The notes under the pieces: model-generated
Seen by the model: only the letters and a program-made list of their open reading frames with translations
What the model was told of the DNA's origin: nothing
The model's database searches: none
Program-made: the position numbers and the translations under genes
In this document: positions 1-54,702 of the stretch, piece by piece
How the letters are laid out: each line of letters opens with the position of its first letter
Numbering within the stretch: the stretch's first letter is position 1
DNA from: an uncultured Thermoplasmatales archaeon
Lineage (GTDB): Archaea > Thermoplasmatota > E2 > DHVEG-1
Length of the DNA stretch: 54,702 nt
Reading direction: 5' to 3'
Assembly (NCBI GenBank): GCA_964578185.1
Contig: CAZOBL010000002.1
Coordinates: 15,007-69,708 of the forward strand

Positions 1-1
1 T

Positions 2-70
2 GGCAGTACAGATGATGGCAGTACAGATGATGGCAGTACAGATGATGGCAGTACAGATGATGGCAGTACA
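2..70 (+). repeat. Perfect 15-nt in-frame tandem repeat GGCAGTACAGATGAT encoding (GSTDD)n
   Basis: There are four identical units (2-16, 17-31, 32-46, 47-61) and a 9-nt partial fifth (62-70). The array touches the window edge, so it may be longer. Confidence 0.9.
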
Positions 71-181
71 AATATCTCTAATAATGGAGCCGAAGATGAC
101 AATAACACTCCGGGGTTCGGAATAGTTTTACTAATCGCTGCTATTAGTATAGTGGCAATCATTATAAAAAGAAAAAAATAA
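2..181 (+). CDS. 3' end of a secreted surface protein with a PGF-CTERM (archaeosortase A-type) sorting signal; 5' partial, continues upstream of the window
   Basis: The frame is open from the window edge. It translates to (GSTDD)x4-GSTNISNNGAEDDNNT-PGF-GIVLLIAAISIVAIII-KRKK-stop (TAA 179-181). PGF, a hydrophobic helix and a basic tail make up the tripartite PGF-CTERM signal. Confidence 0.75.
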   Translation, partial: GSTDDGSTDDGSTDDGSTDDGSTNISNNGAEDDNNTPGFGIVLLIAAISIVAIIIKRKK

Positions 182-301
182 ACCCTTTCTTTTCTCTTTT
201 AATTTTTTTCAATGCATTTTTTGCTTAAATTTGGGATAATTATTTAAGAAAAACTACTATATACTATTTTTATAAAATCATAAATATATGGGGGAAAGAA
301 T

Positions 302-1183
302 ATGAAAAAACTTCTTATTGCTTTAATAATTATTTGTATACTCGGATCGGTTTTTGTAAACCTTGCAAGTGCTAAAACGAATAGAGAAAACAAATTATTT
401 TTACAAAGTCGGGAAAATTCTTTTCTCAATAAAATAATTGATTTCCTTAAAAAAATACCATTTATTAATAAAACAATAAACTTCTTCAAAAATCTTTTTG
501 GCTTAGTTGAAAATATTGAAAACTTACCAGAATATGAATATACAGAAAAAAATTATAATCCTTATTATCAAAATGCGGATATTGGCCCTGGATCTCAATT
601 GCCCACAGATACAAGTATCTCTGTTTCAATCAACTCTTTCAATCTAGATTATGTAGATGATGAAAATACTTTTGAATTTGATATGACTTTTGGCGGTTCA
701 ACCTCTGGTTCTGTTTATGGTTGTTACTGGATTCTTGTTAATTACTTTGATGATGGAACAACAGCTTATTCCACAATTTGGATGTCTCCTATTCAAACTG
801 AAATGAATATGGAAGGGTATTCTATTGAATCTACTTTTATTGGTACAGGATCTGGTGGTGATAATGACTGGTCTTCTTTTAGGGCTAGACAATTTGTTGC
901 TGGTAATTCAGTAGATCTAGAAAAAATTCCATTTGAAATAACTATGCCCAATCAAGGTAAAACCCTATCTGATGTGAGATTATATGTTAGAGCTTTTAGC
1001 GATGAAGATTTAACACAATGGAACCAGGATTCAATAAGTGTAATGAATAAAATGACAGGTAGTGTTTACGAGTCCCCAAAAGATAAAAATGAAGAAGCGG
1101 ATAAGGGAATTCCTGGTTTTGAAATAATTCTGTTGCTTGCCGCTTTTGGTGTTGCAATCATGCTATATAAAAAACGAAATTAA
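302..1183 (+). CDS. Secreted protein with N-terminal signal peptide and PGF-CTERM anchor signal
   Basis: N-terminus is MKKLLIALIIICILGSVFVNLASA. C-terminus is ...DKGI-PGF-EIILLLAAFGVAIMLY-KKRN. A GGGGGA Shine-Dalgarno-like motif lies upstream of the ATG. Confidence 0.75.
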   Translation: MKKLLIALIIICILGSVFVNLASAKTNRENKLFLQSRENSFLNKIIDFLKKIPFINKTINFFKNLFGLVENIENLPEYEYTEKNYNPYYQNADIGPGSQLPTDTSISVSINSFNLDYVDDENTFEFDMTFGGSTSGSVYGCYWILVNYFDDGTTAYSTIWMSPIQTEMNMEGYSIESTFIGTGSGGDNDWSSFRARQFVAGNSVDLEKIPFEITMPNQGKTLSDVRLYVRAFSDEDLTQWNQDSISVMNKMTGSVYESPKDKNEEADKGIPGFEIILLLAAFGVAIMLYKKRN

Positions 1184-1189
1184 ATTTTA

Positions 1190-1549
1190 TTATAGAATTT
1201 TTAAATCCCCAGTTACTTGATCTATTATGTTGTCAGGCGCGGGGCCTATTCCAAGAACAGTTTTTGTCCCAGCTGGAATTTCTGTGTGTCCCGCATCTTC
1301 AATTAGAGATGTTGTAATTTTAAGTAATTCAGCTTTTTCTTTTAAAATAAAAAAATCGCCCTCTGAGTCAACTTTTGTAACTACTTTTTTAGCACCTTCA
1401 TTTTGCCATTTTTTAAACCATTTTGAGTTATTTTTTTTTGTAAAAAGAGCGCAATTTACTGCAGCATGAGCTACTTGTGCTGCAAGTTTTCCTGCTGATA
1501 GTTTCAGGTCTTTTCTTGTAACTATCACCATTTTATATTCAAAATCCAT
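1190..1549 (-). CDS. pth2: Peptidyl-tRNA hydrolase, archaeal/eukaryotic type (Pth2)
   Basis: 119 aa. Typical Pth2 motifs are present: KMVIVTRKDLKLSAGKLAAQVAHAAV ... VTKV ... IEDAGHTEIPAGTKTVLGIGP. Confidence 0.92.
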   Translation of the reverse strand: MDFEYKMVIVTRKDLKLSAGKLAAQVAHAAVNCALFTKKNNSKWFKKWQNEGAKKVVTKVDSEGDFFILKEKAELLKITTSLIEDAGHTEIPAGTKTVLGIGPAPDNIIDQVTGDLKIL

Positions 1550-1559
1550 TTTTAATCCC

Positions 1560-1910
1560 TTAATCGTTTGCCCCCTCTATTTTTTTAAAAGATTTTTTCC
1601 TCCACCTTTCCCCCATTATTTCTGCTTTATCTTGATCAACAAGACCTTTTACAAGTATTGTTTTTTCTTCTTGTTCAATATGCTTTAAAGGGATTCCTAA
1701 ATATTTTTCATCAGATTTTATTATTAAAACATCTTCATCTACAGCAATACTTTCTCCAACTTTTTTACCGCTGCCATTAAAGACAAAACGACATAATAAA
1801 TTATTTTTATTTTCTCTTTCATCGTTTGCATCTTTTTCTCGTTTACGTTTAAAATTGGGAAATATCATCAATTTATTGAAACATTTTAGCGATTTCATGA
1901 AATTTTTCAC
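1560..1910 (-). CDS. Hypothetical small protein, possibly PRC-barrel-like
   Basis: The pattern GKKVGESIAVDEDVLIIKSDEKYLGIPLKHIE resembles a PRC-barrel beta core. The basic N-terminus makes the start uncertain. Confidence 0.35.
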   Translation of the reverse strand: MKNFMKSLKCFNKLMIFPNFKRKREKDANDERENKNNLLCRFVFNGSGKKVGESIAVDEDVLIIKSDEKYLGIPLKHIEQEEKTILVKGLVDQDKAEIMGERWRKKSFKKIEGAND

Positions 1911-1986
1911 CAGAGAAAATTGTTTTGTAAAGGCAGTGAATTAACGATTCTGTTATAAATCTTTGGACTATACTGAAAAATGATAA

Positions 1987-3195
1987 TTGGGTATGGCTGA
2001 AAAAGTCGATGTTTTAGTATCTGGTGCTGGGCCAATAGGAGCAACTGTTGCTGGGCAAATAGCAGAACAAAACTATAAAGTCGCAATCATTGAAAAAAAT
2101 AACAAGATAGGTGACCCTGTGCAATGTGCAGGCCTTGTAACAGAGAGAGTACTAGACCTTACTAATATTACTAAAAATAGCAACATAATACTAAATAAGG
2201 TGAAAGGGGCAAATATCCATTCCCCCTCAAATAAGATCCTTAGCATTGGTGGAAATAAAACCTATGCTTATGTAATAGATAGATCAAAATTTGATAAAAA
2301 AATAATGGATAATTCAGAAGAAAAAGGGTCACAACTTTTTTTAAAAAATAAATTAATTTCAGCACAAAAATCCAATAAAACCATCGAAATAATTACATCT
2401 AAAGATAATTCCTTTAAATGTAAAATTTTAGTAGGTGCTGATGGACCACAGTCAGCCATAAGAGATAGATTTTCTCTGCCGCAGCCTGAGGAAGTTTTAA
2501 TCGGTATTGGTGCAGAAATAGAAAACACAAATTTAAACCCTGAATTTGTTGAAATATTCCTTGGAAATACAATCTCCCCTGATTTTTTTGCATGGATGAT
2601 ACCAACAAATAAAGATGGTACATCTGCAAGAATAGGATTGTGTATTAACAAGGCTGAATCAAAAAAAATTAAATATTTTTTTAAGAAGTTTCTAAACAAT
2701 AAAAACACGAAAGAATATCTAGAAAATATAAAAATCACAAAAAAAATAGCTGGCCAAATCCCTCTTGGTTTAATCAAAAAAACTTACTCATCAAATGTGT
2801 TATTAGTTGGTGATGCTGCAGCACAAGTTAAGCCTACATCAGGTGGCGGCATATATACCGGCTTATTATCTGCCAATCATTGTTCAAAAACTGCTTTAGA
2901 AGCTTTAAAAAATCACAATTATACAGAAAACTTTCTAAAAAAATATCAAACACTATGGCAGAAGGAAATCAGCAGGGAAATAACAGCTGGTATGAAGTTT
3001 AGAAAAATATTTAAAAAAATTGATGACTCAAAAATCGACAAGTATATTAATATATTAAATGACAAAAAAACCATTCAAATAATAAACAAATATGGTGACA
3101 TTGATTACCCTTCCAAACTGATAAAACCTCTTTTAATTAGAAAACCCTCATTATTAAGATTATTACCTGAGATGTACAAAAAAATTAAATTATGA
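1987..3195 (+). CDS. Geranylgeranyl reductase family flavoprotein (digeranylgeranylglycerophospholipid reductase-like)
   Basis: FAD-binding VLVSGAGPIGATVA...IIEK; GDPVQCAGLV; LVGADGPQSAIR; LLVGDAAAQVKPTSGGGIY. The likely true start is ATG 1993, just inside the TTG at 1987. Confidence 0.88.
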   Translation: MGMAEKVDVLVSGAGPIGATVAGQIAEQNYKVAIIEKNNKIGDPVQCAGLVTERVLDLTNITKNSNIILNKVKGANIHSPSNKILSIGGNKTYAYVIDRSKFDKKIMDNSEEKGSQLFLKNKLISAQKSNKTIEIITSKDNSFKCKILVGADGPQSAIRDRFSLPQPEEVLIGIGAEIENTNLNPEFVEIFLGNTISPDFFAWMIPTNKDGTSARIGLCINKAESKKIKYFFKKFLNNKNTKEYLENIKITKKIAGQIPLGLIKKTYSSNVLLVGDAAAQVKPTSGGGIYTGLLSANHCSKTALEALKNHNYTENFLKKYQTLWQKEISREITAGMKFRKIFKKIDDSKIDKYINILNDKKTIQIINKYGDIDYPSKLIKPLLIRKPSLLRLLPEMYKKIKL

Positions 3196-3200
3196 AGAAT

Positions 3201-5450
3201 TTATTTCCCTTCAGGTGGGGGTGGAACGTAATAATCTTCATCTTCATAATCAATTGTATCCTCTTTTTTCGAAATTTTATTTAAAAATCTCCCACCGCCT
3301 TCTCGACGTTTTTTACGAACTAAGCATATTATTACTATCAATATAATTGCCACTAAAAAGCTGATTATACATGGCATAAAAACACCGACAATAAATACAC
3401 CAGAACCTATCAATTCGCAGTTTACTAAAGTAGATAAGTTACCTTCTGTTTCATTGAAATTAATTTCAATATACTGTCGGCCATCTGCTTTTTTGTAAAC
3501 ACTTAGTTTATTTAAAGAATCCTTTGCTTTTACATCTAGGCCGTTGGGAAATACAATTCTATAAGTTACATTATGGTTATCAATCCCTGTGAAATTAAAA
3601 AGTTGAGTAGAAATATCAAAACTTGGTGGCAAAAAAGCAATATCAAAAGATATTGGATAAGATGATTGAGCAAAGGCATTTATCTCAAGAGCAGAACCAT
3701 CTTTCATATTTGTTATACTTTGATCCCAATCATTAAGAGAATCGTAGAAAACTTCATCCTTTATATGTGATTTACCTTTTATATCAATGTTTTTTAATAT
3801 TCCCTTAACTCGGTTATTAAAAATACTTTTTTCGTAATCTAGATATTTATTAATATCCTCATCTTCGAACAGATTTTCATCAAACCAAAGTCTATACATA
3901 TCTGAGTTTAAAAAATCAATATTAATTGAAGGAGGTATCTCAAAAGATTCAGGGATAGAAGTTACATTATATCTTCTCCTTTCTTTAATGTGTAAACCAA
4001 ATGTAATTTCTGTATTTCCAGTAAGTGAACTAAGTAGGTTTAAGTCCGTTGTTTGTACTTCTATTTCAATAATAGTCTCCTTAATCTCTTTTTTATATTC
4101 AGGAGCTCCCTCCGAATTTATCTTTCCAGTTATTTTTTGTGTTTTATTCCATTTATAGGTATTTTCTCCATCTAGATATATCTCGTCAGGTAGTATTAGT
4201 GTAATATTGTAATCATAATTTATGTCTTCTATATTGTCTCCAAAATTGATATCCTCGGAGCTAATATTTGCTTCTCCCCCAGAGTTTACACAACCAAAGA
4301 ACGCACGATTTGAAATATTAAAGATTTTAAAATTAATATTTTCATCTATTAGCTCGGTTTTTATTGAAGGATATTCATTCATATTGTTAATATCATATGG
4401 CTGACTAGTCTGTGTGGTTGTATTTTCATACCAATTAAATATCAAATTTATATCTTGATTATATGATGAATTCTCAATTTTTTCTTCAATTTCATTCTCT
4501 ATTGGTTTTATTGTTTTTTCATAAATTGCTGACCAATTTGTTAGACCATTTTCTACGAATAATCTAATACCGTCTGAGGGTATAAAATCTATATTTTCTA
4601 ATGATGAAGGTGTATAATTCAAATATTCTTGGAAATTTATACTTTCTATATTAAGTATAACTTGCAGGTTAGTATTTTCGACATCTGCTGAATCTATTAT
4701 AAAATCTATTTTTATCTTTTGGGAATTTAAACTATCAGTTGTAGGTGTTTTTGAGGATAATGTAATTAATGCCTGTTTTTGCATATTGCCCTCAATCCAG
4801 TTATTTAATTCCCACAATATGCCATTGTTTCCTGAGGTTTTATCAGTATTTGCATATTCTAAATTCATCCAATTCTTTGAAAAATCAAATATAAAAGTAT
4901 TTTTCCAACCCTCATTTGCAACCAGGTTAAAATCATAATTAATTTTTCCACCTATATCTAAAACACCATGAATAACATCATATACGTTAGCATTTTCATT
5001 TAAATTAAAAAATTCTGAAGAAAGATTTACATTGAATGTTTTATAAAAGACAACAGGTGGGTTTAAACGATCACTATCACTTGTTGCTAATAAGCTATTT
5101 TCATTAACCCTTGGAGCTCCTTGAAAATTTAAAATTTCTGAGTTAGGGTACATAACAGAAATTTGCTCTTCTAATTGTTCATAAATCTCATGTTTAAATG
5201 CACTTCCATTCTCATCAAATTCATCTCTAATATCGTCAGCATTATAAACTTCCCCAAAAATCTTTAGCTTATATGTCTCAATTGTAATGTCAACATTAAG
5301 TGAGGTAGCACTATCAAACGTTATGTCAAATGTTGCTTCAATCATATTATCAAAATTTGAACTCTCCTCAGCGGAAACACTAGACACTATAACTAAGGAC
5401 AAAAAAAGCACAATTAATATTAAAACTGATAATAACCTATCAATCCTCAT
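3201..5450 (-). CDS. Large sequon-rich surface protein with signal peptide, C-terminal TM anchor and short cytoplasmic tail
   Basis: N-terminal signal LLSVLILIVLFLSLVIVSSVSA. C-terminal TM FIVGVFMPCIISFLVAIILIVIICLV is followed by RKKRREGGG...YYVPPPPEGK. Many N-x-S/T sequons. No family recognised. Confidence 0.6.
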   Translation of the reverse strand: MRIDRLLSVLILIVLFLSLVIVSSVSAEESSNFDNMIEATFDITFDSATSLNVDITIETYKLKIFGEVYNADDIRDEFDENGSAFKHEIYEQLEEQISVMYPNSEILNFQGAPRVNENSLLATSDSDRLNPPVVFYKTFNVNLSSEFFNLNENANVYDVIHGVLDIGGKINYDFNLVANEGWKNTFIFDFSKNWMNLEYANTDKTSGNNGILWELNNWIEGNMQKQALITLSSKTPTTDSLNSQKIKIDFIIDSADVENTNLQVILNIESINFQEYLNYTPSSLENIDFIPSDGIRLFVENGLTNWSAIYEKTIKPIENEIEEKIENSSYNQDINLIFNWYENTTTQTSQPYDINNMNEYPSIKTELIDENINFKIFNISNRAFFGCVNSGGEANISSEDINFGDNIEDINYDYNITLILPDEIYLDGENTYKWNKTQKITGKINSEGAPEYKKEIKETIIEIEVQTTDLNLLSSLTGNTEITFGLHIKERRRYNVTSIPESFEIPPSINIDFLNSDMYRLWFDENLFEDEDINKYLDYEKSIFNNRVKGILKNIDIKGKSHIKDEVFYDSLNDWDQSITNMKDGSALEINAFAQSSYPISFDIAFLPPSFDISTQLFNFTGIDNHNVTYRIVFPNGLDVKAKDSLNKLSVYKKADGRQYIEINFNETEGNLSTLVNCELIGSGVFIVGVFMPCIISFLVAIILIVIICLVRKKRREGGGRFLNKISKKEDTIDYEDEDYYVPPPPEGK

Positions 5451-5567
5451 TTATATCCCAAATCCCTTTAAACTAAAGATTAAAAAATAAATGCAAGTAT
5501 ATATACTTTCTTACAATTTCTAAACCAAAACCACTAAAAAACATAATTTTATTTAAAAATTGATTGT

Positions 5568-6416
5568 ATGAAAATTATTGCCGGAACAGCTTCAAAAAAA
5601 ATAGCACAAGACTTATCAAAAAAAACACGAAAACCACTAGCAGATACAAAAATTAAACGTTTTCCAGATGGGGAGGTTTATGTACGAATACTGGAAGACA
5701 TATCAGATGAGCATGTTGTTGTCGTCCAAACTACTTATCCAGATCCTAATATAATTGAACTTTTTCTACTACTTGATGCATGTAAAGAGGCTAATGCAAA
5801 AAAAATTACAACAGTAATTCCCTATTTTGGTTATGCGCGTCAAGATCAAAAATTTAATGAAGGCGAGCCAATAAGTGCAAGAGCGATAGCCAAATTGATA
5901 AGCGTTAACTCTAATAAAGTTATAACTGTCGACCCTCATAAAGAATATATTCTTGATTTTTTTGAAACTAAAGCCTATAGTTGTTCTGCTGTTTCAAATA
6001 TTGCCGATTATTTAAAACAAAAAAATGTAGACATGTTGTTAGCTCCAGATAAAGGTGCTTTAGAAAGAGTTGAAAAGGCTGCTTCTATAATCAATTGTGA
6101 TTTTGATTTTATGGAAAAGAAGAGATTGGATGGAGAAACTGTTGAAATAAAACCAAAAAATCTTAATGCTGAGGGGAAAAATGTTGCAATTATTGATGAT
6201 ATCATTTCCACTGGTGGAACTATGGCAAAATCTATTCAACAACTCAAAAAAAATAATGCAAAAAAAGTTTTTGCAGCTTGCACCCATGGTCTCTTTGCTG
6301 GAGATGCAATAAAAAAACTTGAAAAATCAGGTTGTGATGAAATTATTTCAACAGATACGATCGAGAATGATTTTAGTAAAGTATGTGCTGCAAGCTCTAT
6401 AGTAAATCTTCTATAA
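5568..6416 (+). CDS. prs: Ribose-phosphate pyrophosphokinase (PRPP synthetase)
   Basis: FPDGEVYVRI; YFGYARQDQKF; PRPP-binding loop VAIIDDIISTGGTMA. 282 aa. Confidence 0.92.
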   Translation: MKIIAGTASKKIAQDLSKKTRKPLADTKIKRFPDGEVYVRILEDISDEHVVVVQTTYPDPNIIELFLLLDACKEANAKKITTVIPYFGYARQDQKFNEGEPISARAIAKLISVNSNKVITVDPHKEYILDFFETKAYSCSAVSNIADYLKQKNVDMLLAPDKGALERVEKAASIINCDFDFMEKKRLDGETVEIKPKNLNAEGKNVAIIDDIISTGGTMAKSIQQLKKNNAKKVFAACTHGLFAGDAIKKLEKSGCDEIISTDTIENDFSKVCAASSIVNLL

Positions 6417-6504
6417 ATATTTAATAAACTTTTTAGATAAGTTATTTATAAGACTATAGTTTTACGGGTCAATATTTGCTTTTATTATAATAGGTGAATG
6501 AAAT

Positions 6505-9500
6505 ATGCGTAAAAGGGCACAGAGGAAAAGTAAACCTGAACCAGAAAAAACATACAAACCAAATACACCTTCAAATAAAATAATTGATAAAAATTTTCTC
6601 CCTAAAAAGTTCAATAATAAAAATTGGTGGATAGCGATATCTCTAATTAGTATTTTCCTTTTGATATTGCTTTTTAATACCTACTTTAATGTGACAAGTG
6701 ATGTTGCTATCAATCCAGATGGTGAAGGATTAGATAAATTTTATCTTTCAGGCCCTGACCCATATTACAATATGAGAATAGTAGAAGAAACATATGAAAC
6801 AGGTACTTATCCTTTCTATTCTGAAGATGACCCCTTACTAAATTACCCCATAGGACGATCTGGTGGTCGTGCACCCTTATTTAACATGATGGCATTAGGA
6901 TTTAGTAGACTTCTTACACCTTTTATGGATGAAATTGATGCAATAGGATACTCTATGCAGTTTATACCAGCTCTTTTTGGTGCTCTTTTAATTTTCCCAG
7001 TGTATTTCATAGGTAAAAATATTTTTAACAAAAAGGCAGGTCTTTTAGCTGCTTTTTTTGTAGCTGTGATACCCACTCATCTAAGTTCGGGTCACGGCTC
7101 AGCCTATTCACTGTTTGACCACGATTCATTTAATCTTTTACTGTTTTTTTTAACATTCATGTTTCTAGTAATGAGTTTAAAGGAAAAAAACAAGTCAAAA
7201 TCAATTCTTTACGCTATGCTTGGTGGGATACCATTAGCAGGTCTTACTATGACTTGGGTTGAAGCTCAATTTTTGTATGTTGTTATCGGTGTTTATGCTC
7301 TCGTTCAGATTTTCATTGATATATTTAAAAATAGAGCGGGTCTTAAGTCTGTTAGAACTCCACTAATTTTAATGGTTACGGGTTATTTAATCTCACTTCC
7401 AGTATTGGCTGTAAAAGGGGGCAAGTACAGCCCGGATATCCCCTTGTTTTTAATTATTGCAATAGCCGCTTTTGGTGTTTTATATTACTTTTTCAGCTCT
7501 AAAAAAATACCTTGGACTATTTCAATACCAACTGTTATTTCTATTGGGGTAATTGGTCTAGTATTTTTGTATTACATTGAACTTATTGCAAGTTATATTC
7601 CATATGTAGGTAGGCTAAGTAAAATTTCAGAGATACTCTATGGTGGTGGCGGTATTTACGGTAATAAAGTTTCTTTAACTATTGCTGAAGCTAATACCTA
7701 TGCTATTAGTAACTCTGTTATGTCTTTTGGCCCCGGTCTTTATTGGCTTGGTTGGGCTGGATTTATATTTCTTATTTATATGTTTTACAAACACCATGAC
7801 CGTAAGGATTACTTGTTTTTGTTAGTTTTATTTGTAATAGATTTATGGTTGATGGGTATTGCAGGTCGTTTCGTCAATGATATGGTACCAGTTATTGCAA
7901 TTTTGGGTGGTTGGGTTACATGGGTTGCAATTGATAAAATTGATTATCAAGAAATGATTAAAAATGTTAAAAGAGCAGGTGGCGGGCTTCACGGTATTCG
8001 TAGAGGCGTTAAATTCCTACATATAGTTGGAATTTTATTTATTAGTTTTTTAATTTTACTTCCAAATGCTTTTATTGCTTTTGATGCCGCAGTGCCTCAA
8101 GGGGCTATTACAAAAAACTATACTAGTAATTTAAAACAGGATTATTTTGGAGAAGAACACTCTGCGGCATTCGGTCTGGGTATTGGTAAAGAAAAATACT
8201 GGGGCCATGCGTTTGATTGGTTAAGTAAGCAAGATACTGATATAGAGGATCCCGCTAATAGACCGGCGTTTATTTCCTGGTGGGACTATGGATTTTATGA
8301 GGTTGCATTAGGCGATCATCCAACAGTTGCAGATAATTTCCAGGATGGTATTCCTCCTGCTGCTAATTTTCATACGGCTAAAAGCGAAGATGAAGCTGTT
8401 GCTGTATTTATTGTAAGGTTGCTTGAAGGAGATGTTTTTCACAATTCTCAAAGAGAGCTTTCAAGTAATGTTTATGAAATTCTAAAGAACTATGTTGATC
8501 GTGCAGAAGATGTGCGTATGTGGATTGAAGATCCCGAGAGCTCACCTTCATATGGTAAAGCTATTGATGAAGAATTTCATGAATACATTCGCGAGGATAT
8601 AGACAAAAGACATCTTACAGTTGGATCTCAATGGCCTGAAAATGCAGCATATCTTGATATAATTGAAATTTTAACGAATGATACACAAGGTCTAACTAGT
8701 GAACAATTAACCAGTCTATATCATGATTTACAAGATGTTACAGGTTGGAGTATACGTTATTATGGTGTGGAAGGATATGATAAACAAATTTTCAATATTT
8801 TTGCTTTTCTTTCTGATAAAAGTCTTTTAATGCTTGGTGCTCCAAGTGATGAATTTGTAGAGTATACTTTCGATGGCTACAGAGTTGACTCAAGAGGTGA
8901 GAAAATACCAGGTAGTGATTTTCAAGACAAACCTGCTAAGGAAATTTATGATCTTCCAGAGGATGATCGTCGTTTTTATAGAGTAACAAATCAAGATCAA
9001 GCTTATAAGAATACTTTCTTTAATACAATGTTTTATAATACTTATTTTGGCAAAAAATTTACAGGTGAAGATTATGACCCTCAGTATCAATTTAGAATTC
9101 AGGTTCCTTGTGTGAATATGAAACATTTTTATGCTGAGTATATCTCTGATATTTCTAAACCCGGGTTTCAGTACTACGAAGGTATTGCTGCTGTTGTAAT
9201 TGCTAAATATTATGAAGGCTCTAAGATTGCTGGTAATATCACGTTTTTAGGTAAGCCTATTGATGATTTAGAAGCAGTTGTAACTAAAAATCTTACCTAT
9301 TATGAAGGTTTGACCGTCCCTATTGACCATGATAAATCTTCTGTTATTAATGGTAGTTTTAATGTTTTAGCTGGTGCAGATACAATTCTTCAGGTTCGTC
9401 GCTATCCTGAGCTTCATAGTAGTATTCCTTGGGCATCTGGCTCTTTTATTGTTAAAAATGTCTCTTTAGATGTATCTGATGATGATGCCATGAGAAAAAC

Positions 9501-10764
9501 TATTGATTGGAATCGTGATATTGGAAATATTTCTATCGATCCAGGTGTTGTAAATGGTTTTGTCTATAATAGTACAGGTGAGGGATTATTAGAGAATGTA
9601 ACTGTTACTTTTAGAGAAATTACAACTATGCCAACTCAGCAAGGAGGTCAACCTGAGTATAATGATGATACTTCTTCTAATACTACTGATGTTAACGGTT
9701 CATATATTACTTCTGATTTGTTTCCGGGATATTATGAGGTTTATGCCAAATATAATGACTATTTTATAGAAGGAGATTCTTTAAAAGTTGAATCAGGTGA
9801 AAAAACTTTTAATATAACTCAACCTAAAAATGGCCATCTAGAAGGTATCGTTTATTACGATACAAATAGCGACGGTAAATATGATAGTGGAGATGAAATC
9901 TTAAAAAATACAAAAGTGGAATTAGTTCATGTGAAACCTTATACTGACTTGCCTTCTCGTTATGGTATGCCTGAAACTATAGGAAATACAACAACAAATG
10001 AAGAAGGTGAATATTCTTTCGAGTCTTTGATACCTGGTAAGATTAATGATGTAAATTTAAATACTTATCAACTTAAAGTTGAAACTGATCTTTATACTGC
10101 TACACAAGCAGTATACCCTGAAGAAAACACTACAACATCTTTTAACTTATCTGTTGGTCTTACCCCTGTAAATGTTACTGGTACCCTTGAATGTATTGAT
10201 ACAAATGAAAATATTGGAAATGTAAAAGTAGATTTTAAACCAGATGGTTTAGTTGAGAACAACACTGCTGAACAGGCTAATATTGAATCCGATGAAAATG
10301 GCAACTATCAAATTGATTTAACTCCAGGAAGGTATAATGTATCTGTTGAAGAAAAAGACGGTTCAACTTTGATTTATAGTGGTGAAAGAAAACTAGAAGT
10401 TCTACAGGGTAGCGTTTCAAAAACTGGTGTTGATATAGAGCTAACTAAACATTCAGTTAATTTGTCTGGTTTTACCGAATATAACAATGAAAACATTGCT
10501 AATTTAACAGTTAAATTCCAAAAAGACAGATCAATAGAAAATAACTCTGCGATTTCTATGATTACAAAATCTGATGAAACTGGTTATTATACAATTGAAC
10601 TTTCACCTGGCTATTATAACGTTTCAATTAATACAACAAAACAAGAAGAGGGCCAGAATTACACCTATCAGCTTAGTGAACAAATCCAAATTAAAGAAGA
10701 TCAGATTTCCACAGGGGATTTTAAAAACTTTGATGCTATCGAGAAATTTTTAAAAGAAGAATAG
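6505..10764 (+). CDS. aglB: Archaeal oligosaccharyltransferase AglB (STT3 family) with a long C-terminal extension of repeated carboxypeptidase-regulatory-like beta-sandwich modules
   Basis: Multi-TM N-terminal half with GPDPYYNMR. The catalytic WWDYG motif occurs as FISWWDYGFYEVALGDHP. The C-terminal ~400 aa carry reiterated modules (NGSYITSDLFPGYYEV, GEYSFESLIPGK, NGNYQIDLTPGRYNVSV, TGYYTIELSPGYYNVSI). Confidence 0.9.
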   Translation: MRKRAQRKSKPEPEKTYKPNTPSNKIIDKNFLPKKFNNKNWWIAISLISIFLLILLFNTYFNVTSDVAINPDGEGLDKFYLSGPDPYYNMRIVEETYETGTYPFYSEDDPLLNYPIGRSGGRAPLFNMMALGFSRLLTPFMDEIDAIGYSMQFIPALFGALLIFPVYFIGKNIFNKKAGLLAAFFVAVIPTHLSSGHGSAYSLFDHDSFNLLLFFLTFMFLVMSLKEKNKSKSILYAMLGGIPLAGLTMTWVEAQFLYVVIGVYALVQIFIDIFKNRAGLKSVRTPLILMVTGYLISLPVLAVKGGKYSPDIPLFLIIAIAAFGVLYYFFSSKKIPWTISIPTVISIGVIGLVFLYYIELIASYIPYVGRLSKISEILYGGGGIYGNKVSLTIAEANTYAISNSVMSFGPGLYWLGWAGFIFLIYMFYKHHDRKDYLFLLVLFVIDLWLMGIAGRFVNDMVPVIAILGGWVTWVAIDKIDYQEMIKNVKRAGGGLHGIRRGVKFLHIVGILFISFLILLPNAFIAFDAAVPQGAITKNYTSNLKQDYFGEEHSAAFGLGIGKEKYWGHAFDWLSKQDTDIEDPANRPAFISWWDYGFYEVALGDHPTVADNFQDGIPPAANFHTAKSEDEAVAVFIVRLLEGDVFHNSQRELSSNVYEILKNYVDRAEDVRMWIEDPESSPSYGKAIDEEFHEYIREDIDKRHLTVGSQWPENAAYLDIIEILTNDTQGLTSEQLTSLYHDLQDVTGWSIRYYGVEGYDKQIFNIFAFLSDKSLLMLGAPSDEFVEYTFDGYRVDSRGEKIPGSDFQDKPAKEIYDLPEDDRRFYRVTNQDQAYKNTFFNTMFYNTYFGKKFTGEDYDPQYQFRIQVPCVNMKHFYAEYISDISKPGFQYYEGIAAVVIAKYYEGSKIAGNITFLGKPIDDLEAVVTKNLTYYEGLTVPIDHDKSSVINGSFNVLAGADTILQVRRYPELHSSIPWASGSFIVKNVSLDVSDDDAMRKTIDWNRDIGNISIDPGVVNGFVYNSTGEGLLENVTVTFREITTMPTQQGGQPEYNDDTSSNTTDVNGSYITSDLFPGYYEVYAKYNDYFIEGDSLKVESGEKTFNITQPKNGHLEGIVYYDTNSDGKYDSGDEILKNTKVELVHVKPYTDLPSRYGMPETIGNTTTNEEGEYSFESLIPGKINDVNLNTYQLKVETDLYTATQAVYPEENTTTSFNLSVGLTPVNVTGTLECIDTNENIGNVKVDFKPDGLVENNTAEQANIESDENGNYQIDLTPGRYNVSVEEKDGSTLIYSGERKLEVLQGSVSKTGVDIELTKHSVNLSGFTEYNNENIANLTVKFQKDRSIENNSAISMITKSDETGYYTIELSPGYYNVSINTTKQEEGQNYTYQLSEQIQIKEDQISTGDFKNFDAIEKFLKEE

Positions 10765-10854
10765 TAAATTAATCTATTTGTGGTAAAAAAACATTAAATA
10801 TATGTTTTTCACCAAATTTCTTTTAAATAAACACTTTGATACATTTTTTTGATT

Positions 10855-11460
10855 ATGAGTGATATAGAATATGGTAAAAAAGCAGTAAAATATGCAAGAG
10901 AAGTCGTGGAAAAAAAAGTAAAAAGCAATAAAATCCCTGATTTTAATGAAAAAATCTTTGATGAAAAACAGGGAGCATTTGTAACTATTCATACATATCC
11001 AGAAAATGATTTACGTGGATGTATCGGCATTCCAACACCTGTAATGAAATTAAAAGAGGCTATAGCTGAAGGTGCAAGTTCTGCGACACGAGACCCTCGT
11101 TTTCCACCACTAACTGAAAATGAACTTGAAAAAATAATTGTAGAGGTTACCATTCTTACAAAACCTGTAGAAATCTCAGTTGATAAACCACAGGATTATC
11201 TTAAAGAAATTAAAATAGGTCGAGATGGCTTGATAGTTAAAAAGGGTATGTTTAAAGGGTTGTTACTACCGCAAGTTCCAGTTGAACAAGGATGGGACAA
11301 GGAAACATTTCTTTCTCATACATGCATTAAAGCAGGTCTTATGCCTGACGCATGGTTCGAATCTGATACAAAAATTTTAAAGTTTTCAGGACAGATTTTT
11401 TCTGAAATAACGCCTAGAGGTAAAATTAAGGAGAAAAAAATCAATGGATGTCAGCATTGA
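10855..11460 (+). CDS. AMMECR1 domain protein
   Basis: GAFVTIHTYPENDLRGCIGIPTPV...ATRDPRFPPL...LLPQVPVEQGW. The ORF opens at TTG 10849; ATG 10855 is the probable start. Confidence 0.88.
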   Translation: MSDIEYGKKAVKYAREVVEKKVKSNKIPDFNEKIFDEKQGAFVTIHTYPENDLRGCIGIPTPVMKLKEAIAEGASSATRDPRFPPLTENELEKIIVEVTILTKPVEISVDKPQDYLKEIKIGRDGLIVKKGMFKGLLLPQVPVEQGWDKETFLSHTCIKAGLMPDAWFESDTKILKFSGQIFSEITPRGKIKEKKINGCQH

Positions 11461-12724
11461 AGGAAATTTTTTCATTAACGGTTCTTTTATATATACTTCT
11501 GTTGGAATAAGAGACGGCAGAATATATAAAATTAAAAAGAACCTAAAATATGAAAATCATTTTAACTTCAAAAACAAGCTTATTTTACCAGCTGGAATTG
11601 ATATACATGTTCATTTCCGTGACCCCGGTATGACAAATAAAGAGGATTTTTATACGGGTTCAGTATCTGCAGCTTTTGGCGGCATTTCATGTGTTTTTGA
11701 TATGCCAAATACCCGCCCCCAGACAACTACCTCAAATGATGTTTCTGATAAAATAAGTATCGCATCAAAAAAATCTATTGTAGATTTTGGAATCTACGCA
11801 GGTGTTACAGATGAAAATTTTGATAGGATAGGGTCTATATCTAGAAATTGCAATGGTTTTAAGCTTTATCTTGGTAGCTCTACCAATTCTCTTTTATTTA
11901 AATCTGATAATTTGTATGGTTTTTTTAAACATGCTGAAAAACTAGGTAAACCTGTTTTATTTCATGCAGAAAAACAGAGTTGTCTTGAAAAATATCAAAA
12001 GGAAGAGAATAATATTATAGAACATCTAGCTGCTAGGCCTAGTATATGTGAAAAAAAGGCAATTACAGATGTTTTAAAAGCTGCTGAAAATTTTAAAATC
12101 CCTATTCATTTTTGTCATATTTCAAGCAAAGAAGGTTTAACTTTATTAAAGAAAAATAAGAAAAATTTTTTTTCATGTGGTATAACACCACATCATGCAT
12201 TATTATCTGTTGATAATAAAAAAAACCCTCAAAGTTATTTTAAGGTAAATCCTCCTATTAGAAAGAAAAATGAACAGAATTTCTTATTTCAAAATATCTT
12301 GAAAGGTTCGATAGATGTTTTAGAATCTGATCATGCGCCTCATACAAAAGAGGAAAAAAATCAGATTTTTGACATATCTCCTTGCGGCATTCCTGGTGTA
12401 GAGACAATGTATCCATTGTTTTTGTATATGGCTAGTAAGAATATACTTTCATGGAATTTATTAGTTAATTTAATGTGTAGGAAACCTGCAGAAATTTTAG
12501 GTCTTCAAAAAGGTAAAATCGCCGAAGATTATGATGCTGATTTTATTGTCATTGACCCTAATGACGTTATAGAAATAAATTCTAAGGCTCTTCATAGTAA
12601 ATGTGGGTGGTCACCTTTTGAGGGTTTTAAAGCTATTTTCCCCTCATCTGTTTTTATAAGGGGGCAAAATGTAATACGAGATGGTGAAATTTTAGTAAAT
12701 AAGGGTTTTGGATGTAAATTGTAA
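11444..12724 (+). CDS. pyrC: Dihydroorotase
   Basis: Amidohydrolase metal motif GIDIHVHFRDPG; FDMPNT; LESDHAPH. Overlaps the AMMECR1 gene by 17 nt. Confidence 0.85.
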   Translation: MDVSIEGNFFINGSFIYTSVGIRDGRIYKIKKNLKYENHFNFKNKLILPAGIDIHVHFRDPGMTNKEDFYTGSVSAAFGGISCVFDMPNTRPQTTTSNDVSDKISIASKKSIVDFGIYAGVTDENFDRIGSISRNCNGFKLYLGSSTNSLLFKSDNLYGFFKHAEKLGKPVLFHAEKQSCLEKYQKEENNIIEHLAARPSICEKKAITDVLKAAENFKIPIHFCHISSKEGLTLLKKNKKNFFSCGITPHHALLSVDNKKNPQSYFKVNPPIRKKNEQNFLFQNILKGSIDVLESDHAPHTKEEKNQIFDISPCGIPGVETMYPLFLYMASKNILSWNLLVNLMCRKPAEILGLQKGKIAEDYDADFIVIDPNDVIEINSKALHSKCGWSPFEGFKAIFPSSVFIRGQNVIRDGEILVNKGFGCKL

Positions 12725-12794
12725 GGTTTTTTCAATAATTATTTATCAGTGGTTTATCATCTACTTTTTAATTTGTTAATGGTGGAAGAGTGTT

Positions 12795-13712
12795 TTGAAA
12801 AAAACTGGGTTTAGGTTTTACAAATCATTTGTAATTTTTCTTAAAGGCCTGTTTATGGGTAGTGCTGATATTATCCCTGGTGTTTCTGGTGGAACTATTG
12901 CTCTTATTACAGGTATATATGAGCGCCTTGTTGATACTATTAGGGCGATAAATTTTAAGTTTATTTTTTATTTTTTTAAGGGTTTTTTTGATAAGAAATA
13001 TTTTAAAAAAGCTAAAGATAATTTTTTAAGTGTTGATTGGGTTTTTTTATCTATTCTTGCTTTGGGTATAGGCATTGCTTTTTTGTCTTTGGCAAATGTT
13101 ATCGGTGTTTTACTTGAGTTTTACCCGAGTTATACTTATAGCTTCTTTTTTGGTTTGATTATATCATCGGCTTTTTTCGTGTATTTCCTTAATAGAAAAG
13201 TAATAAAATTCTGGGATATTGTTTTTTGTTTTGTAGGCGTTGCTTTTGGTTTTTTGATTGTTGGTTTAAGTTCTGTTGAAGCATCTCATACTTTTTATGT
13301 TGTGTTTCTTGCAGGCATGGTAACGTTTTGTGCAATGATTCTTCCTGGTATTTCTGGTGCTTTTATTTTACTTGTTCTGGGGCAGTATGAGTTTATGCTT
13401 GATATTTTACGTGACATGGCAAATTTTGATTTTTCTGGTATTTTTTATGCTATATCCTATGTGTTGGGTGGCGTTGCGGGTCTATTGTTGTTTTCTCGCG
13501 TTCTTTCTTATTTGTTTAAACGTTATCATGGTGCGACATTGATGTTTATTGTAGGTCTTATGATTGGCGCTCTTCGTGATCCTGCGGATCGTATTATGAT
13601 GCAGCCTGATAATATGTATATAACTCTTGCAGCAGGATGTCTTGGTGTATTGGTTGTGTCAATTGTTTCATATTATGGTTTTTCTGTGTCTGAAGATAAA
13701 ATTAGTGTTTAG
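12795..13712 (+). CDS. DUF368 family integral membrane protein
   Basis: Duplicated signature GSADIIPGVSGGTIALITGIYERL and MILPGISGAFILLVLGQYE. Polytopic membrane protein. TTG start preceded by GGTGGA. Confidence 0.85.
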   Translation: MKKTGFRFYKSFVIFLKGLFMGSADIIPGVSGGTIALITGIYERLVDTIRAINFKFIFYFFKGFFDKKYFKKAKDNFLSVDWVFLSILALGIGIAFLSLANVIGVLLEFYPSYTYSFFFGLIISSAFFVYFLNRKVIKFWDIVFCFVGVAFGFLIVGLSSVEASHTFYVVFLAGMVTFCAMILPGISGAFILLVLGQYEFMLDILRDMANFDFSGIFYAISYVLGGVAGLLLFSRVLSYLFKRYHGATLMFIVGLMIGALRDPADRIMMQPDNMYITLAAGCLGVLVVSIVSYYGFSVSEDKISV

Positions 13713-13726
13713 AATTATGGTGTTGG

Positions 13727-14521
13727 GTGTGTTTTACTGTGGATGAAGAAATTAAAATTTTAGCTGGAAAGCTTACAGATAAGATTTATAGGAAAATAAG
13801 AAAAACTTCTTTTTCTGATTTGTACAAGATGAAAAGCAATGTTGGTATTGGTGCAGATGGTACGCCCACCAAATATATTGATAAAATCGCGGAAGATATT
13901 GCAATGAAAGCTTTAAAAAAATCTAAGATTGATGTAAACCTTCTCAGTGAAGAGGTAGGTTTTATTGATAATGGTGCTGATTATACTTTTGTTTTAGATC
14001 CTGTTGATGGTACACGCAATGCATGTCGTGGCATTCCTTTTTATTCTGTTTCACTTGCAATAGGGCGTAAAAAACTTTCTGATATAAATTATGGTATAGT
14101 AAAAAACATTCCAACAGGTGATGTTTTTATTGCTGAGAAAGGACACGGGTCTTTTTTAAATAAAACATCTATTGCTGTTCCTGAAATTCCTGAGAAACAA
14201 ATTCTGTCCAGTATTACTCTTGGTGTTAACTCGGATGAAAAAACAATTCTTTTAGCAAAAAGAGATAAAGTCCGCAGCCTGGGTTCCGCGTCTCTTGAGA
14301 TGTGCATGGTTGCTATGGGCGGTCTGGATTTTTTTATTGTTGGACGTGAATATCTTCGTGTAACAGATATAGCTGCATCTACACTAATTGTAAGAGAAGC
14401 AGGGGGTGTGGTAACCGATGTATCTGGTAAAAAACTTGATATGCCTCTTGATCTACATAGCCGAGCTAGTGTTATTGCCGCTTGCAACAAAGATTTAGTG
14501 GTTAAAATCACGGAGATGTAA
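13727..14521 (+). CDS. Inositol monophosphatase / fructose-1,6-bisphosphatase family protein (archaeal IMPase/FBPase type)
   Basis: LLSEE; VLDPVDGTRNA; SLGSASLEM. Start is ambiguous (GTG 13727 or GTG 13739). Confidence 0.82.
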   Translation: MCFTVDEEIKILAGKLTDKIYRKIRKTSFSDLYKMKSNVGIGADGTPTKYIDKIAEDIAMKALKKSKIDVNLLSEEVGFIDNGADYTFVLDPVDGTRNACRGIPFYSVSLAIGRKKLSDINYGIVKNIPTGDVFIAEKGHGSFLNKTSIAVPEIPEKQILSSITLGVNSDEKTILLAKRDKVRSLGSASLEMCMVAMGGLDFFIVGREYLRVTDIAASTLIVREAGGVVTDVSGKKLDMPLDLHSRASVIAACNKDLVVKITEM

Positions 14522-14563
14522 GGTATAAATTTTATATAGTCTCTCTTGTTTAGGGCGTAAATA

Positions 14564-15298
14564 ATGACTATAACTGAAAATCTGATAAAAAAAGCAGAAA
14601 ATAAAAAGTTACATTTCTCGCTTCTTGACCCTGAAGATCAGAAACCACAAGAAGCTGGTGAAATTGCAAAAATCGCTGAATCTGTAGGTAGTAGCGCTAT
14701 AATGGTTGGCGGCTCAACTCTTGTATCCAGTGAGCAGGTTGATGCAACGGTTAAAGCAATTAAAAATAGCTGCAGTTTACCTGTTATATTGTTTCCATCT
14801 GGAGCTAAGTTTCTTTCAGGATATGCAGATGCAATATTTTTTATGAGTCTTCTAAACTCAAGAAATCTTGGATATGTAATTCGGGAACATGTTCAGGGTG
14901 CACCCTTTATTAAAAAAGTTGGACTTGAACCAATTCCTATGGGCTATCTGATAGTAGAGCCAGGTATGACCGCGGGTAAAATGGGTGAGGTGGATCTTGT
15001 TAAACGTGATGATGTTAAAACAGCTGTAGGATATGGACTTTCTACTCAGTATCTTGGTATGAAATTTTTCTATTTGGAAGCGGGTTCTGGTGCGCCAGAT
15101 CCTGTTTCAAATGAAATGATAGCTGCTGTAAAAAAATATGTTGATATACCGCTGATTGTCGGTGGAGGGATACGTGACCCTGAAACGGCTAAAGAAAAAG
15201 TATCAGCTGGTGCAGATATAATTGTTACGGGTACTGCACTAGAAGAAGAAAAAGATTTGAATAAAACTCTTAGCAATATTTTAAAAGCAATAGAGTAA
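14564..15298 (+). CDS. Geranylgeranylglyceryl phosphate synthase (PcrB/GGGPS family)
   Basis: TIM-barrel motifs IMVGGS, FFMSLLNSRN, FYLEAGSGA, LIVGGGIRD. The archaeal context favours GGGPS. Confidence 0.88.
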   Translation: MTITENLIKKAENKKLHFSLLDPEDQKPQEAGEIAKIAESVGSSAIMVGGSTLVSSEQVDATVKAIKNSCSLPVILFPSGAKFLSGYADAIFFMSLLNSRNLGYVIREHVQGAPFIKKVGLEPIPMGYLIVEPGMTAGKMGEVDLVKRDDVKTAVGYGLSTQYLGMKFFYLEAGSGAPDPVSNEMIAAVKKYVDIPLIVGGGIRDPETAKEKVSAGADIIVTGTALEEEKDLNKTLSNILKAIE

Positions 15299-15317
15299 TA
15301 GATATTTTTTGATTATT

Positions 15318-15869
15318 ATGAAAGTTTTACTTTCTATTGGGGGAGCTTCTGGTAGTATTTACGGTGTAGGTTTGCTTGAAGAACTAAAAAAAGCAGATGT
15401 TGAAACTCATCTTATAGTATCTGATGGTGCTAAAAAAATAATTAAACATGAAACTGGAAAAACTATTTCTCAATTAGTAAAAAATGCTGATTTTTATTAC
15501 GAAAATAGTGACATGTTTGCAGGTCCAGCTAGTGGTAGTTTTAAACTTGATGCTATGGTTATTTGTCCTTGTAGTATGAAAACGCTTTCTGCTGTTGCAA
15601 ATGGCTATGGCGATACGCTTTCTTCTCGAGCGGCAGTATGTACTATTAAAGAAGAAAGAAAACTTATTTTAGTTCCAAGAGAGACCCCACTTGATTTTGC
15701 TGGTATTAAAAATATGGGGAAAGCAAAACTTTCTGGTGCAATAATCTTGCCTGCGATGCCTGGTTTTTATCATAAACCAAAAAAAATAGATGATTTAGTA
15801 GATTTTATCGTTGGAAAAATTTTAGATCACCTTGATATTAAACATTCTCTTTTTAAAAGATGGAAATAA
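15318..15869 (+). CDS. ubiX: Flavin prenyltransferase UbiX (prenyl-FMN synthase)
   Basis: GGASGSIYGV; ICPCSMKTLSAVANGYGDTLSSRAA; LILVPRETP. The ORF opens at TTG 15309; ATG 15318 is the likely start. Confidence 0.88.
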   Translation: MKVLLSIGGASGSIYGVGLLEELKKADVETHLIVSDGAKKIIKHETGKTISQLVKNADFYYENSDMFAGPASGSFKLDAMVICPCSMKTLSAVANGYGDTLSSRAAVCTIKEERKLILVPRETPLDFAGIKNMGKAKLSGAIILPAMPGFYHKPKKIDDLVDFIVGKILDHLDIKHSLFKRWK

Positions 15870-15873
15870 TTGT

Positions 15874-16341
15874 TTAACTTTCGATTTTTCTCTCAATTTT
15901 ATCAAGTCTTAAAACAATAAATGCAATTATTGTGGCAAGAATAGGTAATAGGTAGTTTCCAAGCCCAAGAATCAATCCAATTGCTGATACAACCCATAAG
16001 CTTGCTGCAGTAGTAAGTCCTTTTACATCTCCTTTTAATGCAATTATACTTCCAGCGCCAATAAAGCTAATACCTGCAACAACTCCTGCAGCAATACGTG
16101 TTGCATCATAAGATCCTGTAATGTCCTTGGGTAGTAAATAAAAAGAAGCAACAGTAAAAAGACATGCACCCATACTCACAAATATATGGGTTCGAAGACC
16201 AGCTGGTTTTTTACTTTTCTCTCTTTCATAACCAACGATCCCTCCTAGAATTACTGCAGTTAGAACTCTAAAAATTAATTCAGCATCTTCCCATGTAATT
16301 AAATTTTCTAATGAAAATTCAAACATAGGGAAGGTTAACAT
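15874..16341 (-). CDS. MgtC/SapB family membrane protein
   Basis: GGIVGYEREKSKKPAGLRTHIFVSMGA...GAGSII...GLTTAASLWV. Confidence 0.85.
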   Translation of the reverse strand: MLTFPMFEFSLENLITWEDAELIFRVLTAVILGGIVGYEREKSKKPAGLRTHIFVSMGACLFTVASFYLLPKDITGSYDATRIAAGVVAGISFIGAGSIIALKGDVKGLTTAASLWVVSAIGLILGLGNYLLPILATIIAFIVLRLDKIERKIES

Positions 16342-16444
16342 TTACATTTTTAAAAAACTAATGTTTTATGATGAGTTATTCCAATATTACTTTATTAGTT
16401 AAATTTAAATAAAAAGCTTTGTTAACTTCGATAAATAAAGAGGT

Positions 16445-17008
16445 TTGACCATCATGCTATTAGAAATATTGTTGATCGCACTCATTGTAATAATTCTTGT
16501 AGTAGTATTCTTTGGATACTACAATAAGATAATAAGATTAGAAAATCGAATAGACAATTCTTGGGCTCAAATTGACGTTCAACTCAAAAGACGAGCTGAT
16601 TTAATTCCAAATCTTATGGAAACAGTTAAGGGCTATATGAAACATGAAAAAGAGGTGCTGGAAAACGTAACTAAGGCACGTTCTGCGTTAATGAATGCTC
16701 AGACGCCACAGGAGAATGTAGATGCAGATAATATGCTAACAGGTGCACTAAAATCCCTTTTTGCGGTAGCTGAAAACTATCCTGATCTTAAAGCGAATCA
16801 AAACTTTTTAAACCTTCAGGATGAATTAACCAACACAGAGAATAAAGTAGCATATGCTCGTCAACATTTCAACGATTCAGTACTTGCATACAATAACACT
16901 GTTGAAACAATACCTGGGAAATGGTTTGCAGGTATGATGAACAAAAAAACACGAGAAATGTTACAAGTTCCTGAAGAGAGTAAAGAAGTCCCAAAAGTGG
17001 AATTCTAA
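16445..17008 (+). CDS. lemA: LemA family protein
   Basis: N-terminal TM, then WAQIDVQLKRRADLIPNL...YPDLKANQNFLNLQDEL...ENKVAYARQHFND. Confidence 0.9.
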   Translation: MTIMLLEILLIALIVIILVVVFFGYYNKIIRLENRIDNSWAQIDVQLKRRADLIPNLMETVKGYMKHEKEVLENVTKARSALMNAQTPQENVDADNMLTGALKSLFAVAENYPDLKANQNFLNLQDELTNTENKVAYARQHFNDSVLAYNNTVETIPGKWFAGMMNKKTREMLQVPEESKEVPKVEF

Positions 17009-17026
17009 AATATTGTCAGATAAATT

Positions 17027-17941
17027 TTGGATATTATGGCAGAACAAATGCTTATTGAAGATCATATTAAACATAATAAAAGAATGACGGTAGTCATTTG
17101 CACATTTATGGCACTTTTGTTTATCGGTTTTGTTTTTGCTGTGGGTTATTATTTTTTTAGAAATATCTACATCGCACTTATTTTTGCAATACCCATAGCA
17201 GTTGTATATATTGCTGTGACTTATTCTTTTTCAGTTAAAACTGTACTTAAAGCTGCAAAAGCCAGGCCTGCAAATCCAAATAATAGAGTAGAGAAATTAT
17301 TAATTTACAAAGTAGAAGATATGGCAATAGCATCTGGTCTTCCAAAACCAAAGGTATATGTTCAAGATTCGGACAATATCAACGCCTTTGCAACAGGTAA
17401 AAAACCGCAAGATTCAGTTATTTGCGTTACTACAGGTGCTCTTAGGAAGTTAAACCAAGAGGAACTTGAAGGAGTAATATCTCATGAAATGAGTCATATT
17501 AAAAATCATGATATTTTAATTGCAACTGTTACAATTGGTGTGGTCGGAGCAATCTCTTTAATAGCAGAAATTCTTTTTTGGTCCCTTTTGTGGGGTGGTG
17601 GAGGCAGAAGTAGAAGAAATGAAGGTAATGGCATATTAATCGCTATTGCAATACTTTTTGCTATACTTGCACCAATATTTGCAAGGCTTACTTATTTAGC
17701 GATATCACGTCGACGTGAGTATCTAGCAGATTCAAATGGAGCATATCTAAGTCGCAATCCAGAAGGACTTGCAAAAGCCCTTGAAAAAATTAAACAAGAT
17801 CATCCTCGTGGTAAACCTAAAGGTTCAAAAACAGTTGCGCCGCTTTATATTTCTAATCCATTTAAAAAACAGAATACAAGTTCAATGTGGGCCACTCATC
17901 CTCCTATTGATGAACGAATTAAAAGACTCAGATCAATGTAA
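17027..17941 (+). CDS. htpX: M48 family zinc metalloprotease, HtpX-like
   Basis: HEMSHIKNHD zinc motif, four TM segments, REYLADSNGAYL, and C-terminal THPPIDERIKRL. Confidence 0.9.
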   Translation: MDIMAEQMLIEDHIKHNKRMTVVICTFMALLFIGFVFAVGYYFFRNIYIALIFAIPIAVVYIAVTYSFSVKTVLKAAKARPANPNNRVEKLLIYKVEDMAIASGLPKPKVYVQDSDNINAFATGKKPQDSVICVTTGALRKLNQEELEGVISHEMSHIKNHDILIATVTIGVVGAISLIAEILFWSLLWGGGGRSRRNEGNGILIAIAILFAILAPIFARLTYLAISRRREYLADSNGAYLSRNPEGLAKALEKIKQDHPRGKPKGSKTVAPLYISNPFKKQNTSSMWATHPPIDERIKRLRSM

Positions 17942-17950
17942 AATATTTTT

Positions 17951-18712
17951 TTAAAAATTTTTTAGAGTTTTTTGAAAATCATCAGGTATGATCACTTTTC
18001 TTTCTACTTCTTGCCATTCCAGGTCGTAATCTCTAAGCAAATTTCTAACCATCTCAGGTATACGTGGTGCGCATAGAATACCTCTAACATCTGCTTGTTC
18101 ATTTTCCCCTTTAATATCATTTACATACATACGTAATTGATGCACAGCACTTATGTTCGCAAGACTTCTTTTAACTTCAATAACAACAGGTTTGTGATCT
18201 TTATCAAACCCATACAAATCAATCATGCCTGATTTTACCTGTTTCTCTCTTTTCTTTATTCTTAATCCTTCTTCGACACATTCTGGTTTTTCAACTATTT
18301 CATTTACTACATCTGCCTCCATACCAGATATTATCTGTTTAGCTTTGTCCCTGAGTTTTGTTGTGGTAACAAATTTTATTTTACGAAAAGAAACTTTCAT
18401 CTTCTCTGGTGGTTTGTTATGATTACATCTCATAATTAGATGTTTTTGGTCAAATTTAAATGAAATGTTACTATCAGCAGGTTGCCAATTTACAGGTTCA
18501 CGTAGTTCAGGTCTGTGTACTAACACGTTTCCATCCTGCTTAATCATTATTATCCGCTCCCCCCAATCAAGAAATGATCTAGCACGACCTCTATAGTCTA
18601 CCATGCAATCCCCACATATTAATAAAACAGTTTTTTCAACTATCAATAAATAATTATTTTTTATGAATTTTAAAGTATCAGATAAACTTGGGTCTAACAA
18701 ATTTTCAGTCAA
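17951..18712 (-). CDS. nucS: Endonuclease NucS (EndoMS)
   Basis: Two-domain NucS pattern: N-terminal CMVDYRGRA...IKQDGNVLVH, and C-terminal RecB-like IDLYGFDKDHKPVVIEVKR...HQLRMYV. TTG start. Confidence 0.88.
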   Translation of the reverse strand: MTENLLDPSLSDTLKFIKNNYLLIVEKTVLLICGDCMVDYRGRARSFLDWGERIIMIKQDGNVLVHRPELREPVNWQPADSNISFKFDQKHLIMRCNHNKPPEKMKVSFRKIKFVTTTKLRDKAKQIISGMEADVVNEIVEKPECVEEGLRIKKREKQVKSGMIDLYGFDKDHKPVVIEVKRSLANISAVHQLRMYVNDIKGENEQADVRGILCAPRIPEMVRNLLRDYDLEWQEVERKVIIPDDFQKTLKNF

Positions 18713-18780
18713 AACTAACTACTCACCTCAAAACCTACACATTGTTTAACAGTTAATTAGTGAATAAAGAAAACCCTTTT

Positions 18781-19353
18781 TTACTTTTTACATAAACCTA
18801 CAAAGTTTTTAAACATCTGCTCGCCGTATTCTGTGTTTTCAACTTCTGGGTGAAACTGAAGTCCATAAAAAGGTTTATCTTTGTGTTTTATTGCTTGTAC
18901 TATGCAGTCTTTACTGGATGCAAGTAGATCGAAGCAACCTGGAACTTTTGTCACTTCATCGTTATGCGATTCCCATACAATTGATTTTTTTGGGACACTA
19001 TTAAAAAAATCATCCTCTTTGATTATTTCAAGTTCTACTTTTCCAAATTCAGGTGTTTCTGCTGGTTTTGCGTCTCCTCCAAAAAAACGCGCTATATATT
19101 GGTGACCAGCACAAATCCCTATTATAGGAAAATCTGCTTTTTTAAGATATTCATCAATATTACCTAATGCTTCTGATAGCCCAATTCTAGGTGCTCCACC
19201 AGATAAAACAAGCCCGTCTATTTTTTCATCAAGTAATTCCTTGAATTGTGTGGTATTTGGAATAATTTTTGTTTCAACATCCAAATATTTCAAACAGCGC
19301 CATTCTCTATGTGTCCACTGCCCGCCATTGTCAACAACAAATATTTTTGCCAT
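18781..19353 (-). CDS. guaAA: GMP synthase (glutamine-hydrolysing) subunit A, glutamine amidotransferase
   Basis: Class I GATase GICAGHQ ... LQFHPE. 190 aa. Lies 3 nt downstream of the subunit B gene. Confidence 0.92.
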   Translation of the reverse strand: MAKIFVVDNGGQWTHREWRCLKYLDVETKIIPNTTQFKELLDEKIDGLVLSGGAPRIGLSEALGNIDEYLKKADFPIIGICAGHQYIARFFGGDAKPAETPEFGKVELEIIKEDDFFNSVPKKSIVWESHNDEVTKVPGCFDLLASSKDCIVQAIKHKDKPFYGLQFHPEVENTEYGEQMFKNFVGLCKK

Positions 19354-19356
19354 ATT

Positions 19357-20313
19357 TTATTCCCATTCAATTGTTCCCGGTGGCTTATTGGTTACATCAT
19401 ATACAACTCTATTTATTTTATCTCCTAGAAGATTTGTAATTCTCGTTGAAATCCTATCAAGAACTTCATTTGGAATTTTGGAATATGAACATGTCATAGC
19501 ATCTATACTTTTTACTGCTCTTATTGCTATGATGTCCCCATATACTCTCCTATCGCCATGCACACCCACTGTTTTTGATGGAATCAGTACTGCAAAATAT
19601 TGCCAAGGTTTTTCCATTTTTTTATTAGATGCTGCTTTTTCAATTTCTTTTTCAACGATATCACACGCTACCCTAACAGTTTCTGTACGTTCAGGTGTTG
19701 CTTCACCAATTATTCTGATTGCTAACCCTGGCCCTGGGAAGGGCTGCCTTTCGGCTACAGATAATTTAAGCTTTCTTGCAACTTTTCTGACTTCATCTTT
19801 ATAAAGATCTCTTAAAGGCTCTACTAGTTTTAACTTCATTTTTTTTGGCAGTCCGCCGACGTTGTGATGTGATTTTATTGTATCTCGTAGTTCCCCGCCG
19901 GATTCAATCCAATCAGGTGCTATAGTTCCTTGTACAAGATACTCGATATTTTCTTTTTCAGCTACTTCTTCAAATATTTTTATAAATTTCTGACCAATTA
20001 TTTTTCGCTTTTTTTCAGGGTCCCTAACATTTTTTAAAGCAGAATAGAATTCTTTACTTGCGTTAATAAAACGATAGTTTAAGCCAATTTCATCCATCAA
20101 TTTTTTAACATTTTTGGATTCATATTTTCTCATATATCCTGTGTCAACATGTACCGCAATCAAATCTTTTCCAATCGCTTTGTTAACAAGGCCTGCACAA
20201 ACAGTACTGTCTACGCCGCCTGAAAAAGCGATTAATGCTTTTCCATCTATAGATTTCTTAAGATTTGAAATCGCTTCTTCAACAAATCTATCTGCTTTAA
20301 ACATTTTTTCCAT
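19357..20313 (-). CDS. guaAB: GMP synthase subunit B, ATP pyrophosphatase
   Basis: PP-loop AFSGGVDSTV, plus C-terminal dimerisation motifs GLPKKM, PFPGPGLAIR, KPPGTIEWE. Confidence 0.93.
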   Translation of the reverse strand: MEKMFKADRFVEEAISNLKKSIDGKALIAFSGGVDSTVCAGLVNKAIGKDLIAVHVDTGYMRKYESKNVKKLMDEIGLNYRFINASKEFYSALKNVRDPEKKRKIIGQKFIKIFEEVAEKENIEYLVQGTIAPDWIESGGELRDTIKSHHNVGGLPKKMKLKLVEPLRDLYKDEVRKVARKLKLSVAERQPFPGPGLAIRIIGEATPERTETVRVACDIVEKEIEKAASNKKMEKPWQYFAVLIPSKTVGVHGDRRVYGDIIAIRAVKSIDAMTCSYSKIPNEVLDRISTRITNLLGDKINRVVYDVTNKPPGTIEWE

Positions 20314-20760
20314 CTAACCGTTGATTATCTTCTTCCTTCTTTTTTCCCTATATTTTTCTATTTCTTCAGATAATTTTTCATCTTTAACTGATAGAATTTC
20401 TATTGCTAGTAGCGCTGCATTATCTCCTCTATCAAGGCCTACAGCTGCAACTGGTATTCCAGGCGGCATCTGAACAATTGATAGAATTGAATCAAAATTT
20501 ATTTTACCAGATACTGGAACACCTATAACAGGCTTTGTAGTATGTGCTGCGATAGAACCAGGAAGTGCTGCTGAGAGACCTGCTATAGCTATAAATACAT
20601 CTGCATCACTTTTTTTAATAAGTTCTTTTAAATAATCTGGTGTTCTATGTGCTGATGCAACTTTTATATCATATTCTACACTAAAATCTCTCAATATTCT
20701 TTCAGATTTGTCTGCAACTGGCATATCTGATTTTGATCCCATTATTATTTGTATTTTCAT
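20314..20760 (-). CDS. purE: Phosphoribosylaminoimidazole carboxylase catalytic subunit / N5-CAIR mutase family (PurE)
   Basis: [11 protein letters not shown]...VASAHRTP...AGLSAALPG...PVIGVP. Abuts guaAB with no gap. Confidence 0.9.
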
Positions 20761-20884
20761 TTTATCTATTCACGGAAATATAGAGTGTTTGATTTAATAT
20801 TTTCGACATTTACTTATTATTTTGTTGTTAGCTATAAACAATATTTAAATATAAGAAACATCTCTTATACAGGCCACGATAGAT

Positions 20885-22204
20885 ATGAAGATACTACTAG
20901 TTTTCCCACAGATCAAACATGGTGTAACAACATATGAGGATAGAGGAAGCTGGGCTCCAATTTTATTTGGTTATCCTGCAATTACTTTACCACATCTTGC
21001 AGCATTAACACCTAGAGCACATGAAGTCGAGATAATTAATGAAAATTATGATAAAATTGATTTTGATGCAGATGTTGATTTAGTGGGTCTAACATCACTT
21101 ACAATGACTGCCCCAAGAGTATATGAAATAGCAGATGAATTTAGAAAAAGAGGAAAAACAGTAGTTATAGGAGGTTTTCACGCATCTGCTCTGCCAGATG
21201 AAGCTAAAGAACATGCTGACAGTGTTGTTGTTGGTGAGGGAGATATTAGCTGGCCAAAATTGGTTAATGATTTTGAAAAAGGAAAATTGAAAGATTTTTA
21301 TTATGCCAATGAAGAAGTCGATATGGCAAATTTGCCACCAATAAGAAGAGACCTAATAAAGCACATGCCGATTGCTGGTGGTGTGCAATCTACAAGAGGT
21401 TGTCAACATCAATGTGAATTTTGTGCTATTACAAGTTTTTATAAACATGGTATGAAACAAAGACCTGTTGAAAAAGTAGTAGATGAAATCGAACAAATGC
21501 CAAATAAGATATTTTTGCTTCACGATCCTCATCTTACGTCAAATCCAAAATATGCTAGAGATTTTTTTAAGGAAATGATAAAGAGAAAAATCAACAAAGG
21601 ATGGATTGCAAATGGAACATCTAGTGTACTTGGTGCGATTGATGATGAATTCTTAAGTCTTGCAAGAAAATCAGGATGTGTAGAATGGTTTGTTGGATTT
21701 GAATCAGTAAATCAAGAAGCATTAAACCATATCCATAAAACACATAATACAGTTAAAAATTTCAAGAAGACGATCAAAAGAATTCATGATTATGGAATGA
21801 CAATTCAAGGTGGAATCATTTTTGGTTTTGATGAAGATACAACTGATACTTTTGAATTAACACTTGAAAAAATAAATGATATGGACATGGATGTACTTGA
21901 AATCAATATATTAACACCTTTTCCAGGTACACCCTTGTATGATCGTTTAGAAAGAGAAGGTAGAATAATTTGTAGAGATTGGTCAAAATACAATCAGGTA
22001 GATGTTGTATTTCAGCCTAAAAATTTAACTCCTCAGCAACTTAAAGATGGTGCAAGATATGTAGCTAAAGAGTTCTATACAATGCCTAAGGTTCTTATTA
22101 GAAATTTAAAGATACTGAAAACAATTAAAGCCCCTTCGTTTATCCTACCTGCTGGTACTAATTTTTCATTTAGGAAATATTACAAAAGGGATTTTAATTT
22201 TTAA
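20885..22204 (+). CDS. B12-binding-domain radical SAM protein (class B-like)
   Basis: N-terminal Rossmann-like MKILLVFPQ...VGLTSL...VVIGGFHASA. CxxxCxxC appears as TRGCQHQCEFCAI. Confidence 0.8.
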   Translation: MKILLVFPQIKHGVTTYEDRGSWAPILFGYPAITLPHLAALTPRAHEVEIINENYDKIDFDADVDLVGLTSLTMTAPRVYEIADEFRKRGKTVVIGGFHASALPDEAKEHADSVVVGEGDISWPKLVNDFEKGKLKDFYYANEEVDMANLPPIRRDLIKHMPIAGGVQSTRGCQHQCEFCAITSFYKHGMKQRPVEKVVDEIEQMPNKIFLLHDPHLTSNPKYARDFFKEMIKRKINKGWIANGTSSVLGAIDDEFLSLARKSGCVEWFVGFESVNQEALNHIHKTHNTVKNFKKTIKRIHDYGMTIQGGIIFGFDEDTTDTFELTLEKINDMDMDVLEINILTPFPGTPLYDRLEREGRIICRDWSKYNQVDVVFQPKNLTPQQLKDGARYVAKEFYTMPKVLIRNLKILKTIKAPSFILPAGTNFSFRKYYKRDFNF

Positions 22205-22253
22205 TACAAATTGTGGTAAATTATTTAACCATTGAAAAAAATATTATCATATT

Positions 22254-22880
22254 ATGAATAATAAATTTTCATTTAATAACATTCCATCATCTGTATTATC
22301 ATTATATCTTCGTTCATTCAACATATATTGTAAATTGCATCATTTTTTTATCCCTCTTTTTAAAAAAAAACACCATCCAAAAGTTTTCTGCATCGGTTAT
22401 TTTAAAACTGGTACGAATTCTGTCCGTCAAGCTTTTAAAATATTGGGTTATCGTACAGGTCATTTAGTCAAAAATATTAAGAAGCCAGATGAAAACTGGG
22501 CGGAATTTATTAAGAGGTGTAATTATGATGCGTACACTGACAATCCAATCCAATTTTTGTATAAAACTATTGATGAGCACTTTCCAGATAGTAAATTTAT
22601 TTTGACTATTAGGGATACAAATTCTTTTAAAAATAGTTATTTTAATTATTTTAAGGGTACTTTTATGGAAATAACTTATGATGAGATAGATGAAATCGTT
22701 AAAAAATATGAAAAACACAATAGAGATATTTTAGAATATTTTAAAGGAAAACCAAATAAATTTTTAATAATGAATGTAATAAATGGGGATGGTTGGGAAA
22801 AATTATGTCCTTTTTTAGGTAAACCTGTGCTTGATAGGCCTTTCCCTCATAAAAACAAGGGTAGATATAAAGGTGAATAA
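22254..22880 (+). CDS. Sulfotransferase family protein (Sulfotransfer_4-like)
   Basis: PAPS-loop-like IGYFKTGTNSV; KFILTIRD; C-terminal GWEKLCPFLGKPVLDRPFPHKN matches the conserved tail of this family as I recall it. The N-terminal 35 aa are of uncertain reality. Confidence 0.6.
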   Translation: MNNKFSFNNIPSSVLSLYLRSFNIYCKLHHFFIPLFKKKHHPKVFCIGYFKTGTNSVRQAFKILGYRTGHLVKNIKKPDENWAEFIKRCNYDAYTDNPIQFLYKTIDEHFPDSKFILTIRDTNSFKNSYFNYFKGTFMEITYDEIDEIVKKYEKHNRDILEYFKGKPNKFLIMNVINGDGWEKLCPFLGKPVLDRPFPHKNKGRYKGE

Positions 22881-22884
22881 AATT

Positions 22885-23889
22885 CTAGTTAAAAGAGTAC
22901 CACCAATCAAGGTATAGATGCCATAAAAAGAATACTGCATCATCGCTTATCTCTCCAAATATTTTATTAAGATTTAGAAAGTTTTTTCCCAGTATATCCC
23001 ATTTCAAAAAATATCTATTAATAGTTTTTTTATAAGAAATGATATCGTCTTTTAACATTGCTTTACCTGCTGCTTCTCCACTTAGTAAAGCTCTATATAT
23101 ACCTTCACCTGTTAGTGGGAACGTTCCGACGCCTGCATCACCTACAAATAAGATGTTTTTATAAACTAAGGGTTTTTGAATACCTGCTGGAATTAGCCCA
23201 CCAGTTTCATAGTTGATTTCACCTGTTATATTTTCTTTTTGTTTGAATTTTTCAAGTCTGTTTTTTAGGTTGCCTGGTTTTTTAGCTATTACTCCAACCC
23301 CTAAATTTATTTCATTTATCTTTGGATTTCTTGGGAATATCCAGAAGTATCCTGTGTCAGCTGTTAAAGAAATCTCCATTTTTTTCTTGTTAAAAAAGTT
23401 AGAATTTTGTAATGTTTGTTGGTATGTATATCCTAAAACTCCTTTTTTAAAACCTAATTTGCGTTTAATTATACTTGGACAGCCAGATGCATCCACGATA
23501 TAATCTGCTGCTAGTTCTTCTATTGAATTAATTTTTGCATTCGTTTTTATTTTTACGCCAGCTTTTTCTGCTCTTTTACCTAGCTGCGATATAAAAGCTT
23601 GGCGATTTAACATGAAAGCACTACCAGGCTTTCTTTTTAGTATATATTTTTTATCTTTTACTACTGTTACAGCTTTTTCAATTTCATTAAAAATACTTTT
23701 TCCTTTTGGCGTCCAGTGTCCCCATTCTCTTTCACAGGAATATCCTTCGCCGCATCGTCTCCCGTCAGGGTTATATCCAATTTTTTCATGTTTTTCATAT
23801 ATAGATACATCGATTTTATTGTTACTTTCTTTTATTGTTATTGCAGTACTCAGTCCCGCAAGCCCTCCGCCAATTATTTCAACTTTTAT
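22885..23889 (-). CDS. Second geranylgeranyl-reductase-like FAD-dependent oxidoreductase. The FAD-binding N-terminus is in frame upstream of the first ATG, with a probable non-canonical ATA start.
   Basis: The ORF track starts at Met 23613. The same frame stays open to 23889 and encodes I-KVEIIGGGLAGLSTAITIKE...RRCGEGY (GxGxxG plus CGEG). GGTGAT lies 5 nt upstream of ATA 23889-23887. The C-terminal half has VDASGCPS and LFVGDAGVGTFPLTGEGIY. Confidence 0.7.
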   Translation of the reverse strand: MKVEIIGGGLAGLSTAITIKESNNKIDVSIYEKHEKIGYNPDGRRCGEGYSCEREWGHWTPKGKSIFNEIEKAVTVVKDKKYILKRKPGSAFMLNRQAFISQLGKRAEKAGVKIKTNAKINSIEELAADYIVDASGCPSIIKRKLGFKKGVLGYTYQQTLQNSNFFNKKKMEISLTADTGYFWIFPRNPKINEINLGVGVIAKKPGNLKNRLEKFKQKENITGEINYETGGLIPAGIQKPLVYKNILFVGDAGVGTFPLTGEGIYRALLSGEAAGKAMLKDDIISYKKTINRYFLKWDILGKNFLNLNKIFGEISDDAVFFLWHLYLDWWYSFN

Positions 23890-24058
23890 TTATAATCACC
23901 TTTTTTTGTTTTATTTGATAATTTATGTTATCTTTTTTTTAACATATAAATTTTTATTCTAATAATTTTTATAAAAATATATTTTTTATATTTTTTGGTT
24001 TTTTAATATTGTTTGGTAAAGATATTTATATTATACGGGAATTATCTTCAAACCTAAA

Positions 24059-25342
24059 ATGAAAAATAATGTTAATCCTTGGACTAAAAACGATGAGTTA
24101 GAACATTATCCATCTGTTATGGAATGGTGGTGTACTGAAGGTTTTTTTAAAACAATTGAAGATGATAACGAATGGAGTTTTAAAACATCTTTTAGTGAAT
24201 GGTGCACAGGTGAGAATAAAAACGGATGCATATACAAAACAACAATATTTAATCTGACAAAAAATAAATATTATGATTTTTCAATAAGAGATGACGATAA
24301 TAAACTTAAAACTATTCAAACCTCCAATGGTTTATCCGTAAATTATAATAATTCTTTTTTGAAAGGTTGTTATCCCAGATATTTAATAAGGTGTAAAGAT
24401 AAGAAAAACAAAATATCACTTGATCTAGATTTCCAATCCGAAGCTTTACCACATTGGATCGCTCAAAATGTTACTGGAGGATACCTACCAATGGGTTTTG
24501 GTTTTTACAAATATGGCTTCATCCCCAGAAATAAAATAAATGGGACAATGTCAATTGAAGATAAAAATTACAAAGTAGCAGGCACGGGCTATTATGAACA
24601 TGTATGGGGTGATTTTTCTTATAGGTCACCAATTTTAAATTTTTCATCATTTAAAAAATCACTATCAATATATTCAAAACTAATAGGTTGGTGGATACAT
24701 AATCATAAACCCAAAATACCAAATAAAATTAGAATTTTTTCTGAAAACAATCCTCTTGGATATGACTGGATTTGGGCTATTTTAGATAATGGTTGGAGCA
24801 TATTTTTTGGAAACATACTTTTCTGGCTATCAGAAGGACCAATTTTCGGAACATTAGTTTTAACAAAAGATGGAAAAAAATACAAAGAATTTTGCAACGT
24901 CAAATACAAATATAAAAATATTAAACACTCGGAAAATTTTGATTTTTATTATCCAACAGAATTTGAAATAGAAGCCAAAGATACTGAAAAAAATGAAAAA
25001 CTAAATCTTACATTTAAAAGCACATCAAAAATATATGAATATGTCTCACATCTAAAAGAAAAAAAATGGCTTGCTTTTGTTATATGTGAAATACCCGGCC
25101 AGGTGAAAGGTACATATTCTAATGACAAAGACGAATTTTTATTGACTGGCAGCTGTAAAATGGAACCACAAAGACAAATATCCTATAAAGGCCACAACTA
25201 TTTTACTATAGATTTTTTAAAACCACCTAAAGGAATTGGTTTGAACTGTGAACTTAATTCACATTTTTTAGAAAAAAAGATTAAACTAGGATTTAAGCTT
25301 GATCCCCTGCCTCATATAAATTTTGAATTTAAAAAAACATAA
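24059..25342 (+). CDS. CrtC/AttH/tocopherol-cyclase-like (lipocalin-type hydratase/cyclase superfamily) protein, paralog 1
   Basis: G-x-GYYEHVWGD motif (GTGYYEHVWGDFSY), NPWT...EHYP..MEWW N-terminus, LPHWIAQ. About 50% identical by eye to the 26094-27395 product. The superfamily call is from motif memory only. Confidence 0.5.
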   Translation: MKNNVNPWTKNDELEHYPSVMEWWCTEGFFKTIEDDNEWSFKTSFSEWCTGENKNGCIYKTTIFNLTKNKYYDFSIRDDDNKLKTIQTSNGLSVNYNNSFLKGCYPRYLIRCKDKKNKISLDLDFQSEALPHWIAQNVTGGYLPMGFGFYKYGFIPRNKINGTMSIEDKNYKVAGTGYYEHVWGDFSYRSPILNFSSFKKSLSIYSKLIGWWIHNHKPKIPNKIRIFSENNPLGYDWIWAILDNGWSIFFGNILFWLSEGPIFGTLVLTKDGKKYKEFCNVKYKYKNIKHSENFDFYYPTEFEIEAKDTEKNEKLNLTFKSTSKIYEYVSHLKEKKWLAFVICEIPGQVKGTYSNDKDEFLLTGSCKMEPQRQISYKGHNYFTIDFLKPPKGIGLNCELNSHFLEKKIKLGFKLDPLPHINFEFKKT

Positions 25343-25349
25343 AACAAAC

Positions 25350-25985
25350 TCATTTTTTTACAAGCCCTACAGAGATTAATCTACCGTGGTTCTTGTGATA
25401 AATTATCCCTTTAATTTCGAATAATTCTTTTAAAAAAACATCCTCTTGTTTTAACGATCCATTTCTATCAGAAAAAGTTCTGAAAATTACAATACAATTA
25501 TTGTTAATCGACTCATGAATTCCTTCCAATACTTGTTTTTGAGGTTCCAATCCATGTGATAATAAAATTACATCATATCCTTTTTTTTCAAAATCTAATG
25601 CATCTGCACAAAAAATTTTTATATTTTTAACATCCCCAATTTTTTTTAAACATTTTTCCGCTCTTTTAACAAAAACATCATTTTTGTCTATGCCAGTGAT
25701 TTCAGCTTTTGTTTTTTGAGCAATTAAAATAGATGTTGAAGGAATAGGTCCACATCCGATGTGTAAAACTTTGCTTTTTGAAGATATTTCACCTAAATTT
25801 ATTTCTTCGGGTATCATATCGTCATAGAATTTTATGTAATATTGTAAAATCTTGTCAAATTTTAATGCAATGTTTTCAAATATTTTAAATAAAAAATCAA
25901 TTAATTTTTTCAGACGATTAATATCAAATTTTCGACTAAAAATGTTTAGTGGTTTTTGAACGTATCTTTCTTTTTTATCAATCAT
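25350..25985 (-). CDS. Class I SAM-dependent methyltransferase-fold protein (SAM motif somewhat nicotianamine-synthase-like)
   Basis: Motif I VLHIGCGPIPSTSILIA, followed by ITGIDKN and CADALDF...YDVILLSH. Confidence 0.6.
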   Translation of the reverse strand: MIDKKERYVQKPLNIFSRKFDINRLKKLIDFLFKIFENIALKFDKILQYYIKFYDDMIPEEINLGEISSKSKVLHIGCGPIPSTSILIAQKTKAEITGIDKNDVFVKRAEKCLKKIGDVKNIKIFCADALDFEKKGYDVILLSHGLEPQKQVLEGIHESINNNCIVIFRTFSDRNGSLKQEDVFLKELFEIKGIIYHKNHGRLISVGLVKK

Positions 25986-26093
25986 CTAAAGTTCACTTTT
26001 TCCCATTTACAAATATTTTAAGGATTTTTTTATTTTATCTATATTCCTGTATTACATTTAAGTATTAATTAAATTATTTCATATTCTTAAGAG

Positions 26094-27395
26094 ATGAAAA
26101 AAGAAACTTATAATAGCAATCCTTGGACTCCAGAAGATGAAGGTGATCATTATCCTGTTATGCGAGAATGGTGGACAGTTGAAACTATTTTTAAAACCAT
26201 TGGGGAAAATAAAAAATATAATTTTTTGATTATCGCATCTTATAATACTGAGAAACCAGGTTGTTTTTTTCAGTATGCTTTAATCGATATAGAATCTGAC
26301 AATTGTGTTTTACGTGCAGATATTGATGATGATATAGATAATCTAAAAACACAAAAAAACAAGTTGGATGTCAGATATAAAAAATCCTTTATTAAAGGCT
26401 TATATCCATATTATAATATTCATGTTGAAGATACTAAAAATGATTTTGTTATAGATTTTAATTACGATTGCAAAGCTTTACCTCACTGGATAGCACAGGA
26501 TATTAGTGATGGCTGTCTACCTTTTGGTTGGAATTATTATAAATATGGTTTTATACCAAATTGCAATCTAAAAGGCAATTTTATTCATAATGGAAAAAAT
26601 TTTAAAATTCAAGGTAAAGGATATCTGGAGCATATTTGGGGTGATTGGTCTTACAAAAATCCTCTAGTAAAGACTTCTGGTTCAAAAGGAACATTTTCTA
26701 CATATATTGATTTGATTAAATGGTGGATTCATAATCATAAACCTAAAATTCCAAGGAGAATATCTTTTACAACTGAAAATAATATTTTTGGTTATGATTG
26801 GGTTTGGGGTATTACAGATAACGATTGGAGTTTTTTTTATGGTAATGTTTTATTCTGGGTTAATGAAGGACCTGCCTTTGGAGTACTATCTGTAACTCCA
26901 GATGGAAAAAAATATTGGGATTTTTCAAATATATGTTTTAAATATAACGATTTTGTATACGTTAAAGAGTATGATATCTATTTTCCCAGTGATTTAGAAC
27001 TTAAAGCAACCTTGGAAGATAAAAAATTTTTTTTAAGATTTGTATTAAACACGAAAAACTATGAATATATTGACCCCTTCGATAATAATGGTTTTTATAA
27101 AGCATTTATCTTGTCTGAGATGCCTGGTCTAATGAAAGGATATTATCAGGATTCAGAAAAAAAAATTGAACTTAAAGGCGACTGCAAAATGATGCCTTTA
27201 CGTCAACCCTCTAAACTTGGTCATAATTCCTTAACTCTTGATTTTATTAAACCACCTAAAGGTGTTGGCGTTAGTTGGATTTTAAATTCCCATTATTTAA
27301 AGAAGAAACTTAAAGGATCTATGTACTTTAACCCTCTACCTCGATTTAAGTTTAATATGAAAAAATTAAATATAAATAATTTTTCATTTTACTGA
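26094..27395 (+). CDS. CrtC/AttH/tocopherol-cyclase-like protein, paralog 2
   Basis: GKGYLEHIWGDWSY, NPWTPEDEGDHYPVMREWW, LPHWIAQ, WWIHNHKPKIP. Collinear with paralog 1 over the full length. Confidence 0.5.
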   Translation: MKKETYNSNPWTPEDEGDHYPVMREWWTVETIFKTIGENKKYNFLIIASYNTEKPGCFFQYALIDIESDNCVLRADIDDDIDNLKTQKNKLDVRYKKSFIKGLYPYYNIHVEDTKNDFVIDFNYDCKALPHWIAQDISDGCLPFGWNYYKYGFIPNCNLKGNFIHNGKNFKIQGKGYLEHIWGDWSYKNPLVKTSGSKGTFSTYIDLIKWWIHNHKPKIPRRISFTTENNIFGYDWVWGITDNDWSFFYGNVLFWVNEGPAFGVLSVTPDGKKYWDFSNICFKYNDFVYVKEYDIYFPSDLELKATLEDKKFFLRFVLNTKNYEYIDPFDNNGFYKAFILSEMPGLMKGYYQDSEKKIELKGDCKMMPLRQPSKLGHNSLTLDFIKPPKGVGVSWILNSHYLKKKLKGSMYFNPLPRFKFNMKKLNINNFSFY

Positions 27396-28397
27396 TCAAA
27401 AAGCTATATTTTCAAAAATTAATTGTATTAATATATCAAAAAATATTATGTTAAAAGATATTAGAAAATAGTCAAATCCTCTTCGACCAACTGTGGCAGC
27501 AATATCTTTTTTATTGCCCTTGGTCTTTAACAATTTATAAGAATATCTCATTATTATTAACCAATTAATTGTAAACAATATTAAAAATAAAGGTGAAAGT
27601 ATTGTTTTAATATAGAGTAAAACTGCAAAAAATCCTGACATTAAAAACCAGATAAATGAGAAGATCGAGGCTTTTCTCTCTCCAAATGATGTCGCATATG
27701 TTTTCACACCATGTATCTCATCCCCTTTCATGTCAACTATTCCTTCTGCAATATCATGAGCATTGTCAGCAAAATAAGTAAAAAGGATTAAGATCAGTAG
27801 ATTATGTACCTCAGGTAATTTTGTTTGAATATCTCCTAAAAATGAAACAGATAGTACAATAGAGTTATGTTGAGGTAGGGCAGTCCAAATTGCAAAATAT
27901 CCAAAAATAGCTACGACTATCCATTGTATGGGTGTGAATATCTCTGAATATGCTGGAATTTTAACTCTTTTTTTGAGATATTTATCGTGAAATGTTACAA
28001 ATAAGGCAGCAAAACCTGTCACAATTAAACATAGTGTACTTACAAGGTATGCAAAAATAAAAGTTGTAGCGGAAAATATTAAGGCAATTCCAAAAAATTT
28101 ATTTTTGCTAATACGACCTGAAGGAATTGGCCTATCTGGATGGGCAATACTGTCTATATCTGCATCTGTGATATCATTCCATATTAATGCTGCAAAATAC
28201 CCAGAGTAAAGAGATAATATTGTAAAAATAACAATTTTAATTATATCAGCGTTATAAGGTTTTATACCATATGCTAGTAAAGGTATACTAGCATACATTA
28301 ATGCATAACTTATCATCTCATATGTTGGTAAGCTTCTCCATTTTGAGATGAAATTTATTGGATTTTTATTTTTAGAATTATTTTGTTTTCCAGTCAT
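27396..28397 (-). CDS. UbiA superfamily aromatic/isoprenoid prenyltransferase
   Basis: First Asp-rich motif WNDITDADID; second DNAHDIAEGIVDMKGDEIHG. Eight to nine TM helices. Confidence 0.85.
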   Translation of the reverse strand: MTGKQNNSKNKNPINFISKWRSLPTYEMISYALMYASIPLLAYGIKPYNADIIKIVIFTILSLYSGYFAALIWNDITDADIDSIAHPDRPIPSGRISKNKFFGIALIFSATTFIFAYLVSTLCLIVTGFAALFVTFHDKYLKKRVKIPAYSEIFTPIQWIVVAIFGYFAIWTALPQHNSIVLSVSFLGDIQTKLPEVHNLLILILFTYFADNAHDIAEGIVDMKGDEIHGVKTYATSFGERKASIFSFIWFLMSGFFAVLLYIKTILSPLFLILFTINWLIIMRYSYKLLKTKGNKKDIAATVGRRGFDYFLISFNIIFFDILIQLIFENIAF

Positions 28398-28537
28398 TTG
28401 ATCATTTTAATAAATTTTTTTTATTATTGGCATGCATTATGTGTTATTCATATTTTTATTTTTTTTATAAAAGAATATAAAGGGGTTGTCCATACATCGT
28501 GTGAAATACTAAGTACTATGTACATGGGGTATAATTT

Positions 28538-28855
28538 ATGAATTTGACTTTACCACCTGAGCCAAAAGCTCTAAAAAAACAATTAACCAAACAGATTAAA
28601 GGCATAGGTTCGAAAATTGATTCATTAACAGTTTGGTTTGGAAATAAACTTCCAAGTTATCTTTGGAAAGAAAGCGAATGGTCTAGACCTTTGAAAAAAG
28701 AAGGTTATAATTGGCAGAGTTTTCTAAAACTCCTTTCATTGCATAAAAAAGATATGATAAAATGGTCTAATGATACTATGTCCTGGAGAGATCTTTTATT
28801 CGAAATTGAAAAAACGATTAAAGATCCCTTATTTAAGAAAATATTGACGACATAA
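28538..28855 (+). CDS. Hypothetical protein
   Basis: 105-aa ORF, 9 nt upstream of the radical SAM gene. No recognisable motif. Confidence 0.4.
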   Translation: MNLTLPPEPKALKKQLTKQIKGIGSKIDSLTVWFGNKLPSYLWKESEWSRPLKKEGYNWQSFLKLLSLHKKDMIKWSNDTMSWRDLLFEIEKTIKDPLFKKILTT

Positions 28856-28864
28856 TTTTGAGGA

Positions 28865-30511
28865 GTGTTTTTAAGTTTGAAAGCTAAAGTTGATGGTTAT
28901 CCAATTGTTCTTGCTGCTTCACAGGCTGAGGCAAATGAATTTGATAACAATCCGTTTTCTGCATTTATCTGTACATTCCCTAAAAAATTCTCTGGTTATG
29001 CACTAAAAGATTATTTAGATAACATTCCGGTTAATAGTGACAGTTCTGCTAAGCGTACAATTTATGGTCTTCGAAAGGTCGAGTCTATTTTAGTAGATGA
29101 ATATGGCAGAGAAAACGTAGTATGCACTCATTATAATCAACTTCATAATTTCATTGGAAAAAATACAAAAGTTTTAGGTATTTCAACTATGGATCCTATG
29201 GGTCTTGCTTATGTTTCTACTACATATAATAGTTTGATTGGTTTTGGTGGTGAGGCTCTTAATTCTTCAGAATTTATAAAACTAGTTACACATCCTTCTG
29301 TTAAAAAATATAAACCAAAGGTTATAGTTGGTGGTCAAGGTGCCTGGCAAATTTCTGAAGCTGGTATGCAAAAAAGTCTTGGAATTGATTACATCTTTCA
29401 GGGTGAAGGGGAAGAAGATATCGTTAAAGTTTTTAGAAAGTTGATGAATGAGGAGAAAATCCCTTCTATTTATCAAGCTAAGCGCCCGGATCGTAGCAAA
29501 GTTCCAGTTATAAAACATGCTGCATGTTACGGCATGGTTGAAATTATGCGAGGATGCGGGAGGGGTTGTGCTTTTTGCAGTCCTACCATGCGTTCAAGAT
29601 ATAGTTTTCCAATCGATCACATTATGAAAGAAGTGGAAGTGAATATTAGAGAAGGCGGAGATACTATTTTTACGGTTACAGAAGATATTTTCTTGTATAA
29701 ATGTAAGGAAAACTTCATCCCAAATAGAGAAGAGGTAGTAAAACTCTATAAAAATATCGCAAACTTCCCTGGTGTTGAATACATCCTTCTTTCCCATGGT
29801 AGTTTTGCACCAATCTTATATGATAAAAAACTTTTAGATGAGCTTACACCCATTTTAATTGAGAAAACCAAGTGGACGCCAAAGACTAGTTATATGTATA
29901 AAAAACCTTTCATATCTGTTGAAATGGGTATTGAAACCGGCAGCGTCCGACTCATGAAGAAATATATGAGAGGTAAAGCTCTTCCTTTTAATGTTGACAG
30001 ATGGCCTGAGATTGTTGTAGAGGCAATTGGTCAACTTAATGACCATGACTGGTATCCTCTTTGTACAATTATGACTGGTCAACCTGATGAACGTGAAGAG
30101 GATGTTTTAGCTACATTAGAGTTGATTGATGATTTACGCGCTCATAATTCTAAGATGTTTTATACACCTGTGCTTTTCATTCCGCTTAAAGAAGCAGTTT
30201 TAAGCAACTCTAGACGTGCAAATCTTGACAGCTTAAATGAACTTCAATGGGAGGTTTTATCTCGTTGTTGGCGTAATAATATAGATTTTTGGGCTCCAGA
30301 TATGCAAAAATATGTCGGGCCAGTGTTTTTCTTTTCTCATTGGCTGTATTATCGTTGGAAGCATGGTAAGAAATCTACTCGTCCTATGATGCGGCTTGCT
30401 GGTTTACCGGTGGTTGGTAAAGTAGATAAAAAATGCGATCCCTCTTATTGCAACTCAATTAATGATAAAGAAGGGACATTAAAAAGGTTGGAGAGCTTTC
30501 TTAGACATTAA
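28865..30511 (+). CDS. Radical SAM protein with N-terminal B12-binding-like domain and long C-terminal extension
   Basis: MRGCGRGCAFCSP cluster motif preceded by VLGISTMDP...VIVGGQGA. Start is ambiguous (GTG 28865 or TTG 28877). Confidence 0.78.
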   Translation: MFLSLKAKVDGYPIVLAASQAEANEFDNNPFSAFICTFPKKFSGYALKDYLDNIPVNSDSSAKRTIYGLRKVESILVDEYGRENVVCTHYNQLHNFIGKNTKVLGISTMDPMGLAYVSTTYNSLIGFGGEALNSSEFIKLVTHPSVKKYKPKVIVGGQGAWQISEAGMQKSLGIDYIFQGEGEEDIVKVFRKLMNEEKIPSIYQAKRPDRSKVPVIKHAACYGMVEIMRGCGRGCAFCSPTMRSRYSFPIDHIMKEVEVNIREGGDTIFTVTEDIFLYKCKENFIPNREEVVKLYKNIANFPGVEYILLSHGSFAPILYDKKLLDELTPILIEKTKWTPKTSYMYKKPFISVEMGIETGSVRLMKKYMRGKALPFNVDRWPEIVVEAIGQLNDHDWYPLCTIMTGQPDEREEDVLATLELIDDLRAHNSKMFYTPVLFIPLKEAVLSNSRRANLDSLNELQWEVLSRCWRNNIDFWAPDMQKYVGPVFFFSHWLYYRWKHGKKSTRPMMRLAGLPVVGKVDKKCDPSYCNSINDKEGTLKRLESFLRH

Positions 30512-31863
30512 CTTTCCATAAAGGCTTTGTATGCCAGATATGTTGAGTAAATATCTACTTTGCTTGTAATTTCAAATGGTGCATGCATACTCATAACTGC
30601 AGGACCCATATCAATTACTTCCATCCCAAGTCTTGAGAAATATTTAGCTATGGTCCCTCCACCACCTTTATCTACTTTTCCAAGTTCTCCAGTCTGCCAT
30701 GGGATTTTGTTTTTGTTAAGCATCGTTCTTATTTCATATACATATTCTGCTGTTGCATCATTTGCACTATATTTGCCTCCATGGCCTGTGAATTTAGTCA
30801 TTACAATGCCATATCCTAGTGCAGATGCGTTTTTCAGTTCAAATACTTCTGTGTAATTTGGTGTTACTGCTGCATTCACATCTGCAGATATTACTTTTGA
30901 TTTTAGCATAACTTCATCAACATCTACCTTGGGGTCTAATTGTTTGATAACTGATCTTAAAAAAGTTGTAACTTGTGCCGACTGATTTCCTTCGCTTCCA
31001 ATTTCTTCTTTATCAACAAATAATGCAATTGACGTATGTATTGTTTCGGAAGTATCTAAAATAGCTTTCATTGAGGTATATGCACATACTCTGTCATCTT
31101 GGCCGTATCCACCAATCATTGATTTATCAAAACCAACCTCTCGTGGTTTACATGCAGGCACAGCTTGCAGTTCTGCCGATATAAAATCTTCTTCAATTAA
31201 TCCATAGTCCTTGTTTAATTTCTCAAGTATATTGGCTTTAATTTTTTCTTTAATTTCCCCTCCTTTTATTGGTTTACTACCAATCATAATATCTAGATTC
31301 TCACCTTTTATAGCATCTGAAACTTTTTTTGTATCCTGTACTTCGTGTGAAAGATGAGGCAGAAGATCTGGTACGCAAAATACCGGATCCTTTTCTTTTT
31401 CCCCTATTTTAAAACTAATCTTTTTCCCGTTCTTTGTTAAGATCACTCCATGCAAGGATAAGGGAATTGTAAGCCATTGGAATTTTTTTATTCCGCCATA
31501 ATAATGTGTTTCAAAAAGTGCAATATTGCTATCCGAATCTTCAAACAAAGGTATTTGTTTGATATCTAAACGAGGTGAGTCGACATGTGCGATTACAATT
31601 TTCAATCCTTCTTTTACTGGTTTTTTCCCAGGTTGAATAATTGCTGCTTCTGATTCTCTATTTAAAATAATTTTTTTATTCTTCTTTTTTGCTTGTTTTT
31701 TAATATATTCAATGGACTCTCTTTCTGTTTTTGATTCTTCTAAAAATTTTATATAATTTTCACAAAATTTGAACGAATCTTTAATTTGTTTATCTGAAAA
31801 TTTTTTCCAAGCAGATTCTTTATTATATGCATGTTTACTTTCTTTTTTGTCTTTTTTTGCCAT
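30508..31863 (-). CDS. M18 family aminopeptidase (aspartyl aminopeptidase-like)
   Basis: IAHVDSPRLDIKQ, YGQDDRVC, VDKEEIGS, GGGGTIAKY, SMHAPFE. Confidence 0.88.
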   Translation of the reverse strand: MAKKDKKESKHAYNKESAWKKFSDKQIKDSFKFCENYIKFLEESKTERESIEYIKKQAKKKNKKIILNRESEAAIIQPGKKPVKEGLKIVIAHVDSPRLDIKQIPLFEDSDSNIALFETHYYGGIKKFQWLTIPLSLHGVILTKNGKKISFKIGEKEKDPVFCVPDLLPHLSHEVQDTKKVSDAIKGENLDIMIGSKPIKGGEIKEKIKANILEKLNKDYGLIEEDFISAELQAVPACKPREVGFDKSMIGGYGQDDRVCAYTSMKAILDTSETIHTSIALFVDKEEIGSEGNQSAQVTTFLRSVIKQLDPKVDVDEVMLKSKVISADVNAAVTPNYTEVFELKNASALGYGIVMTKFTGHGGKYSANDATAEYVYEIRTMLNKNKIPWQTGELGKVDKGGGGTIAKYFSRLGMEVIDMGPAVMSMHAPFEITSKVDIYSTYLAYKAFMES

Positions 31864-31950
31864 TTAATCTATCCTCTAAATATTAGTGATAATGTTTTCA
31901 AATAAAAATATAACTAAAAAGATAGAATATAATGAAAGAAAAAAAGAGAT

Positions 31951-32931
31951 TTATTTTTTCATGATGTATACTAGTACTGCTACCCCGGCGATGATTATTA
32001 CTGCAACAAGTCCAATAAACATTAGTAAACCTTCTGAATCTGCTTCATCATCTTTGTCATTTGGATCGCCGTTTCCAGGTGGCGTGTCATCACCATTCTC
32101 ACCGTTATCACTACCGCCATTGCTGTCCGATTCAGTTATTGAAACATCATAATATGCCACGCCAAGTTTTGTGTTATTGTCATCATATACTAGTAATTCA
32201 ATCTCATAATCTCCTGCTGAATCATATGAATAAGTTGGATTTTGACCACTACGTGTACCACCATCTTCATCTCCGAAACTCCATTCCCAGTTATAATCAG
32301 ATGCACTACCTTGCTGTACTGAACCAGTAAATGTTAGATTTTCATCTGTTTCACCACTTGAAGGGCCACTAATTGAAACATCTACCACTTCTGTGTCTGT
32401 TGCAATATCAATATATATTGAAGAACTGGTAAGACTATATGTTGAAGCCATTGCCATTGTATATACATAATTTTCATCAGAGGATCCTAAATCAAAATTT
32501 GCAGTTAGAGAAGAACCTGTATTTGTATGTGTTATATCCTCTCCATTTAGAGTACAATTGCCATCCCAATAAGAAATATCGTAAATATCGTCAGAAGTTG
32601 TAATAGAAATCTGATACATTGTCGTTAAAGAATCAGATATGCTCCCATCTGAATTTATATTCATTTGAACTGTAGCTGTTGTACCACCCAGTTCTTTAGA
32701 ATAACTTACTTGAGTGATATCAATATCCGGATGATCATCTGTTGTTGGTAGATTATCACCACCTAAAATAATATCAATTTCATTAAAATCCATATCGCTG
32801 TTTTCATCAAATACAATTACATCATCTTCAGCATCAATTATTGTCTGCTCATCTTCAGCCGATACACTACCTGCCAATACTAATACTGCTGTTAACATTA
32901 AAGATAGAATTATTGCTTTTTGTTTCAACAT
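31951..32931 (-). CDS. Secreted PKD-domain protein with C-terminal TM anchor
   Basis: Signal peptide LMLTAVLVLAGSVSA. PKD-like WEWSFGDEDGGTRSGQNPTYSYDSAGDYEIELLVYDDNN. Acidic linker, then LLMFIGLVAVIIIAGVAVLVYIMKK. Confidence 0.75.
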   Translation of the reverse strand: MLKQKAIILSLMLTAVLVLAGSVSAEDEQTIIDAEDDVIVFDENSDMDFNEIDIILGGDNLPTTDDHPDIDITQVSYSKELGGTTATVQMNINSDGSISDSLTTMYQISITTSDDIYDISYWDGNCTLNGEDITHTNTGSSLTANFDLGSSDENYVYTMAMASTYSLTSSSIYIDIATDTEVVDVSISGPSSGETDENLTFTGSVQQGSASDYNWEWSFGDEDGGTRSGQNPTYSYDSAGDYEIELLVYDDNNTKLGVAYYDVSITESDSNGGSDNGENGDDTPPGNGDPNDKDDEADSEGLLMFIGLVAVIIIAGVAVLVYIMKK

Positions 32932-33057
32932 TTTTTATCACTTATTTTTTGGTTTTTTTGATTAGACTGTATTCTTATTATGTTTTTAATTGTTTATAAA
33001 AGTTATTTTAATTTTTGTATCACACTATTAATAACTGATTATTCTCAAATAGTTATT

Positions 33058-33402
33058 TTATTTTAGCTTTTTTTTCAAATCTTTCATTGTTGTTGTTAAA
33101 TCATCCAAAGTTGATTCTAATGTGCCGAGTGTATCATGAACTTTATCAGTAACCATTGCTCCATTAGGTGAAGGCTCTATTATTCCATCCTTTTCAAGTG
33201 TTCTAAGGGAGTATCTTATCATATGTTGTGGCTGTCCGGTCATTTTTGAAAGTCGGATTATACCTATAGGTCCCTGGTCTTGTACAGTTTTTAAAACTTC
33301 TACATGTCTGCTTAGTAAATTTATTTCTTTTTCTGCAACACTTGTTATACTCGATCTTTTTTCTTCTTTTACCAAAAAATACCTCCTGACAATTGTTAAC
33401 AT
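33058..33402 (-). CDS. Winged-helix DNA-binding protein (archaeal HTH regulator)
   Basis: LLSRHVEVLKTVQDQGPIGIIRLSKMTGQPQHMIRYSLRTLEKDGII has the wHTH pattern. Start is uncertain. Confidence 0.6.
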   Translation of the reverse strand: MLTIVRRYFLVKEEKRSSITSVAEKEINLLSRHVEVLKTVQDQGPIGIIRLSKMTGQPQHMIRYSLRTLEKDGIIEPSPNGAMVTDKVHDTLGTLESTLDDLTTTMKDLKKKLK

Positions 33403-33517
33403 AATACATTACACATATTTATTCTTTACTCAATTAAGATAAAAACCTTTTTAATAACCTATAGAAAATCTTGATTTATACCAAAAATATAAGACTCATA
33501 ATTATATTCCACATATC

Positions 33518-33760
33518 ATGGCAACTGGATTTGCACTAATAACAATAAGCCCGTTACATGAAAAAACCGTATACGAGGCTTTAAAAAATATGCCCAGTGT
33601 TATAGAGGTTCACCCACTTTTTGGAGAATATGATATTTTAGTAAAAATTGAAAGTGGAAATATTGACGAGATCGGCTCCGTTGTAATAAAACGCATCAGG
33701 TCACTCAAAGGCGTAGTTGATACAAAAACTCTTGTAAGTACTAGTAGTTTATCTGGGTAA
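33518..33760 (+). CDS. Stand-alone Lrp/AsnC ligand-binding (RAM) domain protein
   Basis: 80 aa. Beta-alpha-beta-beta-alpha-beta pattern: AFALITISP...VYEALKNMPSVIEVHPLFGEYDILVKIE...IRSLKGVVDTKTLV. Confidence 0.75.
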   Translation: MATGFALITISPLHEKTVYEALKNMPSVIEVHPLFGEYDILVKIESGNIDEIGSVVIKRIRSLKGVVDTKTLVSTSSLSG

Positions 33761-33815
33761 AAAATTAAATATTTTTTTATCAAATTTTTCATTTCTTTTT
33801 TTATTGTGCATAAAA

Positions 33816-34844
33816 TCAATAAGTAGGATTTACTAATGGATATCTATCTATGCTACAGCCGCCAGATATTTGTCTTTGATGATCCCAAATGCCATCTTTG
33901 TTTTCATCAACATCTTCAAAATCGCTCCAATAGTTGCCATAAGAACCATTATCCCATTGATTGGTATCTTCATCAAATCCATGTTTTTTATTTCTAACAA
34001 AGTTGTTTTTATAGATAACATTACCGTTGGAACCATCGAATATTTTCAATCCTATTAAGCTGTGGTAAAAATTACAACTCTCAATTATGTTATAATCTGA
34101 ATTATTAAATACATTCATGGCGGGGTAACTTAAGCAGAATGACACTTTACAATGTTTCACCGTGTTATTTGATGATTTAAAAATATTTATTCCTGTTTTT
34201 TTACAATTACAGTTAGAAATCAAGTTATTAGATGTGTTATCCCACAAACATATACCACACCTATAGTTGCGATTATAACAACTCTCTATTGTATTATTAG
34301 TAGAACCACGATTAATTCCAATACCGTGAAAATTCCTCCAACAGTTACAGTTTAAAACCAAGTTATTATGAGAATTATTTTCTATAGTGATCGCACCTTT
34401 CATACCTGAGATATAACAATTTTTTATTTTTCCATTCGACACATTAAAAAGGTTAATTGCGACGCATCCAGAAAATAGTTTGGTTTTTGATATTAAAAAT
34501 GCAAATTTACCATCTATAAAATGAATATAACAGTTTTCGATAATAAAATATGATTTTGTGTTTTTGATTGAAATCGCATCATTTCCAAAAAGATTATCTT
34601 TTAGCGATATACGTATATTCCAATTAGAAATTATAAAAGGGTTTTCTTGTGTTCCGTTCCCTGAAACTACTCCATTTTCTTTGATAAAATCATTATCCCC
34701 TTCTATGTATATTGGATTATGATTTAACCTGAAAAATCCAACCCCTTCAAATTTCTCGGTGTATTTATCTGCTTTTATAGGTGTAAAAATCGTAAATAAA
34801 AATAAACTTACTATGAATATTATCGTAAATTTTTTATGAATCAT
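33816..34844 (-). CDS. Secreted right-handed parallel beta-helix repeat protein (NosD-like)
   Basis: Signal peptide. Reiterated ~22-aa turns of the form N..I.NC.I. (IENCYIHF, IKNCYISG, VLNCNCWRN, IESCYNRN, ISNCNCKK, VKHCKVS, IESCNFYH). C-terminal acidic DVDENKDGIWD. Confidence 0.7.
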   Translation of the reverse strand: MIHKKFTIIFIVSLFLFTIFTPIKADKYTEKFEGVGFFRLNHNPIYIEGDNDFIKENGVVSGNGTQENPFIISNWNIRISLKDNLFGNDAISIKNTKSYFIIENCYIHFIDGKFAFLISKTKLFSGCVAINLFNVSNGKIKNCYISGMKGAITIENNSHNNLVLNCNCWRNFHGIGINRGSTNNTIESCYNRNYRCGICLWDNTSNNLISNCNCKKTGINIFKSSNNTVKHCKVSFCLSYPAMNVFNNSDYNIIESCNFYHSLIGLKIFDGSNGNVIYKNNFVRNKKHGFDEDTNQWDNGSYGNYWSDFEDVDENKDGIWDHQRQISGGCSIDRYPLVNPTY

Positions 34845-34925
34845 TATGGACTGCCCAATATATTATAAGAACATATATATAAAAATTTTTGTTAAAAATG
34901 AAAGAAACTACTTGAAAAACCTTCC

Positions 34926-36431
34926 TCAATGATAAATATTAAAATATTTATCTTTCAAATAATCCACAAAAACCTTTGAATTCAAACCTTCACTACAACA
35001 GTTTCTTATTATGTCCTCCGCCATCATAACTCTACCATGATTGTGAATATTTTTTCTAAGCCAATTTAGTATATTTTTAAATTCACCGTTTTCTATATCA
35101 GAATTAAGATTCTCAAATTCTTTAGAAATTTGATTGAATATCTGAGCAGAATATATAGTTCCAATTGCATAAGTAGGAAAGTAACCAAAGTTCCCCCCGC
35201 TCCAATGCATATCCTGTAGTACACCCTCTACATCATTTGAAGGATATATACCAAGCATATCATCCATCTTTTCATTCCAAACTTCCGTAAGATCCGACAC
35301 CTCAATTTTCCCCTCCATTAAATCTGTTTCGATCTCAAATCTAAGTATAACATGCAAACAATAAGTAAGCTCATCTGCCTCAACTCTTATCAAAGAAGGC
35401 TCAACAAGATTTACAATTTTATACCACGAAAATAAATCTATATCTTTGAATTCCTTAGGAGCAATCTTTTTAAACTCAGGAAAAAAGTTTTTCCAAAAAG
35501 ACATATTTCGCCCTATCATATTCTCCCAAAAACGGGATTGAGATTCATGAATTCCTAATGAGGGGGAATCTGAGATTACAGTATCCTTGTAATCGCCCTT
35601 TGGCATACCCAGTTCATATAAAGCATGGCCTGCTTCATGAATTGTTGAAAAAAACGAGAAGAAAGGACCTTGCCTGTTAAAACTAGTGGTAATCCTCACA
35701 TCATAATTTCCCATACTAGTTGTAAATGGATGGGTTGACTCATCAAGACGGGTTGAATGCTCTGGTAATTTCATTTTTTTCAAAATTATTTTACAAATCT
35801 TCTTTTGTTTTTCAGGGCTTATAACGCCATTAAATTTTTTTTGATTTTTAAAAAATTCTGTATTTTTAATTTTTTCAAGAATTTCTATTAGTTCAGGTTT
35901 TAGAAAACTAAATTCTTTTCTAAGTTTATCAACTGTCATCCCTTCTTCATAGTCATCGAGAAGAGTATTGTATTTTGGCCCAGGAATATTAAAAAAAGTG
36001 CAGTATTCTTTTTCTAAATCTACAATTTTTTCAAGATAAGGTGAAAAGATTTTATAATCTTTTTTCTCTCTTGCTCTCTCCCATTCTTGGTAAGCAAGTG
36101 TTGTTGTTTTTGATAGTTTTTCTACAAAATCTGGTGGAACACATCTTGCTTTTTCCACGTCTTTATAAAGTCTTTTTACGACGTTTTTATCATTTTCTGA
36201 TAAATTTTTAAAATTTGATTCTTTTTCTAATTTTTTAATATGATCCCAGAACTGCTCTGATGTTACTTTTTTATGTGAAATTTTTGAAATAAGAGCAGAC
36301 TGCTCAGATTTTTCTTGTGCCCCCATCTTTGGCATATATGTCATCTGATCCCAGCCAATAAGTGATCCTATTCCACCTAGAATTGATAGTTCCTTTTGTC
36401 GCTTATAAATAAAATCAAGTGAATCTTTCAT
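34926..36431 (-). CDS. M32 carboxypeptidase (Taq-type metallocarboxypeptidase)
   Basis: HEAGHALYE zinc motif, HESQSRFWEN, DEL(T)Y.LH, GYFPTY. Confidence 0.9.
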   Translation of the reverse strand: MKDSLDFIYKRQKELSILGGIGSLIGWDQMTYMPKMGAQEKSEQSALISKISHKKVTSEQFWDHIKKLEKESNFKNLSENDKNVVKRLYKDVEKARCVPPDFVEKLSKTTTLAYQEWERAREKKDYKIFSPYLEKIVDLEKEYCTFFNIPGPKYNTLLDDYEEGMTVDKLRKEFSFLKPELIEILEKIKNTEFFKNQKKFNGVISPEKQKKICKIILKKMKLPEHSTRLDESTHPFTTSMGNYDVRITTSFNRQGPFFSFFSTIHEAGHALYELGMPKGDYKDTVISDSPSLGIHESQSRFWENMIGRNMSFWKNFFPEFKKIAPKEFKDIDLFSWYKIVNLVEPSLIRVEADELTYCLHVILRFEIETDLMEGKIEVSDLTEVWNEKMDDMLGIYPSNDVEGVLQDMHWSGGNFGYFPTYAIGTIYSAQIFNQISKEFENLNSDIENGEFKNILNWLRKNIHNHGRVMMAEDIIRNCCSEGLNSKVFVDYLKDKYFNIYH

Positions 36432-36436
36432 ATCCT

Positions 36437-37201
36437 CTATACCTCAATTTTTATTCCAACAGGACAATGATCCGATCCTGTTACATCCTGCAATATAAAT
36501 GCATTTTTAACTTTTGGCAGGAATTCTTTATTTACAAAAAAATAATCAAGCCTCCATCCAACATTACGCTCACGAGCTCGTGTTCTCATACTCCACCATG
36601 TATATTGTTTTGATTCTTTATTGAAATGTCTAAAAGTATCTACATATCCATGGTCTATAAATGTATCAATCCATGCACGTTCTACAGGTAAAAAACCTGA
36701 TATGTTTTCATTTGCCTTTGGGTGTTCCAAGTCTATTTCTTTGTGTGCTGTGTTAAAATCTCCACATACCACAATATTTTTCCCTTTTACCTTCAGGTTA
36801 TCTGCATATGCTAGGAAAGTATCATAGAAATCAAGTTTGTAATCAAGCCGCTCCTGGTTTTTTTTACCATTAGGATAATATATGTTGAATAAAACAAAAT
36901 CATCAAACTCTGTAATAAGTGTTCTACCTTCACGGTCAAATTTTTCTATTCCAAAACCATGTTTTATATCATTTGGTTTAAACCTTGTGTAGGTTGTAAC
37001 ACCGCTGTATCCTTTTCTTTCTGCTGAATTTATATAAACATGGTATCCTGGAGTATTTTTTAGATGAGGTGGGATTTGCTCCGGTTTCGCCTTTATTTCC
37101 TGTAAACATAAAACATCAGGTTTTTCTTTTTTAAACCAATCAAAAAGCCCTTTACGATCAGCTGCTCTTATTCCGTTTACATTCCATGAGATAATTTTCA
37201 T
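36437..37201 (-). CDS. xth: Exodeoxyribonuclease III
   Basis: [43 protein letters not shown]. Confidence 0.92.
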
Positions 37202-37302
37202 AATTGTTCGAGTGTAATGTTTTATTGTATGTTAAGTTTAGTCTTACTCTTTTTTTAGTTCTACAGTAAATCTTTTTATGTATTAATTTTTTTAGTTTTT
37301 TT

Positions 37303-37806
37303 ATGAAAGTATTTTACGGCGGCTCCATCCAAGGGGCTAAAAAACGTGGTGAAAGATCCGAGATACATCAGTCCTTGATAAATTGTATAAAAAAAAATGG
37401 TTTAGAAATATGTACTGAGCATACTACTGGTAAGGACTATAAAGAGGCCATCAGTAAACTCGAAGAATCTATTGGTAAAATGCCTAAAGACGGCCTTCAA
37501 AGAAGAATATATGTCAGAAATAAAATGGTAGAGGCGGTTGAAAGTGATATATCAGCAGCAATTTTTGAGGTTTCAATTCCAAGTCTTGGTACTGGTATAG
37601 AAATCGCTCATGCATATCTACGTCCTCGTATGGGTCTTAAAACGATACCCGTTCTTTGTTTGTATGAAAAAGATTATTGGCCTAATAAACTATCAACTAT
37701 GATTAGAGGTATATCAAAAGAAGAAATACCTCATTTCAATTTAATGGAATATCAAAGTTTAGATGAAGCTGAAAAAATAATATCTGATTTCCTCTCAGAT
37801 TTATAA
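37303..37806 (+). CDS. Nucleoside 2-deoxyribosyltransferase superfamily protein, DNPH1/RCL-like deoxynucleoside 5'-monophosphate N-glycosidase
   Basis: MKVFYGGSIQGAKKRGE...; VSIPSLGTGIEIAHA parallels the DNPH1 FCGSIRGG...PSLGVGYELG layout. Confidence 0.6.
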   Translation: MKVFYGGSIQGAKKRGERSEIHQSLINCIKKNGLEICTEHTTGKDYKEAISKLEESIGKMPKDGLQRRIYVRNKMVEAVESDISAAIFEVSIPSLGTGIEIAHAYLRPRMGLKTIPVLCLYEKDYWPNKLSTMIRGISKEEIPHFNLMEYQSLDEAEKIISDFLSDL

Positions 37807-37810
37807 AAAT

Positions 37811-38090
37811 TTAACAAGTCAGATGAAAAGTAGCTATTACTTTTCCATCTTTTTCTTTTAACTCATTATATTTTTTTTGTGGCTTTTTTTGTTTTATTTT
37901 TTTATTAACTTGATCTCTTTTTTGAATATATTTTTTTTGTTTCACTGGGTATTTTCATTACGCCATAGACTTTGGTTCCAACAATTAATACTTCTGGTTT
38001 ATAATCAATGATATCTTCAATGTCTTCTTAGTGTTGAATGTTGTAATATAATACTTTTTTTACAAATAGATACCTATTAAAGATTGAATC
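37811..38090 (-). pseudogene. Decayed MTH938-like (DUF498) gene: no start codon, an in-frame TAA and at least one frameshift
   Basis: The minus strand reads ...NIQH*EDIEDIIDYKPEVLIVGTKVYGVMKIPSETKK.. in one frame and ..YNELKEKDGKVIATFHLTC* in another. These match the EELLEEKPE.IIIG.G..G and ...V.A..HVTC-stop signatures of MTH938. Frame breaks coincide with A7-A8 homopolymers. Confidence 0.5.
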
Positions 38091-38113
38091 TTATTTTAAT
38101 TACTGATAAATAA

Positions 38114-39337
38114 ATGAGTGAAAATATTATATACTTGCTGAAAGGAGAAAGTTTAATATTTTTAAAGGCAAATAGCGCCGTGTCTAATTCATCTTTTAAA
38201 TATGTATCTCCATTAAATTATGGGGATCAAATTCCCATTTATTTAAGAATACAAGGTGATTTTTTATCATATATAATACTTATTGATAAAAAAAGTAAAA
38301 ATCAATTAATTAAGTTTGTTTTACCTCCTATGGAAAAAAACGAACAAATAAAGATAAGGATTCAGTACTGGGTACTAAATATTAATAAAATGCATAAAAA
38401 TTTACCTTCCAAGAAATCATTTTCCAAAAATAATTTTTTCCCTGAAGAAACTAAAAAATGGCTTGTTTCAACAGAGTCGATACAAAGCAATAATTTTTTA
38501 GTTAAATTTATGTCAAATATATTGAAAGGCATCAATAAAGATATTTTATGGTATGCAAAAAAAGTAGCTTTTTGGAATGCATATCATGGTCTTATTACTA
38601 TTGGCATAAAAATGAGGATGGTTTTTAATCCATTTCTAAATAAATATTTCATGCCGGATAAACATTGGTGGTATATAGAAGATGCTCTTTCCACTCTTCT
38701 GTTTGGCGGTCTTTGTGCCGGAAGAGCAAACCTGATTGCGGCTTTATTGCGAAACAAAGGAATACCAGCTAGAGTTGTTATTTGCACACCAACATATATG
38801 GGAAAAGAATTTTTATTAGATTCACAGCATTATGCTGTTGAATTTTATTGTCCCGATCACGGTTGGGTTAGAACGCAATCTGGTGTTATGCCTCATCCGT
38901 CTAAAAACAATATTGCACTTAGAATTATAACTCCAGATGAAGAGAATATCTCCGGAGGGCCGTTTAGTTTTTATGGCGGTATGCATCCATGGTTTTGGAT
39001 TGACCATGAAGAGATTTTTTTAGGTAAGCCACCTAATGAACTTATGGAATACAAAATACCGGATACAAAGCAGGTTGGTTCTACTTTATCTAGAGGATTT
39101 ATAGAAAAAAAGATGAAAATCCCTAATCATGTGTTGGATGAAATTATAAACATATGTAGCGATAATTGGAAGTTTTTTACAAAAAATGTTGGCCGATGCG
39201 ATAATGATAATAGATTGTTATTTAATGAAGGTTTGGAATGTCAAGAAAAAGCAATAAATTATTTTAATGAGTCTGATTTCCCTAATTTTTTTAAGTCGAT
39301 TAAAAAAGCAAATCAGGAATATTTAAAAATTCACTGA
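38114..39337 (+). CDS. Transglutaminase-like (cysteine protease fold) domain protein
   Basis: Core LLFGGLCAGRANLIAALLRNKGIPARVV, then QHYAVEFYCPDHGWV (Cys and His of the triad). The third triad residue is not obvious by eye. No signal peptide. Confidence 0.65.
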   Translation: MSENIIYLLKGESLIFLKANSAVSNSSFKYVSPLNYGDQIPIYLRIQGDFLSYIILIDKKSKNQLIKFVLPPMEKNEQIKIRIQYWVLNINKMHKNLPSKKSFSKNNFFPEETKKWLVSTESIQSNNFLVKFMSNILKGINKDILWYAKKVAFWNAYHGLITIGIKMRMVFNPFLNKYFMPDKHWWYIEDALSTLLFGGLCAGRANLIAALLRNKGIPARVVICTPTYMGKEFLLDSQHYAVEFYCPDHGWVRTQSGVMPHPSKNNIALRIITPDEENISGGPFSFYGGMHPWFWIDHEEIFLGKPPNELMEYKIPDTKQVGSTLSRGFIEKKMKIPNHVLDEIINICSDNWKFFTKNVGRCDNDNRLLFNEGLECQEKAINYFNESDFPNFFKSIKKANQEYLKIH

Positions 39338-39385
39338 ATTAAGTAATAAATTATTTCAATCAAATTTTTATAGTATTAGTTAAAA

Positions 39386-40720
39386 ATGAAAATTTTACTT
39401 ATCCAGCCTTATCTTTCTAGAAGGCGAATTCAGATACATCCGCCTTTGGGCATAACTCATCTTGCTTCATGTTTAGAACTAGAGGGCCATAATGTTAGAA
39501 TCATTGATTGTTTGGCAATCAATGGTAAAATAGAAGATATTGAAAAAGAATTTAAGAATTTTAAACCAGATATTGTAGGCATTAGTTCTTCAACTGTACA
39601 AATCTATTACGTCTATTCTATCTTTTCATTAGTTAAGCGATTTAACCCAAATTGTTTAACGGTTATCGGAGGGCCTCACCCTTCTATTTTACCTCGTGAG
39701 ACATTAAGTGAGTGTAAGTATATTGATGTTGTTGTTAGAGGAGAAGGTGAACTTACTTTCGTTGACCTCATTAATACATTTGAAAAAAAAGGCCCAGATG
39801 GTTTTTGTGATGTTAGAGGCATAAGCTTTAGAAATGAAGAAAAGATAATCGAGAATAGAGAACGAGGGCTTATTGAAGATTTAGATAGTCTACCACTTCC
39901 TGCTTATCACTTATTACCGATGAAAAAATATATTGGAAAATATGTCACTTCTCCAACTAATAACTCCAAAGTTTCATATAATTATTGTAATATTTCCACC
40001 TCGAGAGGGTGCCCTTATAATTGTATTTTTTGCGCATCAAATGCCTTGTGGGGAAAAAAATTAAGAAAAAAGAGCGCTGAGCGCATTATTGAAGAGATAA
40101 ACCTTTTAAAAGAGTACAATGTAAAAATAATAAATTTTACAGATGATACGTTTCCTATTGATAAAAAAAGAACTAAAAAAATTTGTGAATTAATCCAAAA
40201 GGAAGATATTGATATTTTTTGGAACTGCATAACTAGAGTAGAATTGTTTAACAAGGAAATGGCTTCTTTATTCAATAAATCCAGATGTTGCGGGGTTGAA
40301 TTTGGAATCGAATCTGGTGTACAACAAACATTGGATTTTTTAAATAAAGGTTTTACTGTAAAAGACTCGATTACTGCTGTTAAAAACGCTAAAAAATATG
40401 ATTTAAGAACAGATAGTAATTTTATAATAGGAGTTCCTGGCGAAACAAAAGAGATGATCAATAAAACAATAAATTTTTCAAATTATCTAAACCTTGATTA
40501 TACAGATTTTACACTCTTAACTCCACTTCCTGGCACAAAGCTGTATAATATTGCAAAAGAACAAAACCTTTTTATTACAGAGGATTGGAGCAAGTATACT
40601 TTTTTTACACCGGTTATGAAAGTACCTGGTCTCTCTTCTTTTGATTTAAAATATTTCTTATTTAAAGCATATTTCAATAACCAATTCAATCAATTAAAAA
40701 ATAAATTAAAAGTTAACTGA
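39386..40720 (+). CDS. B12-binding-domain radical SAM protein (class B-like)
   Basis: MKILLIQPY...VGISSST...TVIGGPHPS, then STSRGCPYNCIFCAS. Confidence 0.82.
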   Translation: MKILLIQPYLSRRRIQIHPPLGITHLASCLELEGHNVRIIDCLAINGKIEDIEKEFKNFKPDIVGISSSTVQIYYVYSIFSLVKRFNPNCLTVIGGPHPSILPRETLSECKYIDVVVRGEGELTFVDLINTFEKKGPDGFCDVRGISFRNEEKIIENRERGLIEDLDSLPLPAYHLLPMKKYIGKYVTSPTNNSKVSYNYCNISTSRGCPYNCIFCASNALWGKKLRKKSAERIIEEINLLKEYNVKIINFTDDTFPIDKKRTKKICELIQKEDIDIFWNCITRVELFNKEMASLFNKSRCCGVEFGIESGVQQTLDFLNKGFTVKDSITAVKNAKKYDLRTDSNFIIGVPGETKEMINKTINFSNYLNLDYTDFTLLTPLPGTKLYNIAKEQNLFITEDWSKYTFFTPVMKVPGLSSFDLKYFLFKAYFNNQFNQLKNKLKVN

Positions 40721-40741
40721 CTATAAGTGATATTTTTAAAA

Positions 40742-42160
40742 TCACCTTTTCAATATCTTCTCCTTTATTGGTATTTTTTGGATTAAGTACTGATGTTTCC
40801 CTCTTTCAGTCCTTGGAATTTTTTCTACAAACTCAATACTTAATTTTGTATCCTTGCCGATTTTTTCTTCTATTCTTCTTTTTATTTTGTCACTATCATT
40901 TTGGCTGTATGAATCTCCTTTAACTATTTTTAAAAATAAATTATTTTTATCCTCTTGATGAAATTGAAATTGTTTTACATTTTCTAAAATATTGGCATGA
41001 ATATTAATTGCAGCAATAGGAATTATCCTATCGTCACTTGTAACAATGAAATCTTGTGATCTTCCCTGTATGTTTTTTAAAATAAAGTAATTCCTACCGC
41101 ATTGGCACTTTTCAGAATTATAAATTCCAACATCTCCCGTTTTGTATCTTATTAAAGGAAAAAGAAAATTCCTAAAGCCTGTTCCAACTATTTCTCCCAT
41201 TCCTCCGTCTTTTCCAACTGCTTTTCCGTAACCATCAACTAATTCGGTAATTCCATTTTGCGGAAAAAAATGATAATAATTATTATAACCACAACTTGAT
41301 GCAAAAGCAACTTGTTCAGTATGGCCATATATGTAAATCACTCTGCAATTAAAAACATCTTCAAGTAATTCATGTTGCCAATCATACAAATTTTCACCAG
41401 TACATAATATTGATTTAAGTGATTTAAAACCTTTAAGATTTTTATTTTTTATCTGTTGTGCAATCATTATTATAGAAGATGGATATGAAAGAATATATGA
41501 GGGTTTAAATTTTCTAATTATTTTGATATATTTTGGTAAATTTTTTTCACTTAAATTAAAAGATGATAAAGTTAAATTCCTTCCAAATAAAGATTTTTCC
41601 CAAATTTTTCCCCTATCTGATTGGGAAATTAAACCTTCTTTAATAATGATTGATTTGCTTGTTAAATTACAATTAACTTGATTCAATATTATTTTGAAAA
41701 AAGCAAGTTCTTTAATAAATGATATGGCTTTTTCTTCATAAATCCCAAGAGGTATACCTGTTGATCCTCCTGTTGTCATATAACTAAATTTATGTTCGGG
41801 ATAATTTTTTGCTTTTAATTCTTTAATATTTCTTCTTATGATTTCTTTATTGAGAAACGGTATTTTTTGCAAATCTTTCAAACTATGGATGTCTTCTGGT
41901 TTCAAATCTTTAGAATTAAATAATTTTCTGTAATACGGAACATTCTCATATGCATGATTCAACAATTCATTTAATTTTTTAAATTGGTATTCTTCTATTT
42001 GCTTTTCACTCCAGTATTGTGATTTTTTTATGAATTTATAAAATTCATTGAATGTTGAATAATTAAAAAGTATCATAAGAGCTGCAGGTGTTGCCGATGT
42101 AGCATAACTTGCTTTATTTTGTAAGTAACTGTGCAGGTGTTTTTTTAATTTATATCTCAT
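40742..42160 (-). CDS. Adenylate-forming ligase of the PaaK / coenzyme F390 synthetase / CapK family
   Basis: P-loop-like YMTTGGSTGIPLGIY, YGHTEQ, YKTGDVG, C-terminal RTERGKHQYL. Confidence 0.75.
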   Translation of the reverse strand: MRYKLKKHLHSYLQNKASYATSATPAALMILFNYSTFNEFYKFIKKSQYWSEKQIEEYQFKKLNELLNHAYENVPYYRKLFNSKDLKPEDIHSLKDLQKIPFLNKEIIRRNIKELKAKNYPEHKFSYMTTGGSTGIPLGIYEEKAISFIKELAFFKIILNQVNCNLTSKSIIIKEGLISQSDRGKIWEKSLFGRNLTLSSFNLSEKNLPKYIKIIRKFKPSYILSYPSSIIMIAQQIKNKNLKGFKSLKSILCTGENLYDWQHELLEDVFNCRVIYIYGHTEQVAFASSCGYNNYYHFFPQNGITELVDGYGKAVGKDGGMGEIVGTGFRNFLFPLIRYKTGDVGIYNSEKCQCGRNYFILKNIQGRSQDFIVTSDDRIIPIAAINIHANILENVKQFQFHQEDKNNLFLKIVKGDSYSQNDSDKIKRRIEEKIGKDTKLSIEFVEKIPRTERGKHQYLIQKIPIKEKILKR

Positions 42161-42362
42161 AAATATTTTTTTACCTCATTTTGAAATTATATAACCTTGT
42201 ATATATTTGAAAACAATACTATAATGTTGAGTCATTTCTTAATTTATTTGTTAAGACAACTAATTATTAATTTGAAAAGTTGCACTACTTAAAAATTTCT
42301 GCTAATATAACAAAACATTTATATATTAGCAAAACTTAATTATAAGATGGTGATAATTAAAC

Positions 42363-42428
42363 ATGGCAGTAGGCAGATCGTTACCCAGCGCGGCTCTTAT
42401 CTCTATTAACAAAGAGGAAGAAGAATAA
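42363..42428 (+). CDS. Candidate 21-aa small ORF (MAVGRSLPSAALISINKEEEE) in a GC-rich island between the ligase and YcaO genes; possible modified-peptide precursor or small RNA
   Basis: GGTGAT (42349-42354) lies 8 nt upstream of the ATG. TATA-like TTTATATAT is at 42318-42326. An oligo-T tract follows at about 42444-42449. 42363-42404 is about 55% GC in otherwise very AT-rich spacer. Confidence 0.35.
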   Translation: MAVGRSLPSAALISINKEEEE

Positions 42429-42487
42429 ACAAAAATATTCAATTTTTTATTATATTTTCATTTAATATAAAATATTAAGTATTGTTT

Positions 42488-44248
42488 TTAAGAGTTAAAA
42501 AAACTGTCACTTATTTTTTTAATCAAATCTGTATAATATTTATCAGTTTCAAAATTTGGTTCTTCTGGGTTAAATGGATTTTTTGAAATATCAAAATTAA
42601 AAAGATTTTTTTCGTTACAGTTATCTAATATCATAGTTTCTTTAGAGATACACTTTCTTTCTTTTAGTAGTTTTATTACTTTTAGATATTTCTTTGCCTT
42701 TTCATTTTTGTTAATTGAGTTATATAAAATAGCAAGAATTTCATAAAGATTAATAGTTTGTCTAAAGAAATTTTCTCTTATTAGTGTAAAGATATAAGAA
42801 GAGGGTTCTTTTGACAAAAAATCTTCGATATTATTTATCAATATTTTTATCTTTTTTTCATTTTTTATCCATTTGTCATTTGTAGCATAAAGATAAAAAT
42901 CCTTAATTCCATAAAAATAATCTACTCTTTCACTGATCTTTGACTCTTTTGTAAAACCTTTTATAAATGGGTCAAAATCATTAGATATGGGTGGAATAAT
43001 GACTCTAACAACTGGAAAACCTATAATGTTATGAGTATAATCAACTGTAAGCATATCCCAATTATTTCTTTTACATACAGAAATTAGTTCATTACAATCA
43101 TCTAATGAGTCATTGTTATAAATGCTCTTAAGATTATTATAGGAAATTATTTCTCCATTATCTAAAAAATCAAGATCACTATAATATTCATAATTTCTAA
43201 TAAGATAACGGAATGGGTCCATATTCCCAGAATATTTGTTCCCAATTATCTCAGTCCAACATTTGTATATCAAATCAGTTTCCTTGCGCATCATAAGTTC
43301 TTTCTCATCACCTGTATCTAAAGTCTGCATGTACTCTGTAAAACATCTGAGTATTGCTTCCTCCAGATTAACATGAGATGCACATTCAATTCTCTTGTAA
43401 TATTGCCTTTTCTTAAGTGGATTATCTTTATCTTTAATGTTGTTATTAATAAAAACTAACCCAATTGTTGGTATATTATTTCCCATTGTAAAATCCTTAA
43501 TTACGGTTTCTATATTGAGTGATTTAAACATTTCAATATAATCAAGAATTTTCTCATTTGAAATTGTCTTTTGATCAATCGTAGAGCATTTCATTCTTTT
43601 AAGAAGAACCTTTACAACAGCGTATCTTTCAAATATCTCACATGTTGCTTGAGCAATAGCTTCTTCAATTGTATTTCCTGCTGCAAGACCATTAGACCCA
43701 CTTATTGTTTCAATAACTCTAAGAGGAATACTTTTGAATTTTTTATCAGTCAATGAAAAAGAGTCTAAGCTTTTATTTAAAAGATTAGACTTTTGATACA
43801 TCTTGTGTTTTTCTCTTGAAAGATTTCCGCCAAAATATATAGAGTTTAAATCTTCAAAATTTATCACATCATCTTCAGTTTTTTTAAAATTTTTTAGAAA
43901 TTTCCTATCAAAGAGATCATCTAATAGCTTTCTATATCTATAGGAGTCCTTAGGAATAGGAATATTTTGAAAGAAAAACATAGTCGCAGAAAATCTTTCA
44001 ACCATCTCTGCAAATGCTGATGCTTTTGATAACAATGAAGTTGTACCTTTTCCATAAGTTGAAAAATTCAATTCTTTTATTTTGCTTTCACCAGTATATA
44101 ATTCAGATTTACCTTTACCAATCTTGTTTTCTTTATATAATAAATTTAGATCAATTCTCTTGAAACCATCCGATATTCTTTTAATAGTATTCTCTGGCTT
44201 GTCACATTTGTAAGTTTCAAATGTTTTCGGCGATTTTTTTAAAATCAT
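42488..44248 (-). CDS. YcaO domain protein (ATP-dependent peptide backbone-modifying enzyme family) with helical C-terminal extension
   Basis: YGKGTTSLLSKASAFAEMVERFS and SGSNGLAAGNTIEEAIAQATCEIFERYAV are canonical YcaO ATP/Mg motifs. 586 aa. No adjacent TfuA or E1-like partner. Confidence 0.85.
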   Translation of the reverse strand: MILKKSPKTFETYKCDKPENTIKRISDGFKRIDLNLLYKENKIGKGKSELYTGESKIKELNFSTYGKGTTSLLSKASAFAEMVERFSATMFFFQNIPIPKDSYRYRKLLDDLFDRKFLKNFKKTEDDVINFEDLNSIYFGGNLSREKHKMYQKSNLLNKSLDSFSLTDKKFKSIPLRVIETISGSNGLAAGNTIEEAIAQATCEIFERYAVVKVLLKRMKCSTIDQKTISNEKILDYIEMFKSLNIETVIKDFTMGNNIPTIGLVFINNNIKDKDNPLKKRQYYKRIECASHVNLEEAILRCFTEYMQTLDTGDEKELMMRKETDLIYKCWTEIIGNKYSGNMDPFRYLIRNYEYYSDLDFLDNGEIISYNNLKSIYNNDSLDDCNELISVCKRNNWDMLTVDYTHNIIGFPVVRVIIPPISNDFDPFIKGFTKESKISERVDYFYGIKDFYLYATNDKWIKNEKKIKILINNIEDFLSKEPSSYIFTLIRENFFRQTINLYEILAILYNSINKNEKAKKYLKVIKLLKERKCISKETMILDNCNEKNLFNFDISKNPFNPEEPNFETDKYYTDLIKKISDSFFNS

Positions 44249-44408
44249 TTTATCACTGAATATAGATGGTTACTTTTATAGTTAGGTCATTGGTTAAAAC
44301 TTTATACCTCCTTTTTATTCAACCCCTGTATTTTTATATGAAGTTTTGAGTTGAGATCTATATAAACTTCCTAAACGAATATTCCCTTTTCAAAAATCTT
44401 TGAAAAGT

Positions 44409-44459
44409 TATCAGTCGCATGCTACATTGGAATTTATCAGCCGGCAATGCGATAGTGCC
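44409..44459 (+). promoter_or_regulatory. Copy 1 of a conserved 51-nt GC-rich upstream element (candidate operator/UAS)
   Basis: TATCAGTCGCATGCTACATTGGAATTTATCAGCCGGCAATGCGATAGTGCC. It matches 46223-46273 at about 45 of 51 positions. It sits about 75 nt upstream of ATG 44535 and upstream of a TATA-like TTTTTATAAAT. Confidence 0.6.
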
Positions 44460-44534
44460 TTAATTGTAAAGAAAAACTTAAGTATTATTAAAATAAATAT
44501 TTTTTTATAAATAAAAATAAATAAGGTTATTAAA

Positions 44535-46145
44535 ATGAAAATATTTGCTATATTGATCATATTTTTTTTATTCTTTAGTAGTGTTATGGTTTCAGCATAC
44601 GTAGAAAACAACGAATATAAACTAGAAAAATTAGAGGATAACAATTTCAAAGAAATTAGAATAGCTATGTTAGGTGAAGAAATTCTTGAGATGTCAGCGA
44701 AATTTTTATTCGTGCGGGTTCTAGATGGATATACCTGGAAAGTAGGAAATAACAATTATACTTTTAAAGTAACAGAAATCTATGATGAAGACATAATGAA
44801 TGGTGAGTTAAATACTGATAATTATGATGTTTTGTTAGTTCCTGGTAGTGTAGGCGCAGATGAATCACAAGTTAAAGGGTTATTTTCTTTTTTGCCAAGG
44901 GTGAAAAGATGGAAAAATTATATAGTGGATTTTATTAAAGATGGAGGAGGGTACACAGGTTCATGTGGTGCAACAAATTTAATAACCGAGTACGGTAAAA
45001 AACCAGAATCGCCAATCGAAAGAAACATTGATAGAAGTAGCTTAGATGTTTCTGCTGTTAAAACTTGGTATGATAGTGCAAGTATGCCTCTAATGGGAGA
45101 ATTTTTAGGTTTCTCTCCTTCTAGAGTTGGAGCTTATAACTACTTTTATTGCATGTATCAACCCGACGTAGAAGTTGAAGATGTCGAAGATTTTGATATT
45201 TGCTTATTACATGTTGGTTGTCCGATGGATATTAGTTTGAATACTTCCCATCCTTTATTTGATGATTATCAAAAAGATACATGCCGTGTTTTATGGGCTG
45301 CTGGACCTGCTTTTGTTACACCAAAAAAATCAGATAGAACATTAAGTATTATGGCAAGATATCCAGTTGAGGAATTATCTGAAAATGTTTCAACACAAAT
45401 ACATGCTTGGGATTATACCGGTGGAATTAGAGGTCTTATGAAAGGCCTATTTAAATCGATAAAAAATGGTGAAGGTTTAATGGGGGCATATTATAATGCT
45501 GGAGATTGGAAACTAACAAATGAAGTAATAAACATAAATTTCTCCAATAAACCCTGTATGACAGCTGAGATCTATCCAAATGAGAATAAAGGAAGAATTT
45601 TTCTTAATGCTTTGCATCCTGAATATCCTGTTTGGTGGGGTGGCCGTATTAAAGAAATGGAAGATACAAATGATAATTGCTTATCCAAGGGTCTTTATAA
45701 ATGGGTAGATATGACCCCAATAGAAGAAACTGTTGAAGATGAAGAAACCTATAATTGGTGGATGGTAAGAAGAGAAGTTGCGTGGGTTGCAAAGATACCA
45801 GATGATGATCTGCCCCCTGTTTATGGTCCAAGTCAGGTCTGTGATTTTGAGACTAATCCTGATTCTGAAGTCTTTACAATAATGGGTAATTCTGAAACAT
45901 CTGAAGGAACTATATCTTTAGATTTATATTACAGATATTCAGAAAATAATTCTTATTGGTCTGAATGGACTTTGTTTGATACTGATTTCGATGATTCTGA
46001 TGGTTGGAATTGGGAATTTACTTCACCAAATGGTTCTGGTTATTATCAATTTTATAGTATTAGAAATGTAGAACATCAAGATACTATTGAAACTGAGAAA
46101 GTTCCACCAGGAGCAGATACTCAGGTTTGTGTTGATTTAACTTAA
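44535..46145 (+). CDS. Secreted protein with class I glutamine-amidotransferase-like (BPL_N-type) N-terminal domain
   Basis: Signal peptide MKIFAILIIFFLFFSSVMVSA. YDVLLVPGS...FIKDGGGYTGSCGA resembles the GATase1-like nucleophile-elbow region. Weak call. Confidence 0.35.
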   Translation: MKIFAILIIFFLFFSSVMVSAYVENNEYKLEKLEDNNFKEIRIAMLGEEILEMSAKFLFVRVLDGYTWKVGNNNYTFKVTEIYDEDIMNGELNTDNYDVLLVPGSVGADESQVKGLFSFLPRVKRWKNYIVDFIKDGGGYTGSCGATNLITEYGKKPESPIERNIDRSSLDVSAVKTWYDSASMPLMGEFLGFSPSRVGAYNYFYCMYQPDVEVEDVEDFDICLLHVGCPMDISLNTSHPLFDDYQKDTCRVLWAAGPAFVTPKKSDRTLSIMARYPVEELSENVSTQIHAWDYTGGIRGLMKGLFKSIKNGEGLMGAYYNAGDWKLTNEVININFSNKPCMTAEIYPNENKGRIFLNALHPEYPVWWGGRIKEMEDTNDNCLSKGLYKWVDMTPIEETVEDEETYNWWMVRREVAWVAKIPDDDLPPVYGPSQVCDFETNPDSEVFTIMGNSETSEGTISLDLYYRYSENNSYWSEWTLFDTDFDDSDGWNWEFTSPNGSGYYQFYSIRNVEHQDTIETEKVPPGADTQVCVDLT

Positions 46146-46222
46146 CTATGCACATAAAATAAGTAGTTTTTTCCATCAAAATGTAAAGCTCAAAAAATAT
46201 TTTTTAACCTATCATTAAAGAG

Positions 46223-46273
46223 TATCAGTCGCATGCGACATTAGAATTTACCAGCCGACAATGCGACAGTACC
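46223..46273 (+). promoter_or_regulatory. Copy 2 of the 51-nt element; contains a perfect 12-bp palindrome GTCGCATGCGAC and a second ATGCGAC half-site 28 nt downstream
   Basis: TATCAGTCGCATGCGACATTAGAATTTACCAGCCGACAATGCGACAGTACC. The palindrome is at 46228-46239 and the second ATGCGAC at 46261-46267. It sits about 20 nt upstream of the TATA-like box of the DUF134 operon. Confidence 0.6.
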
Positions 46274-46284
46274 CCAAATTTAGC

Positions 46285-46300
46285 GAAAACTATTTATAAT
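46285..46300 (+). promoter_or_regulatory. Putative archaeal BRE/TATA promoter of the DUF134 operon
   Basis: CGAAAAC followed by TATTTATAAT, about 40 nt upstream of ATG 46338. AGGATG lies in the predicted short leader. Confidence 0.35.
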
Positions 46301-46337
46301 ATGTCTCATATGAGTAATATATTAGGATGTAATTTAC

Positions 46338-46664
46338 ATGCCTGGACATGGTCGCAGACGCGGAAGATGCCGTGGAAGAAGACGTGGTAGAAGATGGATA
46401 GAACAACCCTTTGAACCACAACGTTTTCAACCACAATATGGTCAAAACCCTCAGAAACAAATAATTCTAACAATAGAAGAACTGGAAATTCTGCGGTTAA
46501 TAGAACTAGAAGGACTTACGCAGGAAGAAGCAGCAGCCATGATGGGTGTTTCCAGGAAAACACTATGGAAGGATTTGCACAAAGCACGTAAAAAAATTGC
46601 AGAAGCACTAGTAAATGGTTACACGATCCATGTCAAAGGTGGGGATTATATCCAAAGGAAATAA
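46338..46664 (+). CDS. DUF134 (UPF0251) family predicted DNA-binding protein with an arginine-rich N-terminus
   Basis: LTIEELEILRLIELEGLTQEEAAAMMGVSRKTLWKDLHKARKKIAEAL is the sigma-70 region-4-like HTH typical of DUF134. N-terminus is MPGHGRRRGRCRGRRRGRRW. Confidence 0.85.
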   Translation: MPGHGRRRGRCRGRRRGRRWIEQPFEPQRFQPQYGQNPQKQIILTIEELEILRLIELEGLTQEEAAAMMGVSRKTLWKDLHKARKKIAEALVNGYTIHVKGGDYIQRK

Positions 46665-46686
46665 AAATATATGAGGTGAAAAAAAT

Positions 46687-47055
46687 ATGCCAGGTGGAGA
46701 TAGAACAGGCCCTGAAGGATTTGGTCCAAGAACAGGTCGAGCACTAGGATATTGCAGTGGTTACGATAGCCCAGGTTACACTAAAGGTGCCCCTCGTGGT
46801 GGACGAGGATACGGCCGTGGCTGGGGCCGAGGCTTCGGACGCGGTTTTGGACGTGGTCGAGGCTTTTGGCGTAGAGGATACTACCCTGAGCCATACCATG
46901 AACCAGCACCAAGTTACAGACCAGCATATCCTCAACCCACTAGAGATGAAGAAAAAAAATATCTAGAGGATATGATCAAAAACCTTGAAGAAGAACTAAA
47001 ATCTATGAAAGACCGTCTTCAGGAACTAAATAAAGAAAAAAAATCTCCTGAATAA
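46687..47055 (+). CDS. DUF5320 family protein (Gly/Arg-rich N-terminal half, C-terminal coiled coil)
   Basis: MPGGDRTGPEGFGPRTGRALGYCSG..., RGG/RGF run GRGYGRGWGRGFGRGFGRGRGFWRRGYY, then EEKKYLEDMIKNLEEELKSMKDRLQELNKEK. Confidence 0.8.
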   Translation: MPGGDRTGPEGFGPRTGRALGYCSGYDSPGYTKGAPRGGRGYGRGWGRGFGRGFGRGRGFWRRGYYPEPYHEPAPSYRPAYPQPTRDEEKKYLEDMIKNLEEELKSMKDRLQELNKEKKSPE

Positions 47056-47138
47056 AAAAAGGAGATTTTTCTCTATCATATTTTTTATAATGTATATCTG
47101 CATTCCAAGCTAAGACTTCAAAAAAAGATGTGATTTAT

Positions 47139-47954
47139 ATGATTCAAAAGCAGAAAAAACAACCAAATGTTAAAAAAAACCTAGAAAAAGTTAAACATAA
47201 AATAGTGGTTTTAAGTGGAAAAGGCGGGGTAGGTAAAAGCACTGTTGCCGCAAATCTTGCGGTAACATTATCCGCTAAAGGTTACAAGGTAGGTTTACTA
47301 GACAGTGACCTACACGGTCCAAGCATCCCCAAAATTGTAGGTATCGAAGATGAAAAAGTACGACCTTCAAAAAATGGTATATCACCTGTTTTAACTCATA
47401 ACGATCTGAAAGTAATGTCTATGGGTTTACTCTTAGAAGATCGCGATTCTCCAGTGATCTGGCGTGGACCTATGAAGATGGGTGCTATACGTCAACTACT
47501 TGGAGAGGTAGATTGGGGTGAACTGGATTTTTTAATAATCGATTTGCCCCCTGGAACGGGTGATGAACCACTTAGTATCGCTCAACTTATAGATGATATA
47601 TCAGGCGCGATTGTTGTTACAACTCCTCAGGATGTTGCAATAGTAAGTGTAAGAAAAAGTATTAATTTCGTGAAGAAACTAAACATGAATTTACTTGGTG
47701 TTGTAGAAAACATGAGTGGTTTTACATGTCCAAATTGTGGTAAAAAAGTAGATATTTTTAAGACAGGTGGCGGTAAAAAGGCAGCTGAGGATTTTAAGAT
47801 ACCATATCTAGGAAGCATTCCTCTTGACCCGGAAATTGTACAAACAGGGGACTCGGGAAATAGTTTTATGGCAAAAAACAAGGATAAAAATACTGCTGAC
47901 TCTTTTAACAGGATTGTTAAAAATATTGAAGAAGTTTTAGGAGGTGAAAAATAA
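47139..47954 (+). CDS. Mrp/NBP35 (ApbC) family iron-sulfur cluster carrier ATPase
   Basis: Deviant Walker A VLSGKGGVGKST, DLPPGTGDE, and CPNCGKKVDIF (CxxC cluster-bridging motif). The ORF opens at GTG 47130. Confidence 0.88.
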   Translation: MIQKQKKQPNVKKNLEKVKHKIVVLSGKGGVGKSTVAANLAVTLSAKGYKVGLLDSDLHGPSIPKIVGIEDEKVRPSKNGISPVLTHNDLKVMSMGLLLEDRDSPVIWRGPMKMGAIRQLLGEVDWGELDFLIIDLPPGTGDEPLSIAQLIDDISGAIVVTTPQDVAIVSVRKSINFVKKLNMNLLGVVENMSGFTCPNCGKKVDIFKTGGGKKAAEDFKIPYLGSIPLDPEIVQTGDSGNSFMAKNKDKNTADSFNRIVKNIEEVLGGEK

Positions 47955-47957
47955 ATT

Positions 47958-48191
47958 ATGCCTGGTGGAGATGGAACTGGTCCTGATGGTAGCGGTCCTG
48001 TAGCAGGCCGTGGCCGAGGCCGAGGGCAAGGCCACCGTAGCGGCGGTCGTGGACTTGGTGGTGGAACTGCTGCGGGTCCAGGTGGTGAATGCCGCTGTCC
48101 AAATTGCGGTCATCGTGAACCACATCAGCTTGGTCAGCCTTGTTACTCGAAAAAATGTCCTAAATGCGGCGCTCCGATGACAAGAGCATGA
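47958..48191 (+). CDS. Small DUF5320-like protein with C-terminal CxxC...CxxC zinc-ribbon
   Basis: MPGGDGTGPDGSGPVAGRGRGRGQG shares its N-terminal motif with 46687. CRCPNCGHREPHQLGQPCYSKKCPKCGAPM. GGAGGTGA lies 10 nt upstream. Confidence 0.75.
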   Translation: MPGGDGTGPDGSGPVAGRGRGRGQGHRSGGRGLGGGTAAGPGGECRCPNCGHREPHQLGQPCYSKKCPKCGAPMTRA

Positions 48192-48271
48192 TAAAAATTA
48201 AATAACCCTTGTAAATAAAAAAAAGACGAAGATTTATATATGATATATATGTGAAGGTGATTGGCTTTATT

Positions 48272-48655
48272 ATGAAAATATGTGTTTCATCGAAAGGAGA
48301 TAATTTAGATGCAGAGGTAGATCCACGTTTTGGTCGTTGTAAATATTTTTTGATTATTGACCCAGATTCTTGGGATTTTGAATCAGTTGACAATGAAAGT
48401 GTTATGGCTAGTGGTGGAGCAGGAATTCAAGCAGCGCAAAATGTTGCAGATAAAGGATGTAGTATTGCAATTACTGGTAATATGGGTCCTAATGCTTTTA
48501 GAACTCTTGAAGCTGCAGGTATTGACGTGTATACTGGTGCAAGTGGAACAGTAAAGGATGCAGTTGAAAGTTTTAAAAAAGGTGAACTTAAAAAATCAGA
48601 AAACCCTACCGTTGGGGGTCATCATGGTATGGGTAGAATGTCTGGAGGTAGATAA
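48272..48655 (+). CDS. NifX/NifB-C-terminal-like (dinitrogenase FeMo-cofactor biosynthesis domain, Nitro_FeMo-Co) protein 1
   Basis: MKICVSSKGDNLDAEVDPRFGRCKYFLIID...GAGIQAAQNVADKGCSIAITGNMGPNAFRTLEAAGIDVY. ATG 48272 is preferred to GTG 48251; GGTGAT lies 10 nt upstream. Confidence 0.82.
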   Translation: MKICVSSKGDNLDAEVDPRFGRCKYFLIIDPDSWDFESVDNESVMASGGAGIQAAQNVADKGCSIAITGNMGPNAFRTLEAAGIDVYTGASGTVKDAVESFKKGELKKSENPTVGGHHGMGRMSGGR

Positions 48656-48659
48656 AAAA

Positions 48660-49046
48660 ATGAAAATTGGTATACCCTCGCAGGGTGATAGAGGTTTAGA
48701 GGAAAAAGTTGGTGCACATTTTGGACGCGTCCCAACATATACTATTGTTGATTTAGAGTCAAATGATGTTAAAGTTGTTCCAAATACAAGTCATCATATG
48801 GGTGGTAGTGGTGATCCACCTGAGATTATGAAAAAAGAAGGGGTATGCGCTATGGTATGTCAAGGTCTTGGACGCCGAGCTATCAGTCTTTTTGAACAAA
48901 TTGGAATAGATGTATATATAGGGGCAACAGGTACAGTCAAAGATGCAGTTGATGCTTTTAAAAATGATAAACTTCAGAAAGCAAATGAGGGCAACGCCTG
49001 TCAACAGCATGCTTTTCGTGGTCAAGGAAAACATCATCATCATTAG
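48660..49046 (+). CDS. NifX/NifB-C-terminal-like protein 2, with a natural C-terminal His4 tail
   Basis: MKIGIPSQGDRGLEEKVGAHFGRVPTYTIVD...MVCQGLGRRAISLFEQIGIDVY...GKHHHH-stop. Internal ATG 48660 is chosen because the longer ORF overlaps the upstream gene. Confidence 0.82.
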   Translation: MKIGIPSQGDRGLEEKVGAHFGRVPTYTIVDLESNDVKVVPNTSHHMGGSGDPPEIMKKEGVCAMVCQGLGRRAISLFEQIGIDVYIGATGTVKDAVDAFKNDKLQKANEGNACQQHAFRGQGKHHHH

Positions 49047-49089
49047 AGAAATCCAGCATAAAATAATTCTTTATTTTTTTGGGATTTAT

Positions 49090-49953
49090 ATGAAAACACA
49101 TCTAGATTGCATACCTTGTTTTGTAAAACAGTCTCTTGAAGCTGCACGTATGGCTTCAGATGATCCATGTGTTCAGGAAAAAGTTTTAAAAGAGGTTATG
49201 AAACATCTTCAAAGCATTTCTTTTGAAGACTCTCCACCAGAACTCTCCAGAGAAGTTCATCGCATTATTAGAGATATTACCAACAATAATGATCCTTATA
49301 AAAAAGTTAAAAATGAGTCAAATGAGAAAATAAAAAAAATTTTTAACCATCTAAAAAAACAAGTATCTGAGTCAGATGACCCGCTTTTAACAGCTATTAA
49401 ACTTGCTATTGTGGGAAACGTTATTGATTTTGGAACAATGAACCGTTTTAATGTTGATGAAATGATAGAGCATGCTCTTGAGCGTGATTTTGATGATAGA
49501 GATTACCCTCTTTTTAAAAACACTCTTAAAGATGCGGAAACTGTTCTTTTTTTAGCGGATAACACAGGGGAGATTTTTTTTGATAAACTCCTCTTAGAAA
49601 AACTAGAAAAAAGGGGTAAAACTATTACCTATGTTGTAAAACAAAACCCGATTATAAATGATGCATTACTTTATGATGTAGAGTATGCGGGTATTGACAA
49701 AATTGCAGATGTAATAACTTATGACAACGGTCAGACAATTTCAACACCGGGTATTGTAATGAATTACGCATCAGATGAGTTTAAAAAAGAATTTAATGAA
49801 TCTGATATGGTACTATCTAAAGGTCAGGGCAACTATGAAGGTTTAAGTGATGTAGATCGTCGTGTGTTTTTTTTACTTGTTGCAAAATGCCCGCTTGTAG
49901 CCAAGGATATCGGCTCAAATGTAGGTAAACTTATATTGAAGGTGAATAAATGA
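49090..49953 (+). CDS. DUF89 (ARMT1-like, damage-control phosphatase family) protein
   Basis: MKTHLDCIPCFVKQSLEAAR..., DPYKKVK, FLADNTGEIFFDKLL, SKGQGNYEGL. ATG 49090 is chosen over the overlapping upstream extension. Confidence 0.8.
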   Translation: MKTHLDCIPCFVKQSLEAARMASDDPCVQEKVLKEVMKHLQSISFEDSPPELSREVHRIIRDITNNNDPYKKVKNESNEKIKKIFNHLKKQVSESDDPLLTAIKLAIVGNVIDFGTMNRFNVDEMIEHALERDFDDRDYPLFKNTLKDAETVLFLADNTGEIFFDKLLLEKLEKRGKTITYVVKQNPIINDALLYDVEYAGIDKIADVITYDNGQTISTPGIVMNYASDEFKKEFNESDMVLSKGQGNYEGLSDVDRRVFFLLVAKCPLVAKDIGSNVGKLILKVNK

Positions 49954-50783
49954 TTATATCTATTGCAAGTGGAAAGGGTGGCACGGGTAAAACAACGGTT
50001 GCTACAAACCTTGCACTGTGCTTGGATAAAGCGCAGTTTTTTGATTGTGATGTTGAAGAACCCAATTCAAATATTTTTCTAAATGCAGAAATTGACAACG
50101 TTGAAAATGTTTCATCTGACATACCAGAAATCGATAAGAATAAATGCACTTTTTGTGGTAGATGTGCAGAATTCTGCCGCTATAACGCTCTTGCTGTTGT
50201 AAAAGAAAATGTTGTAGTGTTCCCAGAGCTTTGTCATTCATGCAGGGGATGTCAAATTGTGTGTCCTGAGGATGCCGTGGGTTTTAAACCACGTTTCTTA
50301 GGAAAAATCGAATCAGGAAAATCTGGTAAAATTGATTTTTATCAGGGTGTTTTAAATGTTGCAGAAATCCAGGCAGTACCAGTTATAAAAGCGCTTAAGA
50401 AAAAAATAAGATCTGACCGGGATGTCATTCTGGATGCACCCGCAGGTAACTCCTGTCCAATGGTTGAAACCGTAATAGATACTGACTACTGCATTCTTGT
50501 CACTGAGGCCACTCCTTTTGGTCTTAACGATTTAAAAATCGCTGTTGAAATACTGCGTGATTTAAAAATTCCAATGGGTGTTATTATAAACCGTGATGGA
50601 ACAGGATACAAAGATGTTGAAGTTTTTTGCACAAATGAACATATCCCTATTATTTTAAAAATACCATATGATGAAAAAATCGCAAAATTATATTCCAGAG
50701 GTATTCCTTTTGTAAAAAGGATGCCTGTGTGGTGTAAAAAATTTTTAGAGGTATACAACAAGATTTCCAAGGAGGTGAAATAA
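49950..50783 (+). CDS. MinD/CooC-type P-loop ATPase with inserted 2x[4Fe-4S] ferredoxin domain (COG1149-like), copy 1
   Basis: IASGKGGTGKTTVATNLA, CTFCGRCAEFCRYNAL, CHSCRGCQIVCPEDAV, ILDAPAG. The start overlaps the DUF89 stop (ATGA). Confidence 0.85.
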   Translation: MIISIASGKGGTGKTTVATNLALCLDKAQFFDCDVEEPNSNIFLNAEIDNVENVSSDIPEIDKNKCTFCGRCAEFCRYNALAVVKENVVVFPELCHSCRGCQIVCPEDAVGFKPRFLGKIESGKSGKIDFYQGVLNVAEIQAVPVIKALKKKIRSDRDVILDAPAGNSCPMVETVIDTDYCILVTEATPFGLNDLKIAVEILRDLKIPMGVIINRDGTGYKDVEVFCTNEHIPIILKIPYDEKIAKLYSRGIPFVKRMPVWCKKFLEVYNKISKEVK

Positions 50784-51650
50784 ATCAAAGAGTTAACATT
50801 GATAAGCGGTAAAGGTGGTACAGGTAAAACTAGTATAACCGGTTGTTTTGCATCACTTGCACGAAACTCAGTTCTTGCAGATTGTGATGTAGACGCTGCA
50901 AATCTTCACCTGATTCTGCATCCAGATATTAAAAAAACAATTGGTTTTCATGGTTTAGATATTGCATCTGTAGATTCTGACAAATGCAAGCGGTGTGGAG
51001 AATGTGTGAAACATTGTCAGTTTGATGCAATTGATGAAAATATAAATATTATTAAAAGCAACTGTGAAGGCTGCGGTGTATGTGAACTTGTATGCCCACA
51101 TGATGCAATATCTATGGTGAAACGCAATTCTGGTTTTTTATATATTTCAGATACACGTTTTGGACCTATGGTTCATGCTCGTTTGACCCCTGGTGAGGAA
51201 GCATCGGGTAAACTTATAACTTTAGTTCGTAAAAATGCAAATAAAATTGCTGTGGATACAAACAAAGACTATGTTATTGTAGACGGTCCCCCTGGTATAG
51301 GCTGTCCTGTAATTTCTTCTATTACAGGTGTAGATATGGTGTTAGCGGTAACTGAGCCTACTATGTCTGCAGTGCATGACCTTGAAAGAGTACTCGGAGT
51401 AGCAATTCACTTTCAGATACCTGCAATGGTATGTATTAATAAATATGATTTAAATAAAGAAAACACTCAAAAAATTGAACAATATTGTACTAAACAAGAC
51501 ATACCTGTTATTGGAAAAATCAAATACGACAAAGTTTTTACAGATGCAATGGTAGATGGTAGAAATGTGGTTGAATATTCACCTGATTGTGAGGTTTCAA
51601 TTAAAATAAAAAAAATGTGGGATGAAGTTAAAAAAAATTTAGAAAAGTAA
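50784..51650 (+). CDS. MinD/CooC-type P-loop ATPase with inserted ferredoxin domain, copy 2 (start uncertain: ATC 50784 or TTG 50799)
   Basis: (IKELTL)ISGKGGTGKTSITGCFA, CKRCGECVKHCQFDAI, CEGCGVCELVCPHDAI, VDGPPGIGCP. GGAGGTGA at 50771-50778. Confidence 0.82.
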   Translation: MKELTLISGKGGTGKTSITGCFASLARNSVLADCDVDAANLHLILHPDIKKTIGFHGLDIASVDSDKCKRCGECVKHCQFDAIDENINIIKSNCEGCGVCELVCPHDAISMVKRNSGFLYISDTRFGPMVHARLTPGEEASGKLITLVRKNANKIAVDTNKDYVIVDGPPGIGCPVISSITGVDMVLAVTEPTMSAVHDLERVLGVAIHFQIPAMVCINKYDLNKENTQKIEQYCTKQDIPVIGKIKYDKVFTDAMVDGRNVVEYSPDCEVSIKIKKMWDEVKKNLEK

Positions 51651-51679
51651 AGAAGATATACAACTAGGTTGGATTATAT

Positions 51680-52018
51680 ATGAAACATGTTCATTATACT
51701 GATGTTGAGTTAGAAACACCAGATGAAAAAGGATTAAAAGATGTAAAACTACGCTGGCTTATAAGTAAAAAAGATGGTGCTGAAAACTTTGCAATGAGGC
51801 TTTTTGAAGTAAAACCCGGTGGATATACACCACTTCATCAACATGAATGGGAACATGAAGTATTTATCCTAGAAGGCAGGGGGGTTACAAAAACAAAAGA
51901 ACAAGAAGAAGCATTCAAAGAAGGTGACGTATTATTTGTACCATCAATGCAATACCATCAATTTGTAAACACCGGTAAAAAAACTTTAAAATTCCTGTGT
52001 TTAATACCATACAAATAA
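51680..52018 (+). CDS. Cupin domain protein
   Basis: GGYTPLHQHEWEHEVFILEGRG ... VLFVPSMQYHQFVNTG (cupin motifs 1 and 2). 112 aa. Confidence 0.8.
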   Translation: MKHVHYTDVELETPDEKGLKDVKLRWLISKKDGAENFAMRLFEVKPGGYTPLHQHEWEHEVFILEGRGVTKTKEQEEAFKEGDVLFVPSMQYHQFVNTGKKTLKFLCLIPYK

Positions 52019-52150
52019 AAAGACGTTACATATTTTCCTTGATATTATATATTTTTAAAAAATTCTGCGCTTATAAATAATAGGGTTTTCAAAGGAAATC
52101 ATTATAAATACTAATTATATTTATTTTGTTAACAAAAACCACGAGGGGAT

Positions 52151-54702
52151 TTGGGAATCCGGGATGCAAAAACTCTAAGTGTAAGGTTAAATGTAATCAT
52201 AGCATTTCTTATATATATATTAGTTTTAAATATATTGTTTTTTTCGAGTATAGCTTCAGCATCAATAGCCGAATCATCATTTAGTATATCAGAGCCGATC
52301 ATTCTTGATAGTTCAGCAAATCCAATTAAAGTGACACCTGGCGACTTAATGAATTTTTCAGCAACAATTTTTGATTTACATGGTATAGATACAGTGCAAG
52401 CAAAAATTGAACACGAAAAAGGCTACGATTTAATAAATCTAGATATAGATGAAGGATCAAATATTTTTGGAAAATGGAGTGGAACATGGAAAGTTCATGA
52501 TACACTAGCAAAAAAATATAACACATTTTTAACTGCTTATTCAAAATCAGGATTAAAATCTTCTAGCATAATTAATTGGTATGATCCAGCACCATGGTGG
52601 AATATAAATTGGGGTTTTCGTAAGATAATAACATTAAACAGTAGTTATGTTGTTAGCGATCAAACTAATTTTCCAGTTCTCATATCTATTACTGACACTG
52701 ATCTTAGGGACGACGCTCAAAACGATGGAGATGACATCGCATTTACTGATAGTAGTGGAAATCAACTTGATCATGAAATAGACGAATTCAATAATGCCAC
52801 TGGGGAGCTACTTGCGTGGGTAAATGTAACAAGTCTAACCAGTGGGTCCGATACAGAACTCTACATGTATTATAACAATCCAAGTTGCAGCAGTCAGGAA
52901 AATGCTGCAGATTTATGGTCTAGTTATTCAATGGTTTATCATCTTAATGAACCATCAGGTATTTCTGGTGCTGATTCTGTTTCTGATAGCACCGGTAACA
53001 CTGGGGGGACTCCATCAGTTGGATTAAGTTTCGGAGAAACAGGTAAAATTGGTAACTGTACTGATTTTTCATCAGGTACTGGTATTAATTGTGGAACTTT
53101 AGGTTCTCCTTTATTAACTGCTGATACAACTATTTCTTTTTGGATATATGCAACTAGTTATTCTTCTCCGTCAAGACAGAATCCTTTCGATCATTCATAT
53201 GGTGGATGGGGTACCATGACAATTGAAACCAACAGCAGAATAAGTTGGTTTTTTGGCAGTAATGGCGGAGATAACAGCCCTTATGGGCAACATTCATCGA
53301 ATAATTTGATGGCAAATGGTGAATGGATATGGGTTACAGCCGTAAGAGACGATACAGCAAAAACATATTCTTGGTATAAAAATGGAGCTTCTTTGAACAG
53401 CGACTCTTACACAGCGTCTTATCCAAATATTCAAAATCAGGTTTTCACAATCGGAGATGGATATGTTAACCCCATCAATGCCAAAATGGACGAGTTTCGT
53501 GTTTCAACTGTTCCCCGATCTGCAAATTGGATAGAAACAGAATACAATAACATTATGAATGCTAATGATGGTGGATTTTTCACTGTTGGGGAAGAAGAAA
53601 TTGCAATACCAACACAACCAACGCTTAATACACCTGCAAATAATAGTTACATTCAGGATACAACTCCTACTTTTGATTGGGATTCAAGTGATAATGCACA
53701 AAACTATACTCTTTTAGTTGATGATGAATCAGATCTTACAGATGGTGACGAGTGGATTAATTACAGTTTTGATTCTTCTACAACAAGTAACACTACACCA
53801 TCAGCTAAAGCTCTATCTGAGGGTATATGGTATTGGCAGGTAGTTGCAAATAATTCAAATGGGCAAAACAGATCAGCAAAAAGAAATTTTATTGTAGATA
53901 CAACAGGTCCAAATGCAACTTCTTTACTCTTGCCCGCAGATAACAATAATACCGCAAATAATCAAATAACTTTCAGTTGGAATACAGCAAATGACAATAC
54001 AACAAACACATCACAAGTATCGGGAATAAAAGAATACGAATTATGGATAGATGATAACTCCTTATTTTCCTCTCCAACCTTAACTAACACCTCTAGTACA
54101 TCTTCACAACAAACAGTTGAAGGTATAACGTATTGGAAAATACGGGCATGGGACAACGCAGGAAACCCAGGCCAGTTCTCTGAGACACACCAACTCAATG
54201 CCTTTGATTTTTCTTTAAGCCTAAATTCTAATACTATGCAGTTAATGAAAGGCGAAACTCAAAGCTTGACATTAACAATAAATAAATTATATTCAGGAAG
54301 TGAAGACGAACAAGTAAACCTATCTTACTCATGGATTGGAACTGAACCATCAGGGGTAACTGTATCTTTTGATTCTACAACAGTAAATGCATCCAACGAT
54401 ACCAGTATGGATTTTGAAATCGGTGATAACGCGACAACCGGAACATATACATGTAGAATCACCGGTCGATGGCAAGGATACAATAGAACAACTGATGCTG
54501 AGTTGACAACATCAGGTATGCTTTTTTCAATGGATGCATACCCGCAAACAATTTTTCTAAAAAGAGATGATCAAGAAACCTCAACAGTATCAATAGATTT
54601 TGATTTAGGCGCTCTAGAAGATGTTTCTTTATCTGGCAATTGGGTTGCAACAACACCTACTGGAGTAACTGCTGGACTAAGTGTCAACTCTGGCACTCCC
54701 TC
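52151..54702 (+). CDS. Large secreted DUF2341 + LamG (concanavalin-A-like) + repeated Ig/Fn3-like module surface protein; 3' partial. Not in the supplied ORF track because no stop occurs before the window end.
   Basis: I translated by hand a frame that is open from the stop at 52130-52132 to 54702. TTG 52151 follows GAGGGGA. Signal peptide is LNVIIAFLIYILVLNILFFSSIASA. DUF2341 signature: PWWNINWGFRKIITLN...FPVLISI...DIAFTDSSGNQLDHEIDEF...ELLAWVNV...LYMYYNN. LamG-like: ISFWIYA...GEWIWVTAVRD...MDEFRVS. Confidence 0.8.
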   Translation, partial: MGIRDAKTLSVRLNVIIAFLIYILVLNILFFSSIASASIAESSFSISEPIILDSSANPIKVTPGDLMNFSATIFDLHGIDTVQAKIEHEKGYDLINLDIDEGSNIFGKWSGTWKVHDTLAKKYNTFLTAYSKSGLKSSSIINWYDPAPWWNINWGFRKIITLNSSYVVSDQTNFPVLISITDTDLRDDAQNDGDDIAFTDSSGNQLDHEIDEFNNATGELLAWVNVTSLTSGSDTELYMYYNNPSCSSQENAADLWSSYSMVYHLNEPSGISGADSVSDSTGNTGGTPSVGLSFGETGKIGNCTDFSSGTGINCGTLGSPLLTADTTISFWIYATSYSSPSRQNPFDHSYGGWGTMTIETNSRISWFFGSNGGDNSPYGQHSSNNLMANGEWIWVTAVRDDTAKTYSWYKNGASLNSDSYTASYPNIQNQVFTIGDGYVNPINAKMDEFRVSTVPRSANWIETEYNNIMNANDGGFFTVGEEEIAIPTQPTLNTPANNSYIQDTTPTFDWDSSDNAQNYTLLVDDESDLTDGDEWINYSFDSSTTSNTTPSAKALSEGIWYWQVVANNSNGQNRSAKRNFIVDTTGPNATSLLLPADNNNTANNQITFSWNTANDNTTNTSQVSGIKEYELWIDDNSLFSSPTLTNTSSTSSQQTVEGITYWKIRAWDNAGNPGQFSETHQLNAFDFSLSLNSNTMQLMKGETQSLTLTINKLYSGSEDEQVNLSYSWIGTEPSGVTVSFDSTTVNASNDTSMDFEIGDNATTGTYTCRITGRWQGYNRTTDAELTTSGMLFSMDAYPQTIFLKRDDQETSTVSIDFDLGALEDVSLSGNWVATTPTGVTAGLSVNSGTP

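Follow-up and report, generated by a model that had tools for sequence, protein, structure and literature searches.

A modular gene island in an uncultured Thermoplasmatales archaeon that may build and decorate a prenyl-lipid

CrtC, kievitone hydratase, and Hgs hydrate isoprene double bonds. The gene for Hgs, an AttH-like hydratase, overlaps that for Ted, a B12 radical SAM (B12-rSAM) tetraether desaturase, and together they give rise to hydroxy-GDGTs (bioRxiv 10.1101/2025.10.20.683597). According to Garcia et al., Hgs homologs are absent from Thermoplasmatota; the AttH-like proteins described here are therefore at best analogues of Hgs. They are encoded within a 54,702-nucleotide stretch of DNA from an uncultured Thermoplasmatales archaeon (the window), where seven adjacent open reading frames with alternating strands (+ + - + - + -) occupy positions 20885-28397, as the original prediction had it. 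Our literature search found no paper on this gene cluster. With a probability of about 0.5, we read it as encoding the synthesis and decoration of a prenyl-lipid, either an isoprenoid membrane lipid of the ether type or some other kind, and regard the island as a good candidate source of undescribed membrane lipids in abundant sediment archaea. Direct support exists for the family or fold assigned to each protein and for the conserved co-localisation of the genes; substrates, step order, and final product are what we infer throughout.

In about 140 related Thermoplasmatota loci, genes of the island are repeatedly found together. Co-localisation was counted in 62 loci centred on the AttH-like paralog family and in 39 UbiA-centred loci of at least 8 kb. 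Around the AttH-like gene, a transferase related to nicotianamine synthase (NAS) is found in 29 of the 62 loci, UbiA in 27, and the B12-rSAM gene in 24, while the 39 UbiA-centred loci contain the transferase (27), the rSAM (24), AttH-like genes of type A (10) and type B (8), and a GGR-like gene (3). Since the same families recur in both sets, the seven-gene grouping is not a matter of chance, and synteny is retained in relatives. UbiA, the NAS-like transferase, and the B12-rSAM form the conserved core, which is often accompanied by CapK/PaaK-like ligases, a GATase1-like protein, and further B12-rSAMs; AttH-like genes, GGR, and sulfotransferases are frequent add-ons. The island represents a reduced, modular version of a larger gene cluster, one that is specific to uncultured Thermoplasmatota. 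A second locus (39386-42160), consisting of a BchE/HpnJ-like B12-rSAM (39386-40720, + strand) and a PaaK/CapK-like adenylate-forming ligase (40742-42160, - strand), both recognised by Pfam and NCBIfam matches, possibly belongs with the island in this genome, as types of both genes (24-36% identity) interleave with UbiA/AttH genes in relatives.

The first gene of the island (20885-22204, + strand, 439 aa) encodes a predicted class B (cobalamin-binding) radical SAM enzyme with B12-binding (41 bits), Radical_SAM (69 bits), and DUF4070 (24 bits) domains and a CX3CX2C motif at residue 173. All NCBIfam equivalog scores are far under their cutoffs (best BchE, 124 vs 481), and the closest solved structure is 9CCB (E 9e-8), the glutamine C-methyltransferase QCMT (PMC12931638). 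The enzyme is without equivalog-level kinship to the named lipid rSAMs and is shorter than Ted, Gmm, and Cgm (at least 495 aa), which counts against the lipid reading. Its orthologs in the two sets of loci share 59-88% identity, and in 14 loci the rSAM ortholog immediately precedes a co-directional AttH-like gene, with 21-126 nt between the two. These pairs look like operons and resemble the Ted-Hgs arrangement, which replaces the initially proposed GrsA/B as the nearest functional precedent.

The AttH-like paralogs A (24059-25342, + strand, 427 aa) and B (26094-27395, + strand, 433 aa) are 44% identical over their full length and share a G-x-GY-x-EH-x-WGD motif. Their assignment to the CrtC/AttH lipocalin-type superfamily is supported by fold and by profile matches. 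Paralog A matches PF07143 (CrtC) borderline, with 22.2 bits against a cutoff of 22.5 over profile positions 1-167 of 168, and 10 of the 23 paralog-family members hit this profile. Its AlphaFold2 model (pLDDT 88.7) comprises two beta-barrel halves, for which Foldseek returns AttH (2ICH, E 5e-15) and kievitone hydratase (7A0Q, E 3e-12) and, more weakly, 25-phosphosteroid lyase and Diels-Alderases (about 1e-8 to 1e-6). The invariant H181 and W183 of paralog A lie where the CrtC-like domain ends, and paralog B keeps the invariant residues of the family. Both paralogs are assigned the AttH/CrtC/kievitone-hydratase fold, and paralog A is a candidate isoprenoid hydratase, though the AttH fold also houses lyases, Diels-Alderases, and lipid-binding proteins. 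Paralog B represents a separate orthologous group, found in 18 loci (both types in 8), whose genes are typically convergent with UbiA. Counting against the lipid reading, many AttH-like homologs (L040-L053) occur in housekeeping contexts without UbiA.

UbiA (27396-28397, - strand, 333 aa; PF01040, 93 bits) is the only integral membrane protein of the seven, with at least six predicted transmembrane segments, while hydropathy classifies the other six as soluble or peripheral. Its translation displays NDITDADID at residue 74 and a second Asp-rich stretch, DNAHDIAEGIVDMKGD. The nearest solved structures are, in order, DGGGP synthase, chlorophyll synthase, and ApUbiA, and sequence comparison places the protein as a divergent DGGGPS/ChlG-like paralog rather than a canonical DGGGP synthase. 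The GGR-like reductase (22885-23889, - strand, 334 aa) scores 33 bits on GGR_cat PF22578 (cutoff 27) and 129 bits on TIGR02032, under the cutoff of 158.8. Its best PDB match is the Thermoplasma DGGGPL reductase 3OZ2, and it contains the FAD-binding GGGLAG, RCGEG at residue 45, and YFWIFP at residue 181, corresponding to YxWxFP. At 26% identity to the housekeeping GGR (1987-3195), it is a second, divergent GGR, distinct from the former as predicted. The Sulfotransfer_4 sulfotransferase (22254-22880, + strand, 208 aa; PF17784, 112 bits, E 3.5e-32) has a P-loop-like FKTGTNS stretch near residue 50 and matches small-molecule sulfotransferases in the PDB. Orthologs occur in loci L001, L032, L034, L036, L074, and L130; Sulfotransfer_1/3 proteins take the place of this type in other related loci.

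For a prenyl-lipid product, the membrane-embedded UbiA would transfer a polyprenyl chain onto an acceptor of the hydroxyl or carboxyl type. The AttH/CrtC-fold paralogs would hydrate particular double bonds of the isoprene units, yielding tertiary alcohols. These double bonds could derive from the prenyl chain before saturation or from the neighbouring B12-rSAM acting on a saturated chain like Ted; alternatively, the rSAM might C-methylate the chain. The dedicated GGR-family reductase would saturate remaining double bonds, while hydroxyl or amino groups might receive sulfate from the sulfotransferase and a 3-amino-3-carboxypropyl or methyl group from the NAS-like transferase. The link to ether lipids is drawn from DGGGP synthase ranking first among the UbiA structures, from a second, DGGGPS-like UbiA in the clusters of relatives, from GGGP synthase and the housekeeping GGR in the same window, and from the GT28/UDPGT glycosyltransferases and flippase that flank the cluster in L063. 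A hydrated and possibly sulfated prenyl-lipid, as originally proposed with due caution, is still the best general reading.

The NAS-like transferase (25350-25985, - strand, 211 aa) bears on a different product. It was first taken for a class I methyltransferase, which is sustained at the level of fold, while its closest relatives are NAS/CntL enzymes. It scores 28.6 bits on PF03059 (NAS; cutoff 27.1), which 13 of 18 orthologs match, and also matches generic methyltransferase domains. In a single-sequence PDB search it finds thermonicotianamine synthase (9e-9) and CntL (2e-5), and the family profile favours CntL (2.5e-19) and thermonicotianamine synthase (5e-13) far above the best true methyltransferase (5e-6). 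The protein is therefore more likely an aminobutyryl (3-amino-3-carboxypropyl) transferase than a methyltransferase. Together with the CapK/PaaK-like ligases and the cytoplasmic GATase1-like protein of relatives (G-x-C-G-G nucleophile motif), all atypical of lipid-tail enzymes, it weakens the lipid reading and may indicate that the product is a small molecule. The NAS/CntL-like enzyme, ligases, and GATase1-like amidotransferase would then assemble an opine-/nicotianamine-like or otherwise amino-acid-derived compound, UbiA would lipidate it, and the AttH-like proteins, GGR, rSAM, and sulfotransferase would tailor the prenyl tail. The result would be a chelator anchored in the membrane or a polar lipid head group of a new kind, and not a bulk membrane lipid in modified form. 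The transferase gene adjoins UbiA in most UbiA-centred loci, along with the ligases and the GATase1-like protein, and larger cluster variants add ApbA/PanE-type reductases and SDRs. However, the island itself has neither a ligase nor a cytoplasmic GATase1-like gene, the transferase lacks much of the NAS N-terminal domain, and the loci examined showed neither transporter genes nor metal-related ones. We consider such a product a serious but clearly less likely alternative to a prenyl-lipid.

The analogy to tocochromanol biosynthesis fared worse. A chromanol- or quinone-type pathway, in which UbiA prenylates an aromatic ring, the transferase methylates it, the paralogs cyclise it, and GGR saturates the tail, has a similar enzyme logic, and relatives contribute PaaK-like aryl-acid ligases and UbiA orthologs some of which JGI automatically names 4-hydroxybenzoate polyprenyltransferase. 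Against it, UbiA reaches 31 bits on the homogentisate phytyltransferase model (cutoff 226) and 36 on proteobacterial UbiA, and is far nearer the archaeal prenyltransferase PRK12884 (107 of 269), DGGGPS (79 of 296), and ChlG (52) models. Moreover, neither the tocopherol cyclase profile PF14249 nor PF17186 matches the two paralogs even at E<=10 or any of the 23 family members, leaving no tocopherol-cyclase signal; in structure the paralogs are closest to hydratases and lyases, and neither the island nor the annotated related loci contain genes for aromatic head-group biosynthesis. We thus regard this pathway as improbable. It is similarly doubtful that the genes share no pathway at all, with UbiA as the housekeeping DGGGP synthase of the lineage and unrelated accessory genes beside it at a variable site. 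UbiA has many well-conserved orthologs (669 homologs; the best 120 at 58-69% identity), of which JGI names many DGGGP synthase; it is the sole UbiA gene in a window that carries GGGPS and GGR, and the site between purE and a 105-aa gene differs in content in L026, L028, and L130. Yet UbiA stays far below every DGGGPS equivalog cutoff and aligns with MjDGGGPS (PDB) in two separate segments that reach just 41-56 bits, whereas the relatives' second UbiA does so over its full length (94 bits, 1.5e-25). The same partner families also flank UbiA in most of the loci whose length allows a judgement, and the operon-like rSAM-AttH pairs further argue against unrelated neighbours. Least probable by our estimate is the tailoring of a polyprenyl-phosphate glycan carrier or cell-surface glycoconjugate instead of a core lipid, which would draw on the CapK-like ligases, sulfotransferases, glycosyltransferases, SDR epimerase/dehydratase, and MatE/Polysacc_synt flippase within or beside relatives' clusters and on AglB and an undecaprenyl-phosphate translocase-like gene elsewhere in the window, but glycan-type genes are missing from the island and most loci, and we know of no glycan-carrier role for AttH-fold hydratases or B12-rSAMs.

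The GGR-like gene of the window may be defective at its start, which would also count against the lipid reading. The mechanical list of open reading frames gives it 242 aa, while the frame continues upstream through GGGLAG to 334 aa. The extended frame lacks a canonical start codon; it begins at an ATA codon (23889-23887) that follows in-frame stops, and GGTGA is found 6 nt before it. An A-run is one A longer here than in L034, which puts the GTG start out of frame.

Seven adjacent open reading frames on alternating strands occupy window positions 20885-28397, just as the original prediction described. A B12-binding radical SAM (rSAM) enzyme (20885-22204, + strand, 439 aa; Pfam B12-binding, Radical_SAM, and DUF4070) is followed by a Sulfotransfer_4 protein (22254-22880, +, 208 aa; PF17784, E 3.5e-32), a GGR-family flavoprotein (22885-23889, −; GGR_cat, FAD-binding GGGLAG), the AttH/CrtC-fold protein paralog A (24059-25342, +, 427 aa), a small NAS/CntL-like SAM-dependent transferase (25350-25985, −, 211 aa), the second AttH/CrtC-fold protein, paralog B (26094-27395, +, 433 aa), and a UbiA prenyltransferase (27396-28397, −, 333 aa; PF01040 93 bits). 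The G+C content of the island is 27.5-29%, compared with 31-35% in its flanks. Rfam and tRNA scans found no RNA genes in the window, and a literature search did not find a paper on this cluster. The cluster is real, conserved, confined to one lineage, and uncharacterised. Judged from its sequences, it is best described as a putative archaeal cluster for isoprenoid-lipid modification that combines a B12-rSAM with an AttH-type hydratase. The earlier interpretation is partly supported: the superfamily of the paralogs was called correctly and synteny is conserved, whereas the link to tocopherol cyclases finds no support and a plain methyltransferase is less likely.

The gene families of the island co-occur in relatives in both sets of loci that were compared. 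Among 62 loci centred on the paralog family and searched with the window proteins, 29 contain the NAS-like transferase, 27 the UbiA, 24 an ortholog of the B12-rSAM (59-88% identity), eight the GGR-like gene, and five the Sulfotransfer_4 gene. The second set is independent, UbiA-centred, and drawn from metagenomes; its 39 loci of at least 8 kb contain the NAS-like transferase (27/39), the B12-rSAM (24/39), a GATase1-like gene (21/39), CapK/PaaK-like ligases (about 20/39), AttH-like genes of type A (10/39) and type B (8/39), a second, DGGGPS-like UbiA (6/39), and the GGR-like gene (3/39). Moreover, two long contigs without an AttH gene carry GATase1-like, UbiA, NAS-like, CapK-like, B12-rSAM, and sulfotransferase genes in a row, in one of them followed by glycosyltransferases and a flippase. 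From the locus counts and these AttH-less contigs, the B12-rSAM, UbiA, and the NAS-like transferase emerge as the conserved core, which the ligase and the GATase1-like protein frequently accompany; AttH-like genes, the extra GGR, and sulfotransferases behave as modules added to it.

The island is flanked by purE and a conserved 105-aa gene, and these flanks are common to three related loci, L026, L028, and L130. Window 20761-28537, L026:4823-20759, L028, and L130:4047-8800 represent one chromosomal site with differing module sets: the L026 version comprises 13 genes, among them the other UbiA type, an ApbA reductase, additional rSAMs, and a Sulfotransfer_3 gene, and the L130 version has UbiA, paralog B, the GGR-like gene, and the sulfotransferase. 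Overall, the site resembles a variable island built from modules, with lower G+C in the window copy. The AttH-like family is not always tied to the cluster, as a distant branch (L040-L053, 33-41% identity) always has housekeeping surroundings that lack UbiA and rSAM genes. The neighbours of this branch, read from translations, are an HflX-like GTPase, a TraB-like protein, a radical SAM protein, a DedA-like membrane protein, and a glycosyltransferase. Beside more distant AttH-like proteins, an rSAM gene is absent in the two examples checked (L145 and L146).

The island is most likely a lipid-tailoring module, for which we infer all substrates and the order of steps. UbiA would add a polyprenyl chain, and the AttH-fold paralogs would hydrate particular isoprene double bonds, which would either be left over before saturation or be made by the rSAM. 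The double bonds that remain would be saturated by the dedicated GGR, and the product would be derivatised by the sulfotransferase and the NAS-like transferase. A lipid substrate is supported by the DGGGPS-like UbiA inside related clusters, by the GGGP synthase (14564-15298) and the housekeeping GGR in the window, and by glycolipid-type glycosyltransferases beside the cluster in the related locus L063. In its boldest form, to which we assign a chance of roughly one in five, the cluster produces an undescribed class of archaeal lipid, in which an isoprenoid chain is hydroxylated by AttH-type enzymes and then gains polarity not from phosphate but from sulfation and/or from a 3-amino-3-carboxypropyl group donated by SAM. 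Such a molecule may be an ether- or a prenyl-lipid, hydroxylated after anaerobic desaturation by the rSAM or before saturation by the GGR, and the outcome may be a sulfated or homoserine/betaine-like archaeal lipid of benthic Thermoplasmatota. In the main rival explanation, the product would be a prenylated small molecule or head group of NAS type, a reading favoured by the core that relatives carry, with its NAS-like, CapK-like, and GATase1-like members.

For the SAM-dependent transferase, the assignment as a class I methyltransferase holds in part: generic methyltransferase domains do score, but the closest relatives are NAS and CntL and not methyltransferases. Besides these domains, the protein matches PF03059 (NAS) with 28.6 bits (gathering score 27.1), 13 of 18 orthologs match this model too, and precomputed ortholog annotations give NAS alone. 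Searched against the PDB, the single sequence retrieves thermonicotianamine synthase (9e-9) and CntL (2e-5), while a profile of the 18 orthologs retrieves CntL at 2.5e-19 (72 bits) and NAS at 5e-13 (52 bits), compared with 5e-6 (29 bits) for the best genuine methyltransferase. NAS and CntL (3O31, 7C9M) are therefore the best matches of the family by both sequence and profile. Both enzymes move the 3-amino-3-carboxypropyl group of SAM and not its methyl group, and the island protein may catalyse the same transfer. We infer aminobutyryl transfer with caution, because the protein, at 211 aa against ~280-300 aa in NAS/CntL, is much shorter than NAS. Unlike NAS/CntL, it adjoins a prenyltransferase.

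Paralogs A and B share 44% identity over their full length, and at sequence level their superfamily membership is a borderline case. Against PF07143, the CrtC N-terminal lipocalin domain (gathering score 22.5), paralog A reaches 22.2 bits over profile positions 1-167 of 168, in a match that ends at the conserved H-x-W. Paralog B has no Pfam match, and 10 of 23 aligned family members match PF07143 at E<=0.01 (best 9.4e-6). An AttH-family profile had no match among PDB sequences, and fold comparison alone succeeded. The AlphaFold (AF2) model built on the family alignment (pLDDT 88.7, pTM 0.87) is composed of two beta-barrel halves with a joining helix at residues 195-215. Foldseek ranks AttH NE1406 (2ICH) first (E 5e-15, TM 0.70 on the target) and kievitone hydratase 7A0Q second (3e-12), followed by the 25-phosphosteroid lyase and then by the fungal Diels-Alderases Fsa2 and CghA. 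Thus, the CrtC/AttH superfamily had been called correctly, because the modelled two-barrel structure matches AttH and kievitone hydratase. According to the model, the fold resembles hydratases most; the same fold also houses lyases and pericyclases.

CrtC and fungal kievitone hydratase have the two-barrel AttH-type fold in common with the paralogs, at ~10-14% identity in structural alignments, and differ from them by an extra helix and insertion in the paralogs (residues 190-233). CrtC and CrtF follow a logic in which a hydratase acts and a SAM-dependent enzyme derivatises the tertiary alcohol. In purple bacteria as in the island, the putative or known hydratase has as its neighbour a SAM-dependent transferase, which could modify the tertiary alcohol once formed. 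In contrast to the purple bacterial system, carotenoid genes are absent here, and the SAM enzyme is NAS/CntL-like and not CrtF-like.

A relationship of the paralogs to tocopherol cyclases, which had also been proposed, was not borne out: PF14249 is matched by neither paralog even at E<=10 and by none of the 23 aligned family members at E<=0.01, and PF17186 is likewise matched by none of the 23. A tocochromanol or quinone pathway, to which the island would contribute its prenyltransferase, is accordingly among the weaker explanations. The UbiA protein scores 31.3 bits against NF009525, the homogentisate phytyltransferase of the tocochromanol pathway, where the cutoff is 226. Enzymes on the DGGGPS/ChlG side of the UbiA superfamily prenylate hydroxyl or carboxyl groups, not aromatic carbons.

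The paralog family is small and lineage-specific, with 199 close homologs, none of them named; of 1.84 billion cluster representatives, only 253 match it at E<=1e-3. The 62 genome loci retrieved for it all derive from Thermoplasmatota-type MAGs, and the named members among sampled distant AttH-like relatives belong to Thermoplasmatota and one Helarchaeota. Types A and B form separate orthologous groups, both of which are kept in eight loci. The representative search also yields longer AttH-like relatives of 480-730 aa. A third AttH-like subfamily of ~430 aa, with 23% identity to paralog A, sits a few kb off the cluster in several relatives (− strand; L021:3099-4391, L029, L031, and L054); its members begin with a hydrophobic anchor and carry the motif GTGSHEHSW.

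The island UbiA belongs to the UbiA superfamily, as expected: it scores 93.3 bits against PF01040 (cutoff 34.2), has two Asp-rich motifs in its translation (NDITDADID at residue 74 and D-x-x-E-x-x-x-D-x-x-G-D), and is a polytopic membrane protein with several transmembrane segments by hydropathy. All NCBIfam equivalog models remain far under their cutoffs, namely PRK12884 "prenyltransferase" (106.7 bits, cutoff 269), the DGGGPS models PRK12882 (78.7, cutoff 296) and PRK12883 (52.6, cutoff 353), ChlG (52, cutoff 313), and EboC (52, cutoff 250). Against solved structures, the family profile ranks MjDGGGPS (6M31) first (4e-14, 56 bits, two stretches), followed by chlorophyll synthase (6e-9) and ApUbiA (6e-5); the single sequence scores 40.9 bits against 6M31. 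MjDGGGPS and ChlG, its nearest solved structures, share both Asp-rich motifs and an RPIPSG-type stretch with the island protein, which is ~50 aa longer. Orthologs are numerous (669 matches), the top 120 having 58-69% identity.

Related clusters contain, in addition, a separate UbiA type that, unlike the island protein, is DGGGPS-like. It aligns with MjDGGGPS over its full length (1.5e-25, 93.8 bits) and outscores the island UbiA on the DGGGPS models, and no copy of it was found in the window. This second type is located at L010:8752-9756, L026:19569-20561, and similar positions, and usually adjoins an ApbA/PanE-type reductase or an SDR epimerase/dehydratase-like gene. Taken together, the low equivalog scores, the structure ranking, and the second UbiA type show the island UbiA to be a divergent paralog that belongs to the DGGGPS/ChlG part of its superfamily. 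That the island holds the housekeeping DGGGPS beside unrelated neighbours is a further weaker explanation. Against it stand the 41-56 bits over two stretches and the scores under every equivalog cutoff, which set the protein apart from the canonical housekeeping DGGGP synthases.

The island rSAM was correctly recognised as a class B enzyme, with an N-terminal cobalamin-binding domain (PF02310, 41.3 bits, cutoff 32.1) and a radical SAM core (PF04055, 69.2 bits) whose CX3CX2C motif reads CQHQCEFC at residue 173. Its best NCBIfam matches, BchE, MJ_1487, and HpnJ, all lie far under their cutoffs. BDGT-type glycerol methylation by B12-rSAMs was considered as an alternative role. In 14 related loci, the next gene downstream of an rSAM ortholog is an AttH-like gene of the same strand, separated from it by 21-126 nt.

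Ted-Hgs is the experimentally supported system closest to the island. Ted, a B12-rSAM of Bathyarchaeota, desaturates saturated GDGT chains anaerobically, and Hgs, encoded by an AttH-like gene that overlaps ted, hydrates those double bonds to give hydroxy-GDGTs; the sources are Ca. Bathyarchaeota B1_G15 and a Guaymas Basin scaffold (Garcia, Chadwick, Nayak & Welander, bioRxiv 10.1101/2025.10.20.683597). The authors, whose criterion is BLASTP E<=1e-80 to GBSed_1000338311, report Hgs homologs almost only in Methanobacteriota and Bathyarchaeota, and none in Thermoplasmatota (bioRxiv 10.1101/2025.10.20.683597). The likeness seen here is one of gene arrangement and of the AttH/kievitone-hydratase fold: as in the 14 related loci, a cobalamin-type rSAM gene is placed just upstream of an AttH-like gene in an archaeal lipid-gene context. 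In contrast to the ted-hgs adjacency, the sulfotransferase and the GGR-like gene part the rSAM from paralog A in the window. Further, Ted is a Gmm homolog of at least 500 aa, whereas the island rSAM is shorter, at 439 aa, and is without a specific family match. The island also holds two AttH paralogs of ~430 aa each and adds four enzyme types, namely UbiA, the NAS-like transferase, GGR, and the sulfotransferase. Tetrapyrrole tailoring by BchE/ChlG/ChlP/BchM-like enzymes is rejected as a main rival, as the resemblance is confined to the superfamily level and scores are far under the family cutoffs.

The GGR-like protein is indeed a second GGR distinct from the housekeeping copy (1987-3195), to which it is 26% identical. 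It matches PF22578 (GGR_cat) with 33 bits (cutoff 27) and has the FAD motif GGGLAG, the catalytic Cys in RCGEG, and YFWIFP as its YxWxFP motif; its best PDB match is the Thermoplasma DGGGPL reductase 3OZ2. Against TIGR02032, it reaches 129 bits and stays under the cutoff of 158.8, which the housekeeping GGR passes. The reading frame extends 92 codons upstream of the first ATG, through GGGLAG, and has no ATG, GTG, or TTG start at 23880-23900 (− strand). In-frame TGA and TAA codons immediately precede its first codon, an ATA (23889-23887), and a GGTGA lies 6 nt before that codon. In orthologs, the start codon is an ATG or a GTG located one to three codons farther upstream than the corresponding site. 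An A-run here is one A longer than in L034, so that the GTG falls out of frame. The start could reflect a rare codon, a start-proximal frameshift, or a homopolymer assembly error.

The sulfotransferase was also identified correctly, with 112.4 bits against PF17784 (Sulfotransfer_4; cutoff 22.8), and its PDB matches are small-molecule sulfotransferases. As a sub-variant of the boldest reading above, suggested by the fold match to the 25-phosphosteroid lyase, the sulfotransferase could activate a substrate from which an AttH-fold protein then eliminates the activated group.

Few benthic archaea are as widespread as the uncultured Thermoplasmatota of sediments, among them MBG-D-type lineages such as the SG8-52 genomes in our matches. 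To our knowledge, next to nothing is known of their lipids. Hydroxy-, methyl-, and unsaturated GDGTs serve as environmental and palaeoclimate proxies, and the enzymes for archaeal lipid modification are only starting to be identified, the work on Ted and Hgs dating from 2025. With the island, a defined set of genes is at hand that can be expressed in the search for new lipid structures and enzyme chemistry, and it brings within reach the questions of a second isoprenoid-hydratase lineage, of an aminobutyryl transferase beside a prenyltransferase, and of the sulfation of an archaeal lipid.

A second gene group in the window (38114-46145) encodes a transglutaminase-like protein, a BchE/HpnJ-like B12-rSAM (39386-40720), a PaaK/CapK-like ligase (40742-42160), a YcaO protein (42488-44248), and a GATase1-like protein (44535-46145). 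In relatives, the rSAM and ligase types of this group are interleaved with UbiA/AttH genes. The GATase1-like partner in related clusters is a cytoplasmic 436-aa protein with weak BPL_N similarity and a GGGY-x-G-x-CGG nucleophile-elbow motif, encoded immediately upstream of UbiA in 21 of the 39 UbiA-centred loci (for example L063:8673-9986, L064:8656-9963, and L013:14199-15509). The signal peptide and C-terminal Ig-like domain of 44535-46145 rule it out as this partner and mark it as a secreted paralog, with 39-44% identity and, in its AF2 model, a class I glutamine-amidotransferase/ThuA-like fold. The 436-aa protein and the CapK-like ligase could act as an ATP-dependent amidation pair. Core envelope genes lie at 1987-3195 (the housekeeping GGR), 6505-10764 (an AglB/STT3 oligosaccharyltransferase), 12795-13712 (an undecaprenyl-phosphate-translocase-like protein), and 14564-15298 (the GGGP synthase, of the PcrB family). 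The oligosaccharyltransferase, at 1419 aa, carries C-terminal CarboxypepD_reg and SdrD-B-like domains.

Follow-up and report, generated by a model that had tools for sequence, protein, structure and literature searches.

Bottromycin biosynthesis combines partner-less YcaO enzymes and radical SAM (rSAM) methyltransferases with a precursor that has an N-terminal core and a C-terminal follower, the latter being removed by a hydrolase (PMC5103208). E. coli YcaO (EcYcaO; PDB 4Q84-4Q86) is the thioamidase of Met82 of uL16; its substrate is a folded protein, and no small ORF lies near its gene. Further points of comparison are the methanogen YcaO responsible for McrA thioglycine (MJ1094) and the lasso-peptide B protein, a leader peptidase with a transglutaminase fold.

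The locus described here lies in a stretch of 54,702 nucleotides from an uncultured Thermoplasmatales archaeon (the window). Like the bottromycin clusters (Btm/Bot) of Streptomyces, it encodes a YcaO without an E1-like or TfuA partner and a B12-type rSAM enzyme. Its candidate precursor may be leaderless as well, in which case the core would be N-terminal and the acidic C-terminal part would be a follower that guides the enzymes. Unlike in bottromycin, this putative follower comprises just about 5-15 residues, there is a transglutaminase-like (TGase-like) partner, and the host is an archaeon. The precursors share no sequence relationship, and the M17 aminopeptidase, amidohydrolase, P450 and O-methyltransferase were not found in the window. 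In these enzymes and in the Cys that forms the terminal thiazole, none of which was found, the cluster departs from a bottromycin-type pathway; Cys is missing from most copies of the peptide, and the family has no conserved Cys for a thiazoline. In addition, the N-terminal Pro expected after Met removal makes a macroamidine unlikely.

With regard to MJ1094, its structure 6PE3 is the best PDB sequence match of the window YcaO (E 2e-13). Both enzymes are archaeal and act on backbone amides, which for the window YcaO is a prediction, but the latter is approximately 200 aa longer and has no tfuA or mcr gene beside it. As in lasso pathways, a cytoplasmic TGase-fold Cys/His enzyme is encoded beside a short precursor gene. 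However, no Asn-synthetase-like C cyclase, RRE or PqqD-like domain is present in any annotated neighbour, and the putative recognition part of the peptide is C-terminal instead of N-terminal. As the PF01841 protein is the only lasso component present, with the C cyclase and RRE missing, a lasso-peptide pathway was rejected.

Gene content of the locus

The initial annotation had described adjacent genes for a TGase-like protein, an rSAM enzyme, a ligase and a YcaO. Their coordinates and domain calls proved right in the ORF check and in the profile matches (Table 1). In contrast, the gene orientations had been mis-stated, and the true ones are those of Table 1. Domain searches over about 10 kb around the cluster confirmed that no TfuA, E1-like, dehydrogenase or mcr gene is adjacent. 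TfuA and Mcr domains are absent from the 30 annotated ORFs of the window, which include all large ORFs between 28.9 and 51.6 kb, and neither the window nor the related loci encode an E1-like/Ocin-ThiF (C protein) or FMN dehydrogenase partner. The cluster likewise yielded neither an RRE domain nor an exporter or immunity gene. Two short ORFs had also been noted in the 327-nt gap between the ligase and YcaO genes: the plus-strand ORF is conserved, whereas the 38-aa minus-strand ORF is its antisense shadow.

Table 1. Features of the cluster; positions are counted from the first letter of the window.
Feature	Position	Strand	Product	Basis
TGase-like gene	38114-39337	+	407 aa	PF01841, E 8e-9, above gathering threshold
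B12-rSAM gene	39386-40720	+	444 aa	PF02310, 4.9e-25; PF04055, 9.7e-24
Ligase gene, CapK/PaaK-type adenylate-forming	40742-42160	-	472 aa	PaaK/F390/DVU_1553-like, all matches below curated cutoffs
TATA-like TTTATATA of peptide gene	42318-42325	+		read from sequence; putative function
Shine-Dalgarno GGTGA of peptide gene, 9 nt 5' of ATG	42349-42353	+		putative function
Candidate precursor peptide gene	42363-42428	+	21 aa, MAVGRSLPSAALISINKEEEE	
Oligo-T run, 3' of peptide stop codon	42443-42448			read from sequence
YcaO gene	42488-44248	-	586 aa	PF02624, 4.3e-46

The YcaO enzyme

The YcaO belongs to the superfamily with a score of 158 bits against PF02624 (gathering threshold 25.7). Its ATP/Mg motifs are intact, as initially annotated: no substitution occurs at E81, E84, R85, N192, E204, E207, R208, R301 or E305 in an alignment of 30 family sequences, and the alignment offset places them on N187/E199/E202/R203 of EcYcaO. 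The long helical C-terminal extension is real as well and forms, in the AF2 model (pLDDT 90), a folded second domain of the EcYcaO type. Among PDB folds, the closest is 4Q86, matched along the whole protein (Foldseek E 1e-18, about 620-660 aligned columns, TM about 0.55), which has the same two-domain fold with a C-terminal helical domain. The window YcaO thus resembles EcYcaO in architecture and length, and neither has a TfuA or E1-like partner encoded nearby. Nevertheless, the identity is only 15-16%, and the window YcaO, unlike EcYcaO, travels with dedicated peptide, TGase-like and rSAM genes.

The YcaO has about 60 relatives of approximately 600 aa with 39-64% identity, all metagenomic. 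It reaches the cutoff of no curated subfamily. Its assignment as an McrA-glycine thioamidation enzyme (TIGR03266, methanogen marker 1; 85.1 bits versus a cutoff of 365, with tfuA and mcr absent from the neighbourhood), as an EcYcaO equivalog (NF040716; 66.2 bits versus 700, the match covering residues 63-270 only) and as an azoline-forming TOMM cyclodehydratase (SagD, TIGR03604; 86.1 bits versus 219) was therefore rejected.

The enzymes encoded beside the YcaO

The TGase-like protein lacks a signal peptide. C201 and H239 are invariant in its family, and its AF2 model (pLDDT 84.5) matches 3ISR, a putative cysteine protease, best in the PDB, with TG2/TG3 coming next. Conservation is lacking at the usual position of the third catalytic residue (Asp), and the model shows an additional beta-sandwich at the N-terminus and a bundle of helices at the C-terminus; both features differ from the lasso B protein. 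The family is rare (86 representatives at E<1e-30 among 1.84e9), and its gene adjoins the YcaO gene in 13 of the 18 clusters of the clade. This YcaO clade thus carries the TGase-like Cys/His protein as a dedicated, conserved partner.

The assignment of the rSAM enzyme to class B (cobalamin-dependent) holds, with an N-terminal B12-binding domain (PF02310, 88 bits), a radical SAM core (PF04055, 85 bits) and the CxxxCxxC motif CPYNCIFC at residue 209. It reaches no curated equivalog cutoff. Orthologues of this type, which we refer to as type A (46-72% identity), occur exclusively in YcaO clusters (L003, L006, L169, L172 and L173). The rSAM enzymes of L090 and L096 score about 51% against it, and L001, L087 and L089 harbour a type with 35% identity. 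SPASM/PqqE-type signatures are absent from the rSAM enzymes, whose best matches are B12 enzymes of the BchE/HpnJ type.

The best NCBIfam match of the ligase is the DVU_1553 family (146 bits versus a cutoff of 300), and its assignment as PaaK (TIGR02155, 113.8 versus 646 bits) or F390 synthetase (TIGR03335, 73 versus 459 bits) was rejected. PaaK 4R1L is its PDB match (E 5e-27), and precomputed matches place CapK_C (PF27533) in it, as part of the wider CapK_C/AMP-binding family. The ligase is present in about 3 of 15 clusters and is an accessory or variable component rather than part of the core. With odds somewhat below even, it may belong to surface-glycan metabolism, lying between the rSAM and peptide genes as a bystander that leaves the peptide untouched. 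With more than 1,600 matches, its family is a very large one, most peptide clusters have no ligase, and the closest homologues, with 53-57% identity, are found in nucleotide-sugar/glycan clusters among DegT aminotransferases, epimerases and carbamoyl-, sulfo- and glycosyltransferases. Against this stands the fact that ligase genes directly adjoin the peptide gene not only in the window but also in L086/L168, where two lie in tandem, and in L167, and that the genes annotated nearby in the window and in L086/L167 include no sugar gene. Furthermore, a distant paralogue adjoins the TGase-like gene in L169, and in the peptide-less locus L100 the YcaO gene is followed by a ligase homologue.

The candidate peptide gene

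The peptide family was first picked up through unbiased small-ORF clustering. Its members are 18-29 aa long. Their N-terminal half varies, and a G-x-Φ-Φ-S-[IL]-N motif is conserved ahead of a polyacidic tail; in the window peptide, the variable half precedes L-I-S-I-N-K and an EEEE tail. The family is restricted to the loci of one clade of YcaOs of about 600 aa, in about 15 independent metagenomic clusters. A motif scan returned the peptide ORF as the single match in the window and no match in 139 other, unrelated YcaO loci (1.8 Mb in total). An HMM of the sub-clade, built without the window, recovered it with an E-value of 0.0011 against 93,650 ORFs, as the best match outside the training set. 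With the whole-family HMM, the window being left out, the E-value is 0.24; the window peptide is the most divergent member of the family, with A-A at positions where most carry G-K. In the closest relative (L166), the peptide gene has an identical position and orientation.

Across 18 aligned copies, the Ser is invariant, the Gly and Asn are near-invariant (17/18), and a Tyr/Phe-Gly-Lys is usual, although it is missing from the window's own sub-clade. Synonymous codons are used at the conserved Leu, Ser, Ile and Asn, which indicates that the gene is selected at the protein level. All 18 copies start with ATG, most have a Shine-Dalgarno sequence, and wherever a start can be assigned (17 copies), Pro, Ala or Val occupies position 2. 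The variable stretch comprises residues 3-8 and is followed by the conserved C-terminal motif and the acidic tail, whose length and end residues differ between copies; this layout would fit a leaderless, follower-guided precursor of the bottromycin type. As the extreme C-terminus is not conserved, C-terminal extension chemistry is disfavoured. The GC content is 44% in the ORF versus 16.5% in the remaining spacer, and most other copies are preceded by TATA and GGTGA/GGAGG elements equivalent to those of the window. Taken together, this ORF is a real gene and the sole conserved short ORF of the ligase-YcaO gap.

Conservation across related loci

The conserved core comprises the peptide, the YcaO and the TGase-like Cys/His protein, to which a specific B12-rSAM subfamily is usually added, whereas MiaB-like rSAM enzymes, cytoplasmic C25-like peptidases and CapK/PaaK-type ligases are variably present around it. 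In L001, L087 and L169, the three loci of the peptide clade that were checked for this, the C25-like peptidases carry no signal peptide. This variation of tailoring genes around a fixed core is reminiscent of biosynthetic clusters. Two to three peptide paralogues per locus are found in L172, L087, L089, L091 and L001. The loci with the peptide and TGase-like genes form one clade of the YcaO tree, and a sister clade, in which the YcaOs are just as long, has neither gene. In two members of the clade, L006 and L092, the peptide was not detected on the DNA available.

On many independent contigs, orthologous YcaO genes again have TGase-like and B12-rSAM genes as neighbours, in shuffled order and orientation, so that clustering is above chance for three of the four genes. 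The four-gene association that had been put forward therefore stands for the YcaO, the TGase-like protein and the B12-rSAM enzyme, but the ligase is present only in a minority of clusters. None of the three outcomes named at that stage as arguing against an undescribed archaeal RiPP-like modification cluster was observed: the YcaO orthologues keep their TGase-like and B12-rSAM neighbours in relatives, the YcaO falls outside the TfuA-dependent McrA group (85 versus 365 for TIGR03266, with no tfuA or mcr nearby), and a conserved small ORF accompanies it. The proposal is thus supported.

Interpretation of the cluster

From comparative genomics of metagenomic contigs we propose, with a probability of about 0.65, that the cluster encodes a RiPP-type system that modifies the 21-aa peptide as its substrate. 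The generic hallmark of such systems, a short precursor gene co-located with modifying enzymes, is seen here and with the homologues in about 15 clusters, bottromycin offers a precedent, and we found no description of this pathway in the literature. The peptide would be produced from its own promoter and lose Met1. Its conserved C-terminal half (the G-x-Φ-Φ-S-[IL]-N motif and the acidic tail) would serve as a follower-type recognition element that docks on the YcaO, possibly on the EcYcaO-like second domain. The YcaO would phosphorylate a backbone amide with ATP, and the activated amide would yield a thioamide or, via the invariant Ser, an oxazoline. The thioamide is slightly favoured, since the closest relatives to have been characterised (MJ1094 and EcYcaO) form thioamides, EcYcaO doing so with no TfuA encoded nearby. 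The B12-rSAM enzyme may carry out a C-methylation or another radical modification. The TGase-like Cys/His enzyme could cleave off the acidic follower or form an isopeptide or transamidation link, and in the window the ligase could add an optional ATP-dependent amide or acyl decoration. As no exporter is conserved, the product may act intracellularly.

Several observations speak against this reading. Variation is confined to about 4-6 N-terminal residues, with the greater part of the peptide conserved, unlike in typical hypervariable RiPP cores, and EcYcaO, the closest fold match, acts on a folded ribosomal protein. The divergence of the window peptide, with its E-value of 0.24 in the whole-family HMM, the lack of an RRE domain, exporter or immunity gene and the clade members L006 and L092, in which no peptide was detected, also count against it. 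The YcaO could likewise modify a folded cellular protein, as EcYcaO does with uL16 and the methanogen YcaO with McrA, the peptide then playing an accessory part as activator, sulfur relay or regulator. The match to full-length EcYcaO, including the second domain, the sister clade without peptide and TGase-like genes and the absence of an exporter would fit. We nonetheless consider this improbable, since the peptide and TGase-like genes strictly track a single YcaO clade, the multi-copy peptides with variable N-termini are substrate-like and not cofactor-like, and the core is surrounded by variable tailoring enzymes. The score of 66 bits against the 700-bit EcYcaO equivalog cutoff and the stress laid by the EcYcaO authors on the absence of a small ORF near their gene point in the same direction.

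There is also little likelihood that the peptide is sacrificed as the scaffold on which a small molecule or cofactor is built (PQQ, mycofactocin or pearlin type), with residues being cross-linked or extended before the TGase-like or C25-like peptidase cuts them out. A very short, largely conserved peptide with an invariant Ser, near-invariant Gly and Asn and the usual Tyr/Phe-Gly-Lys, the presence of rSAM enzymes and peptidases without an exporter and, in some clusters, a ligase able to act on carboxylates would all be consistent with it. However, the tail length and end residues vary, the Tyr/Phe-Gly-Lys is missing in the window's own sub-clade, and the SPASM/PqqE-type signatures that cross-links of this kind would call for are missing from the rSAM enzymes. 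Finally, adjacency by chance with a spurious ORF, as mixed orientations and the plentiful spurious short ORFs of AT-rich genomes might suggest, is extremely improbable and effectively refuted by the recurrence of the core in shuffled order in about 15 independent clusters, the empty motif scan of the 1.8 Mb of control loci, the codon-level conservation, the GC island and the sub-clade HMM.

Returning to the peptide as substrate, a more far-reaching and, as a whole, rather unlikely proposal is that of a new RiPP class of uncultured archaea, defined by a leaderless peptide of about 20 residues with an acidic C-terminal follower, a two-domain YcaO and an obligatory TGase-fold Cys/His partner that replaces E1-like, Ocin-ThiF and TfuA proteins. 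If true, the TGase-fold protein would represent a YcaO partner of a new kind, which could, for example, deliver sulfur for thioamidation as a Cys persulfide or link the activation of the amide with transamidation or cyclisation. The system would then also be the second follower-only RiPP logic known, bottromycin being the first.

Organization of the YcaO cluster

The window exhibits four genes, encoding a transglutaminase-fold Cys/His protein (TGase-like), a B12-type radical SAM enzyme (B12-rSAM), a ligase and a YcaO, at the coordinates and with the domain assignments proposed in the initial annotation. The gene orientations given there were wrong, the actual order being +, +, −, a small + ORF, and −. 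The cluster flanks contain no TfuA, E1-like, dehydrogenase or mcr gene, in agreement with what had been reported. The cluster motif of the B12-rSAM, CPYNCIFC, is found at residue 209. The lineage is archaeal and probably a relative of Thermoplasmatota. Archaeal markers in the window include Pth2, a split GMP synthase A/B, a GGGP synthase (above cutoff) and an AglB/STT3-type oligosaccharyltransferase; tRNA and Rfam scans of the window gave no matches. The YcaO cluster has a GC content of 26-30%, and the GC minimum of the window lies within it (42-44 kb); the gene block at 46338-51647 has 35-38%.

Genes and sequence elements of the window referred to in the text
Feature	Coordinates	Strand	Remarks
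AglB/STT3-type oligosaccharyltransferase	6502-10761	+	Very large, 1,420 aa; archaeal STT3 model matches N-terminal ~630 residues only
Second B12-rSAM	20885-22201	+	Type B; 26% identical to the cluster's gene
ORF	24020-25339	+	~435 aa; no NCBIfam match
ORF	26091-27392	+	~435 aa
Radical SAM gene	28862-30508	+	549 aa; weak likeness to TIGR04013 (B12/rSAM) and MiaB
M18 aminopeptidase	30511-31863		
M32 carboxypeptidase	34926-36431		
hyp167	37303-37806		
TGase-like	38114-39337	+	Transglut_core PF01841, E 8e-9
B12-rSAM	39386-40720	+	B12-binding E 5e-25; Radical_SAM E 1e-23
Ligase	40742-42160	-	PaaK/F390/DVU_1553-like adenylate-forming
Short ORF	42197-42292	+	31 aa
TATA-like element	42318-42325		TTTATATA
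Short ORF	42326-42442	-	38 aa; antisense shadow of the real peptide ORF
Short ORF	42347-42409	+	20 aa
GGTGA	42349-42353		
Small peptide gene	42363-42428	+	Between ligase and YcaO genes
YcaO	42488-44248	-	PF02624, E 4e-46
hyp536	44535-46145	+	536 aa; N-terminal signal peptide; divergent from YcaO
Gene block	46338-51647	+	DUF134, DUF5320, Mrp/NUBPL-type ParA, two Nitro_FeMo-Co (NifB/NifX-like), ARMT1-like phosphatase, two CbiA+4Fe-4S

The YcaO belongs to a distinct family

YcaO enzymes are versatile catalysts that modify peptide backbones and, to our knowledge, the substrate of most family members is not known. With regard to the YcaO of the window, assignment as SagD (TOMM-type; score 86, cutoff 219), as methanogen marker 1 (McrA-type; 85, cutoff 365) or as the E. 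coli YcaO (EcYcaO) equivalog (66, cutoff 700) fails, and the second of these results is in line with the earlier view that this is not the methanogen McrA arrangement. The protein falls into a distinct family of ~600-aa proteins comprising ~60 sequences, all metagenomic, with 39-64% identity; among 185,579 species-representative genomes, close relatives are present only in two 'Thermoplasmatales archaeon' MAGs. The ATP/Mg motifs are indeed intact, the binding Glu/Arg residues being invariant in a 30-sequence family alignment.

The predicted model (pLDDT 90) best matches full-length EcYcaO (4Q86; E 1e-18, TM about 0.55, identity 15-16%), followed by MJ1094 (a McrA-modifying YcaO), LynD and MusD. 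Because the best match covers full-length EcYcaO, the long C-terminal extension noticed previously is, on this model, a second domain of the EcYcaO type. EcYcaO thioamidates the ribosomal protein uL16, has no TfuA encoded nearby, and is expected by its authors to be joined by further YcaOs with protein substrates (PMC13063428).

Conservation of the neighbouring genes

We compared the neighbourhoods of 37 YcaO-family loci (handles of the form L001), in which ORFs were called and clustered all-against-all. In a neighbour-joining tree built from the YcaOs, essentially one clade unites the loci with a small peptide gene and a TGase-like gene. A TGase-like homologue adjoins YcaO in 13 of the 18 non-redundant clusters of this clade, the others being mostly on contigs of 3-4 kb, and nearly all clusters exhibit a B12-rSAM or a MiaB/RimO-type rSAM next to YcaO. 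Gene content is kept while gene order and orientation vary between loci, which is a hallmark of functional linkage rather than inherited synteny. Of the four-gene set initially proposed, the TGase-like and B12-rSAM genes thus recur beside YcaO, whereas the ligase is found in few loci only. No homologue of hyp167, hyp536, the M32 carboxypeptidase or a NosD-like gene was detected in any related locus, and these genes were rejected as cluster members; hyp536 matches no Pfam or NCBIfam model and shows no relationship to the C25-like peptidases that related loci encode.

The TGase-like family is rare, with 86 members at E<1e-30 in a profile search of 1.84 billion representatives, of which about 35-40 are full length. 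In the AF2 model (pLDDT 84.5), the transglutaminase core is flanked by a beta-sandwich at the N-terminus and a three-helix bundle at the C-terminus; the best PDB match is the putative cysteine protease 3ISR (E 3e-12), followed by animal TG2/TG3. The family has an invariant Cys201 (GGLCAG) and His239 (DSQHY) and lacks conservation at the usual Asp position.

Two B12-rSAM subfamilies can be distinguished. Type A, to which the cluster gene belongs, is seen only in YcaO clusters, with 46-72% identity among loci L003, L006, L169, L172 and L173 and a 35%-identical variant in L001-type loci. Type B is found in YcaO loci (L088, L094 and others), in the glycan cluster L175 and at a second site of the window. 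With the 549-aa radical SAM gene, three radical SAM genes fall within 20 kb; neither the M18 aminopeptidase nor the M32 carboxypeptidase near this gene has a homologue in the compared loci. The two ~435-aa ORFs, with like N-termini (NPWT..D(E)..HYP..EWW), are apparently paralogues.

Genes similar to MiaB/RimO-family methylthiotransferases are present in L003 (7223-9795, two in tandem), L091, L095, L169 and the glycan cluster L176, whose homologue is 42-48% identical; those directly beside YcaO and a peptide gene, such as the L003 tandem pair, all score under every curated cutoff. Peptides with Ile (GKIL) are confined to loci that have such a gene (L003, L091 and L095), which may hint at a modification site. 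The richest version of the cluster, L169 (ERZ23498389 scaffold_13486, 386-11973), comprises an rSAM, a split B12-binding ORF, a type A B12-rSAM, a C25-like peptidase, a SAM methyltransferase, the peptide MPCVEASYGKFLSINKDEEEE, YcaO, a TGase-like gene, a distant ligase paralogue and a MiaB-like rSAM, and is a good candidate for expression studies.

The sister clade (L004/L005, L007, L094, L097-L103) has YcaOs of equal length (~600 aa) and neither the peptide nor the TGase-like gene. Its neighbour sets comprise three PEMT/ICMT-like methyltransferases with an ABC transporter, a UbiA-type prenyltransferase, a different (type B) B12-rSAM, or a MiaB-like rSAM. Neither an equivalent nor a different acidic-tailed peptide was found in the sister clade or in loci L006, L092 and L096. 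The substrates of these orphan YcaOs may be protein- or lipid-linked.

A small peptide gene accompanies YcaO

All ORFs of 25-220 aa in the compared loci were subjected to an unbiased all-against-all comparison. The resulting clusters were mostly alternative-frame shadows of large genes, the exception being an intergenic family of 26-41 aa (e.g. MPSFTASYGKFLSLNKEDEEEE...). A six-frame scan for Φ-Φ-S-Φ-[NKDE]-x ahead of an acidic run, in ORFs of at most 90 aa, was applied to the window and a first set of loci; it matched only the YcaO/TGase clade and one window ORF, whose product is MAVGRSLPSAALISINKEEEE. Further loci of this clade also matched. The loci scanned add up to 2.18 Mb, and not one match came from the 139 other YcaO loci (1.8 Mb). 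The initial annotation had pointed to short ORFs in the 327-nt gap between the ligase and YcaO genes: this one has homologues, and hence a conserved small ORF does accompany YcaO, whereas the other short ORFs of the gap have none.

The 21-aa window peptide has 20 or more relatives. Among the nearest relatives of the window, L166 (YcaO 56% identical) encodes MPAVDSLAIGVLLSINKEEE immediately beyond the end of the YcaO gene and on the other strand, exactly as in the window; L173 (YcaO 64% identical) carries MPTTSGLPFGVLLSINKEEE, and L172 exhibits three paralogues, MPMTSGLPFEVILSINNE, MPTVTSIPDGILRSINKEEE and MPASIPLPDGCLLSINKEEE. An HMM built from these five peptides, with the window excluded, retrieved the window ORF as the best non-training match (E = 0.0011 against all 93,650 stop-to-stop ORFs). 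With the whole-family HMM, its E-value was 0.24, yet it was the top ORF within the window. On these values, the window copy is a real but divergent family member. Pfam and NCBIfam scans of five peptide variants returned no family.

Several features provide evidence that the window peptide is translated. Across 18 copies, 2-5 different synonymous codons are used for the conserved Leu, Ser, Ile/Leu and Asn. ATG is the start codon of every one of the 18 aligned copies, and in most of them GGTGA/GGAGG precedes it by 5-10 nt. The window gene is preceded by a TATA-like element and by GGTGA, is followed by an oligo-T run after the stop, and has a GC content of 44%, compared with 16.5% in the rest of the spacer. 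The 17 copies whose start can be assigned have Pro, Ala or Val at residue 2, and from the known specificity of methionine aminopeptidase, excision of Met would therefore be expected. Met1 and the invariant Ser are 13-14 residues apart.

Role of the ligase

The ligase is part of a very large CapK_C/AMP-binding family (>1,600 matches), and its recurrence is limited to L086/L168 (two copies in tandem), L167 and L100, with a 27%-identical paralogue in L169/L170. Its closest homologues (57% and 53% identity) are found among DegT aminotransferases, sugar epimerases and carbamoyl-, sulfo-, acetyl- and glycosyltransferases, and such glycan-type gene sets would fit a mere bystander, which we consider quite possible, at slightly under even odds. 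However, in the window and in L086/L167 the ligase directly adjoins the peptide gene, with no sugar gene annotated around it. We rate it as a probable accessory tailoring enzyme recruited from the CapK_C/AMP-binding family.

Proposed pathway

The gene pattern is that of a RiPP-type biosynthetic cluster, as judged throughout by comparative genomics on metagenomic contigs. Its fixed core comprises the peptide, YcaO and the TGase-like protein, with a type A B12-rSAM as the usual fourth component; MiaB-like rSAMs, C25/PorU-like peptidases, a SAM methyltransferase and ligases are variable decorations. The C25/PorU-like peptidases lack a signal peptide in the three peptide-clade loci examined.

Conservation of the peptide lies in its C-terminal part and variation in its N-terminal part, which suggests that recognition is guided by the C-terminal part acting as a follower. 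Bottromycin biosynthesis likewise involves partner-less YcaOs, rSAM methyltransferases and an N-terminal core with a C-terminal follower that a hydrolase cleaves off (PMC5103208). It is the closest functional analogy to the window cluster. Nevertheless, none of the other defining genes of bottromycin is present, so the likeness is one of analogy and not of membership.

YcaO may then catalyse backbone thioamidation of the peptide, with an oxazoline at the invariant Ser as the main alternative. Thioamidation is slightly favoured because MJ1094 and EcYcaO, which we take to be the nearest characterised relatives, both form thioamides, and EcYcaO does so with no TfuA nearby. The TGase-like enzyme would act as a follower protease or a transamidase. 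Two rival readings are of lower probability than this RiPP-type pathway: a YcaO that modifies a protein, the peptide being an accessory, and a peptide serving as scaffold for a small cofactor. Charge complementarity between basic enzymes (all four with a pI of 8.6-9.5) and the acidic tail was set aside as an argument, given the wide spread of domain charges within the family and the Lys-rich proteins to be expected at 30% GC.

Novelty and significance

Among archaeal RiPPs, only lanthipeptides have been experimentally validated, and surveys mention 'YcaO-related' clusters only generically (2025 survey, PMC12144867). Our literature searches (YcaO with transglutaminase, follower peptide, Thermoplasmatota, archaeal B12-rSAM) found no description of the gene set or the peptide. 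What appears to be new is the partner set and the precursor family of a YcaO-dependent RiPP-like pathway. With the 21-aa peptide, an orphan YcaO clade gains a concrete candidate substrate, and a minimal gene set is defined (peptide, YcaO and TGase-like, with or without B12-rSAM), so that the pathway is open to a direct test by heterologous expression. Once confirmed, the pathway would provide a new type of YcaO partner, a second example of follower-guided RiPP logic, and a natural variety of tailoring enzymes for enzymology (B12-rSAM, MiaB-like, C25-like peptidase and CapK-type ligase), while the sister clade without the peptide may hold new protein-modifying YcaOs.

Follow-up and report, generated by a model that had tools for sequence, protein, structure and literature searches.

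The window, a stretch of 54,702 nucleotides from an uncultured Thermoplasmatales archaeon, carries between positions 46338 and 52018 ten open reading frames on the + strand, which are preceded by a candidate promoter and by one copy of a direct repeat:

46223–46273, + strand: 51-nt direct repeat, copy 2, 5' of the candidate promoter, with palindrome GTCGCATGCGAC and repeated ATGCGAC half-sites
46294–46314, + strand: candidate archaeal core promoter, read from the sequence; TATA-like TTTATAA (46294–46300), then palindrome CTCATATGAG (46305–46314)
46338–46664, + strand: g1, DUF134 protein with a sigma-70 region-4-like HTH (Pfam DUF134 5.7e-25, Sigma70_r4_2 1.1e-9)
46687–47055, + strand: g2, DUF5320 protein (Pfam DUF5320 1.4e-29)
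47130–47954, + strand: g3, Fe-S carrier ATPase of the Mrp/NBP35 type, consisting of the P-loop domain only (Pfam ParA/NUBPL 8.8e-105)
47958–48191, + strand: g4, small protein rich in Gly/Arg whose N-terminus carries the DUF5320 motif (DUF5320 20.5 bits, below the 27-bit cut-off)
48272–48655, + strand: g5, single-domain Nitro_FeMo-Co protein of the ORP/MTH1175 type, Orp8-like (Pfam 9.6e-27)
48660–49046, + strand: g6, a further Nitro_FeMo-Co protein with a single domain, PH0822/TM1290 type (Pfam 7.3e-19; PDB 2YX6 1.1e-18)
49090–49953, + strand: g7, member of the DUF89/ARMT1-like metal-dependent phosphatase family (Pfam 6e-71; PDB 2FFJ, 2G8L)
49950–50783, + strand: g8, paralogue A of the MinD-like SIMIBI ATPases; Orp3/Orp4-like, interrupted by a 2x[4Fe-4S] ferredoxin domain (Pfam CbiA/ParA plus two Fer4)
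50784–51650, + strand: g9, paralogue B of the MinD-like ATPases, likewise with a 2x[4Fe-4S] insert (Pfam CbiA/ParA plus two Fer4)
51680–52018, + strand: g10, small cupin (Pfam Cupin_2 2.3e-17)

Every ORF of the original prediction was found at its coordinates, and both the common orientation of the ten genes and their tight spacing are supported: with the revised starts, successive gaps amount to 22, 74 (or 83), 3, 80, 4, 43, −4, 0 and 29 nt, which agrees with the predicted range of 0–83 nt and includes the g7/g8 ATGA overlap at 49950 and the g8/g9 abutment at 50783/50784. All of the domain calls (DUF134, DUF5320, Mrp, NifX-like, DUF89, MinD-ferredoxin and cupin) hold in the Pfam search. The most likely starts of g5, g6 and g7 are the ATG codons at 48272, 48660 and 49090, respectively, and g3 has an alternative start at ATG 47139. 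The start of g9 is probably the non-canonical ATC at 50784 that abuts g8, situated 5 nt 3' of AGGAGGTGA; the first canonical start of this gene is a TTG at 50799, and the orthologue at related locus L001 has a GTG start at the position equivalent to the ATC.

The candidate promoter precedes the g1 ATG at 46338 and lies within a stretch (46290–46337) that is ~93% identical to its equivalent at related loci L081 and L082, whose g8 proteins are only 67% identical to the one here. The palindrome CTCATATGAG by itself is not rarer than chance within the window, and it is from sequence only that we infer a promoter function for 46294–46314. The first copy of the 51-nt repeat, identical to the second at 45 of 51 positions, is found at 44409–44459; the window has just these two, with ~0.1–0.2 chance matches expected for the two sub-motifs searched, and the repeat is absent from L081. 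It may represent either a shared regulatory site or an insertion scar.

The core of the array was found in 80 loci from many phyla, including Thermoplasmatota, Bathyarchaeia, Methanosarcina, Asgard archaea, Dehalococcoidia, Desulfobacterales, Planctomycetota, Omnitrophota and others. Co-conservation percentages are based on the 38 loci with complete flanks, which come from many anaerobic phyla: the MinD-ferredoxin pair is adjacent in all 38, with a NifX-like gene of any kind in 36, an Mrp gene in 24 (63%) and a DUF134 gene near the pair in 13 (34%); DUF5320-type genes reach 39% by tblastn. Across the full set, g9 follows directly 3' of g8 in 79/80 loci; a DUF89 gene occurs in 16/80 (about 18–20% of loci), and a cupin follows the pair in no loci other than L001 and L081. 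A view of all ten genes as co-conserved is not supported by these neighbourhood counts across related loci; the conserved core shrinks to about five, to which the DUF134, DUF5320-type and DUF89 genes are accessory; g10 is a lineage-specific passenger outside the conserved system. Additional neighbours that recur across the 80 loci (NifU_N/IscU-like in 22, DUF364/DUF4213 in 11, Fur in 8, FeoB in 4 and DtxR in 4) are iron and Fe-S homeostasis genes, and a search among them for nitrogenase, CODH and hydrogenase genes returned none. As predicted, nifHDK, NifB core, CODH and hydrogenase genes are absent from the window itself.

Like MinD/FlhG and NifH-type ATPases, with which they share the SIMIBI fold class, g8 and g9 (28% identical to each other) have a deviant Walker A motif; unlike them, they carry a 2x[4Fe-4S] ferredoxin domain inserted after switch I, and a search of the PDB for a solved structure combining a MinD-like ATPase with such an insert found none. 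An AlphaFold2 model of g8 (pLDDT 60) analysed with Foldseek identifies the MinD/FlhG/ApbC/NifH class only. MinD-ferredoxin ATPases also have a near-invariant Cys 7 residues past the Walker B Asp, which is the spacing of NifH Asp125–Cys132; equivalence of this Cys to the NifH cluster ligand is putative. Because their adjacency is invariant and in view of SIMIBI biology, g8 and g9 would form a nucleotide-dependent heterodimer.

The presumed donor to this pair, g3, resembles Mrp/NBP35/ApbC/Cfd1 carriers in its deviant Walker A (GKGGVGKS), its CXXC motif (CPNC) and its strong matches to Cfd1 and ApbC-type structures in the PDB, and differs from them in being located in a dedicated cluster beside its presumed targets. 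Among NCBIfam models, it scores best against MrpORP (386.6 bits over model positions 1–250 of 365; cut-off 450), compared to 246 bits for ApbC. By homology to Desulfovibrio MrpORP and Orp3/Orp4, for which this was demonstrated in vitro, g3 would assemble a bridging [4Fe-4S] cluster on the CXXC motif and hand clusters to g8 and g9.

The two NifX-like proteins, which are 39% identical, share the Pfam PF02579 fold with the NifX/NafY/NifB C-terminal domain, as well as, presumably, the latter's property of holding complex Fe-S species non-covalently; unlike nitrogenase carriers, they are not accompanied by nif genes in the window or related loci, and they are closest to the non-nif structural-genomics proteins ORP, MTH1175, TM1816, PH0822 and TM1290. 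The best solved relative of g5, which terminates in a short Gly-rich stub of 16 residues, is D. gigas ORP (2WFB, 9.4e-21), followed by MTH1175 (1.3e-20). [quoted passage not shown] Judging from their relatives, g5 and g6 may keep hold of labile metal-sulfide species that are bound weakly or non-covalently, as shown for ORP, the MrpORP Di-Nase domain and IssA; g8 and g9 would associate with both of them, that is, with one partner of the ORP/MTH1175 type and one of the PH0822/MrpORP Di-Nase type.

The N-terminus common to g2 and g4, already noted in the original prediction, is visible in the translations (MPGGDRTGPEGFGP and MPGGDGTGPDGSGP, respectively) and was not reported by composition-adjusted BLASTP. 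The g2 protein combines an MPGGDxTGP motif at its N-terminus with a Gly/Arg/aromatic repeat, a stretch rich in Pro and, at the C-terminus, a coiled-coil-like segment; g4, whose L006 orthologue scores 27.9 bits for DUF5320, ends with a CxCPxCG...CPxCG zinc ribbon, and its orthologues lie directly 5' of the MinD-ferredoxin pair in many loci. Newly seen here are DUF5320-type tails fused to the ORP-type NifX domain: in ~21/80 loci DUF5320 constitutes the C-terminus of an ORP-type NifX protein, five of six such fusions tested score above both Pfam cut-offs, and at locus L028 a g4-type module (Gly/Arg plus Zn ribbon) is fused to a NifX domain. By composition rather than alignment, these tails resemble the thioferrate-binding tail of IssA (14 Gly, 11 Arg/Lys, 12 aromatic and 8 Pro residues in g2 segment 31–85; 15 Gly, 7 cationic, 14 aromatic and 11 Pro in IssA). 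Because of the fusions and of this composition, we propose that g2 and g4 are free-standing versions of the tails fused to ORP-type NifX elsewhere, and that they probably either bind the metal-sulfide cargo, which is anionic, or serve as tethers for the complex, as suggested for the IssA tail. Two other genes, encoding the DUF89 protein and the cupin, would be accessories or passengers. Although g7 has a full-length Pfam match and close PDB relatives among DUF89/ARMT1-like phosphatases (AF1104, 2FFJ; PH1575, 2G8L), it differs from damage-control phosphatases in that its scores against the NCBIfam equivalogs (197 and 180 bits) are under their cut-offs (440 and 500).

Considered together, the best family model of g3 (MrpORP), the best solved relative of g5 (2WFB) and the architecture of g8/g9, which matches that described for Orp3/Orp4 (PMC6345978), identify the core of the cluster with the ORP system. 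Known from sulfate-reducing bacteria and present across anaerobes, the ORP cluster is involved in Fe-S handling; in Desulfovibrio, MrpORP passes Fe-S clusters to Orp3/Orp4 in vitro (PMC6345978, PMC8359166), and an archaeal origin of the system has already been proposed. Among the loci that g8 retrieves are clusters of Desulfobacterota encoding sigma-54 activators; in ten of 15 cases the PAS domain contains a C-x8-C-x3-C motif with the spacing of the OrpR cysteines (C52/C61/C65). Two loci encode two-domain, Mrp-sized proteins of 434–440 aa. Orthology to Orp3/4/5 is suggested by architecture, NCBIfam/PDB anchors and these OrpR-linked loci rather than by alignment with DVU2103–2109. The core of a combination said by the original prediction to have no assigned function is thus a named, experimentally studied system (PMC6345978, PMC8359166), whose experimental link to a defined pathway extends to partial biochemistry, with its physiological role described as unclear. 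With somewhat better than even confidence, we regard the cluster as an archaeal ORP variant that would hold, buffer and deliver Fe-S or metal-sulfide units under reducing conditions; a holding and delivery complex for such units is its most likely function, and the broad notion of a module for metal-sulfur handling is supported.

NifX/NafY/NifB-type domains bind FeMo-co precursors, which favours the original view, taken here as a dedicated line that builds or inserts a complex heterometal cofactor (of a Mo/W/Cu-S or FeMo-co-like kind) for a specific client enzyme encoded elsewhere. This view, which we consider unlikely, can also draw on the Mo-Cu-S cluster of D. gigas ORP, the closest solved relative of g5, on the DUF364/DUF4213 'heavy-metal chelation' proteins of 11 loci and on a small radical SAM protein in 14 loci, whose best matches are MoaA and tungsten-cofactor maturase; these are, however, weak and far under family cut-offs (58 vs 284 bits), the ORP Mo-Cu cluster, to judge from reference titles, forms by protein-assisted chemistry and is of unproven physiological relevance, and a candidate client is neither encoded in the window nor recurrent across the 80 loci. 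Were g8 and g9 instead to attach to the membrane or poles through amphipathic helices at their C-termini and to contribute to positioning of the division site, with the Fe-S proteins as redox-sensing accessories, this would fit the morphological defects of D. vulgaris upon OrpR inactivation (the only Desulfovibrio phenotype, from a system whose role its authors call unclear), the description of orp products as putatively involved in septum positioning, the location of MrpORP at a cell pole and the MinD-like C-terminal amphipathic helices reported for Orp3/Orp4. We judge such a role distinctly improbable: MinD and FlhG are the best Foldseek matches of the g8 model, but this ranking comes from a low-confidence prediction for which ApbC, Cfd1, NifH and HypB score nearly as high; division genes (ftsZ, minC/E, cdv or similar) do not recur near the 80 loci, where Fe-S and iron homeostasis genes do; the lineages that carry the system divide by very different machineries; and Fe-S deficiency could give rise to the morphological phenotype indirectly.

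That several unrelated small operons merely lie co-directionally in a compact genome is highly improbable and, for the core, largely refuted. The gaps before g3 (74–83 nt) and g5 (80 nt) hold TATA-like A/T runs, so that the array may give rise to several transcripts; co-conservation of the cupin stops at its lineage, and DUF89 is found in a minority of loci. Yet the ten-gene arrangement is not a product of chance, because its complete order recurs in L081 despite 67% identity at g8, the g4–g10 order in L001 and the core in 80 loci; moreover, core order is kept across Archaea and Bacteria, and NifX-DUF5320, NifX-DUF5320-NifX and Mrp-NifX fusions tie the components together.

The preferred reading, an ORP variant, is best appreciated by comparison with the clusters of D. 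vulgaris Hildenborough and D. alaskensis G20, which comprise Orp3, Orp4, Orp5, Orp8, Orp9 (MrpORP) and the regulator OrpR. Both have a pair of paralogous MinD-like ATPases, each of which bears two [4Fe-4S] ferredoxin motifs, and both encode a single-domain Nitro_FeMo-Co protein of the ORP type, a further Di-Nase-type domain and an Mrp/NBP35 carrier, whose best family model here is MrpORP; both are restricted to anaerobes. The present cluster, hosted by an archaeon, differs in being an ORP system without fused MrpORP and without OrpR: g3 is a bare P-loop protein to which no Di-Nase domain is fused and which has no Cys motif at its N-terminus, a single co-directional array replaces two divergent sigma-54 operons, and the gene content is extended by two proteins of the DUF5320 type, one DUF89 protein and one cupin. 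The DUF134 HTH protein stands in place of OrpR; as candidate transcription regulator of the cluster, g1 may fill the slot of sigma-54/OrpR in Deltaproteobacteria.

IssA (PF2025), the thioferrate Fe-S storage protein of P. furiosus, and IssA-like proteins of methanogens share the IPR003731/Nitro_FeMo-Co domain of g5/g6, and MTH1175, which is close to g5, was placed in the IssA clade by the IssA authors. In both systems this domain is accompanied by a Gly/Arg/aromatic and Pro-rich module, which in IssA is a tail on the same polypeptide, whereas here g5 has only its stub and the tail-like modules are separate proteins with an additional MPGGDxTGP motif and a coiled coil or Zn ribbon; thioferrate is documented for IssA rather than for the present cluster. 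As judged by annotations and locus numbers, not alignment, an apparent counterpart exists in Methanococcus voltae, where Mvol_0689, 0691, 0692 and 0693 are up 2.3–5.0-fold on pyrite: there, two IssA-like genes (Mvol_0689 and 0693) flank, and are co-induced with, two 'CbiA' genes (Mvol_0691 and 0692) annotated as Fe-S-motif 'cobyrinic acid a,c-diamide synthases'.

The ten co-directional + strand open reading frames at 46338-52018 form an array (g1-g10) whose core is homologous to, and probably works like, the orange protein (ORP) system of Desulfovibrio. All ten genes are present as originally predicted, and the domain calls made from sequence alone are supported throughout by an HMM check against Pfam; likewise, re-reading the DNA gives likely starts that agree with gaps of 0-83 nt, with an ATGA overlap at 49950 and with direct abutment at 50783/50784.

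Genes of the array (46338-52018, all + strand), with their Pfam assignments
g1: DUF134 with a sigma-70 region-4-like helix-turn-helix (HTH); heads the array
g2: DUF5320 (PF17253), 103.6 bits over profile positions 1-99 (gathering threshold, 27 bits)
g3: Mrp/NUBPL-type ParA, 8.8e-105
g4: small protein with a DUF5320 N-terminus and a zinc ribbon
g5 (likely start 48272): Nitro_FeMo-Co
g6 (likely start 48660): Nitro_FeMo-Co
g7 (likely start 49090): ARMT1-like/DUF89, 239.6 bits for the domain family
g8: CbiA/ParA ATPase with two Fer4 motifs
g9: CbiA/ParA ATPase with two Fer4 motifs
g10: cupin

At 20.5 bits over profile positions 1-48, g4 lies under the Pfam cut-off of 27 for DUF5320, against which its orthologue in the related locus L006 scores 27.9 bits; g7 is below the cut-offs of the NCBIfam damage-control phosphatase equivalogs NF040824 and NF041594 (197.3 and 180.4 bits versus 440 and 500). 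g8 and g9 share 28% identity and 49% similarity, with the latter apparently starting at a non-canonical ATC codon (50784-50786) that abuts g8 and is preceded, 5 nt upstream, by a strong Shine-Dalgarno-like AGGAGGTGA. The orthologue of g9 in another related locus, L001, has GTG at the position of this ATC, and use of the next canonical start (TTG, 50799) would entail the loss of most of the strand preceding the P-loop. Archaeal markers encoded in the window are an AglB/STT3-like and a geranylgeranyl reductase-like protein, g8 has its closest named homologues in Thermoplasmatota MAGs, and scans of the window returned zero tRNA genes and zero Rfam families.

Although the original prediction described the gene combination as being without an assigned function, NCBIfam and PDB matches show that its core corresponds to the named ORP system. 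The top NCBIfam model of g3 is 'iron-sulfur cluster carrier protein MrpORP' (NF041136; 386.6 bits, compared with 246 for ApbC); this match is below the model's cut-off of 450 and spans positions 1-250 of 365, corresponding to the P-loop two-thirds only, and two other genes, g5 and g6, match the C-terminal 'Di-Nase' third of the model. g3 carries a deviant Walker A and a CXXC motif, and its N-terminus has no Cys, so that the N-terminal Cys motif of MrpORP is absent. The best PDB match of g5 is 2WFB, the 'putative uncharacterized protein ORP' of D. gigas (9.4e-21, residues 2-112), followed by MTH1175 (1.3e-20) and TM1816; the closest solved relatives of g6 are PH0822 and TM1290.

The ORP complex of D. 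vulgaris Hildenborough has five members: Orp3, Orp4, Orp5, Orp8 (the ORP homologue) and Orp9, also called MrpORP (PMC6345978). [quoted passage not shown] MrpORP transfers clusters to Orp3/Orp4 in vitro and is located at a cell pole (PMC6345978, PMC8359166). Expression of orp in Desulfovibrio needs sigma-54 and OrpR, an activator that senses redox state. What the proteins do is called 'still unclear' by the authors, and involvement in cell division has been hypothesised; an origin in archaea has been proposed for the system.

A g8-homologue profile identified 80 loci from contigs, with one genome per species, in archaea (Thermoplasmatota, Altiarchaeota, Bathyarchaeia, Methanosarcina, Methanothrix, Thor- and Heimdallarchaeota) and bacteria (Dehalococcoidia, Desulfobacterales, Syntrophobacterales, Clostridia, Planctomycetota, Omnitrophota and Acidobacteriota, among others), and g8 and g9 are adjacent in 79 of them. 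Genes within 6 kb were tabulated by tblastn with the ten window proteins at the 38 loci that have at least 5 kb on both sides. At these fully flanked loci g9 is invariably found directly downstream of g8 and on the same strand (38/38), and a NifX-like gene, coding for a Nitro_FeMo-Co (PF02579) domain protein, is found in 36 (g5 type 34, g6 type 29); Mrp follows with 24, DUF5320-type genes with 15, DUF134 with 13 and DUF89 with 7. Accordingly, the conserved unit is a five-gene core with lineage-dependent accessories. The cupin (0/38) is ruled out by co-occurrence as an integral component and travels with the window's lineage as a passenger. With a more sensitive profile search, DUF5320-type sequence, free or fused, is detected in 57 of the 80 loci, a count that low complexity may inflate. 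All ten genes are found in the same order in L081, the syntenic relative of the window, whose g8 shows 67% identity and whose array is followed by a thioredoxin gene; g4-g10 are retained in L001. More than 8000 g8 homologues are detected at 1e-10 or better, and 431 of the first 600 pattern hits of a genome-contig scan were confirmed as relatives; since ORP-type systems are widespread, the occurrence of one in an anaerobic archaeon is unsurprising.

Sigma-54 activators adjoin the cluster in 12 related bacterial loci out of the 80, and a C-x8-C-x3-C motif with the spacing of the OrpR [4Fe-4S] cluster ligands C52, C61 and C65 is present in the N-terminal PAS region of 10 of 15 such activators. 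Homologues of the window genes thus include OrpR-linked clusters with orp gene content, which provides an indirect bridge to Desulfovibrio; two loci also have Mrp-like proteins of 434-440 aa, whose size alone fits a two-domain MrpORP. Within 8 kb of the MinD-ferredoxin pair, the recurrent neighbours in the 80 loci are FmdB-type zinc ribbons (23), NifU_N/IscU-like scaffolds (22), metallo-beta-lactamase folds (14), small radical SAM proteins (14), DUF364/DUF4213 (11), the iron genes Fur (8), FeoB (4) and DtxR (4), pyridine nucleotide-disulfide oxidoreductases (8), DUF1847 (5) and DUF169 (4). Nitrogenase, CODH, hydrogenase and division genes are not recurrent among the neighbours in these loci, and the absence of nif genes from the window, noted in the original prediction, is borne out.

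Some 40 nt upstream of g1 there is a candidate core promoter, with a TATA-like TTTATAA (46294-46300) and the palindrome CTCATATGAG (46305-46314); the stretch 46290-46337 is ~93% conserved in L081 (6316-6366) and in a further related locus, L082 (32-82), whereas the g8 proteins are 67% identical. A scan for sigma-70 promoters and intrinsic terminators, using bacterial models inapplicable to an archaeon, gave chance-level results, and the 12-bp palindrome GTCGCATGCGAC was demoted as a DUF134 operator, not being conserved in the closest relative. TATA-like runs occur in the gaps that precede g3 and g5, so that the ten genes may be read as more than one transcript.

Further upstream, the window has two copies only of a 51-nt direct repeat (44409-44459 and 46223-46273; 45/51 identical), which contains the palindrome GTCGCATGC(G/T)AC and ATGCGA half-sites, is absent from the closest relative L081 and is either a shared regulatory site or the scar of an insertion or duplication. 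Its copies, which each precede a + strand start codon by ~65-75 nt, flank a 536-aa ORF (44535-46145, +) that has an N-terminal hydrophobic signal-like segment and no Pfam or NCBIfam match; as the 80 loci contain no homologue of it, this ORF was rejected as a client or partner. The block 38114-46145, comprising transglutaminase-like, B12-binding radical SAM, AMP-binding-like and YcaO genes and the 536-aa ORF, is missing from L081 (4977-6366), where M32 peptidase, Exo_endo_phos and 167-aa genes and then a HAD hydrolase directly precede DUF134; the YcaO, radical SAM and AMP-binding genes might be a peptide-modification set. Radical SAM genes are found at three places in the window (20885-22204, 28865-30511 and 39386-40720), two of them with B12-binding domains. 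Downstream of the array, a + strand ORF of >856 aa (52133-54702), which has an N-terminal hydrophobic segment and runs past the window end, probably encodes a large surface protein.

In ~21 of the 80 loci, the ORP-type NifX protein has a C-terminal Gly/Met/Arg-rich stretch and a coiled coil matching the DUF5320 profile, and five of six NifX-DUF5320 fusions tested with Pfam score above both the PF02579 and the PF17253 cut-offs. Multi-domain fusions in loci L027 (8456-9349), L047 (1170-2162) and L040 (8389-9264) unite several cluster components in single polypeptides; the fusion kinds are NifX(ORP type)-DUF5320-NifX(MrpORP-Di-Nase type, CDH end) and NifX-DUF5320-2x[4Fe-4S] ferredoxin, and a protein of L028 combines a NifX domain with the Gly/Arg and zinc-ribbon module of g4. 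The N-terminal motif MPGGDxTGP is found in 58 free-standing proteins from 38 loci and is missing from the fused versions. Because of these domain fusions and this motif distribution, g2 and g4 are read as putative free-standing forms of the tail belonging to the g5-type domain, and the motif may be a docking peptide.

IssA (PF2025), the thioferrate storage protein of Pyrococcus furiosus, has the same domain (IPR003731), belongs to a clade including MTH1175 and bears a 70-residue tail, in which a Pro-rich stretch is followed by a cationic, aromatic and Gly-rich one proposed to wrap anionic thioferrate (PMC5524996). g5, which matches MTH1175 at 1.3e-20 in a PDB search, may belong to this clade. 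Residues 31-85 of g2 contain 14 Gly, 11 Arg/Lys, 12 aromatic and 8 Pro residues, compared to 15 Gly, 7 cationic, 14 aromatic and 11 Pro residues in the IssA tail, a resemblance that is compositional only. In M. voltae, Mvol_0689 and Mvol_0693 ('IssA-like') flank Mvol_0691 and Mvol_0692, two 'cobyrinic acid a,c-diamide synthase' proteins with predicted Fe-S motifs; by proteomics, all four are up 2.3-5.0-fold on pyrite, and pyrite-grown cells accumulate a thioferrate-like iron phase. By annotation and layout, Mvol_0689-0693 looks like the same cluster. The papers searched contain no functional work on DUF134 or DUF5320, no ORP functional work later than 2021 and no mention of an ORP-IssA-DUF5320 link.

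A Cys located seven residues after the Walker B Asp is present in 68 of 70 A-type (g8) and 71 of 72 B-type (g9) proteins and missing from Mrp, corresponding to C169 of g8 (window ~50454-50456) and to its equivalent in the 'DGPPGIGCP' of g9. The same +7 spacing separates Asp125 from Cys132 in switch II of NifH, whose inter-subunit [4Fe-4S] cluster is ligated by Cys132 and Cys97; no Cys97 equivalent was identified in g8/g9. The ferredoxin domain of g8/g9 is inserted after switch I, which we take to be about where NifH carries its other cluster ligand. With a low-confidence AlphaFold2 model of g8 (pLDDT 60, 15-sequence alignment), Foldseek retrieves MinD/FlhG, ApbC, Cfd1, NifH, HypB and CooC at similar TM values (~0.4-0.47), a comparison that resolves the SIMIBI class only. 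A NifH-like role of the Cys, suggested by these sequence features, is speculative.

The best-supported reading is that the array encodes a complex for the holding and delivery of Fe-S or metal-sulfide units. Its g3 subunit would assemble [4Fe-4S] clusters and pass them to a g8/g9 heterodimer, as shown for the Desulfovibrio homologues; g5 and g6 would hold labile metal-sulfide species, in the manner of ORP, the MrpORP Di-Nase domain and IssA; to judge from the fusions, g2 and g4 would provide the tail functions in trans; and g1 would be the regulator. Chance adjacency of the ten genes is excluded for the core by its conservation and by the domain fusions. A division or positioning role for the g8/g9-type system, a hypothesis that draws on a Desulfovibrio morphology phenotype and on the polar localisation of MrpORP, finds zero support in the gene neighbourhoods of the 80 loci. 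The dedicated heterometal-cofactor line for a client encoded elsewhere, as envisaged in the original prediction, is a less likely alternative: it fits the Mo-Cu cluster that ORP carries, yet the genes have no co-occurring client enzyme.

A step beyond the holding and delivery complex, it is conceivable, if unlikely, that ORP and IssA represent a single ancient machine, spread across anaerobes, for iron-sulfide storage and mobilisation. In it, ORP/IssA-type NifX domains would nucleate an anionic thioferrate-like species, around which Gly/Arg/aromatic DUF5320 tails, encoded in cis or in trans, would wrap. The MinD-ferredoxin heterodimer, with its near-invariant switch-II Cys and a ferredoxin insert at the place of the NifH cluster loop, would be a NifH-like, ATP-driven low-potential electron donor reducing or releasing Fe-S units, and Mrp would deliver these to apo-proteins. 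If true, DUF5320, the Orp3/Orp4 family with its >8000 relatives and possibly DUF134 would thereby gain a function.

Fe-S storage, buffering and delivery in strict anaerobes are poorly understood, and the window itself does not add a system of a new kind. What makes it interesting is the question of ORP function, which has stood since 2011, and the ORP-IssA-DUF5320 link found here: recurrent gene order and fusions join the Desulfovibrio ORP complex, the IssA-type NifX proteins and the DUF5320 family, the neighbours that are conserved belong to iron and Fe-S homeostasis and not to division or to a client pathway, and tractable methanogens are indicated for genetic tests, for example of the pyrite-induced Mvol_0689-0693.

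Unlike the NifX/NafY/NifB cofactor carriers, the NifX-like proteins of this system are not associated with nif genes, which are absent from the window and from the genes that recur near the pair at the 80 loci. Unlike IssA, g5 is without a long tail on the same polypeptide, ending 16 residues past the domain (GGHHGMGRMSGGR), and the tail-like modules are encoded by the separate genes g2 and g4, with fused forms in the ~21 related loci. Relative to Desulfovibrio ORP, DUF134, two DUF5320-type proteins, DUF89 and the cupin are added, and g3 does not have the fused Di-Nase domain and N-terminal Cys motif of two-domain MrpORP; sigma-54/OrpR control is also missing, with no Sigma54_activat protein among the 30 window ORFs (a part of the total) scanned with Pfam, and a DUF134 HTH gene leads the array instead. 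What the two systems share is an adjacent pair of paralogous MinD-like ATPases with two [4Fe-4S] ferredoxin motifs each (Orp3/Orp4; here g8/g9), together with a single-domain ORP-type Nitro_FeMo-Co protein (Orp8; here g5).
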